Shown in pieces: positions 1 through 64,000 of a DNA stretch of 64,000 bases. The DNA comes from Tubiluchus corallicola (taxonomy: Eukaryota; Animalia; Priapulida): assembly GCA_030141605.1 (NCBI GenBank), contig JAQGDQ010000032.1, forward strand, positions 944,056 through 1,008,055. Reading direction: 5' to 3'. The position numbers and the translations under genes were made by a program. Under the pieces are notes generated by a model. It had not been told where the DNA came from, searched no databases, and saw nothing but the letters and a program-made list of their open reading frames with translations. Each line of letters opens with the position of its first letter. Within the stretch, counting starts at the first letter, position 1.

Positions 1-3000
1 GTCAAAAAATGCATCACAACACTTATCACAAACTTTTATCCAGTGAGCCAGTATGTGAGAAGTAAGATCAAGCCTGTTTGAGAATGTACCATTGCAGATG
101 ATGCAAGTCATTGGTTGCAGTTTCTCGCTCATGTGCACGAATTCATGCAGCTTGTGTTGTGTCCGATCAAAGAATTTTAAAGAGCATTCTGAACAAGTAA
201 AGTCACCTTGGGTTTTTGGTGTTGAATTTGGGCTACCTTTCTTGGATATTTGTGGCAAGTCACATGTTTTTACCCAAGAGGGATCTTTTATGTTGGACAC
301 CTGTTCAGAATCTTTTGAGTTCTTGGTAGATAAATCCAGAACAGTGTCATAGGTTTCGTCCACCACCACATCCATCTCTTCTTGAGAAACATTTCTTTCT
401 GCAATCATATTTGGTTTACAAGTGTGCCCCTCCATATCCTCACAGCTTGCAAAATAGTTCTTGCATAGTTTACAGAAAAATGGAAGCACACTTTTAAGTG
501 CACAAGCATTAATATGTTGTTCAAACCTATTATACACTACAAAGCAAAGACTACATAATCCACAGACGAACAACTGCCTGTACTTTTCATGAGACTGCAT
601 GTGACTACGAATGCTATCCAAAGAATAAAATGATTGTTCGCAGACTCCACATGTACCTCTTATTCTAGAAGCAAAATCCTTGGTCACATCAATCACTTCA
701 TTCGTACTGTCTTCAGTTGCAGCAGGTGAACTTTTCAGTTGTCTGTCTGGTGATAATTGCTCGCTTTCAGCATGTATTCCTGCATTTTCATTAGCAAACT
801 TACATAAATGGTGATAATGAGTGTCTTCTGCATCAAACGACGTGTTACATTTCATGCACACATAAACCAAGCTACTGTGAATTAATGAGTGATTGTACAA
901 CTTATCAATGCTTGGATGCATTGTCAAACATACGCCACATCTATATCTTGGTGATTGTTTCGATTCCACACTTACTGCTGTTACAGTCGAAGTAATTGAG
1001 GCTAATGGAGAACTTGATGAAATCGTCAAATCGTTTACATTTTTGATGCCATTTGTAGCCATTGGTATGGTCACATTTTGTGATGAGTTAGATATAAGCG
1101 TGTCTGCACTTGTAGTCAGCCATTTATCAAAAGAATCATTCAGTCTGTTTTCAAATGATGTGGCAGTCAACGTAGGCATTGAAATAACTGAAGATGAACT
1201 ACCAAATGAGCTGAAATTTGGAGATTCACCTGGTCGAATAAATGTCACTGGTATATTAAACGTAGTAGAATACACGGACCCTTGATTAGGTTTGCTGACA
1301 TTTATAACAGGCTTGTTTTGGAAGTCACGTAGTGGAGATGGAGAAAGGCGACTACGTGTTAGCAAACTTCTGACGCAACTGCCCTCTGGTATTGCCTTGC
1401 TGGAAGTTGCGGCTGTGGGCATTCGAGTAAGCATTCTACTACCAATTGAGTTCATAAAACCAAATGGAATCTTCGAACTTGCCATTGAAAACGTTTGCGG
1501 TATGTTGCTTATCATACTGTTCGCATGTGCAGATTTTGTAATTGATTCCGGAAAATGTGGTTGTCCTACCACAAACGTGGATAACAATTCTCCTGATGAT
1601 AAGCGCCTTTTGTATACTATCTCACCAGGTTCAGTCTCAGTTTCCAGTGCATCTGTCTCATTCTGATCAACAGCTTCACGTACGTGAACACGCACATGCC
1701 CAGTTAATTCCTTTATACTGGCAAACTTTGAGCAACATAACGTGCAGGAAAAGAGAGGTTCTCTGAGTTCTCTCATATCGGCACCACAAATTAGCTGTTT
1801 CTTGTCAAAAACATTAGTTGATGTATTTGCCAATGTAAGCACCGAATCAACGTCTTTGTCAGTAGTAAGTGAAGACGATTGCATCGAAGAACACTTTTGA
1901 TTGCCTTCTTGGTGGGATTTCTCGACAATGGGGCTCTCAGTCTTTGCTATCTTAGCTGGCAAAGGCTTAGTGGAAAGATCCATAGCCAAGTCACTGTCTT
2001 TTGGCGAATCGTAACTAGTACCCGAACTGCTCGAGCTTTTTACTGCACGTGCCAAATCTGGTTTCATTTTCAGCTTCCTCTTCTGTAAGGAAAATGTTCG
2101 CCGTGAAACCAGAGAAGCTGAAGGGTGATACTTTTCCCTGTGATGCTCTAAAGAGGATTCGAATCCAAATATTGCATCACACAACTTACACTTATGTACA
2201 ATACCATTGGTGTGTGAATTGGCAATGTGGTCTTTCAATTGAGTTTTTAAAGGAAAACCTTGGAGGCACATGTCACATCTGTATGGATCGTATCCCTCGT
2301 GCTTCTCCATGTGAAGTGTAAAAGTTCTCCGGTGGATGAAACGATCTCCGCAAACATAACATTCATATGGTTTTTCCCCAGTATGACGTCTCAAATGAAC
2401 CTAAAAAAGGGAAAACTATTTTAGCTCAAAACCTTAAAAATTATAAAGGATAAAACACATTTGTCAGAAACACATTCGAAAGAGATGGAATAGAATCATG
2501 GTTATTTAATATTGGAATCAAATTCAAATAAAGGAAATGCGGAACAGTTGAAACGGAGCAATGATTTTTGAAATAACCACCTTTAGATTACAAGTCCAAC
2601 ACAATGAATACCAGGTCAAACATTTCTTCTTGTGATCCGGGTACGTCTTAATTCATGCTAATATCTTACCAACCCAAGAATTCTACAGCAAGTCTGTGCT
2701 CAGTCCAACTTTTTCATATTTCCAACTTCTCGGCCAAAATTTGGTTTCTAAAATTCAGTGAATTGCTAGTTTATTCCATCATTAATTGACAATCGTGAAT
2801 AACTGAAATATTTAAAAGTAGTTGGATGTGAAACCCAATGTAGGCGCTTAACCACCTGAATCCTAACCCATCCGAGGCAAAAGCCACTTTTAAATCCAAG
2901 ATGTCCGCCACACATGGTGAGCTTTCGGGTGGCTAATGAGTGTGCTAAAAATTTCTATATTATCGAATGCTAATTGTGTGCCATTCTTCATGTTTTTAAG

Positions 3001-3979
3001 GGCAAAGACCCAATTGATAAACTGAGCTGCCACAATAGAATATTCTACCACTTTGAGACGCATGTGACAATAGACTGAAAGAGTTCATAACTTAATTTGC
3101 TATGAATAATTAATACAAAAACATTGAAACATAGCATGCGCATTTCACGTTAACTAACTGCATTATTTTCCTCTAGATCATTTTTGATGGCTCGTAGAGA
3201 ACTTCATTAGTTGTCGAGAACGTGTTATCAAAAATGGACAAATTGTGGTATCCACTATAGGCGTGCTTAACATTTAAAAATATTCGCATAGTTGATAGAT
3301 CTAGTTATGCTAGGTGATAGTCCTCCAAACAGTTAGCTTATCAATGCTGTAAAAATAGCCCATTTTACGCTATTGATAAGTTTACTGTTTGGAGGATTAT
3401 CACCTGAAATTATACGTTTAGGTTATAAAACGTACATTATAAGTTAAGAAAAAATAATACGAATAATTGGCTATCAAGGAGCAGAAGCAGAATCACCACC
3501 ACAACCACTACCACCACCACTACCACCACCAACAACAACAACAGAAAAACTTCCCACACAAGCACAAGAGAAGAGGAGCAATAACAAAGCCATTCAACAC
3601 GGACACACTAGAGAGCACTTTTGCTTTGCCAATCTGCCGTTTTTTCGCTTAAATAATACAGCAGACGCTATTATCCATTATTACTACGTAAACGGGTAAG
3701 ACCAACTCTAAAGTGTGAACTAACCTTTAGGCTTTCCGGAGTTGTGCAAGCCCGTGGACACAGTTTGCACTGATACGGCTTCTCTCCTGTATGTGAACGC
3801 AGATGTATGGCCAACTTGCTGGGAAATATGAATGAAGCTGGGCAATAGCGACATTTTAGTCTCTCTTTACGCTGCTGCTGTCCTCTCTCGGGCGTCTCAT
3901 TCGAGGTGTTTCCCTGCTCTTCTTTAAGAATGGAATCTGCCTTTGTCGACTCCTCTTCCTTCGATTCGTTAGAGCTCAT
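1..3979 (-). CDS. Multi-C2H2 zinc-finger protein (about 13 or more fingers), 3' end outside window. Coding exons 3979-3725 and 2400-<1
   Basis: Exon 1 MSSNESK...CRYC...[16 protein letters not shown]...SLK ends at a GTTAGT donor (3724). The ttttttAG acceptor at 2402-2401 resumes in phase 0 with [17 protein letters not shown]. Further fingers read in the large exon include CTLC..HVRVH and CGVC..HSLIH. The exon is absent from the ORF track, consistent with its stop lying outside the window. Confidence 0.93.
3312..3405. repeat. ~94 bp imperfect palindrome (small MITE or hairpin) in the zinc-finger intron
   Basis: Left arm aggtgatagtcctccaaacagttagcttatcaat pairs with right arm attgataagtttactgtttggaggattatcacct around a short loop. 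Confidence 0.8.
3493..3545 (+). repeat. (CAC)n/(CAA)n microsatellite
   Basis: Direct reading. It explains the poly-His/Gln ORF 3467-3652. Confidence 0.85.
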
Positions 3980-6900
3980 CTTGATGACGCATACTTAAAA
4001 AACAAAGGTGGGGTACTGTATCGCTAATCCTAAAACTCAAGAAATAAAAATGCTGTGACCAATTCACCACACAAATTTCATATTCGATAATAAGAACAAC
4101 AATAATATAATAGCCTGAGTTTAAGTGGTAATCTTTCAACATCATCTAGAATTTAAATTAATAAACTGTAGTCTTTCCATATTAACCTGTATTGAGTATT
4201 TAATGCTTGGGCTGGACCGTGAGTCTGTTAATAAGCTCGCACCCACTACCTCACCCATCTTTATTGAGAAATTCACAAATTAGACATACGATCTAAGATA
4301 CTGTTCGATAAAAGCAAAACTGTCATTGTGCAATAACTGACTTTTCGTGAACTCATCTTATATTGATTCATATATAGAATTCAAAAATCCAAAAAATTCA
4401 GGCTGATATAACGGAGCAAATTTTACAAACAGGAATGTAATAAAACATGTCTAAAAATTTATCTAACTTAAACAGTGGCTGTAGTTTTCACGTCTTGTGT
4501 GAGTTCTTGTAATTTTCTCACTCATTGTAAAATTTGTTTTATAACACCGCTACCAAGAAAGAGTGGAATTTCAAATTATTTCACATTCCACGATTGTATC
4601 AGATTCGATAATGTAATAACAGCAATAGTAATAATAATAATAACAATAATTTTAAGCGCTTTACATGAAAATTTTAAAGTACTTTACAATTAATTAAAAA
4701 TTAAGACAAACTAAGTGCATAAAAATACGCTTAATTACAATAAGCCTAATAAATTAAAAAAATATTTCTAAAAAATCTTACTGCTGTTACTATAAAATAT
4801 AATTCCTCTCCAAATACAATAGTTAAAATAATATGAAACATAATATAAAATATTCAAGAAACATCGATGAATGTACCTGTCTATATGTAAACTCAACATT
4901 GACGACTAGCTGTTGTTCATCTTTCCAAAATTATACAGTTTATTTAAAAATTTATTCAAATTGACAAAACGCTTCAGACATACTAATAGGGCACAGAATT
5001 CTAAAAAGTGCAACGTGAACTTCGCATGATCAGAACAGAAAAGGATGTTGGTGACAGGAACAAGTTCAGACAGATCCGATTCTAAAATCATGTGAGAAGG
5101 TGCGCCAGAGTGTTATAAGGTCACAAGTACCAAGCACAAGATACGTGGAAATTCTTATGAATCACAGACGGTGGCTAAATATTGCGAAATAGGCCTAATG
5201 TCAAATAAATGCATATTACTGCCGAAACGTGTCTAACACATTAAGAAAGAATTATCTGCGAACGGTTATTCTTGGATTTTGATGGATTAATAGATTTTTT
5301 TAGAAACAGGCTTGTCTACTAAATATAGTTTTTTGTGCATAGTTGTTATTAAATATTTTTTATTTTGATTTTTCATTTGAGAGTGAACATTATTGTCTTT
5401 GAACACTGAAAAAGCTAAATCAATTTGTATGGTTTGAAATTTAATTCTGAAGAATCTTCAATATTGATTCAGTGGCAAGAAAGTAGAATAATCAAAAACC
5501 AAAAAAAAATTTAAGGGTGTCACGGGCCGAAAAATTGGCTTGAACGGCTAATTATATCATAACGTACTCCACCTGTTGTTTATTAGGTGTAACTGTTTTG
5601 AGTGAAGTATGAATATTCCTGGATACAATAACCGTAATAAGCGTGACTATTATCATTTTGCAAGTTGTATAAACTTTTAATAAATCCAAAGACGCTGTCA
5701 TATTTAAGATCGGTTTAAATAATGTAAATTGGTGAATTTGATTAGCCGGTTTAAGGTCAAAGCTCAATTACAATGTGAAAATGATTAGTTAGAAACTCAA
5801 CCCTCGACAGCCCTTCTTCAAAAATCATTTCATGGAGCTAGGCAGCCAAACTCGGGTAACGTACGGTACTGGATAGTGAACAGATTTCAGTAAACTAATC
5901 AACGGGTATGCATTGATAGCTTAAAACCAATTGTCGGTTTCAACTCAAAAACTGCTTAAGAATTGTTTAATTTATCAAACAGTATCAAACTTTTCGCTGG
6001 CGACGCTGAGTAAATGGTTTGAGAAAGGCAATAAGCCAGTTGACGAACATAAAACTGGTACAGTGTAAACAATAAAAAAACAAAATATAACATCTGATGT
6101 TACAGTACAAAAACCTTGGTCCTCTGTTGCCCTGGATCGTCTTGCTTGTCATTACAGGTATATTTTAAAGGGCGTTAATAAGTTATTTAAGGTTTTCGGT
6201 CTCCTTAACTCTTATATGCCATTAATTATGGTACTTTGAAAGTGTATGCTATCTATGTCTACCATGATCTCCGTTCGTACTGGGCATCTATTTCTTTGGT
6301 TAACCGCTTATTTTATTGTTTATAAATTGAGTTAAATTTATAACGCTACAGTAATAAAAATGAATTATTAACCTAAAGCTATCATTTTTGCCTTCTGATA
6401 TTGTGCTCCTATGTAAAGTACTCTGATTTAAAATGCAACAATCTCGTGCTGTTAATGTTTTAAACGCTATTATACTTTATATGCAAAAATTGACTGTAGT
6501 TCAGTACAGACCGAGATTATGTCATCTCAGTTAGGCCGCTATTCTTACGAAGACAGGCCAGTAACCAACGTAGGCGCTGGTCGCATGCACAGTTTCTGGT
6601 ACATTATTATATAGTGATCATCATTTTTGGATCTACTAGTGTTTTACAAAAATTATCTGAACATCGCAATTTTAATTTAACAATTTTACACGCAGCAGTT
6701 ACAAGTAAATAAAATAACAAGTTGTCAAGCAGGCTTAATATGTATTCAAATAATTAATTTTGCAGGACTTGGTACGTGTGTCCGCATCGCAAGTTTTGCT
6801 CATGCCTCACTGTCATGCTATCTATGAAACACAAACAAGCCAGTTAATTGCTCAATAGTTTAAGGTAACTTCACGTGACATTCATGCCAATTCCTATCTA

Positions 6901-8479
6901 TATTGTAGTCGATTTTATATTCGTGTGTGCTGATAGTAGACGAAGGTAAAGTTTACATATCTATCGGTAATATAAGACTAGGTACTTTGAAGATCAATGT
7001 TCAAAGTAGTCACTCATGTTGCTCTCAAACCTTATCTCCTATAGCATAACCTTATTTGCGCAAGGTCTGTTTGCATAAACCGGAACAACCATGGAAACTG
7101 ATAACACTTTTTAGTATATGGGTTTACTTCCACATTATTATTCGTCGCAATTTATATTAAAGCGGCTAATATTTCTTGGGCGAATATTTAGCTGTGTGGT
7201 CATGGTGTATGCTTGGCTACGAACTCAAGCGTCGTTAGGCCTGGCTAGTAAACAGACGGCTAGCAACCGATGAAACAGGTTTTGACTGGCTTCATTTGCC
7301 ATTCTAAGCCGAGTTATTTCCGGGGATGTACATATATCCAGATTCTATTAATTCAAAGTTTCATCTTGGAGATTGTCCTTGGTAATGAAATAAATTTCGG
7401 TCCTGCCTCAAAACTGTCAGTCCTACTAGTTTGTCATGAATCAAGTGCTGCATGCTTCCTTGAAGTGCATAACAAATGCCACAGACATGTAATAATAAAA
7501 CTTACATTTTGTGATTAAATAAATATTAGAACTATTTCACTTGAGTGCTAATACGTGAGTAACACGAGTAAAGTATATCACTGATAGCAATAATTATTGA
7601 CATTATGTAAAGCAATTTAAATTTTTCGAGTCAACAATGTGTGGATCCACTCCGTGGTACTCCATCCCTTGATCCCCAGCACAGTATTGTCAGTACGTAT
7701 TGGCTTCACGTACAAAGTTTCGATATGTTTATACATTGATTGAATTTCAAAACAGTTTTATTAAAAAAATTATATGCTTTTTGTTACGAGATTTCAGAGG
7801 AACGAATCTGACAAAAACAAAATTGAGAAACCAGTGGGATTAAAAATGTTTTATATTTTGATGAGGACCTTGCATTGCAGCAGTACTAATAAATGTACTC
7901 AACATATTTGCATACAGGAATCCGGTTATGAATTCGCGCTTTGACTCGAAGCCCAAGAAGTGAATTAGTCATTGTACCACAAGCTACATGTAGACCTATG
8001 TCAGGCGAGTCGGGGGAGGGGTCAGGACAGAATATGGAGGGCAAGCAAACGAGGACAGGACAGAACGTATGTGGGAGCAGGCAAGACTGAACGAGACACG
8101 ATAAAAGAGGACAAGACGGATAGGACACGATAAAACATCGTAGCACAAAACAGGGCAGGGATAAGGCTGGATAGCACAAAAAAGCAACTGGGCTGGAACA
8201 GAACTAATAAGACGCAGCAAATAATTCATAAGGAAATCTAGTGAATTTAATTTGCACTCTAGTTTAACTGCCTGCACTGTTGGTTGTAACGTCTCTGTGT
8301 TTTACAAGCTTTAACTGGATTCGAACCTTCAACCCCATTTCAGCCAAGTATCATTTTGTTCTAAAACATTGTGCGCAGTGATGAAGATTAGGCTAAAATG
8401 TAGAAAAAACATCCAGTTTTAAATTTTAGCATTCAATACACAAATAAGCCGCGTTTTCGACAGCAAATAATAGACTCAA

Positions 8480-8955
8480 CGTAAGAGAGATCACGTAAGA
8501 ACAGTCTAAATTAAGATTTTTAAGGCATACCGAGTGGAAACGACAAAATTACATAGACACATGCAAGCCAGAAGACGTTAAAGATATCTTGAAAATAAGA
8601 CTGAATATGATTAAAGTTAAAGGGAACTACAAGAATGAGTTTAAGGATCAGTTATTGTGCCCAGTGTGTGAGGAAGATGATGACACTACTGAACATATGC
8701 TTAGATGTTATAGATATGGAGAATGGAAAAAAATTTGAACTCAGATGTATTAATGAACAGTGAAAAGGAAGGATTGCTAGAAATTAGAAATCTAGTTAAC
8801 GAATGTATGGAATACAGGATAAAGACAAATAAAGACATTAAACTTGGAAAAGACAAACAAAAGATCAGCGTTAAAGAAGAATAGACTTTGCACCCTATAA
8901 AGGTGCCCGCCTCTGATAGGTGGAGAGAGTCGAGTATCGCAATCGCAATCGCAAT
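8480..8955 (+). mobile_element. 5'-truncated non-LTR retrotransposon 3' end (C-terminal CCHC zinc knuckle, microsatellite tail)
   Basis: Frame reads DILKIRLNMIKVKGNYKNEFKDQLLCPVCEEDDDTTEHMLRC, the C-x2-C-x8-H-x3-C motif typical of LINE ORF2 ends. It is followed by a 3' UTR ending in (ATCGCA)3. Confidence 0.75.
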
Positions 8956-9230
8956 AATTCATTTTCAGAGTGATTTTTCCAGGATTAGCCGAATAGGCGG
9001 AGCTTCCACCACAATCGAATGTTAATACATCGCCATTAGATGCCTTTACAAACGTCTTCAAGGCAGAGCTTAATATGATTGCAACAAAGGGTCACCTTTA
9101 AAAGTTACCTCACAAAAAGTTTAACACAAGAAAGCTTACAAGAACATTTAGATAATAAATTAAACGCACAAATTATAAACATAAAAAGCGCAACATACCT
9201 TGATAGCAGAAAATCGCAAAGTAATTAATA

Positions 9231-9473
9231 CTAAAGTTTTTTTGCAAAAGTTTTCAGCAGAGGAATGTTTTCTTTGCAATTTTGCCAGCCTGCCAAACTC
9301 ACAGTTTTCAAGCGATTTCTTGACGGCCAAATAAAATCTCGCGCGATTGAACACTTATAAGTTTTCCAAGAATAGCACTGCTCGGAAAGATGGCCGCTGC
9401 GAGCTTGCTGTATGTTAATAATAAAGAGGCACTCAAGTAAAACGAATGATGCGGTTTTTGACCCAAACTGCAT
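9231..9473 (-). other. Candidate small secreted-protein ORF (80 aa) in a possibly spliced unannotated locus
   Basis: Hydrophobic N-terminus MQFGSKTASFVLLECLFIINIQQARS, then 3 more Cys. Acceptor tttgctttAG at about 9510 and GTAAGT donor at 9629 upstream. No recognisable domain. Confidence 0.3.
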
Positions 9474-11606
9474 GCCTCCTACCTCGTATAGTTTTCAGCT
9501 AAAGCAAATGTTTACGTAATTATTACAAAAACAAATGTCTATTGCGCTTTATTGGTCTGACAAACAATTCAGAAGTCAGAGAGAAAAAATGCATGACAAG
9601 CATTTCCAAGTTGGCATTTAAATACTTACTGCGTATTCTCTTCTTCACAATCAAATTCGCAGTTTCTTGCTAGACCTAATAATGTTGTTCGTGCACCTTT
9701 TGCTGACAGATTCTTGGAATTTGTAAAATGACATCGTGCTAGTATCTTCGATCTGGACGCATAACCAATAAAACTACACCAGCGTTGCTTGGAAATGTTT
9801 AGAAAAGAGGCGATAAAACCGGAAAGTGCGTTCCACGAAGTTATTTTCAGTTCCACGAATTGAGGCGTATAAATAGTGAGGCTGAAGCTTACTAGTGTGA
9901 GCGCTTAATGGTGGCTGAACACACGTGGTCGACCAAAGTACACTTATGTAGGGCGTGCTAAATGTTATGTACTCTGCTAAACTCACATCAGCAGACTAGC
10001 TTACACGGAAAACAAAATTTTAACTGCTCTTTCTCTGTTTATAATCTAAAAATCGGTCTCAAAGTCTGTATCCTTAAAAAGATCCTACCGTTTAGAGCTA
10101 GATAATTTTTAATAGGTTAACGGAGATATGCAATCATTAATTAGGTTAAGTAGCACGCTCAAAAATTAAACAGGTTCCGTATTAATATCAGTTTTTAACG
10201 ACTTTAATAATAATTATTTTAGAAGACTAGCCATTATCAATAAATCCTTTTCACTCAAATATTCATTTTTAAGTGCCAATGTATGAAGAAAAGATTAGTA
10301 ACTAGTGTCGTTTCATGAGCTAAACTTAAAAACACTTTCGTTGCCAAATTCACACTTTCCAAAACGATCTGGTATCAGCCATCGCACTCTGACGAGCCTT
10401 AAAAAGCAAGTTGCGCTAGAAGGTAGTAGCCAGTACATCCATGGAGCTCTTATATAGACATTTCTGACTTACTTTAAATTTGAGAGGTGATTTGAAACTC
10501 CTGAGTAAGCATAAAGCTTACACCACTTCGAGAACTCAAACGTAATTGTAAAATAACTACATCATTATTGTTATATTTATCCTTAATATTTAAAACACAA
10601 ATAATAAACGAAGAGAATAGCCAAACAGCGATTGAATGATGATTTTAATCAATAAAACAAAAAATTTCCTTCCCTATGTATAATGCACATAAGTGAACTT
10701 GAACTTTTTATAAAACATTTTAGGCAACAAAGTGGGAAAATCCAGTTTCATAATTATGATCACGTTCAACAGAATTAGTTTTTGAGATGTGTGTGTGTGT
10801 GTGTGTGTGTGTTAGATATAGTGATCACAATTAAAACTTTCCCAAACAGATTTTCACGGGAATAGCTGTCCTTAATGTTCAAGTTTAAAAATATGCATGT
10901 TCACAATTAAAAATTTAATTAGCACAATTGCAACGTAGAATAGAGTAATTTGTAATTTAGTCTTTTTGGCACTGATGAAGCCTAAATAAGTAGATAAATA
11001 AATAAATAAATAAATATATAAATAAATAAATATTCAAGTAAATGAAATACAAGCAAATTTATATAATTCAGTAAAATTATAAAAAGTTATGGCATCAATT
11101 TGGATAATAATTTTTACAAATAATTCTGCAGTTTTTTACTACAACGTCTATTATATACAGATTATAATAAGGAAATGTAACGTGATTGACAAGTCCTGTT
11201 AATAAATGTATGTTCTTGTACGCACAGTACAAAATTTTAATTATGCGATTTTTTATTCTTAAATAAAGTATGGTACGACTGTGCGGGATTGCTATGTACA
11301 CTATTTCATAAAAATCAGGTACAAAAATTGCAGGATGCAAAATTTTTCCGTAAATTTACGGTACGAAATAAATCCATAGTCACATGAACAAACGTGCTCA
11401 TAAATTTATAAGCTCACATAAACTGGGTCACTGAGAATTTCACTGTATATTTACATTAACCGACAAAATGTTGAGCTATGTGCTTTATATGATCGTCATG
11501 AGTATTATATATATGGCAAGACATAGTATAGTGCTTTTACATAGGGCCACCGTCTAATATCCACACTAATTTACAACATAATATTTGGTTTTAATGACAT
11601 TAATTT

Positions 11607-12320
11607 TTAAATTCTATAACCCCGGGAGTTCAAAAGATAATGCCGGTGGCACTTTCTTCTTACATTGGCGCACATCTTGCGCCTATTTGAGCCAGGTCGT
11701 CTGATAAAGGAAGGTAGATGTTTTTCTTTATTTGGAATGAACTCGTTTTGCAGCTCTTGTTCCGATGAATCAGACATTTTTTTCGTCAACTCAATATTGA
11801 TATTTCCGGCAGCATCCGGATCGGAGAACTCATAATACTCGTCGTAGAACGGCTGCTGCAACTCGTTGAAGATTTCTGCTCTTGACTCGTTTTCATCTAA
11901 ATCTACATTATTGTGATAATCTTCGGGATCATCGGGGTTGATTTTCGGTGCTGAACGCTTAGCTAGTCTCAGTCCATTAAGGTGCGCTTGTTGAAATTGA
12001 TTTAGTCCAAAATTTTGTGGCTTAAGTAATTTTCGTCGAAAACTATCCTTAAATCCAAGTTTGTTGCCCTGCGGAAGAAATTTGGCGCCTTGTTTAGCGC
12101 CATGAAGCAATTGGGGTGCACTGGACATATCTTGCTGAGCTTGTTCTTTCACTTTTGATTTTTCTACAACCTGCAAACATTTCGAACGTATAGCAGCACA
12201 AATTATGCCTCTGCATTCTTTGCTAACTTCTTTGGGGCCTGACGAGTTCTCACACAAAACGCTGGACACGGCCAACAGTAACACAAATCCTGCGCTTATT
12301 TTTGGCAGTAATCTCATCAT
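11607..12320 (-). CDS. Orphan secreted precursor A (237 aa), prohormone/neuropeptide-like
   Basis: Single coding exon preceded by acceptor ttattttcAG (12332-12331). Signal peptide MMRLLPKISAGFVLLLAVSSVLC, basic sites RRK, KR, KK and RRK, and an acidic spacer. Ends MCANVRRKCHRHYLLNSRGYRI*. Confidence 0.88.
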   Translation of the reverse strand: MMRLLPKISAGFVLLLAVSSVLCENSSGPKEVSKECRGIICAAIRSKCLQVVEKSKVKEQAQQDMSSAPQLLHGAKQGAKFLPQGNKLGFKDSFRRKLLKPQNFGLNQFQQAHLNGLRLAKRSAPKINPDDPEDYHNNVDLDENESRAEIFNELQQPFYDEYYEFSDPDAAGNINIELTKKMSDSSEQELQNEFIPNKEKHLPSFIRRPGSNRRKMCANVRRKCHRHYLLNSRGYRI

Positions 12321-15032
12321 GAATCACTTTCTGAAAATAAATGGCAAAACATTGTTTTAGCATTGCATGAATACCGGTAAAAGAATTAAGTACATAAAAT
12401 TGAAACAAAATCGGTAATTATTGATTTATCCTTCAAATATAAACTTTATTAGACCATTTGGGACTAAAATCAGGCAGAATTAAGGTTTCATTTTGTCAAT
12501 AAGCAAAAGCTAGCCACCAAGATATAAATATGAAGAGGGAGGTGTAGAACTAAATCATTTGCGAACAGCTTAGGCTATGCATCTTAAGAGCTTACAGCAG
12601 CACGTCGTCATACCCAAATAGAAAATTGCACATTCATATAGACGATGCTTTCTATTTGACCTTAGGTCCCAACATTCGACGTTCTAATGCCACTACGTAT
12701 TTTCGGTCGCTACTAGTGATCATTTTTTGCCTCTGAGGGTAAAATACGTTTAGTTTATGGTCATAGAAAAAACGTCTTTGTTTATCTTACCTTTTCTTGT
12801 ACACCAATGAAAATGTGTACGCCTGTCCCATCTTGTACACCTGTTTTACTTTTTTATTTTTTTACATAGCTCATACTCAGTGCATTGCAAGCCGGTTTCT
12901 AGGAAAGACTTTTATTATTATTAATTTTTTTAGAGCTCGTTTAAAATCATTACCAATAAAACAAAATAAACATTAAGTTTGCTTAAAACGTTGATGACTT
13001 TGACTAGACTGGAACCAATGCTAATTATGGAGGATAATCGTCTAAGTCTCTGCTACTGCATACACGGAGGTATCTTAACCAAATTCGGATGTATATATAG
13101 CCTCATGAAAGAGATTGTTAAAGATGAAACCACCACAGAAGCGATTTTTCACTGGGTCACACATCCACTTACTAACCAAGCCCGATGTCACTTAAGTTAG
13201 GCATCGCATGTTCACACTGAGTTTTATTATTACACCTTCTTTGTCAATCTGTGTGGTGATGGTAGCGGCGGCGGCAAATGTGACGACAACGATGATGATA
13301 AATTCACAATGCAGGCAAAAATTGCTACTTGTTACTGAATTAATAGGTGTGACATTCGGCATTTTCCACTTACAGGACAAAAAACCCTTTATTTAGATAA
13401 AGGTTTAAAAATTAGTCTTCAAATTTTATATTACTTACAAACTGCCTTATTGCATATAGAGGCTGAGCTACACTAACTCTGTATAAAAATTGTAAATTTA
13501 AATTCCCGTGTTGACTGTTAGACGCAGCCATTTTAATAGTAAGTCATTTGAAAAAGATTTAGATAACATTGTGTAAAATTTGAAAAAAATATCAGAACAT
13601 CCGTAGCACATCCCTTACTAACTAAACAAAAGTTCAAATTACTTAATATTGTCAGTAGCATTAATAATATGTTTTTGATGAACCTGCGGTACACACTGGG
13701 AAATGATTCAGCGGCGTTTTACCAGATGGTGCGAACATTTTAAACACTAAGAATTTTCTTTTGTAGTTACATAAGTCGTTTAAACAGGTTAGCGTAATGC
13801 TAAGTAATATAACTTTGTGTAGAAAGTTTTTAGGATATACTTTAAAATTGCTTGTTCTTCCTCTTTAACAACAATGTAAACATAAAATTTCTAAACATCA
13901 CGTTATCAAAGAGCAATATATCAAACATACACTCGTGCGCATCTAGTTTGTTTTTTTGGCTGATTTCCAAATCAATTCCTTGCATTCAATGGCGTGCATC
14001 CTAAAGTCAAAAATGTTTGCTTATACAGCTTAAAAAGTCGCCAAAGTTTGCAAACTTCTGTAAAGCAATTTTATTGTCGTGCACTAATTATTTTCGCATG
14101 TGCAAATGTCTCAGATGGGTGCAGAAAGAAGAGTTTTACTGAGAATAATATAACAGCTGAACCAAAGTTATACTTTACATGCGTGCGCGCTGATAACATG
14201 AGAAGTTACACACACATAAGATACATGCCCCAAAGACTAACCTTTCAGAAAATACAATCAAAGTAAACGAACTGTTGTTAATGAAATTGAAGACTTTCTA
14301 TTAATTTTAATGTAACACATTAATTTTATCTCATTTAGAAAAAAACAGCACTGACAACTGACTAAATTAATGTCAGCTTTTGACTCTAATATAGTAAAGC
14401 AAGTTTGGCGCATGCGCGCTACAGTTTTTTCGATCTGTCGCATTCTGAAGCCATAAGAAAACGACCTATCAAATAATTTTTGTAGCCTCTGCTCTCTTAA
14501 GAGCTGAAGACAAAACGCCAAACCCGCAGTGCTTGTTCGTTGAAATCTGGTTGAAACATTTGGTTGTTAGTAATACGCCCTCACTAACTGCGAATTGAAC
14601 GTTAGGCCGATTTGAGTAACAGTTGAGACAGAATTTTATAATAATGTATATATAATACAATATAATTAGCGTAAATAATACGATATTTGTTTACCTTAAA
14701 AATTATTCCAGAACACGTGTACATTCTATTGTGTTTAATTAACCTGTACTTCAGCAGTAACCGCATCATTGCTATTTATTGTTCTCTTTCATACATTAAC
14801 ACTCTTATTCATTAACCTGAATAAAGTCAGGAACTTATGTGGATTCAGTAGACAATATATTTATTGATTATAGAATAAAGATTACAGAGTTTTAGGTAAA
14901 ATAATGCATAACAATAATAAACAACATCCTAAGGCTCGCAATTTCTTAGACACAGATAACTCATACAGTATGCAGCACAAATGATATATACTAATATTAT
15001 CCAAGCCAATTTTATTACAGGCACATAAAAAC

Positions 15033-15244
15033 ATTTATAGTTAAAAACAACACAACTTTTTAAAAACTTTTACATTAAAAAATTAGAAGTTAAAATCATG
15101 AAAAACGTTTCGACTAGCTGCTGCTGTCATCATCAGTGGTAAATTTCCACAGCAGCAGGTAGTCGAAACGTTTGGCATGATTTTAAGTTTTAACTTTTTA
15201 ATGTAAAAGTTTTTAATAAAGTTGTGTCGTTTTTAACTATAAAT
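15033..15244. mobile_element. ~210 bp palindrome made of two inverted Penelope-like pseudo-LTR fragments containing a hammerhead core
   Basis: Arms atttatagttaaaaacaacacaac...cgtttcgactagctgctgctg and cagcagcaggtagtcgaaacg...gttgtgtcgtttttaactataaat are near-perfect complements. The minus strand reads CTGATGA-T-GAC-loop-GTC-GAAAC. Confidence 0.7.
15099..15141 (-). ncRNA. Minimal type I hammerhead ribozyme motif (probably degenerate)
   Basis: cca-CUGAUGA-u-GAC(agcagcagcua)GUC-GAAAC-GUU. The stem I partner UGG survives only in the opposite-arm copy (gaaacgtt-tgg). Confidence 0.55.
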
Positions 15245-15257
15245 ACTAATATTATGT

Positions 15258-15385
15258 AATGTTATGTTATGTTATGTTATGTTATGTTATGTTATGTTAT
15301 GTTATGTTATGTTATGTTATGTGTGTGTGTGTGTGCGCGCGCGTGCGTGCGTGCGTGTGTGCGTGCGTGCGTGTGCGTGTGTTTG
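15258..15385 (+). repeat. (TTATG)n followed by (GT)n/(GTGC)n microsatellites
   Basis: Direct reading. Confidence 0.95.
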
Positions 15386-15662
15386 TGGGTGTATGTATGT
15401 ATATATAAATATATTGAACTAGTCCAGTTTAACTGCTACTCTCACCTCATGTGCACTCACAAAACATCCTGGTCGCTTTAGAGAATTCTGATGGGATACT
15501 TTTGCTGAATACTACTGTGAAAAAGCTTTTTGTCTTTGTATCAAAGTCCACATGAGATTATCACTCCTGTGAGACTTCGCATATGAATGCAGTGATTCTA
15601 AAAAATTTATCACTGCTGCAAATGCTTTACATCAAAAAGTAATAAACTACATTACCGCTTAC

Positions 15663-16015
15663 CCTGATTCAATTTTATTGCTCGTAATCGTGTCAATGGT
15701 AATATTGAAACTAATGACGTCACCACGGTACTTTCACTGTGCTTTCGTAATGTGTGCGTCTTCATTGGGATTCTATGCTATTCTATCTAATTACACTTTG
15801 TAGTTTCACGAAAAATATTGGCGAATATTGGAAAGTATTTACAATCGGCTCCGGGGGTTGTTTGGTTTTACATCTTGTCGTAAACAAAGCAGAATTTGGC
15901 AAAAGTGGGAGCCCATGCAAGCGCACGCAAAGCTGATTGGACGCAGAAAAGTGATGCTCACAATCTGGCTTCACTTGTGAATCCCGCGAGGAGAATTTAT
16001 AGCGGATATTTTATA
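15663..16015 (-). promoter_or_regulatory. Candidate promoter and non-coding first exon of precursor A, with a full CRE
   Basis: Minus-strand TATAAAA at 16015-16009, GG|GTAAGC donor at 15662, TGACGTCA at 15715-15722. The link to gene A is inferred. Confidence 0.35.
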
Positions 16016-19000
16016 TGAACTTGGAAGCATTTTATGTGGTTAAGGACACTAAAGTTACTTTTTGACATCTACTGAAAAGAGGCGTATATACATGACATCC
16101 GGTAATGCCAAGAATCATTTCTGATCTACAAGTATTGGTTCCTCAGTGACCCAGTCAACAAATCAACAGCACATTCTTTTCATTAGTAAACACTAATTGA
16201 TATATTGACTAAATATAGTCTATCATTACACAAATTTACCCTAAAACCCTATTACGCAGTTCGAATCATGTGTAAACGTACCTTTAGCTCATATAAGCTG
16301 ATTCCAACGACGTGGTGCACTCTGAAAACATTTAACGTATGAAGAAAATAATTAGCTAACAACTATGTTGTTTCAACACATCAAATGTGAGTATATTACT
16401 GAAATTAATTTTGACAAATGGGGGAAAGAGTTTGTCTATTTGGCACAAGGTCTCAAGTTCGAATCTTAACTTGTTAACAAATTCTTAAAATATGTGCTTT
16501 TTATCAAAAGTTTTAGTTTTATCATTTAGTTTAAGTTATTAGAAATACTGATATTACAAATAAAGACATGGCAACCGTATACCCTACGTAGGGAAAGCAT
16601 ATACCCTTGAGTTCGAACTAGCTATCGCTCTTTTTCGTATTTTAAGTTCTTTTTATTACACGTGAACAAGTGAGAAGATAGCCGATTGTTTCAAATCAAT
16701 TGAATTAATGATTCACCTGCAAAACATACACGGGTCATTTGCCTAATAATAATAGACATGAGAAATCTTTGCTGGTAAATATATGGTAGGCAGTTAAATC
16801 ACTAGCCTATAACGAATAAAGTTGCCGACCTTTAACTCATATTGTTTTAATCAAACAACTGGTTTATTCAATAAGGCCTATAGTTATTCTTAGGCAATTA
16901 CAGAATAATTGGTCGGATCTCTCTAATGGCTGCCTTTGAACAGCATGATCTCTACTCCAAATGACTAAAGACCAGACGGTGCATAAATGAATTCTCCAGA
17001 AGCCAAATGTTATTTAATGAAAAATGTCGCACATCTTTAAAACAGAGAGGATGAACGGCTAAAAGTTACGGTTAAATTACGAATCCCCTCCTTATGCTTC
17101 CACGAACCAGCCGTGATAAATGACACACATAGATGTCAAAGATCATTTATCAAAAACGCTGATATTCTCAAACTAACAAAAAATGACGGCATATTATATT
17201 TCTTCGAAAAGCTTGCATTTTAGAATAAACTACATAAAATGTCTTTGCTAAATCATAAAATTCACTTTTTCAAAAATCTTGTACTTTTTGAAAAAGGCGT
17301 GCTGAACTCTTGCAAGTAATTATACTTTTTTCAGCAATAAGCGATTCTTGGGCTCAGTCAGCGCGTATAAATGAGTGACTATGATCCACGTAAATGGGTG
17401 ACGATGGCTTGTCACAATTAGATACCTTCTTTGTTTTTGATCATGTTATTGAAGTGCATTTAATCTTTGACATCGCAGCCTTTTATTAATTTTCACATGT
17501 TATTTATAGTAAAAAGAACAGAGACCAAAAGTACGCAAGCGTTATAACTCCGCAATCGGTGGGTTCATTGAAACAAAGGTAGGGTTGTAGAAGTTGACAG
17601 TTTAAAATGTGGGTCACATTCTACTCAAGTTGAACGTGCGTTCTGCTTGGGCTGTTGTGAGTTGCTCTGTAACTTCTGTTGCCGGAGAATAGCACGGTTG
17701 CCTCACATCATTGGTGTTCAAGTGCAAACTTTAGGAACATGAATTTATTATTGTGATTTCCAGGATATAATTGATAAAGCGGATTAAATCTGAGGAAGGT
17801 AAACTTTTGCAGTTTTGTTTAATCCTGACTTGGAAAATGATGACACTTTTAGTGCAGACTCTGCTTTTCTATAGTGACATGATTTTTATTTCATTGACGT
17901 GTTCATTATAGACATATATATATATATATATATATATACCTACGCAAAAGCTAAGGAAACTTATAGATAACAGCTGGCTAACAAATGTTACAGATATTAT
18001 ACAGTTACTTAAATTGTAGTCGGCAGAAAGAAAAGTTTCAAATTTTTAAGTCATGAAACTGCATTGCAGCAGCAATGATTCGTAAATCGTCTCAATACGA
18101 ATTTTTGTTTGAAAATCTTGCTAACTCCACCTCGACCATCCATAAAAGAAACACATAATGTGAATGGTACAATCACCGCAGTTAGCAAAACAAATGCAAC
18201 AAATCAACTGGTTGTTGCCTATCAATTAATCTACGCAACTTTGAAAAGATCACTGATATCTTTAGGTCTACTATGGCGGAACAAGAATAGCCTAAGTAAT
18301 TCTTTCTTCTGCCTTCTGTTAAGTTTTTAAACGCCCACATCCAATCGACTTTATAATGGTTTTCTGCATTGCTTTCTGATCTCGATAATTATAGCATTTT
18401 GAATTTGCTTTAAGCTAATGAGCGGAAATTCGCCAATAGTTCGAACAGTTGCATAAACTTTGCCAATTATCAGTGCTTACAATAGCTAATTAATACTGTG
18501 ATGCTGTTCTTTGTATTGCGAAATTTTGAAAATCCACAAACATCTTGATCAAACATTTTTCAACGTGTGATAGCTTGAGTGCGAGAGACAGTTATAATCG
18601 TGATATAACAATGGTTGTCTACTGAAAGAGTTATTATGCAGTAAAACCATTGATGCTTTAATAAATCGCTGTAGCTTGACGTTACTTCCTATATGCTGAA
18701 AACCAACACGCGTGGGCGCACCGACTAAACTTTGAGGTTAATAACATTTAGATGGTAATAATAATTATGCTACAATAGGTATTAAATTAATGTGTTTGCT
18801 TTTGCATGGCGCTCGAGTTTTTGAGTTTCTGCATTATTACATTAATTTGCCATTATTGTTCTATCCGAGAAGAGACAGTATGGCTATCTACAGGTCTGTA
18901 AAGAGAAAAATGGGATAATATTTAATCTTTATACTAGCTCCGTAATCTTACAACCTTCGATAGCAGTTTATATCGCTACTTAATTTAATAATGAGAAAGT

Positions 19001-20107
19001 TTATTCATCTAACATTTTAGACAAATATAAAAATGCACCAAAGACGGACAAAATTAAGCTACATACGCAGACGATTGAGTTGACTAGTGGAAAACTGCAT
19101 AATACATTTGCTACTTCGTACTTGTGTACACAAAACCTGTTTACTTTCTTTTTTAAATTAGCTGTGCTTAGGGTCTTCTTTATTTAAAGGCCGTTAACCT
19201 GCGATACAGAGAGGCTCTACTACAAACTAGACTAATGTTTGTTGAAACACTTCTTTTTGTTCAGTACCGCTATTTTATAACATTTATGAAAAAATTTTCT
19301 GTACTAAATTTGTATATCCTGCCATTTTGTTATTATTGTTGTTATTGTTTGTATTGCGGTAAGAAGATTATTAGAAAATCAATTTTGAGCGAAAAATAGT
19401 CACACCAATGTGGAATGGGCTACTCAAACTTTTCATTTTTGCGAACCTTGTTGAACCCGTAGATAAATGCTAAACTCAGACAACCTTCGTTAAAACTTTA
19501 AGAAAAATTATTAAAATGCTTGGAAACTTGTAAAATACTATTTAGTAGACTAGCATCTCTAAATTAAAATCCTAAATAAAACAATCCTAATGTTAAAAAT
19601 ATGTTTCAATGTCAAACCAAACTCTCCAATGAAACATTTCTAGACCAAACTTGTATTTCCGGATGCAATACAGTGTGAAGTGGTCTACAAATCACGTGTA
19701 CATAACGGATCACCTGTTTAATTATACTAATTAACCTTTGCTAGTTAATCCGGAAAAACACGCGCTGCTGCCCCATGGCACAGTTTTTTAACAATTGCCT
19801 TTCATTGTGCAGTAAATTTGACTATTCTCAACGGGTATGAATACAAATTTGTTTCTATTACTTTGATAACATCAGTTATTCCCAACAGCCTTAGAGGTTA
19901 CAGACACAGGAATCAAATTTTATAGGATGTTTTCATATAAAATACATTATGTGGTGAATGCATACAGTAAAATCATCAATTATAGAGCTTAAAATAAACG
20001 TGTGCTCAATCTTATTCAGCTACTGAGTTATTTTCTCTTCTGATAGCTACAGGCTAGATATCGCTTATTGGATTTTTTCCTGATCAGACCCTCACCAAAG
20101 CCCTATT

Positions 20108-20437
20108 GAAGCTTGGACATAATATGTGATGTTCAGGTACGGAAGTCTGTTAGGGTGCCATTGATATATGTAGTCTCTAGGGAACTCTTAAATGACCCTC
20201 CAAAATAGCCTAGATCGAAGATAAGAGGTACCAGCTCATATTGGAGCTCGTATTTGCTAATGACAGACATTTTGAGTGGCATCGAGTGCCTGCTAGACGA
20301 TAACATCTACATTTTATATCTTATCTTCGGTCTAGGCCATTTTGTGTGGTCCTTTAAGAGTTCCCTAAAGACTACATATAACAATGGAGCCCTAGCAGAC
20401 GTCATAACCTGAATATCACATATTATGTCCAAGTTTC
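20108..20437. mobile_element. MITE / foldback element with ~115 bp terminal inverted repeats
   Basis: cttggacataatatgtgat...cctagatcgaagataaga is mirrored by tcttatcttcggtctagg...atcacatattatgtccaag. Confidence 0.85.
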
Positions 20438-21467
20438 TTAGATGACATAACATTGCTATCTTGCTCGATCGATCTGTCTAATCATTATACACAGTCGTAC
20501 TTCTTTTTCCGCTAGTGGATGTTTGTCGACAACGGTTGTTGGGTATTAACTAACACAACCCATTGTAGCAGCATAAATGATTGCCTAAAAACCTTTTATC
20601 TTAAAGTACTCCTTATCTTAAAAAATACAATTTAAAGACAACAAGTCCCGGCTTATAAAATATACTAAAATAGTTTGTTAGCTGTGAATACAGGCGGGGT
20701 GAATGCAAACTACGGGGACAGGGCCGACAGCAGACTCGCTCTTCAAAAGGGTTGACCTTGTTGAACTGTAGTGCTATGTCGCCCCAAGAAGTATTCTTCA
20801 ACCAGCGACGTTGTGACAAAGTTTGTTGAATTACCTGCCTTAGGCATGACACAGTTAGGTAAATTCAGTTTACTTCCTCGACTGTGTCTTAGCTGTTGTC
20901 TGCTATCAGTAATTTGACTATAGCGCGGATGTCACAACGAAGAAATTTATTTTCTTTACTGTAGTAATATTTCACTACACATCATAAATATGAAGCAAAG
21001 CAGATCGTCTGAAACGACTCTTTATAGCTATATATTTATGTATAGATATATGTGATATATCTGTATATGTATATCTGTATATATAATAAAAATAAAATGA
21101 CTACAACATTTAGTTAGTATTGAATTAGTTGGAAATAAAGTTGGAAAATAAAATCCATTTGTTTAATAAGTTTAATTGGTTGAGTACATAATTGGTTCGG
21201 TAACAAGTTTAGGAATAAACTATCACATGTGCAGCACGATTGTGAAGTACCCCAGCTAGTACACTTCTACTAAACGAATAGTCCGCATGAACCTAATCGT
21301 TGTGTTAGCGTGTGTGCGTGTGTGTACATGCGAGAGTGCGTGAGTTGGCATCAAGATAAAATATACTCTCTGAACGTGCAGACTCTATCTGCATAAGTTG
21401 CAAGAAGAACTTATGATAAAACTTGCAAAATTTTCTTACAGAAAGCGACATAATTCTCTAGGCTAAA

Positions 21468-30910
<9,443 letters not shown>

Positions 30911-32345
30911 ACAGTAGTGTTGCTAATGTGCGTTTTCGCTGTGTGAATCATGAATGCTATATTTTGGAATGTGAATGAGCCTTATTGCGCTTCAAAATTC
31001 TTACAGTCCTATTCCCGTAACAGAAGAATGGAAAAACAGATTACAAATGATAATAATCTACACTAAAGATGTTAAGAATGCAACTGAGAAAAAGCAAAAG
31101 ATAACTACTGAGCTGGTCCCTGATTAAGTTATTTTTGTAAATAAGCGTGAAAACGATTGAAATAAAGTTTTATAATTTAATATTCGTGTTAAAAACGCTA
31201 ATGGTTTTATTGGATTAATAAAATATTTATAAATTGTTGTGTGATGTAATATGATGTAATTTGTTCACTGTAAGAGTCTGTATACTTGTTACAGTAAAGA
31301 TTGCGTGAGTAAACAATTAGCGCATAAGCATGCTAGCGAGTAATGATACTGAATCATTTATGTAAATAATTATGTCTTTGACAGTGTCATATTTTATCAA
31401 TAAAACGTAATAACAACATATTTTATGATTTGAGCTTTAAAGTTTTAATAATAGGTAATCATTGGTCTCCTTCGCGAATTGAAAGAAAGAATAATCTCTT
31501 GCATAAAAATGTTACTACGATTTGCGTATAACCTGTGTGCGTGTGTATGTGTGTGTGTGTGTGTGTGCGTGCGTGCGTGTGTGAGCACGTGCGTGAGCGT
31601 GTGGATAATCACTTGATTGGTGGAAAAGGTCGAGAAATATAATCATCTACAAAAATAATAATAGTAAAAGCATTGTGCTAGTATAAATTTTAAGCACTCA
31701 CCCAATCAATTATAAGTATATTAGTCAGTAGTAGTTTGTTACACATTACCGAGAGGACCTATTATTATTGTTTCTAAAAATTAGTTTTAGTTACAGAGAT
31801 TATATTTGGCCATCTTCTTTTAAATAGTTGTAACTATATCAAAATAGTTCAAAATACTTGTCCAACAGCTGTACAAGAAAGGGCAGCCACTTCGCATGCC
31901 AAATTTTAAACCTACAGCATTGTTGAATGATGCTGACTTAAACGACGGGAAGTTTTAATTTTTAATAAATATTTTCAGAAAAAGATGTTAACGCCATTTT
32001 TAGACTATCAGTGTTTAAGAGAACTAGTTTCTTCTGATAACAGAACTAAAACGTTAAAAACGTTAAGGGCGCTCAACTTTGCGGCGCAAGGTATCTCCTC
32101 AAATCCAGCATCATTTTATTTTGTAGAACAGTCACTTCACCTTTTTCAATAATTCTTTTTACTAGCACAATTCATGATAAGAACACACTAGCTGTCAATA
32201 CAAAATAATGTTATAGGACGCTTAATTTTGTTAATGAGTTTAATTACGCATGAGCCTAGGTTGGGTAGCTAGTCGAACAGGTTATTCGTGTCTTGATATT
32301 TGATATTAAGTACACGAAATAGTGAGAAATAGTTTTTGTACCGAT

Positions 32346-33252
32346 CAGGGGCGGATTAACCATTAGGCTAATAAGGCTATAGGTTTAGGCCCTAAATTTT
32401 GACAGGCCTTCGGAATCCAATTAAACAATTAACTTTTAACCAATTAAACAGAGACACAATGCTATTTTAGCGAACATCATAACAAAATTATTTAAACTGA
32501 ACACACGAAATATACGGATATTTTCTTTTTCTTTTTATACATTGCCAGTAAGCACTTGCGTGATTTAGCTTATATTGTGCGCAAAATAGACCCATAGACC
32601 CACATTAGACACAAATTGTTTACATCAGATCCACACACTTAAACGCAGGATATTCTGCCACAAAACACAAGTGGTGTTATACGCAATTTGGACTGCGTCT
32701 GTTTGGACACAGGTAATTTGGGCTCAAGATATTTTGAACAAACAAGTTATTTGGACACACAGACAATTTAGACACATGAATTCGACTGCTGTAAGAGTAG
32801 GTCATTTAGACATGTGCAGCATATTTCTCGTTATCCAACGATTTAGAATCGTCATCAGAGGCAGCCTCAATGACAAACAGTAACCCTCTTTTTGGTTAAC
32901 CAAGCCGAAAATGCATGACAAAAAAATCATTCTATTCATCACAAGTAATGATAAAGGCTGTTGATAAGGCTATGCAAAAACTGAAAAACCTGTCCACAAT
33001 ATTATTAATAGTTTCCGAGACGTTTGATGACAATCTGACCTGTGCACGAGTCTGATATTTTGCTTTTAAATTAATATTTAACCAAATACATGTAGATAGT
33101 TTTATGCTGACATATACCATGATACCATGCAAATAAATTTCAGGATCCGCTGTACAGCACAGTTTTGGATGTTGAATTGTGCATAGCCTGTACGTTTAGG
33201 CCTTACGTTTGTTTGACAGCCTTAGGCTCGTGAAACCCTTAATCCATTCCTG
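32346..33252. mobile_element. Non-autonomous hAT-like DNA transposon
   Basis: Imperfect TIRs caggggcggattaa / ttaatccattcctg, 8-bp TSD gtaccgat / gttccgat (7 of 8), and internal short repeats (tttggacac, ttagacac). Confidence 0.75.
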
Positions 33253-33818
33253 GTTCCGATTCCGTCATAGTTCTTAGTAAAACAGAGGAAAGAAAGAGAA
33301 AATATGTTTCCTCGTCTAGGTAATGTTCTGAAAATGTTCTTCACTTGCTTTCCAAATGAGCTGTCTAGTTACCAGTTTAAGAGTCTTCGTCGGTTTCTTG
33401 TTTTCGCCCCTTTATGCGAACGTAACGAAGTCAATAAACTAAAAATGTATTCATTTAAATCTATCACAGTTCCTAGTATGAAAAATGCAAACGAAATTTG
33501 TTTTTTAAATTATCATAAAAATTTGATTCTAGCGATGAGCATTTAGTAAGTAAGCCTACGGAAAGAAACGAAACTTGTAAGATAAGATAATAGTGATTAG
33601 CATTATTCACCAGTCAGTATGCTTTGCATTAACAAACAACAGGCGACTAAATACTCCTAATAACGAGTTTGTCTTATTTTTCTCTAAATTGAATCTAAAT
33701 ATAATTTTTAACTGAGCGTTATTGTCGATGTAATTTGCCTGAATTAATTTAACGACAGCCCGTTATTACTACATTATTTGAAACTGTAATCAAGTTTGTA
33801 TAGAAAATTTAAGACATT

Positions 33819-34394
33819 CTAAATTCTGACTCCTCTGCTGCTTAATAAATAATGAAGGTCTTTGCTAGGTATGACTGCGCAACGTTTGGTCTTTGGCATA
33901 CATACCACACCAACAACATCCTCATCCTTGGCGTCAAATTTCAGCTTGCTGCGTACATGTTTGGGCAGGTTCTTTACGGGAACAAGCTTCACATTGGTCA
34001 ACTGCTCTTTTCCTAGATTTTTCAGCGGACCTAATAGCGGTTTGCGGGATGTTGAGCGCAATGGTTGCTGCTGTGGGATGCTATGTGCCTTGTTTTTAGA
34101 AAATGCTGTGCTCATCAGTTTCATCAACAAATCTGTAGATATCTCCCTTGGCTTCTGCTTTCTGCGAGTTTCTACTGGCATATGCAAATTATTTTGATCC
34201 CTCACCGCAGTGTCGTATTCGTCTAGTCGCCGAGGACGCCAGCCAACATTGTAAAATCCATCAATAAATTCTTTCAGGTACTGATGTAATTCATCCTGGC
34301 CTTCCGTTATTTGTTTCGGTGATTTATTTTCCCGAAAGAAACTTTGTGCATTTGTTAAGGCTAATGAACTGGCCAGAATTAGTAAAAAGGACAT
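33819..34394 (-). CDS. Orphan secreted precursor B (191 aa), related to precursor A at its C-terminus
   Basis: ATG directly follows acceptor ttttttgttttcAG, so a few upstream codons cannot be excluded. Signal MSFLLILASSLALTNA, furin-type RPRR, plus RRK and KR. Ends CMPKTKRCAVIPSKDLHYLLSSRGVRI*. Confidence 0.88.
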   Translation of the reverse strand: MSFLLILASSLALTNAQSFFRENKSPKQITEGQDELHQYLKEFIDGFYNVGWRPRRLDEYDTAVRDQNNLHMPVETRRKQKPREISTDLLMKLMSTAFSKNKAHSIPQQQPLRSTSRKPLLGPLKNLGKEQLTNVKLVPVKNLPKHVRSKLKFDAKDEDVVGVVCMPKTKRCAVIPSKDLHYLLSSRGVRI

Positions 34395-35344
34395 CTGAAA
34401 ACAAAAAACAATTTATATACGTTAAATGTTTACAGCATTACAAATATTGCATGAATGTATCATTTGCTTTCGAAAGCATAAAACAAAAACGCGAAAAGGT
34501 TAACGAATAAAAATCGCTCAGAAAAAATACTCAGTTGTAGTAATCACAGAATCTGTAGAAAAGATAACACTTTGATATCAATCTACCGAACGTTTTACAG
34601 TTTTACAATGTTGCCCAGCCAAGCGCACTTCTTTCAACTGCTCGAGTTGGTAAACTTTCCCGATTGTTATATGTTCCGATAGCAAATGCAGCAGATATAC
34701 TTTTACTAAAATTACATCACTACTATAAACAATAAATAGCTTTACTTCCACCGATTAAAAACGTTATCTGTGGCTTCGAGATGTTTTTGGTCGCCACGAA
34801 TGCTATTGTTTTCAAACTGAAAGGCAGGAGAATAAAAATCGTTGAACTCTCATCAGTTTTTGCGTCGGAAGTTGACACATCTTAAGACTTAAGTTGAGTG
34901 TGTGTCAGCGGAACGCACTCTAATATTTGTTTACGTTAATATAACAGAAAAACGTTTGCACTTTTTACTATCATTTTCTACTAAAACACGTTTAACAGTT
35001 TTCATTTGAGCATTGTAGCTGATTTGATAGTTCAAATTCAAATTGGTGTCCTACGTTGTTATTTTCTCATTGTGCAAAGCACACCCTATATAGACCCGTT
35101 TACTTGAAATGAGATTACTTTTTAGGCAATTTGGTATAGTTGGAATTTGTTGGTGTCGTTGGAATTTGTTTTAATGCGTAGTTAAAAGATAGCCGGAATT
35201 GGCACAAGAACTACTATAATCGTAACAGTGAGACAGTTTACTCTGCCAAGAAGGGATACAGTCGCTACTTGATTTTTTTTGGAGTTAGGCGATTTTGTTT
35301 TTTATTGTCTAAAACAAATTGCTAGTGCTTTTTTCGTCTTCCCA

Positions 35345-35722
35345 GTCCAGCCCCTCTCTCTCTCCCTCCTCTTTCTCTCTTTCTCGCTCTGTCTCTATCC
35401 CCTCTCTCTCTCTTTCTTCCTATTTCTCTGTTTCTCTCTCTCTTTCTTTGTGTCCCTCTCTCTCCCTCCTCTTTCTCTCTTTCTCGCTCTGTCTCTATCC
35501 CCCCTCTCTCTTTCTTCCTATTTCTCTGTTTCTCTCTCTGTTTCTTTGTGTCCCTCTCTCTCTTTTCCCTCTTTCTTGTCATTATTCCTTTACTCCCTCC
35601 TCTTTCTCTCTTTCTCGCTCTGTCTCTATCCCCCCTCTCTCTTTCTTCCTATTTCTCTGTTTCTCTCTCTCTTTCTTTGTGTCCCTCTCTCTCTTTTCCC
35701 TCTTTCTGGTCATTATTCCTTT
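35345..35722 (+). repeat. CT-rich complex tandem repeat (about 3 units of 100-140 bp)
   Basis: Unit ctccctcctctttctctctttctcgctctgtctctatccccctctctc...tttcttcctatttctctgtttctctctc recurs three times. Confidence 0.9.
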
Positions 35723-38075
35723 GCAGCTTTGTAATAAATTAAAGAGAAAGCTGGATTCAAGATTACTTTAATAATTAAATAATTTAATAATAATTACAAC
35801 GGTGTGTGCTTTCAAAAAAATAATACTGCGACTGCAATGAATTTGAAGTGAACAGGGTAAGCCTACATGGTCTTTATCTTACTGCTATCGCAAACTATTA
35901 TGTATAATCTCGCTATTGCTAACTGACCTTTTTAACGCCACATAATATTTTTGCTATCGGATCGTTATTTTTGCTACATGTGAATCAAAAATGATTATAT
36001 TCTTTTGCACAGAAATTGTTAACATCGAGTACTATAATGCTGAATCATCTTAGATGCTTACCCAACCCGTAGGCCCTTAATTGATTGGTATATTATTTAC
36101 GGGTGCAATACATACGTAGGGCAACGCTAACAAGATAATTAAATTGTCTAGAATTATCTGACTCTGTCATTTAATTAGAATTATTATCAGTAATCTATTA
36201 TGGGTAACTTTTGTACCGAATTTGGGCGAATTTGCAAGTTCTGTGTAAAATGTCGATGATGACGATAATAATGACCATGACGATGATCATGATGATGACA
36301 GCAGTGATAACAACAATGAAGTTGGCATTGTGTGTAACATTATTTTTAAGTCCGAAATAGTAAAAAATATTTGATGATGATGATGACAACGACGATAATG
36401 ATGATGATAAGGGTAATGAGGAGAAGAAGAAAAAGAAAAAGAAAAAGAAGAAGAAAGAAAGAAATTTCAGTTGCCAATAGAAATTTTGCTATATTTGAAA
36501 GACTATCACGTTGAACGATTCTCGAAATCGCTCAGCGAGAATTCAATCTTCTTACTCGTATTAATGATTATGAAGCCCAACATTAATTCACGCTTAATAA
36601 CTGCTTGGGGAGTTTGGGACATTCAAACGCAGGTGTAAGATCAGTAATAAGATTTTCCGCACAGTACATATGCTTGATTTGCGGCTCCTTCAGCCCCGAT
36701 AAGGCTTAAACTGATAAGCAAAACTTGGGATTATATGATGGTTTTTCTCAACCAAGTGGGTGACTGCGTTTTTAATAAAACCTTTTGTCTGTTTTCGAAA
36801 TGTTGTTTGACTTGCTTTTGTTGAAAGTAAATTTAGATATCAAAACAGTGGATCTTACGTTTTCAATGATTTTTCAAATAAGTATTTTCGATAATTGTAC
36901 TTTACTCTGCAGCTAAAGTAAAGAAAGGAACATGTAACGGAAAGCAAAGGAATTGGAAACTTCACTAATCCTTTTAGAAGAAGTTTGTCTTGACCAAAAA
37001 ATGATTGCGGAACAAATTGTGAAAACAAATGCTTTTTGTTACACGCTACAATAATATTAGCAACCAGACAAATGCGTGTATAATAAAGTAGTATTTATTA
37101 AACTAATTAGGAACTTAAACAAAGAAGATCAGAGCAGCATGACAGTGTAGAATGCAGAACACTCCTAAGCAATCACCAAGATTTTTGATCTACACAAACC
37201 ATATCTATGGTATTGTTACACTTTTGATCGATGATTTCAAATTTTTTTAGGAATTCCCTTTTTGTTGTTGTTGTGCAGTCCAAACTTAGACAAATATAAA
37301 ATCTACACCCTTATAATACAGCTATGCTCCTAAACTGTCTTTCCTAAAAAGAGACTGTCTTAACTAAGGCCAGTGGCCGTACACGATAAGGGGCTACAGT
37401 TCGGAAAACCGATAACTATATTTTTATAGTTAAAACCAATTTCCTATTTACTGATGACAGCTTTCCTTAGGGGTGTGCGAACCGTGAAGGCAACTTAACG
37501 GGTCCGAAAATTTAACAGAAATTTATCATTGACGAAGTAACATTCATTTTTCCTAACTTTCACTTTATATCTGCATATTAGCTTCGTAAACAGATCATAA
37601 TTAAAATATTTTCGTTGCTTCTTATTTCACTTAACCATGTATATTATATGCTTAAATTTTTATGTTTTGCGTTCATTCATATACTGCAACAATCCAATAT
37701 TAAGTATTGAAATTAATTTAGTTTTTTTCATATTTACAAACTTTGCCTTTTGTATTTTCTTTTGCTAAATGCTTCATTTAAATTAAAATATCCTGTAATT
37801 AAAAATTTTTAGGCCTCTTTGAGAGAATTTATAATAATAAAGTAATCAGTAGTAATAGCCTTTTGGCAGTTTGTTACGAGTGCACTTGTACAGTTTACTG
37901 TACTTGTTAAAGTACAAGAGGGGGGTACCTGCAGTAAAAGAAGTTTAAGAAAAATCGCCTTGAAAATATATTACTTTAAAGCAATTTTATGCACATATCG
38001 TACTCGCGTTAAACGGAATTTTTGTTTGTTTTCTTTTTAAATCTCCTGCAATGCTACTTCGATGGCGCCATTACA

Positions 38076-38083
38076 TGACGTCA
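38076..38083. promoter_or_regulatory. Full CRE palindrome TGACGTCA upstream of precursor B
   Basis: Exact 8-mer. Function inferred only. Confidence 0.3.
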
Positions 38084-38114
38084 CTACGCAAACGTAAATC
38101 AGGGGAAGAAAAAG

Positions 38115-38545
38115 CAATGTTAAAATATGTCCCAAAAAACTTTCCATGCAAATCTATATTACTTAGCATTTCGCTTACCTGCTGGAAAGACTTATGTAAC
38201 TAGAAATAACTATTTATAATGTTCGTGCCAATTGATAAAATGTCGCAGGCTCACCCTCCAGGGTGTATCACTCACAATCGAAAACGTATTTTTAATTCTA
38301 TTAACGAGATACAGCAATTAGAAATTTTACTTAGTAACATGTGCGATACGAATGCTCTGATTATTTTTTCAAAATCTCTCAACTTGTTACAAACGACCTA
38401 CCATTAAAATGGCTACGCCTAACGGTCATCGCAAGAATTTAAATTTACAAATTTTAAACAGCGTCGCTGCCGACGCAAGCCCTGCGTGCAAAAAGGCAGT
38501 ATGTAAGTGGTATAACATTTCAAGACGGAATTTTTAAGCTTTATG
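38115..38545 (+). mobile_element. ~430 bp interspersed repeat, copy 2 (see 26200-26650)
   Basis: Colinear similarity with copy 1. Confidence 0.8.
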
Positions 38546-40279
38546 TGAGTGGAGTGTTTTTTGTGTTTTTTAAAACACAGTGTTTTTTAAAAAACATAAA
38601 ACCTTATTTATTAGATAATATTAATTATTTATAAAATATTAAATAATATTAATTATTCATTAAATATTAAATATTTAAAGAATATATATTATTTTATATA
38701 TAGTACAACTGAACCCATATATTTTTTTAATTTTATTATAGGCGTCTTCGCTGGCATTTTTCCTTGTCTATATATTTCGTTTTATGTACACTCGAATAAA
38801 AAATGGTTTATATCAGAACAATGTAATGACAGAAGAATGGAGTATTAAAAACGAGGAAGTAGTAACGGGTGACTAATATTCTACAAAGTTATTAATTTCT
38901 TGTTGCAAGGAAGGACGCACATATTTAAGAAACCACATTTTTATTTCTATAAAAATAATCATATAAATTTAAAATTAACTTACGATTTCGCTTAATTTAA
39001 ACATAGAGAAGCCCACTCTCGTCTGAAACATTATAATCGTTTTTTGCAAGTCTCACAAGTTTTCGAACGCGTGTATCACCGACAACTAGGCTTGAAGATA
39101 GAGAAATCATTTAACTGGTGCAAGCGTAACGTACTACCCAATATCGATGATTCAAAGGTGACGTAATATCCACCTGCACAAAATACGCAAAGCGCACAAA
39201 GTGCCGAGTGGGTTGCTACAATAAATTAGTCACGTGCCGATCCAGACACCGTAGTCTAATGCACATGCGCAAACTCACATTAAATCAAAGCGAATTAGGA
39301 AAGGAACTACGAAGGTGGATCATCGTGGTTGTTGCTTATAAATTACTGTTTCTCGAATAACTTAGTAAGACTAAAATTATAATTCTTTGCATCATTTTCC
39401 TTTTATGCTATGCAAAAATAATTGGTACACTGTAGATGTAAAAAAATCTGCATATAGAAACCAGCACTTGTGAAAATTTGTGAGCTAAAAATTTTCGGAA
39501 AAAAATAACAGAGTTTTAAGAATACTATTTATTGTCTGCTGCTTACTTTTGTTATTGGTTGGTACAAATAGCATTAATATCAAATTTCTAATAAGTACCG
39601 TATATTTTGACAGATAGAGTGAGCGACATTAGCTCAAGATACCTCGACAGAAAACGTCATCAGTCGGATCATAAAATTTTCACGTGCAGGCGGTATATTG
39701 TCCATGTCATAATTGTAATTACTGTCATTAAAACGCAGACGTCGTAAACTGTGCTGTGCGTAATAAATAAATAACAATCAATTAAATAAAGTTACTGCTC
39801 GTATGATTGACTGCGTGTACCTACTATACTGTATCCCTCGGTGCGGCATTTGGGGATGATAGGGCCGATAGGCCGTTGTCACCTGATCTGCGAAATTCAA
39901 TTTCGAAAAAGAAAACTGAAATTTGGCTTTTGTGGTAAATAGGAGAAGTTTTACTGTGGTAATTCGTACATACTTCCTAATATACCTAGACTTAGTATGT
40001 CTATTCATATTATTACGAAGGTAGACAGCTTATATAGAAGAATGTGTCCCCTGAAAACATTTGGAAATGTATTTAAGAGTTTTTAAACCGAATCCCCAGT
40101 TAACCCGAATTCCTTAACTTTGTGAAAAGTCCCGAAGGCCTGCCTCTGCTGCCAGCTAAAAAACAAATAAATCCAATTATGTCTTTAGTTTTCATTCTTT
40201 TCTGGCATTTTAGCAAGACATATCAATAATTAAACTCGAAATTATGGGGTGTTTAGTGCGACTGGACGTTATTTGTGTT

Positions 40280-40880
<601 letters not shown>

Positions 40881-42043
40881 AAAAAGAATTGTGTTTCTGC
40901 TACGACCTCAGGCAGTCAGTTATAAGCGGAATGAAAATTGTGCGTTTTCTTCGGAAACTGCACACTGTATAACTGAAAACACTGAAAAATAGGTTGCCTG
41001 ATCGTATAATCGTTATTTATTTACTTGACCTTGTTTTTACATTTGAGCATTAGCTCTCTGACTAAAATAACAAACTATAACAATGATGATTTATAAAAGT
41101 TATTCTAACGTTTTATGCATGCAGTTTTGCTGCTATCAAAAATAAGCGCATACCTATGAAACTAGCAATTAGTATTACAAAAAAATACATAGTAGTATAA
41201 CACGTATAGAGTGTACAGAGTGAACGACGAAACGACACGCAGAAAATGACGCAAACTATTATTAATACAAATTGCATTTATATTTATTCACGTAACTATA
41301 TTTATATTTATACACTGTAAAAATATGCAAATATACGAGAAACAAAATTGTATCTATAACTTTGTTGTACCATGATCATTTCCACTTTGGCATCTTTTTC
41401 ATGTGCTTTTCAGACGTAATTACTAACCTGTAACTAGGTAGTTCACACCGTTATTTTCCGTCGTAAAACCAACTACGTGTAGTTTCTATCATTTAACCGA
41501 TATATGCTTTTCTTTGACTTTAGAGTACATGAATTCGTAAGTCGCTTGTTGGATTTTGTCCAAATACTACATAAATCAAAACAACCTCTTTCGGATTTGA
41601 ACTCACATTCATTAGGCCCTGAACTGATGATGATGATGATGATATGAATGATGGTGATGGTGATGGTCTTTTCAGCGGCGGCGGTGGTGATGACAATAAT
41701 GATGGTGATTGTGAATTTATGAATGATAATAGGATAATAACGGTGATGATGGTTTTTATCGTCGCATTTGTCATCATCATTGCCATCAAGCGCTGTATAT
41801 GAGCGTTATTCAGAAATTTTGGTAAATGCACATGTAGCCCGATCGCAGAGCAAACCATTATTATTAGAGTTTATATCGCAGAAATTGTTGTTAATTGTTT
41901 AATCAAAACTTGGACATAGCAAAGTCTTCTTTTAAATTAATTACACTTGCACAGCTATCTGTCTGAGAATTTAGCTGCTAACAACATGAACAACAGTCAA
42001 AAATTGCCTATAACGAACAACAAGCGAGCTTCACGGTGCTCAT

Positions 42044-44067
42044 TTATGGAGAATGTAAGAACCGATATTTTTTCATGTAAAGAAGAAAGCGATCTGTATT
42101 ATAAGGAATAAATGCGCTTTCTAACAATTTGCACTGACTACATTTATTTACTGTCCTTTCATGAATCTCAATTAGACATTCCTCCTCAACCAATGACACT
42201 CTATTACAAGAAAGCAGCCAGCGATCTCTGTAATCTTCTAAACGCTCCAATTCTTCTTCAAGGACCTCATATCTGCCTCTTATGAGGCATCTGTCCAGAC
42301 ATACATTAACGCGTGAAGGAATCATTCTCCTTGCCAAAACAGCCTCTGAGATCAAAGTATCTGACAAGTCTAAACAGGATAGATTTTTTAGCAAGTGAAA
42401 GGTGTCATAGTTAAGAGCAACTGTGGGAATCATGAAATGCGAACTCTGAAGGCTGAGGTGAGTGAGACAGGGCAGACGTGAAGCCACCTGGTGGCAGAGA
42501 GGATCACTGTCAATGTTATGGAACATAAGGTGCGCTAAATGAAGGTGTGGTTCACAAGACACATTCTCGCCGCATATCTCAGCACACGTCCGAAAAGAAA
42601 CATCATCAGTTTTGGGTGGTGACAAAACATCATTGACGTCTCCGTCGGTGAACAGTTCATCAACCCTTATTTCATCGTCATCCCATCTCGACAGTGGGAG
42701 AAACTGCAAGGACAAAGAGAGTTGACGAAGTTGTGGAAGTTGATACAGGACTTTGCTCAATATCAGCGTTGAAAGACTTTTGCTGTAGCCTGTTAAGAAG
42801 AGTTCTTCTAATGGCTGGATCTTTGATAGACATGAAAGTCTACTGCCCAATGCGGTAGTCAATCCAGCCAAGTGTAAAACTGTGAGACAGTGTGAAGTCT
42901 GTAAAAAATGAAACACCGGCTCACACGGCAGGACACTTTCTATGCTAGCACAACATAACATTTTTAACCTGCTAAACTTTAGATCCTTAACAGCAGCACC
43001 TCTCAAATCCCTAGCAAAAAGACTTTTAAGGTTAGGAAACGACATATTCATCATTTCTCCAATTTGCTCTGTTACAATCTGTTTATCGAAAATCAAATTT
43101 CGAATGTCTCGCTTGTGAAGATCTTCCCACGTAGATACTTTAACATCTTTCAAATCATAGAGTTCACAAATGGAATTCCTCCACAGAATAGGTGCATCCA
43201 TCACATGTTTGACACGTGAGCACACTAACCGCAATGACCTTCGAGTGTTAGCGTCCAAATATCTGCATACAAGAAAAAGAATATCTTCTGGCAAGGAATC
43301 TAAAGTCAAGCAATGTGTATCTAGAAAAAAACAATAATCATTTTAATTTAATGCGCAATTTACGACAAATACGTAGATGAAAGCTCTCTTGGGATTCCAA
43401 ACATGTCAGGACTTCATAAAAAAGTTTTAAAAAGAATCACTTGCAGGTTATGAAGTACTAATGAATTTGTCAACTTACACGTGCATGAAGTACCGTATTA
43501 CATGCCGAACATATTTATTTTACATAGACATCGTTCTACCATGGTAAAGGCGAATGGAGAGAATGGCGACGTTTTTGAATTTTATAGTTCATTTGAACAT
43601 GTTTGTAACTATTGGTCTACTCTGTCAGAACGTGTATAAGCGCCATTTCTAGTGAACATAGCCCAATATACTTGAAAGATATTCCTTTTGCTATTGCCTC
43701 AGTTTTCACGAAAAGCAAATTGGTAGTTATTTATTTAACAGCTTGCGATCACAAATTGATGTTGATAATAAGGTGACAGTAAGCGGAAATACATGCAGTA
43801 AAAAGAAAACGAAGAAAATGCTAAAAACACAGTAATTTGATGACGACTCTACCTTGTGGGTGTGCAGCCGTCTGCATATAAATGAAGCCCAGTGGTTCGA
43901 CCTGAATCCGGATTTCACAGACACTGCAATGGGCGCTCTGTTGGTTAGAACATCTTGCTCTAGAACTTATCAGTTATTCAGAATTATCGTGTCAAAAAGT
44001 CGATAATTCACTAAGAACATTTATCAAAAAGTAAAATTTGTTAACAAATTATTGTCGTACCTGCCAT
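42044..44067 (-). CDS. F-box / leucine-rich-repeat (FBXL-like) protein. Coding exons 44067-44061 and 43320-42044
   Basis: ATG GCA G|GTACGA spliced to ttttttctAG|AT ACA gives MADTHCLTLDSLPEDILFLVCRYLDANTRRSLRLVCSR (F-box), followed by LxxLxL repeats (LRQLSLS, LTHLSLQ, LSCLDLS). Confidence 0.88.
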
Positions 44068-46242
44068 TATTATAAGACCATTAGAATTCTGCACGATCAA
44101 AGCTGCTGATATTGCATTCTTGCTTCCAAGAATACTGACATTTACTTCTCGCAATGAACCCAAGTAATCATAACTAAATTCCAGCTAAATTTAGACTATA
44201 GACAGAAGTGAAAACGACGCACGCGCAGATCTATTTCTGTGCTTGCCCTTTAGATTTTCCTCTTTCTCACTAAGTCGCAGAGTAGCCACAAAGAGTTCAC
44301 ACCAAAAATCTTCGATGATTAAAAGCAACGATCCTCACATTTCCAACAAACAAACAAACTCATTTCATTTCAGGCGAGTCCAACAACATCACAGCACGTT
44401 TGCAATGTGCACCATGGCTTACATTATATGTGACTGTGATTATAAGTCTGCTAACCCAGTACTTTTACAAATGTTTGCATATAGTTATTTAGAAAAACTA
44501 GCACATGTTGAACTTGCACTTGGAAGTTTAAACTACAGACCCAAAGTCACGTACCGAGTGCACGCGGACAAAAAAGGAAAACGAAACTATCGGTAGAGGT
44601 AGCACAGTTTAGCAGTAGAAATGTATAGGCCTATTGGCAACGTAGATTTATTACCATGTATTACCATGACAGTATAGTACGGAGAATCAAACCTCTGAGG
44701 TCTTTACTCATCATTTTTGTTGCTCACGAACGAACGATTTTGTTAAAATATGCTAATTAGTTGCAATTTGCAAACCAAACCATATTTGTTTGTTGCGTTA
44801 AACACTGTTGATGGTGGAAAACTTTCATGAAGGGTGCAGACGCCAGAAATGCAAAATTTTAATACTCGAACTTCCCTCCATGTTAGCTCTTATTACAATT
44901 TTAAACAAGCTAACCTAAACAATATCTGAAGACAATTTTGTGCATTTGTGTTCTTTGACGTCACTACTAATCATTGGCAACACGTTGCTCTTGTTGTCGT
45001 CGTCGTCGCCGTCGCTTCTGTTCATCATTCAGAAAAATTGTATCGGTAGTCACTGCTTCTGATAAGGCACTGATGTTACCAAATATAACGTGAATAAAAC
45101 TGCATCTCACGCAAGAGCAGCTCGCGTTTTATGATGTCACGCGAAATCCACTTATCAAAATTGTGAAATTAAAATACTAATAGTCTGACGAGTTTAAATA
45201 TCTCAATAATAACTTATTACTGTTTTGAACAATACGTGTAAACATTATACAGAGGCTACTATTGTATACCAGTTATAATTAATATTATGACATATACTAA
45301 TCACATAATTAAAAAATGTAAATTCGCTTTCCACTTTTAAAAAATTGTACAAGAAAGAGTTATTTGAGTTTTATGTATAATTATATAAGATTTTTTTGTA
45401 TAATTAGTATGCCTTCGATTTTTAGTTAATGTTAACATAACGTTTTTTTTTATTTATTTGATAATTATCTTGTACACACACACGCACGCACCCACGCACG
45501 CACGCACACGCACGCACGCACGCACAGAATTAGTCTAAAACGTTTATTGGTACATCGCAGTGGTACCTGAGTGGTATACATCGCAGTGTTTGCTTTGTTT
45601 GTGTTTTGTTGAGCAGATCTTTTTTAAAGTTTTTCAATGAATGGTCATTACATGTATTATATTGTACTTATTATTTGATCTGTTTTTCATGTCGTTATTG
45701 ATACATGCAATTGACGTTTTAACATATTTTTCATTGGTAACTAGATGATTAACAAAAAAGCAAAAGGGTACGATTGTTATCTTAGTTAAAAATTTAAAAT
45801 TTCATTAAAAAACGAACAAAACAACAATTATGACTTATGTTGTCTTCTGCAATATATTGTCTATTGTAGTATAAAAGGTATTTACGTTTTCAAAACTTTC
45901 GGGAGTGCAGTGTAACATTCTTAACGCAGCTGTGTGTTACTTATACGGCTATGTATTTTATTGTTTCTGTTTTTAAAATTACATGCATTACATCTACTTT
46001 AGAATAACTATTTAGCATTTATGGAATTACACGTATATATGATTACTATAATCATATATATGTATATATACATATATAATTATATGAATATTTTATATTA
46101 CCTATAAATTAAAACGTTAATTTTTTACTTAAACATAGACAATGTATAAATATTGCACAGTTAGAATTTGATAGAAGGCCTTTCACAATGATAAACATGC
46201 TTTGCTTTCATAAATATGTTTGGTGTGGGTTTAACAAGTCCT

Positions 46243-46310
46243 GGGTTGCGTGGCCGAGTGGTTCAGATTTTGTGCTGCAACCCCGCAGCCTTGAGTTCGA
46301 TGCTAGCATC
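46243..46310 (+). mobile_element. tRNA-derived SINE head (degenerate)
   Basis: A-box-like TGGCCGAGTGG and B-box-like GTTCGATGC. The acceptor stem does not close. Confidence 0.5.
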
Positions 46311-46479
46311 TACCAAAGCCAAGGCATATACTCTGCATGTTTGTTCGTTATTTTGTGTGTCGCGCCCTTACCTGCGTCGTTGTAATAGCCGTCAGTCCTA
46401 ACGTTGTCTGTTACATGAGCGATGGTAAATGAATCTTTTCCCTGTCTTTGTTTAGCTGTATTAACGAAACACTGACCGA

Positions 46480-46720
46480 CGAGGCTACAGCTCCAACGAC
46501 GGCACCATCAAACGAAAGATCCAGACCCACACATTTGCCATTGAGGTTTTATTTTATATAGAACGGCCCTTTTTGACGTTTTCGCAAAAAATTGCAAAAC
46601 TTATACTTCCTATTTTTAGAGAACGGGAACGCATCGGGGGTGGTGCCGGTAATGGCTGAATAGCCCGTTCGACGGTGGGTGTACAGTCATATTTAGGTTT
46701 CGCGGAAGGCCACTAATACC
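46480..46720 (-). mobile_element. Interspersed repeat, copy 2 (see 24480-24775)
   Basis: Reverse complement is colinear with copy 1. Confidence 0.7.
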
Positions 46721-47779
46721 CGCTACGGTATTAGTATGTGCCCAAATTTTTTCAAAAAATTGCACGAACAACCTCCAAAAAAGCTTGATTTGTGCAACTA
46801 TTTGAGCATGTTGAGAAAAAATAAACACACTCGCAGGAGGACGAAACGGTCTAGAAAGTGTTTGTAGTTTCACTAGGAGAGATACATACTGAACGAAACG
46901 GTAGGGGTGTATTTCGCAGTTCTGTTTTTCCGCCCCCCCCCTCCCCTGTGCTGCACGCTATCTGGAACATCCATTGTCTTTGAGTTTGAGAAAGTTCGCG
47001 GCAGTTCCAAGCATTGTTTTCACCCGCGTTTCTACTGTGTTATAGATTGTACTTACAAGTCATATCTGTGAGCCTATTATCATCTGGGAAGCACTGAACA
47101 AAACTATGTAGAATGTCCGTGCATAATTGATTATTGGTAGATGGGTCTAAGAACATTTGTTACAGCACACAGTTTCAACTTTGCACAAAATTGTTTTGCA
47201 TGGTTTTACTATCTCACCATGCAGTCTCACCATTTATTTTTAATATACTAATTTAATTATAAGACAGGGCAGGAGACTAGATGACCCTATGGTCCTTCCC
47301 TGCCCTGCTCCACGACTATAATTAAGTAATTTTTAAAAAACTTGTCATGTCAATCAAATTGGAGAAAATAAATGTTCTATGTCTATGTCTATGTCTACTA
47401 TGATGCTGTGCTGTTAGTGTTGGTGTTGTAGGTGTCGTCATGATCACGGTGTGTGTGGTGTTGGTGGAGTGGTGTGGTGGGTGTAATTTAGTGTGGCGTG
47501 GTATGGGTGATGTGGTGTGAATAATGTTTTGGGGTGATAGGGTGTGGGTTGTGTGGTGGGATGATGTGGCTGATGTGTTGTAACAAAAATTTGTTACTTT
47601 TCTTTTGAATATATAAACTTTTGAATCTAAAAGCAACAGGCTTCCAAATCTATCATTCTTTTGATTTTATTAAGCACTTTTGTGACTGTGACCTTTGATC
47701 TTTTCAACCCAAAGTCAGTAGATGTCCAAGTCTTGCAGAGACATATTCTAGCGACAAGGTCTGTCTGCCGAGACAGATG

Positions 47780-47854
47780 CATGCAAGCACACGCACACCC
47801 TCACATGCATGCATGCACACACACAACAGATGCAAACACGCACACACATGCACG

Positions 47855-47895
<41 letters not shown>
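47780..47895 (+). repeat. (CA)n/(CACG)n microsatellite
   Basis: Direct reading. Confidence 0.9.
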
Positions 47896-47896
<1 letters not shown>

Positions 47897-49782
47897 TGCC
47901 AAATGTCCTCCAATTACTGTCAACAAGTGCAGTCACATGCTAACCCAAGCCTCAGCTGACAGTCAAAAACTTTTTCAAGTTTGTTAATTCAAAATAAAAA
48001 CAAACAAAATCACCCTACCCTTGTATCATCTTCCTAGGTGATCTTGTGTCATCATTTTACGAGCAGAAAACCAGTCTCCTAATTCACATTAATATTCACA
48101 CTACTATTTCAGGAATTCGATTATTTAACTTTGCTGCTTACTGCTTTGCGGTCAAGATCACACAATGATAGAATGTTATAACTCTTACTGTATTTTACGT
48201 TTTTTTGGGACTATATACTTTGAATCTTATACATAAGTACTACAATATTGTGTAATTTATAGGTTCACTACACTGTAACTGGATGCAGTGATATTTGACA
48301 TGTTGCCTTGCAGCTCTGTTAACTAAGAAACTATTATATTAACCGAGACTGCCTTGATTGTCACGATGCCCGGCAGACCTGATATCATCAAGTTCTATAA
48401 GACATCACAAGGAACTACTAGTAACAATTACTAATTACAATAATACAATTACTTTAAACTCATAACAATTACGATTACCTAACTTGGTTTAAACTTGCAC
48501 AACCTTAAATTTCATCACAATGTGTGGGGTCCACATTTATTCTGGTGTTGCCTACAGATTTACTAGACAACCTTTTAGTTACACTAGATTCAGCATCTAT
48601 TTAAATAAACAAGTTGCCTACAATACACATCAGAAAAATCCCAAACAAACTATTTAGATCAATGAACATTCGCCAAACATGTGAACATATTACAAAATTT
48701 AAACAATTTATTTTTTAATTTAAGTTTATTACATCTTTTAAATATCACAATAATATATTCAAAGAAATTTAATTTAAAAATATCACAAAATAAATATCAA
48801 AGAGGAATTTGCAAAGGCAGTCACGAATTACACTAATTAGTCACAGCGTAGTTTTTGTAGCTGATTATAATAAGTAATGTTTGTTACTTACAATTACTAC
48901 TGCAGCTAACTTTCAACTTCATTGACTTTCAAAAAGTTTTGATTACATTAAAGTACTATAAAAGTTATTATAATTACTATACTGCTGAGTAAATACAAGC
49001 ATTAACATTAAAAAAGAAAACTGCAGAACATTATACACCAAGCTTCCATCACACATTGGTCTCTTCAACTCAGTTAAGGATCATTAATAATTTTCACTGT
49101 TGTAGAAACCTCATATATAATCTTTTTATAACTCCTACTAGTTTTTATTCATGCAGTACGAAAGAGCAATTGTTTTGTTTAATGACAAAAACTACAGTCC
49201 ACCTGTTACACCTTTCCTACTGCAACTCATGACTGTCTCAGTTCCTCTACCCTTAAATACAGACAAATGTTAATCATGTAAAATGACAGAACTCTTGAAT
49301 ACACGCTAAAGTAAGCCAAGAACAAGAATTACACTGAAACGTGACATGACACCACAAACGTATGGCCATTAAACATTAAATGACAATATGAAGTTAAGCC
49401 TGTTAAAAGCATAGCAACAATAATGAGTATTAGCATAGTGCAATAAAAGGAGAAATAGAGCTGCTGCGAAAGCTAAAATAGTAAAATGTAATGACAGTAA
49501 TTTGATAAAACATACGGTACTTTTCAAAAAAGGTTTAGGGTGACATGAGTAGGAAATACAAAAAACAACATAATTTGGTATAACTAGCTTCTGGATGCAA
49601 GGCAATTGCATCAGTAACCCACTATTCTTAAGTGTTGCTGCAGAAGCAAATCTAAACCTTTGGTTAAAATAAAAAATCCTTCAGTACCTGTAAATTACAG
49701 AATAAGCTTTAAACATCACAGACAAGTACATTTATTAACACGACTACCCGCCTTTAAAATGTTACGACAACTCTATGATTTT

Positions 49783-50886
49783 TCAATAGGAAGTGCGAAT
49801 GTGCTGAACGTCTTCCTCACTAGTATCATTTCTTTCGTTTAGTAAAGCAGTCCGTGGATCATCAGCATTGGTAACACTGTTATTTGCATTTGATGAAGAA
49901 CATGCCATGCCATTCAGTTCAATGTCAGTTTTATTCTGTGCTTGAATGATTGACTGCAGATTAGCCAAACTAATGTTCAAGTCCTTGAATGCATGCAACA
50001 GAAAAATGGCTCCTATGATTGTGAAAAATCCGCAAAAGTTTCCAAGTATATCCTGTGCTTGAAGTAAACCCCATTCTTTGAAAAGTATTACAGATGCAAT
50101 TATGGTGAATGTTGTAAAGAACACATAGTATATAGGTGATACAACACTAGTGTTAAAAATGTCTAAAGCACGATTAAGATAATTCATCTGCACTGAAATA
50201 CACAGTGCCACTGCAAACACGAAAAAATATGTCAGGGGGTTATACAATTCATTATTAGCACCCGACAAAGTCTGTATAATTGCTATTCCTAAACCTTTGC
50301 ATCCCATCACAGATAGGGAACCAACAAGAGAACAAATAGTAATATATATTAATATATTTTTCTGTCCGTAACGTGGCCCATAATAGAATATTAATACTAA
50401 CGATATAACAATTGCTATAAATGCGTATGTGATGAATGCTGGATCAATTAGTTTATAAGCCAATTCACGCATGGTATCTACTGTACCTTCTTTAGGTGAA
50501 TGGATGATGATTACTGTGGCACCAACTACGCACAAAAAGCAACCAAGCTTTCCAAGAATATTCAGTTTTTCATCTAGAAACTTTGATGCAAGTATAGCAC
50601 TGACCAGAACGCTGAGAGCTCCCAAAGGAGTCACCAAGGTAGCAGGTGCAAACGCATATGCTGCAAAATTAGCAAACTCCCCAACTGCCATCATAATTAG
50701 TCCAGTCCACCATAACCACTCTTTCAAATAGGCATATCCGCCGTGTCCTGCTCTAGCACTGGATGTTCTTGAGACCCTTAATAGACCCTTTTTCTTTATT
50801 ATAAAACTTGAACCAATAAAAGCACTGGACGACACAGCGAGAGATAAACCAATGTAAAAATTCTTGAGATCAGATGAAGTCGCCAT
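49783..50886 (-). CDS. NIPA2: Magnesium transporter NIPA2-like (DMT/EamA superfamily), intronless CDS, 367 aa
   Basis: Family motifs [70 protein letters not shown] and [27 protein letters not shown]. Confidence 0.95.
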
Positions 50887-51702
50887 TGTTGCTTGCTTAA
50901 AATGTCAACGATATGAAGCTCTTTCTACCGTTATCGGCCGTACAGGCTCCAAGAAATCTTTTTCAGAAGCACTACTCCATTAAATTTTATTGTTATTATT
51001 AAAAAATGATGACAACCATTCAGCACTAAATTACCATCAAACTTGCAAAGTGTAAGTTACTGCAAACTTGCAGCCAGCTTTTCATTCACTAACAGACAGT
51101 TAATTCAAATCGAGTTCATTAATTTTGCTTTCATTATGTGCCTAGATAATCTTTCATTATCTAAAATGTACATAAAAATACACACACATAAATTATTAAC
51201 ATTTACATAATACAATACGGAGACCCCTATTTGCAAAGGTAATAAAACGGGTTAAGCACTTAACAATGGACATATCAATTATATTTTATTTCTTAATCAT
51301 ACTGTTTATTTTGTAGATATTGAAGCCACGAGTCTACATACATTCCAGAACATGCAACCATGGCAAAATTATGTTATGTGAATAAAACTGCCTTGGCTGA
51401 AGGATGACTGCAGGTAAATTGTGGCAAATGTAACAAATATCAACATCCAAACAGCGCCAGTTTATCAGACATTTGTTAAGTTCCTGGGTAAATGCAAGTT
51501 GTCATAATAGCCTTTCCTGACTTTGTTGGTTGACAAAATCGGATAGAAATCGGATTGTGTAAACGTCAAATCCAACATTCTGCGACAGAAATTCGGCTGC
51601 ATCCAGTAACACCTAGTAGCATCAGATTTTGTTGCCGGACAAAATCTGATGCAAATTGGGTTGTCTAAACTTTGCATAAAACTTTGCACAACTAAGATTT
51701 GA

Positions 51703-51783
51703 CCATCATACAGTCTTTTCTTTTTTTCTTCAAAGTCTCATTCCATCATACAGTTTTTTCTTTTTTCTTCAAAGTCTCATTCC
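51703..51783 (+). repeat. ~40 bp tandem duplication
   Basis: ccatcatacagt.ttttcttttttcttcaaagtctcatt occurs twice in tandem. Confidence 0.85.
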
Positions 51784-51899
51784 ACCTACTGTTAGCATTG
51801 AGGAATCAACGTTGATGATATTAGATGGATTATAGTATCGAATTTGCAAACTAACACAATAAAGTGGGATTTTCCAAAAAACTAAAGAAAATAATTATT

Positions 51900-52520
51900 C
51901 AAGTAAACCAGTCAAAAAGAAGAATATATTATTGCAAGAGATGGTAATCAGTCTTGGAAAAAGTGCAAGTATGTGGGTACTTTTCTAAACACCAAAGATG
52001 ATATTAAAAGTACAAAGTGACAAGCAATGCATGCTTTTCTTCAGTACAAAAATGTATTAACTAGGAAGAAATTAAGTCTTAGCATTAGACTTTGATTATT
52101 TAATGCTTACGTTACCAGCATATTTATGTACAGCAAGGAAACTTGGGATTTAATGATTACCCAAGAAAGCAGATTGACACATTTCATAAAAGTCTTCTAA
52201 GGAAACTTTGAAGATAGGATGGCCATACACAATCAAAAATGAAGATTTATGCACCAGAACAAAAGAAACTTCTTGCAGTTCAAAAGTCAAGATACGAAGA
52301 TTAAGATGGCTAGCACATCTTCTAAGATTACTATATGATGCACCAGTACGAATTGCTGTAAAGGAAGCCTTAAAACCTTGCAAAAAACACTTGGCAAACC
52401 AAAAACAAATTGGATAACTAAGATAAGTAAAGATGTTCAACAACATCAAACAAATTTATCTTTGGGAGTAAAAGAACTCACGCTGTAAGCTGCAAATAGA
52501 AATGGGTGGCATACTCTAAT
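51900..52520 (+). mobile_element. Degenerate RTE-clade LINE 3' fragment
   Basis: Translates with stops and frameshifts to KYVGTFL, LFNAYVTSIFMYSKETW and IGWPYTIKNEDL...KIRRLRWLAHLLRL, matching the RTE RT C-terminal pattern (Y..ETW, RRLRW.GH). Confidence 0.8.
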
Positions 52521-52641
52521 AAATCTTGATTCCTCAATGCCTGTCATACAGTAGTACATTGTTATCTGTGGATTTGATGACATAATTGTTACATTTTTAT
52601 CCCATAGGTAGCGCACTAAACACTGCAGCAAATATAAACAA

Positions 52642-55600
52642 ATGGCTGAAACAATTAAAGCGGAATCCTACGATTCCGGCCATTCATCTACAATAATTAA
52701 TGAAGCGGTATATTTGAGTAACGATCTTCATTTGTACGTAGTGTACAAAAGGCGATGGTTTATTTTAGCTACTTTGACTTTAGCTCAGACGTCAAGTGCT
52801 ATGGTAATAATTACGAAAATCCTTATCATTAATGCTTGGAACTCAATTGAGAATTATTAATCTGGCCCCCGCGGTGATTGCACAGCGTCCTCTCTACCAA
52901 TCATAAACTGTTTGTGCGAGGCACAACACATTATCAATTCTTTCACTTATTTCTTTATGCCTTCATTTGCCAAATGGCACATAAGTAAGTAAGTATCTTT
53001 ATTAGTCACCTAGTAGAAACGATAATGTGATACAAAGTGACAAAATTATTAAATAAATAAATTATCTGAGTTAATGATATCAAGTGATTGGTGAAAGGGT
53101 GGCGAAAAACTGAAAGTTACCAAAGTCAACTACCCTGTAAGTAATGTTGCTATTAGTAATTAATTATATGTGCAATTATCTTGACGAAAATTTCAGAATT
53201 AGGTGTAATAAATGGAGCATAAAATTTACATATGGAGCATACCAAATTGCTTAAGTAAGTAAAGAAATGGTGAGTGTACTAAGATAGAAATATCAATATC
53301 ATTGAGATTTAGGTTTAAATTTAAACATATACATAAATATGCATACCTAACAGAAAAAAACAAAGTAATTAAGACTAACAGGCAATTTGGGTATAGACTT
53401 ATAACATAAAGTACAATTTCAGAAGTAGCAGTGCAATAATATATGTAAAGATGGCATTATTACTATTTCCATAGCAAAATTCATGATTAGTGTTCATGTG
53501 AGTTGGGGTTTAGATCTTCAGCACATATATATGATAAGTGAGTTTTTACCATTCGTATGTATATAAACGGTTTGGTAAGTTCAACTTGAGTGGAAAGTAG
53601 TAGTTTAAGTTTTAGTTATGTAAGCAATCCCAAGACTAGGTATATAGAGAAATAAGCATGTTTTTATAATTTAAGACAAGGTAATTAAGAGATTTGTTTT
53701 TGAACTTCTGAGGAAAATTCGTGGGCCTTGGTACTTGAGCGAACGTTGAGCTTTGGTTGTATTGCATCTTTTGACACTGTAAGTATTACTTGATGCAAAG
53801 CGCGTTTGGTAGTTATGCAAAGCTGAAGGTTCACTCAAGTATCCATTAAATAGTTTGGGTAGCTTATGATTCTTGAATTTGAAAACAAATTTAGCCATTT
53901 CTAGCTTATAGATATTAGTTATTTTTAAAATTCTTAGTTGATTATAATAAGGTGTTGCGTGGTCCCGGAAACCAGCAAAGCAGACAGCTTTTACAATTTT
54001 ATTTTGAGGTTCAGCAACATTCTGTATTACAGTTTTGTTGGCTGATCCCCATTTACAACATTTAAATTTTGTAAAAAAATGCATAGATTTATCGATGAAG
54101 TATGCAAAGATTTTCTTATCAAATGGCAACTTACCAGGCAAAGCTTATATAAATTTGTTAATTTCATAATTTCTTTTTCTTGCATTTGTGTCTAATAATA
54201 TTTGCATAATGTTATTGCATAATATTTTTGTATGCAAATTTTGTAAATTATTTTACTTATTTCTTTCCTTTAGGTATGGCTGTCAGTTATGCCAGTAGCT
54301 AATTATGCAGCTGCATATTACAATGTCAGTTTAGATGCCATCAACTGGCTGAGTATGGTGTTCGGTATTGCTACAGTAGTTCTGTCACTACTGACTGTAT
54401 ATGTGATTGACTATGTGGGCATCCGTGCATCGGTATAGAAACTACATTAATTATTATGAAAATAGGTATTAAGGATGACAATAATATTAACATCTATTTA
54501 CATCAATGTAAACTCATTGCCTTAGTAGTAAACTAGTAAACTCGGTTTACCTAGTACATCTAGAAGTAAAGCTGTTCAATTTTATGAATATAGTAAGCAA
54601 ATGTTTACGAATATATTAAGCAAACTGTGCAGAATAAATATGATTTAGCTCTATCTTAGATTTTAGTTGCTGGGCCAGCCAAAGTAAAAAAATAGTAGTT
54701 CATTTACATGGCATGAGCGGAATAGTAATGAATCTCTATTAAATCTATTGGCATTTTTGATAATTAATTTAGCACCCAGATGAGGTTTGCACTGAGGTTA
54801 TCATAAATACACCTTTTCAGACTATCTCTGCTCAGTTCATTAAAAATTTAGTACAACTAATTGATTTACAGCTTGTACTTAGGCGACACAATTACCAATT
54901 TGAGATTTTCCTAACTTATTTTAGCTACTAACTGGTGCTTGGTGCACAGGCATTGGACAGCTAATTCGAGTTCTGAGCCAATTTGAGAGTAATATGAATA
55001 TGAAATTCCCAGTTGCCATGTTTGGTCAGACAATTGCTGCATGTGGCCAAGGTTTCATATTACTGATGCCTGCAAAAGTTTCTGCAATTTGGTTTCATGA
55101 TGGGGAACGAACACTTGCCACTACCATCTCTTGCATGGGTGAGTACTTAGTCAAGTTAATGTTGAGATTAGTGACAGTTCAATTTTTAATATTTTTTATA
55201 ATTATTATTTAAACGGTGCAAGCAATTGATTTTGAGTGAAATCTGTTAACAGTGTTTAAACACACACAATTATAAAAAAATAAAAAATTGTAAGACTCGG
55301 TAAAATTAAACAAAGGTTTGGAGTTGCTTTGGTTAAGTCCACTAACTGATTAGACTAAGACCCAACTTACTTAATGTATATCTAACCCCATTTTTCAAAG
55401 ACAAAGGCTACACGTGGTAACATGAATTAGAATTACTTGTAGAAGCAAGTATATAATATTACTTCATCTTTTTTGATTTTTGGGATTTCCTAGGACAAGC
55501 AGCAGGGATGTTGCTGGCCAACATTGTTTCACCTGCAGTTGTTCAACATAAGGATGACATTCCACTAATGGTAAGGGCGTTTTTCAAACTTGCCACATAA

Positions 55601-58600
55601 TATACGTGATAATATTATGGCAATGATTAATATCACACAGCTCTACCCTTTGCTTTCTGACAACAAATAACATTTAAAATCGGCATCACAAGAGCTAGTG
55701 GTTAGTAGTATCTTGCTTAGTACATAGTACCAACTTATGTTTTGTTAGAACGTCAATCGTGGATGAGATAAACAGCGTGGAATGTTTATTAGTTAATTTT
55801 CAAGTCTAAATTCTAATCAGAAGAAAGTGTAAAGAATGAACTGAATGGCACATGAACTGGCAACATCTGGAATATGTTGGACTAGCAGCCATTTTAGTTT
55901 ATTTACTAGTGTCTAGTTTTTTTTTATGAAGATGAAGGTAACTCCCAGTTCTGTTATGGTGGCTGTAAATTTGTAAGTTACTGGAGTAAAAAGTAAATAT
56001 ATAATTTACTGTACTCTGTAAGTCATGAACTTCTTGTTGTTTGTTACCTTGAAATATTTGTTTTGCAAGATAATTTTCTGCTTATGGCTTTCAACACAAT
56101 ACTTGCACAAAAGATTTTCATTATGATCCAGACAAACCTTATTACATTTTAGACTGCAAAGACATAAGCATAAGTTTCATGCTCTAAGCACAAAATTAAC
56201 TGATTTTCTTGTGGAGTTGATTTGAATCTTTAGTGGTAGCTGATGTGTGATTCAAACTATTTATGTCAACGATTTCATGTATGATGCCTACATCAAAAGT
56301 GAACAGAATTTTAATGTAAATGTTATTGTCTTCAAATAAAATTTGATTTATAGGCAGGGCAAATTTTAAACGTTTAACTTCAATATAAATTTCGCCTTGA
56401 AATTTTAGTAATTGCATTGCTATTAGTTATAACATCAGAAGTAATAACAGGTCATTTCATAATTTGTTTCATTCTACTTACTTAGTTTCAGTTCATTTTT
56501 AATACAACTTGGCTACTATCAGCATGTGATAAAACCAGATACAGCTCATTATCAAAGATGGCCTCTAAGATGTATTCCTCCTCAGCCAAAATCAAGCTAT
56601 GGCATGAGGGATGAAGCAGCTCTTAGCAAATCTTGAACCCAAATGGTTTAGAGCCAGTGACCAGCCTCATCATAATGCTTATGACTCATTGCTTAACTTT
56701 AGTCACAAACTACACAAATGCATGACCACTTAGTTTTCACTCCCATTTTCAGAATATTTGATATTATTATACATGGCTTGTAATGTTTTCCCTTTCTTTA
56801 CCATTTTAACCATGAAGAGTTGGTTCTTAATAAAAATATTATTTGTACTAAGACTTGGAGTTTATGCATATATATATATATATATATATATATTACATTA
56901 CATGATGTTATTATCTGCATGTTTGTTAGGACATATGTTAAAATGGCAAGTCTCTGGAGAATTTTTCTGTCCTATGCTCATTACTTACATTTACATTCAT
57001 GGTATATCCAAATCTTTTCAGGATGAAGTGTTTTTAGGGCCAGCTGCTCTAACAGTTGTCATGGCCACATTTGGTGTTTGCAGCTCATCTCCACCTACAC
57101 CTCCATCAAGCAGTGCTGCTGAAAAGCCAGAACCATTTTCAGCTGGCATAAAAAAGGTAGGTTACCCTCTTGAACATTACTTACATTTTGAATATATCAT
57201 AATAACAGTTTTGTACAGTAAACATTTGCTTAGTACAGAGGCATAACAAGGTGGAGGCGACGGGCAATAACATACAGTTCAATGACTGTTAATTATTAAT
57301 TACAGATCTGACATTAACAAAACAATTAACAAAAGTTTTCAAGCTACATCAAAATTGCCTAGTCAGAGATCATCATAGCTGACTTAATTACTACAAACAG
57401 CCTAGAAAAAAGGCTAATGTAGTTACTTGTGTGTCGTATGGCTTAGCAGATTGATTTTTTTGGAAGAAACACTGGCATTTCTCTAACTGCAGATTGTATT
57501 ATTGTGAATACCTGTAGTGTTCAGTATCTTTCATACATTCAGCTGGAACTGAATGTGTAAGCACTGTCGTGCTAGTCGCATCTAATGCATTGCAAAGAGT
57601 TACCTCTGGTGCAGTACCGCAAGTCAAACTCAGCGTAATTCTTAAAAACAAATATCTTTATCCCATCATGTCGAAAAAGGAAAGCTCAGGTGTGCAAAAA
57701 ACGAATGTAACTTGTGGCTTTACCCACGAAACAAATAATCAAAACATTAAAAGGGTTGGTTGCCGGAAGTTATTTTGCCCACTTGGCACCACTAACACTT
57801 GCTACATCACTGGCTTAGTAATGCCAATTAATGCATTCCAGTAAAATGTGTTTTCAAGTGTGAGCTGTGCTTTGACAGAAAATAATGTAATTATGTGCAT
57901 TTGGTATGTTACCAAAAAATCAGTACTGCTTGTCTTATAGACACGCATCTGTTTGCAATTTTACTGTTCATACTTTAGTTACATTTATTAAACACAAGAA
58001 AGTAAGTATTAAATTTTAAATGTAGCTTCAGTAGTTGTACAAACTTTCAGATAATTTTGTCGATATTTCTTACTGTTCAGTGTGATATTTTGCTAAAGTT
58101 CATAACAGGTTTGCATTTTTGTACTGTGGTGATGTCTACCATGTTTTGGGTATACCTTTCTCTGGCATTTCCTTTTTCTTTTTTCTGCAACATGCATACA
58201 ATGGCATTTTAGAGCTTCTCTTTTTGTTCTTCTTTCTCTGATTTTATGCTTTAAGATTTAATATCGCATCATTTTCCAAATGAAGATATCAGTAATTGTC
58301 ATCTTAATTTGGAATCTGATAGTAATGGGATGGTTGTAACAGAACGAACTCAAGTTTCTGTTTCATTTCACATTAAAGGAATCCTACGCAGTAAAAACTA
58401 GTCAAAGGCATGAATTCTACCAAACATTTCCAGCTAAATTAGTTTAGCAGCTTTATTATGGTGGCTATTCATTTCTTTTGCAGATATTAGAAATTAACGT
58501 AATCGATGAAGCACTAGTATTGACTCATTTTGCCTTAGTAGTTTCCTTTGACAGATTAATGATAACTTGTATTATGAAAAGTCTGTCTCGAAATATTAAA

Positions 58601-61600
58601 TGCTGTAAGTGCTACTTTTTTATTTTTTAGTTAATTACTAGCAAAGAGTACCTTATTCTGTTTTTTGGAGCCGGCGGTGGAGCAGCTATATTCATAGGGT
58701 TACTTACTTTAATGACTGAAGTTCTCTGCCCGATGGGATACTCTGATGTATGTTTTTTGCATTCTGTTGTTTGTATGTTAGCATGCATCATTTATTTAGA
58801 AACATGCCAAAAGTACCTTGTACTATTTGAAAATGCCTGTTCAATGCAAACGGGCATTTATGCCATCTGACATAAACTGATGTCACAGTCAATTCAAATT
58901 TCTTGCTTTTCAATATTAGTCAATATGGGCAGTTTAGAACAAGACTAACAGATTTTTCAGTGGTCAATGCAAGACTATTAGTAATTTAACCGTGTTGCCC
59001 AAAAAATGCTCGCAAAAAGACTGTTAAAGAAATGTTTTCACATAAATGTAGTTCAAGATTCTTTTAAAATGGAAATTGGTCACTCATGTATGTTTATTTT
59101 TATTTGGATTAATTATGTTTGCTGCAGCATTACTGTGTCGGTATACAAAAGTAAAGATGGGCATTTACGAAATGTAATTTCAATGTGACTAAGTATGTAC
59201 AACAAAAAGGCTTGTAGGACAACAAGCCACGGTTGAGTAATGGTGCCTTAAACTGTGTCTTCATTCTCCATATATGGAAACTGATTAACTTTGATTACTA
59301 ATTACAGATGGATCATTTCAAGAAGGATGCGCTGCTTTGAAACATGAGGATAATGTGTTTAGAATTGTCGAGAGAAAAAAATTCGTTGTGAATGTATTTA
59401 GGACTTGACTTTTCATCAATTATTCATTACTGATCATGAATCAAGAGGCTGTTTCTTGGTCCAGTGGCAGCTTTGTCTATTTGTGCCCATTCTATTAAAA
59501 TCCAGATAAGTGGTTGCAAATTGATTTATAGATAAATGTTGACAAATGTCAGTTTTTTGGGAGTTTTAGCCACTACGAATTACCGACCTTGTATTGATAG
59601 GTTGACTGCTGTCTGTCCGCTTTCTATGTGGCTTCTCATTCTGAATACCTTGGGACTGGTTTTATTGAACAATACGTGCTTTAAGAAGTACATTTATTTT
59701 GCACAAATAACTTTTTTGGAAATGTCCTCCAAAATTTATATGATTGGCCAGCTTTGGGATCCTACTGTCTAGTCTTTCTCTTGGAAAACACTATATATGT
59801 ATTTTAGGCGGATCTACAATCTGCTGCAATTATGTTTTTCTGAAATTAGGTGAAATTTAATCTAAAAGTTGAACTGTACCTTTTGCATTGCAGACCTTCT
59901 CAGGATTGTGTAGTGTATTTATCATAGCATTTGGAGTATTTGGGGCGATAATAGCTGGAATCTTCATTGACCGGACAAAACTGTACACAGAAGTGTTGAA
60001 GATCGGATTCTGCATTTCAGTTTTGTGTTTGTGTGCATTCAGCATAGTAAGTAGTATTATCAGTAATTAATATAGTTTTAGCATTGATGAACCTAAAAGC
60101 GTTTATAATGTTACTAAGTGACAATAGTTCAGGCTTGAAACTCCTTTTTTATAGCAGGTGTCAAAATAGTTTTTTAGTTCTATCACCGTATTCTTGCAAG
60201 CAGTGCTTAATATAATTTCTGTATGGTATATAAACATAATATACATGTATATTATTGTATTTCTACAGTTAAATGAATTCTCTTTACAATACCAGCATTA
60301 CAATGTCCCACTTGCCTCCCCTCCCTGTGTCCTGGCCTGCTTATCACTAAACCTGTCACTTTGTGACTTATTACCCAACCATGATAGAATTCTTACTGTT
60401 CAGAGCAGTTTCATAATTAATAGTTATTACTTTACATAAAAAACACATTAAAAGCACTATAGATGCTACCTGTTGGTAGATTGCTGAAAAATTTTTACAA
60501 TTAGATTACAATTAAAATACACTTGTATTTAAGATTAAAATAATAGTAATGGTAAATTATGGAAATTCTTGATTTGTTTTTATTTATATTTATCAGATAA
60601 CTAATTAATTATATGACAAATGATCATTAGTTTCCTTTGAACTTAATAAACTTAATTACAAGATTATTTTTGATGATAGTACGAACCCATGATTACATTT
60701 TAAAGACCAAATGTTGAAAGACAGAAACTGTGAAAAAGTTGGAATACAGTTTGGATTTGAACCAGACACTTAGTGGTCTAAGACACCTGCCTTGTAAGCA
60801 GAAGTTCTGGGCCAAACCCAAGCTGTATTCCAACTTCACATTTCCTGTCTTTTAAGGGCTTACTCCATCTTGCTTACTCCATCTTCGAACTTAGTGTTCG
60901 AAATACAGTTTCTAATTCTATCATTGCAGAATAGCTTTCTAAAATCATAATCATGTTTTCAGTAATTAAATTTTTTAGTTTGAGTGCTAATTAGGGATGT
61001 AATTCTTAAACTTTGCGTTCTTCACGTGACAAAACAATATGAATTCATAACTTTGTGCTTCACAGTTTGAAAACTTAATAATTATTGTAATAATATTTCA
61101 AAAATAACTTTTCCTCAACAGTTGTGTTTGCGTCGTGATATGGAGATTCCCCTGGCTGTGTGCTGTGCATTAATAGGCTTCTTTGGTTATCCATCTTACC
61201 CTATTGTTCAAGAGCTAGCTGTGGAATTAACTTATCCAGTTGCCGAAGCTTGCAGTGCCGGATTATTAATGGTGTCAGGGTAGGTGAGATCTTATTTTAC
61301 TTTTTTTATATTTGCTTGCTCTGAAGAAGTTCAGTAGTAATCTAGGAGCCAAGTGACTTTTTTATTATTAATAACTAAGAGAAGTTCACTTCTACAAGTC
61401 TGAAGCTTGTTTACATAAATTTATTGAATTATGTATTGGTGTATATTGACTCCTTTCTCAGTGATGTTAAATCCAGAGCTTTTTAGAAATTGACTAGTCA
61501 TAGCATTGCATTCTGTCAACCTTCCCAGCTTCGTCTAGAGTCACCATATGTAACCAAATTATTTACCACGTTTACAGGTATTATCTCAGTTGATCATAAG

Positions 61601-63581
61601 TGTTATCAAGCTACATTGCAGAGGATCATTTACCAACTGTGCAATGTGGGCTTCACACAATTTGATTCCTAGCTGCTTTGAAACGCTTTTGTATGAAAAT
61701 TTCCTGAAATTTTGCAAAATTCATATGGTCGGCTCACAGGAGTTTCTGCCAAATACAAAATAAGTGATAATAGTTGAGTTTACAAAATTGTATGGAAATT
61801 CATTTGGTCTGTAAACTGGATGGTGCATACATACATATTCTTTACAATTTACATTCGTGTCTTGTCTTCGTCTTAACATAGTCGTTTGTCGATTATTGTC
61901 AGTTACAGGTAGTAAAGGCTTTCTGTAACAATGGCATTACTGAGATTCGTTACTTTATCAAGGTTTGTTGATTTTTTTATTTTTTTCAGTAATTTGATAG
62001 GAACATTGGTAATAATCATTATGCAAAGTATCGGTCAGCCATTACATACGAGTGATCTGCCGTACGAAAGCTGCACAGACAACCCTCATGCAGGAAAGAT
62101 TGAACCACTCGATCAAACAGGTAAAGCAAAGATGTTGTCTATTGTTTGTCAAAGCTTTTGAAATTGAAAAAACTACAAAGTTGCTTCATGTAGAAATTAC
62201 AGTGTAGTTCCCTACAGCTGCTTTATCAACATAAGCCAGATAATAAAAAACACTTTTATTTCTATCTTTTAAACACCCTTGCAGTGCATTCATTCTTGCC
62301 CACTAGCTAACATTGTGATCTTTGTAGCCCAAAGTTCTAAACTTTTAAAATTTTATTACAAAAAAACAACATTTTGTCAACTAAGTTGACTATATACCGA
62401 CTTGTTTCTTCAAGGACTTAGTTACAATATAACTCTACATAAAAAGTGCAAAAAGGAGTACATGGGATATGTATTCCATGGGAATACATGATGCTTATTC
62501 TACAACATTATAGAACTTAAAAAAATGTTTCCAGTTATTATGATTTATATAGAAATGCTTATTGAGCAGTAACTTACAAATCCTTGGTCTAAAACTTGTT
62601 TTTAGTTATGCCCTTTGGTTCTGGATAATACCTGAAAGTTTTGCGAACTAAAAAATTTATCAGGCTATGTTGGTTGGCAGTTTCAAAAGTTAAAATATGA
62701 GTGTGAAAAGTTTGAGCAACATAGTCTACATAGTATAGTCTATGACTGGGTGGGCGTAGCTCAATGGTAGTGTGTTCGCTTCCCACGTGGAAAGTCGCAT
62801 GTTCAATTCCAGACCGAGTCATACCAAAAACTTAAAAAAGTATCTGCTGGTTCTTCAGCCAAGCATGCGGGTTTATCTAAGTAGCATGTGGTTAATAATA
62901 ATCAGAAACACCCTGGAAATAAGTATTGAGTTACTTAATTATATAAATACGATATACTGTGCATTGCAAGTGTTTAGAACTTGTACTTATACCATTGCTC
63001 ATCTACGGGAAAAGTACATAAAGCAGTATTTTGCGGTGTATACAAAAATGTTTTGTCTCTTGCTACTAATATAGAGTTAAAACAGGAATAATTTTCTTTA
63101 GAAAGGCCCAAGTTTTACCACCATTTCCATGTAATCTTTGAATTTGCCTAATTTTATTATTAATAAAAGTGGTATTTGCTAAACTCATCCTGATTACGAA
63201 AATAATTTGTTTAAAGAGCCATCGTGACTAAGCAAATAAAGTTGCGACACTAATTCTCGTAAGAAACAGTTGACTGGATGTAGCTTAAATAAATGCTAGC
63301 TTAATATGTCTGTGGTCGTAATCGAACGTCTGGCAAATTAATCCATTCTTAGAGCATTATTATTCAATATTCACTTTGTTCGTGCATCATTTGAAAGTAG
63401 CTATCTCTTTTGTCATATTTTTATTGAATCTTAATTTTTTTCAGTTCCTATGCTATCACTATCTGCTTTCGGAACCTTTGTCGCCGTTGTTATAGTTTTG
63501 TTTCTACATCCAAAATTGCAACGGTTGAAGAAAGAACACGAGTCGGACAGAGAGGAGTTGTCGTCAGATACAAACAGCTGA
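52642..63581 (+). CDS. SLC49A3: MFS transporter SLC49A3/MFSD7-like (FLVCR family). Exons 52642-52803, 54274-54432, 54925-55138, 55494-55570, 57022-57156, 58631-58747, 59894-60046, 61122-61279, 61990-62120, 63445-63581
   Basis: Motifs VYKRRWFIL, INWLSMV, GQTIAACGQGF..PAKVSAIWF..ERTLAT, PPTPPSSSA, LCPMGYSD and ELAVELTYPVAE. All introns are GT-AG with consistent phase. AATAAA near 63912. Confidence 0.9.
52980..54141 (-). mobile_element. CR1-group (L2/Crack/Daphne-like) LINE 3' fragment in the first coding intron of SLC49A3
   Basis: QNKIVKAVCF...HATPYYNQLRILKITNIYKLEMAKFVFK...HNYQTR is the typical post-RT segment. The 3' end has AATAAA followed by a (TACT)n tail at about 52985-53003. Confidence 0.85.
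60714..60855. repeat. Inverted repeat, probably two opposed tRNA-SINE fragments
   Basis: aaagacagaaactgtgaa..gttggaatacag..tttgaaccaga pairs with tctggg..ctgtattccaacttcacatttcctgtcttt. The spacer tagtggtctaagacacctgccttgtaagcag is tRNA-like. Confidence 0.65.
62748..62875 (+). mobile_element. tRNA-derived SINE
   Basis: A box TAGCTCAATGG and B box GTTCAATTCC, then a SINE body gtcataccaaaaacttaaaaa...tgctg instead of a paired tRNA 3' end. Confidence 0.75.
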
Positions 63582-64000
63582 CATTGCAGTTGAATAACTT
63601 GGTGGTGATGAAGATTGTGGAGCCAAACTATTTATGGTTGTGTACTGTGTTTTTGTGAAATCAAACTCAGACAACTGCTAGATAACCCGTTGGCTAGCAG
63701 TGCCACAGTTTTTGAAGGTTTTTGTAAGCATCAATTGATGATTTTCATGTGGAGCTATTGCAAATTTAAGTTTATTTTTTATGATTTTCGACTTGATTTT
63801 ATCAATTATTGAATTACACAATTTACATACATAGTAAGGTATTGTCTTTTTATTTAGACTGCAGTACTTTTAATTATGTTAGAAATATAAAGCTAAAAAT
63901 AATTAAATTCGAATAAAAAGTCTTGTTGTGTTACTAATTTTACATTTTTTAAACAAAATCACATTTCAGTACGAAGTCAAGTTATCAAAAAGGTGCTGTT

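Follow-up and report, generated by a model that had tools for sequence, protein, structure and literature searches.

Two genes of the priapulid Tubiluchus corallicola, here called A and B, encode predicted secreted precursors whose likeness lies at their extreme C-termini. Do they belong to one peptide-hormone family, and is that family a new one? The window—the whole stretch of DNA analyzed, 64,000 nucleotides of contig JAQGDQ010000032.1 (assembly GCA_030141605.1)—contains both genes. A tree of NIPA2 likewise points to a priapulid as the likely source. An initial annotation proposed that they are old paralogs, and that they release a non-amidated ligand belonging to no named family.

Two precursors with one ending

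The open reading frames (ORFs) and their C-terminal ends are as the initial annotation gave them:

11607..12320, minus strand: gene A, ORF, single coding exon, 237 amino acids, predicted secreted precursor
11610..11642, minus strand: motif in A, HYLLNSRGYRI then stop (six-frame pattern search)
33819..34394, minus strand: gene B, ORF, single coding exon as far as seen, 191 amino acids, predicted secreted
33822..33854, minus strand: motif in B, HYLLSSRGVRI then stop (six-frame pattern search)

A six-frame search of the window finds the pattern HYLL(N/S)SRG(Y/V)RI-stop at these two places and nowhere else, and tblastn reveals no third copy there. Anchored at the stop codon, A and B are identical at nine of the last 11 residues, as had been claimed (binomial tail 7e-10 for one pair, each residue having a match chance of 0.0625). 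BLASTP aligns them with E = 9e-4, confined to the last 25 residues. When the last 11 are removed the score is 36, against 32.6 +/- 5.4 for shuffled sequences (24.8% of 2000 shuffles equal it), and so the remainder aligns no better than shuffles, as had been judged by eye. Five of the nine identical residues use different codons in the two genes, including a TCC/AGC switch for Ser, and blastn finds nothing significant between the two loci. The codon switches point to selection on the peptide rather than to recent copying of DNA. Judged from these comparisons, the shared motif is conserved at the protein level.

The initial annotation counted a second element as shared: a pair of cysteines, C-x6-C, with a basic pair just before the second. 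Each protein has one (loops ANVRRK in A and MPKTKR in B). As a homologous element it is not supported, because the alignments favor another register. BLASTP, MAFFT and explicit scoring all align the basic cluster and Cys-Ala of the two proteins, pairing the first Cys of A with the second of B, each right behind a basic site (explicit scoring 53 versus 38). The second Cys lies two residues from the motif in A and eight in B, and equal C-x6-C spacing by itself has a chance of ~0.07. The two loops are probably not equivalent.

Both genes lie on one strand 22 kb apart and follow the same exon plan. Their remaining N-terminal and internal features are:

12331..12332, minus strand: splice-acceptor-like AG of A, 10 nt before the ATG, predicted from sequence
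12252..12320, minus strand: predicted signal peptide of A, residues ~1–23, hydropathy peak 2.8 at residues 12–22, possible cuts after 17–28
12177..12215, minus strand: three-Cys cluster of A (C36, C41, C48), without counterpart in B, predicted helix, pLDDT 74–77
11739..11936, minus strand: acidic spacer of A behind KR 122–123, net charge −2 to −5 per 20 residues
34395..34396, minus strand: splice-acceptor-like AG of B, 0 nt before the ATG, predicted from sequence
34347..34394, minus strand: predicted signal peptide of B, residues 1–16, hydropathy 2.6, cut after A16 obeys the −3/−1 rule

Among the 20 signal-like ATG starts listed, only those of A and B have an acceptor-like AG nearby. In A, an in-frame stop separates the AG from the ATG; in B the ATG abuts the AG without such a stop, so that B may have an additional coding exon upstream. 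Ahead of their ATGs the two genes share an 11-base match, but 17.9% of 2000 shuffles do as well, and it is not significant.

Two general features of neuropeptide precursors are present in both proteins. Each has a predicted N-terminal signal peptide without a further membrane segment (called by hydropathy and the −3/−1 rule), and each has convertase-type basic sites around a short peptide: RRK 213–215 in A, and KR 170–171 and RPRR 53–56 in B. ‘Dibasic/furin sites’ had been ascribed to both. Dibasic sites are indeed in both; the furin type, R-x-K/R-R, is in B only. Neither protein has a Gly-dibasic amidation signal, in keeping with the ‘non-amidated’ of the original proposal.

Conservation in a relative

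An RNA run, X2, comes from a relative ~12% diverged from the window, and includes pieces of both genes. (A further run, X1, is possibly the window's own source, and so does not count as independent support.) The contig over A covers 12087–12222 with 16 differences in 136 letters, and the motif of A lies outside it. The contig over B covers 33662–33890 with 27 differences, and takes in the final codons of B together with the following feature:

33662..33818, minus strand: likely 3′ UTR of B

Eight of the 16 differences on the A contig and seven of the 27 on the B contig are unlisted, and the counts that follow refer to those listed. Codons 179–191 of B carry two synonymous changes and no replacement, over ~31 replacement sites; the UTR carries 18 changes in 126 bases (Fisher p = 0.025). 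Of the eight differences in the pro-region of A six are replacements, and against this region the excess of constraint is not significant (p = 0.09). The comparison concerns 13 codons, one gene and one relative. Within these small numbers the mature end is the more conserved part, both between A and B and between B and the relative, and the preferential conservation that the initial annotation looked for is present in B.

X2 also has a contig of the neighboring ZP gene. It runs up to the donor at 29382, and the letters that overhang there agree with the exon at 30654 (26 of 30, by eye), which indicates that the run includes spliced RNA. From these matches A and B are likely transcribed. Their own pieces cross no intron, however, and could be DNA within the RNA library.

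Searches for homologs

Protein searches (with A and with residues 150–191 of B), Pfam searches and fold searches revealed no known family. Among 5.8 billion proteins, A drew 190 candidates, none with E of 1 or below, and among 1.84 billion representatives none at E up to 0.001. No candidate had three words in common with residues 150–191 of B, and an exact-sequence look-up found none of five window proteins in the protein collection. No ortholog was found in other animals, Priapulus caudatus included; these searches are too blunt for a match of 11 residues, so absence elsewhere is not demonstrated. No Pfam hormone family matches the C-terminal pieces of A and B or the N-terminal piece of B, even with E allowed up to 10; nor does any piece match a PDB peptide. 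In the ESM Atlas, the clusters closest to A and B are of secreted or neuropeptide-precursor-like proteins (scores only 0.76–0.84), a lead at most; one of them, si:dkey-12l12.1 (0.80–0.83 to both proteins), led no further.

Searched as a degenerate DNA pattern, the motif matched no viral contig and one metagenome contig, where it is out of frame in a 394-codon, bacterial-type ORF. Motif strings gave only unrelated matches among those listed from literature text, as did S-R-G-x-R strings in the passages listed from the supplements of PMC8557429 and PMC3890597. The string ‘HYLL’ occurs 41 and 48 times, respectively, in the files searched. A and B are thus supported as real orphan genes.

A proposed pair of ligands

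The explanation we prefer, and to which we give about an even chance, is that A and B are old tandem paralogs that release a non-amidated C-terminal peptide of 20–22 residues, likely the ligand of one shared receptor. The precursors would be secreted, and cleaved behind RRK 213–215 in A and KR 170–171 in B to yield peptides that both begin (M)CA and keep a free acid end:

11610..11675, minus strand: predicted mature peptide of A, residues 216–237 behind RRK, including C217-x6-C224, net charge +6, from basic sites
33822..33881, minus strand: predicted mature peptide of B, residues 172–191 behind KR, net charge +2, from basic sites

Their common target would be a G-protein-coupled receptor. Outside these peptides, the precursors drift fast. 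From B, cleavage at the furin site may free a further peptide that is NPF-like. The candidate peptide of A contains further basic pairs at 221–223, and could be cut shorter than 22 residues. In favor of this explanation are the end-anchored identities, kept despite the codon switches, and the common strand, exon plan and proximity. Against it weigh the non-significant comparison with the pro-region of A, the want of an ortholog from those blunt searches, and a hairpin predicted around the KR of B.

A precedent comes from ELABELA (‘Toddler’), a ligand of the apelin receptor. Its precursor is much shorter than A or B, and its receptor is known from vertebrates. Like A and B as predicted, it yields a non-amidated C-terminal peptide, and has a Cys pair with a dibasic right before the second Cys. 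Counted from the C-terminus, L-x-S-R falls in the same register (three of the last eight residues), and ELA-11, which begins at the second Cys of the pair, is active; these points come from PMC8484864, including its Table 2. ELABELA differs in having C-x4-C and in ending Pro-Phe-Pro, and it shows no significant similarity to A or B, nor a PDB match at E up to 10. By layout, we take ELABELA as a working analog of A and B rather than as kin.

Known peptide families

Could A and B instead belong to a known family from which they have diverged strongly: a calcitonin that has been shortened and has lost its amide, an allatotropin type, or, through the N-terminus of B, an NPF offshoot? We regard this as unlikely. 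Calcitonin offers several likenesses. That of Priapulus is called ‘significantly shorter’ than arthropod ones in an excerpt of the NP-HMMer preprint; nemertean calcitonin-type peptides carry D-L-Y-H-Y-L-N-S ahead of the amidated Pro; and sea-cucumber AjCT1, as given in an extract, has C-x6-C, with N-S-R-G as far from the second Cys as is S-S-R-G in B. A has its Cys pair near the start of the peptide behind a basic site (RRK, then M-C-x6-C), as calcitonin types do, although B has no dibasic before C165; the C-terminal half of both shares H-Y-L and L-[N/S]-S with this type. But calcitonin types are C-terminally amidated, usually on Pro (so a part of PMC12638048), whereas A and B both end R-I-stop. 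They also lack the N-L-G-G-H ring of protostome calcitonins, and are shorter. With the Pro-amide missing and the class motif at chance (5.5/19 for B and 6.5/19 for A, scores that 2647 and 1320 of 3000 shuffles, respectively, also reach), calcitonin identity is disfavored.

C. elegans NLP-59, classed as allatotropin-like, and beetle allatotropin end [S/T]-A-R-G-[F/Y]-G-basic. A and B read S-R-G-[Y/V] and then R-I-stop, not Gly-basic, and so lack a defining feature of this type. The C-x6-C spacing recurs in allatostatin-C/somatostatin-like peptides and in CCHamide. A defining feature of the former is missing: the loops of A and B lack the aromatic-aromatic-[S/N]-P core of C. elegans NLP-62, -64, -67 and -71. 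In A and B, moreover, the conserved part is 13–19 residues past the second Cys, and there is no amidated His, as CCHamide has. Elevenin, compared through C. elegans NLP-83, which is classed as such, has a C-x8-C ring, F-A-P, and C-R-G behind the signal peptide; A has C36-R-G-I and no such ring. C. elegans NLP-41 reads F-x-L-x-S-R-x-V-R-L where B reads Y-x-L-x-S-R-x-V-R-I (5/10 identical). It lies directly behind the signal peptide with no Cys there, and is missing from all nine parasitic nematodes examined; we take the likeness for a coincidence. That no named family is recognizable is borne out by the Pfam, PDB and homolog searches.

An NPF-like segment in B

One part of B, which the initial annotation passed over, does resemble a known family:

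34227..34346, minus strand: NPF-like segment of B, residues 17–56, ending in furin-type RPRR (34227–34238), without amide signal

It fits 9/13 NPF class positions with one insertion, a post hoc comparison, the classes being drawn from six precursors, Priapulus NPF included. Within it residues 35–56 fit beyond shuffles: none of 20000 equals the score, and two of 20000 do with RPRR fixed. A has no NPF-like part (4/13), which weighs against membership of the pair in this family. A peptide of 36–40 residues adjoining the signal peptide, an NPY/NPF feature, is present in B (17–55/56) and absent from A; in B, as in NPF/NPY, these 39–40 residues are predicted to be helical, and contain E-L-x-x-Y-L and V-G-(W)-R-P-R. 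NPY/NPF helices show Y, L, Y, I and two N-terminal Pro, according to section 5 of PMC7314547; in B, Y39 fits, the others do so only by conservative change or gap shift, and there is one Pro.

Unlike NPF, B reads RPRR-L-D in place of the RF-/RY-amide followed by Gly and a basic residue, continues for 135 residues that include the new motif, and has no Pfam or PDB match. The phase-2 intron diagnostic of NPF, within the Arg codon of RF/RY, is absent, the ORF of B being open across this point. A weak GC donor-like site lies exactly at the NPF intron position; the window's minus strand has no acceptor followed by F/Y-G-basic. Separately, the motif resembles the end of vertebrate NPY/PYY, where H-Y-[L/I] and the last Arg but one residue from the end fall in register.

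It is conceivable, if rather unlikely, that B is a new peptide family arising from an NPF gene. It would have kept the NPF-like helix, lost the RF-amide, run its frame through a decayed donor, and gained a new C-terminal ligand, the one part that its paralog A retains.

Other possible products

A larger mature product is a further, rather doubtful, alternative. It would be a cytokine-like module (about 119–191 in B, with C165–C172 stapling a hairpin; a basic C-terminal helix in A), and the 11-residue motif would be its receptor-docking tail. Single-sequence AlphaFold2 predicts one such fold:

33837..33986, minus strand: predicted strand–hairpin–helix module of B, residues ~137–186, C165 and C172 on two hairpin strands

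Residues 137–176, 40 in all, have pLDDT 78–88, strands and then helix, and KR 170–171 sits in the hairpin turn, which would favor a larger mature form of B. The C-terminus of A is modeled as helix only (pLDDT ~60), without such a module, and alignment-free models of this confidence are unreliable (pTM 0.32 and 0.22). Searched with the B model, Foldseek has no hit within E 0.001, and no VIA-align match reaches Z 5. Weak structural neighbors include chemokines (IP-10: Z 2.9, rmsd 3.2, 45 aligned), but Z under 4 counts as noise for this part of B, and chromodomains rank equally.

About as improbable is that the motif is no ligand, and serves secreted cuticle, gland or matrix proteins as a sorting, assembly or protease-decoy tag. 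Both chains end in R-x-x-R plus a single residue, a minimal convertase-like site whose cleavage would free nothing useful; each protein as a whole is basic (pI 9.3 and 10.0); and they flank a ZP-domain matrix gene. That gene is on the opposite strand, though, and adjacency proves no link. Nor do A and B have repeats or a matrix-like composition, and dibasic and furin sites divide their chains in the style of prohormones.

Antimicrobial or defensive precursors are less probable still. The candidate peptide of A, at +6, follows an acidic spacer, a layout seen in defensin-type precursors. That of B, however, is only +2. Antimicrobial precursors usually evolve fast in the mature part and conserve the pro-region, the opposite of A and B, and conservation exact to the final residue is what one would expect of a binding pocket rather than of a membrane target. 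Chance, or convergence of two unrelated genes on one receptor, is scarcely credible: nothing else in A and B aligns, and apelin and ELABELA do share a receptor with little sequence likeness (abstract of PMC13197934), but the genes are neighbors with the same strand and exon plan, and the tail probability of the end match is minute.

Significance

Priapulid neuropeptides have been catalogued through 46 profiles of arthropod families, as an excerpt of the NP-HMMer preprint describes, and a family without arthropod members would by design be missed. The family of A and B is, at present, two genes from one lineage. Its 11-residue motif can serve as a probe in data from other priapulids, from kinorhynchs and from loriciferans, and receptor screens could use two short synthetic peptides. 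If the NPF-like part of B is real, it is an example of a new ligand emerging from an old precursor gene; if the origin from NPF is true as a whole, A and B would establish a family of unamidated ligands, along with an orphan receptor, in an ecdysozoan that evolves slowly. If restricted to one genus, they would be one more lineage-restricted orphan peptide, of a kind common among animals. If the family extends past this lineage, it would represent an extra signaling system in early Ecdysozoa.

Putative precursor genes and their common end

The two putative precursor genes, A and B, lie where the initial annotation placed them, on the minus strand. Their main features are:

11607-12320, minus: ORF of gene A, 237 aa
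12177-12215, minus: three-Cys cluster of A, within the predicted N-terminal helix
12331-12332, minus: acceptor-like AG of A, 10 bases before the ATG
33819-34394, minus: ORF of gene B, 191 aa
34395-34396, minus: acceptor-like AG of B, 0 bases before the ATG

Each protein begins with a hydrophobic stretch that, by hydropathy and the -3/-1 rule, fits the signal peptide proposed for it, and each coding exon begins at an acceptor-like AG. Several AATAAA/ATTAAA-type signals follow the stop codon of A. Within 1.5 kb 3' of the stop of B (minus strand; noted region 33019-33818) neither AATAAA nor ATTAAA occurs, and the flank carries variant hexamers only (+367, +402 and +712).

Both proteins terminate in HYLL(N/S)SRG(Y/V)RI, followed directly by the stop. 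The reported identity of nine of the last 11 residues is exact (end-anchored binomial tail, 7e-10), and a search of all six frames of the window finds these two occurrences and no others. A local-alignment shuffle test of A against B gives a milder result (score 53, reached by 15 of 3000 shuffles) because it ignores the shared end. Once the last 11 residues are removed, the alignment is not above chance, as had been judged by eye. Five of the nine identical residues are specified by differing codons (including Leu CTT/TTA, Ser TCC/AGC and Arg CGG/AGA), and blastn of one locus against the other finds no significant DNA similarity; recent copying or conversion is thus excluded. The motif is preserved at the protein level, and the pattern points to long selection on the peptide.

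The initial annotation also gave both precursors a C-x6-C element and furin sites. The C-x6-C spacing is present in both, at unequal distances from the 11-mer, and is weak evidence since equal spacing would arise by chance with a probability of about 0.07; as a common element it is disfavored by the alignments. BLASTP, MAFFT and explicit scoring prefer instead a register in which Cys217 of A stands opposite Cys172 of B (53 versus 38 with the four flanking residues, 48 versus 44 without), a preference drawn from two sequences, which cannot by themselves settle it. So aligned, A and B share the order basic cluster, (M)CA, x, aliphatic, x, x, K, motif; the peptides to be expected from this order would be A 216-237 and B 172-191. 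A strict furin site occurs in B (RPRR, 53-56) and not in A. With the three of the predicted N-terminal helix, the mature chain of A has an odd number of cysteines (5), so one of them may bond to a different chain.

Genomic neighborhood

Other features of the window are:

1-3979, minus: C2H2 zinc-finger gene; one exon, of 800 codons or more, continues beyond the window start
9231-9473, minus: 80-codon ORF downstream of A, hydrophobic N-terminus
13340-14007: repeat upstream of gene A, of high copy number by read depth
21715-30910, plus: ZP-domain gene with several exons, lying between A and B on the strand opposite to theirs
25986-26186, plus: ZP-C exon (Pfam PF00100, E 2.7e-6)
28220-28590, 35270-35770, 40230-40990: long tracts of di- and trinucleotide microsatellite repeats
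42044-43342, minus: single-exon F-box protein, weak leucine-rich-repeat signal
49783-50886, minus: NIPA2 magnesium transporter, single 367-codon ORF (Pfam E 2.8e-128)
52612-61280, plus: major-facilitator-like exons, likeness by eye

The ZP gene has a large Pro-rich exon and a C-terminal hydrophobic segment. One leader exon upstream of B could be spliced to the exon of either A or B, in which case the ZP gene would be nested in an intron. The ORF at 9231-9473 has no acceptor, Pfam match or motif, and is probably not a gene. Over the repeat, the depth of run X1 (another sequencing run, possibly the window's own source) rises to ~3400, versus <26 in the flanks. The microsatellite tracts generate spurious low-complexity ORFs.

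NIPA2 has no coding introns. In a midpoint-rooted FastTree tree of its 120 best hits, all rows kept, it clusters with two proteins of Priapulus caudatus (support 0.991) at an identity of only 64-65%. Head to head with it, ~1.7 kb away, lie the plus-strand exons that by eye resemble those of a major-facilitator transporter; searched singly, they have no Pfam match. GC content in 2-kb bins is 31-40%, nearer to the 35% of Tubiluchus corallicola than to the 45% of P. caudatus, as given in an excerpt of PMC10280001. The source is accordingly a likely priapulid, distinct from P. caudatus, as placed by this one gene.

Evidence from a relative

Run X2, an RNA run of a relative, differs from the window by ~12% where aligned. 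One contig covers the ZP-gene exon to the donor at 29382, and its continuation agrees with the exon at 30654 at 26 of 30 positions, counted by eye; it backs this splice and, because it crosses the donor, X2 holds spliced RNA. Four X2 pieces fall across the 11,552 bases compared. One lies inside ORF A and one in the ZP exon; a third spans the last codons of B together with the adjoining 3' sequence, and the fourth is 37 bases long. Those of A and B cross no intron, and their derivation from RNA is therefore only likely.

For the B contig, 20 of the 27 differences are listed, and the counts rest on these: 18 lie 3' of the stop codon, within 126 bases, and the other 2, both synonymous, in codons 179-191. 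Replacements in these codons thus number 0, versus 4.4 expected at the UTR rate (Fisher p=0.025). The piece of A covers the pro-region, outside A's own motif; among the 8 of its 16 differences that are listed, 6 replace the residue. The contrast between the A pro-region and the B end has p=0.09.

Comparison with known families

The absence of a named family was borne out: neither the full-length proteins nor segments of them have a meaningful match in Pfam or, by sequence, in PDB, and large protein collections are blank, although such searches are blind to an 11-residue match. Full-length homology to a known family appeared in none of these protein searches, and the motif was not found in the searches made of an open-access paper library. 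Excerpts of published work show partial likenesses to it in ELABELA (PMC8484864), NLP-41 and NLP-59 (PMC8764417), allatotropin, NPY/PYY and spiralian calcitonins (PMC8557429), and AjCT1 (PMC12638048). That so many families match in part is a warning about such likenesses. NLP-41/-59, allatotropin, NPY/PYY and the calcitonins each fail a defining feature, mostly amidation, and ELABELA appears to do so as well. For calcitonin, a class-motif test is at chance level among sequences that omit the short Priapulus calcitonin, described as unusually short in an excerpt of the NP-HMMer preprint.

Residues 17-56 of B follow immediately on the signal peptide and are as long as a neuropeptide F (NPF). With one insertion, they fit 9 of the 13 residue classes taken from six NPF precursors. 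The score is reached by 0 of 20,000 shuffles (2 of 20,000 with RPRR fixed), and controls (120 real proteins and the window's other five frames) reach at most 6.5; the motif was built after the likeness had been noticed, with many families eyed beforehand, and the real odds may be weaker than these counts by a factor of about a hundred. Neither Pfam nor PDB supports the NPF-like part. NPF genes have an intron within the Arg codon of RF, according to an excerpt of PMC7314547. The first 260 bases of B hold only two donor-like sites, one of which, a weak GC, is at that position; the window has no matching F/Y-G-basic exon. Because B lacks the RF-amide and its frame is open at the intron site, B itself is not an NPF; from the likeness, it may be descended from one. 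That A and B are diverged members of some known family is, overall, unlikely.

ESM Atlas neighbors of both proteins (0.76-0.84) are under the useful range, and AlphaFold2 without alignments gives low-confidence models. The one exception is B 137-176 (pLDDT 78-88), modeled as a small hairpin unit for which the fold searches gave no match. A larger, cytokine-like product is slightly less probable than a diverged known family.

Proposed action

The ORFs, their shared end and the constraint on that end are established; transcription is likely. A sorting or matrix tag at that end has the same small probability as a cytokine-like product, and a defence peptide is less probable still. A shared end arising by convergence or chance is very improbable.

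The reading that we prefer, to which we give an even chance, is that both precursors yield ligands for one receptor. They would be exported via the signal peptide and cut by prohormone convertases at RRK (A) and KR (B), which would release peptides of 20-22 residues with a free acid end. The last 11 residues would then bind the receptor, for which a GPCR is the most plausible candidate. In A the leading Cys may complete a loop; in B it may anchor the peptide to C165. The overall architecture is familiar, being that of prepropeptides, and A and B are candidates for a new ligand family, of two members in one lineage.
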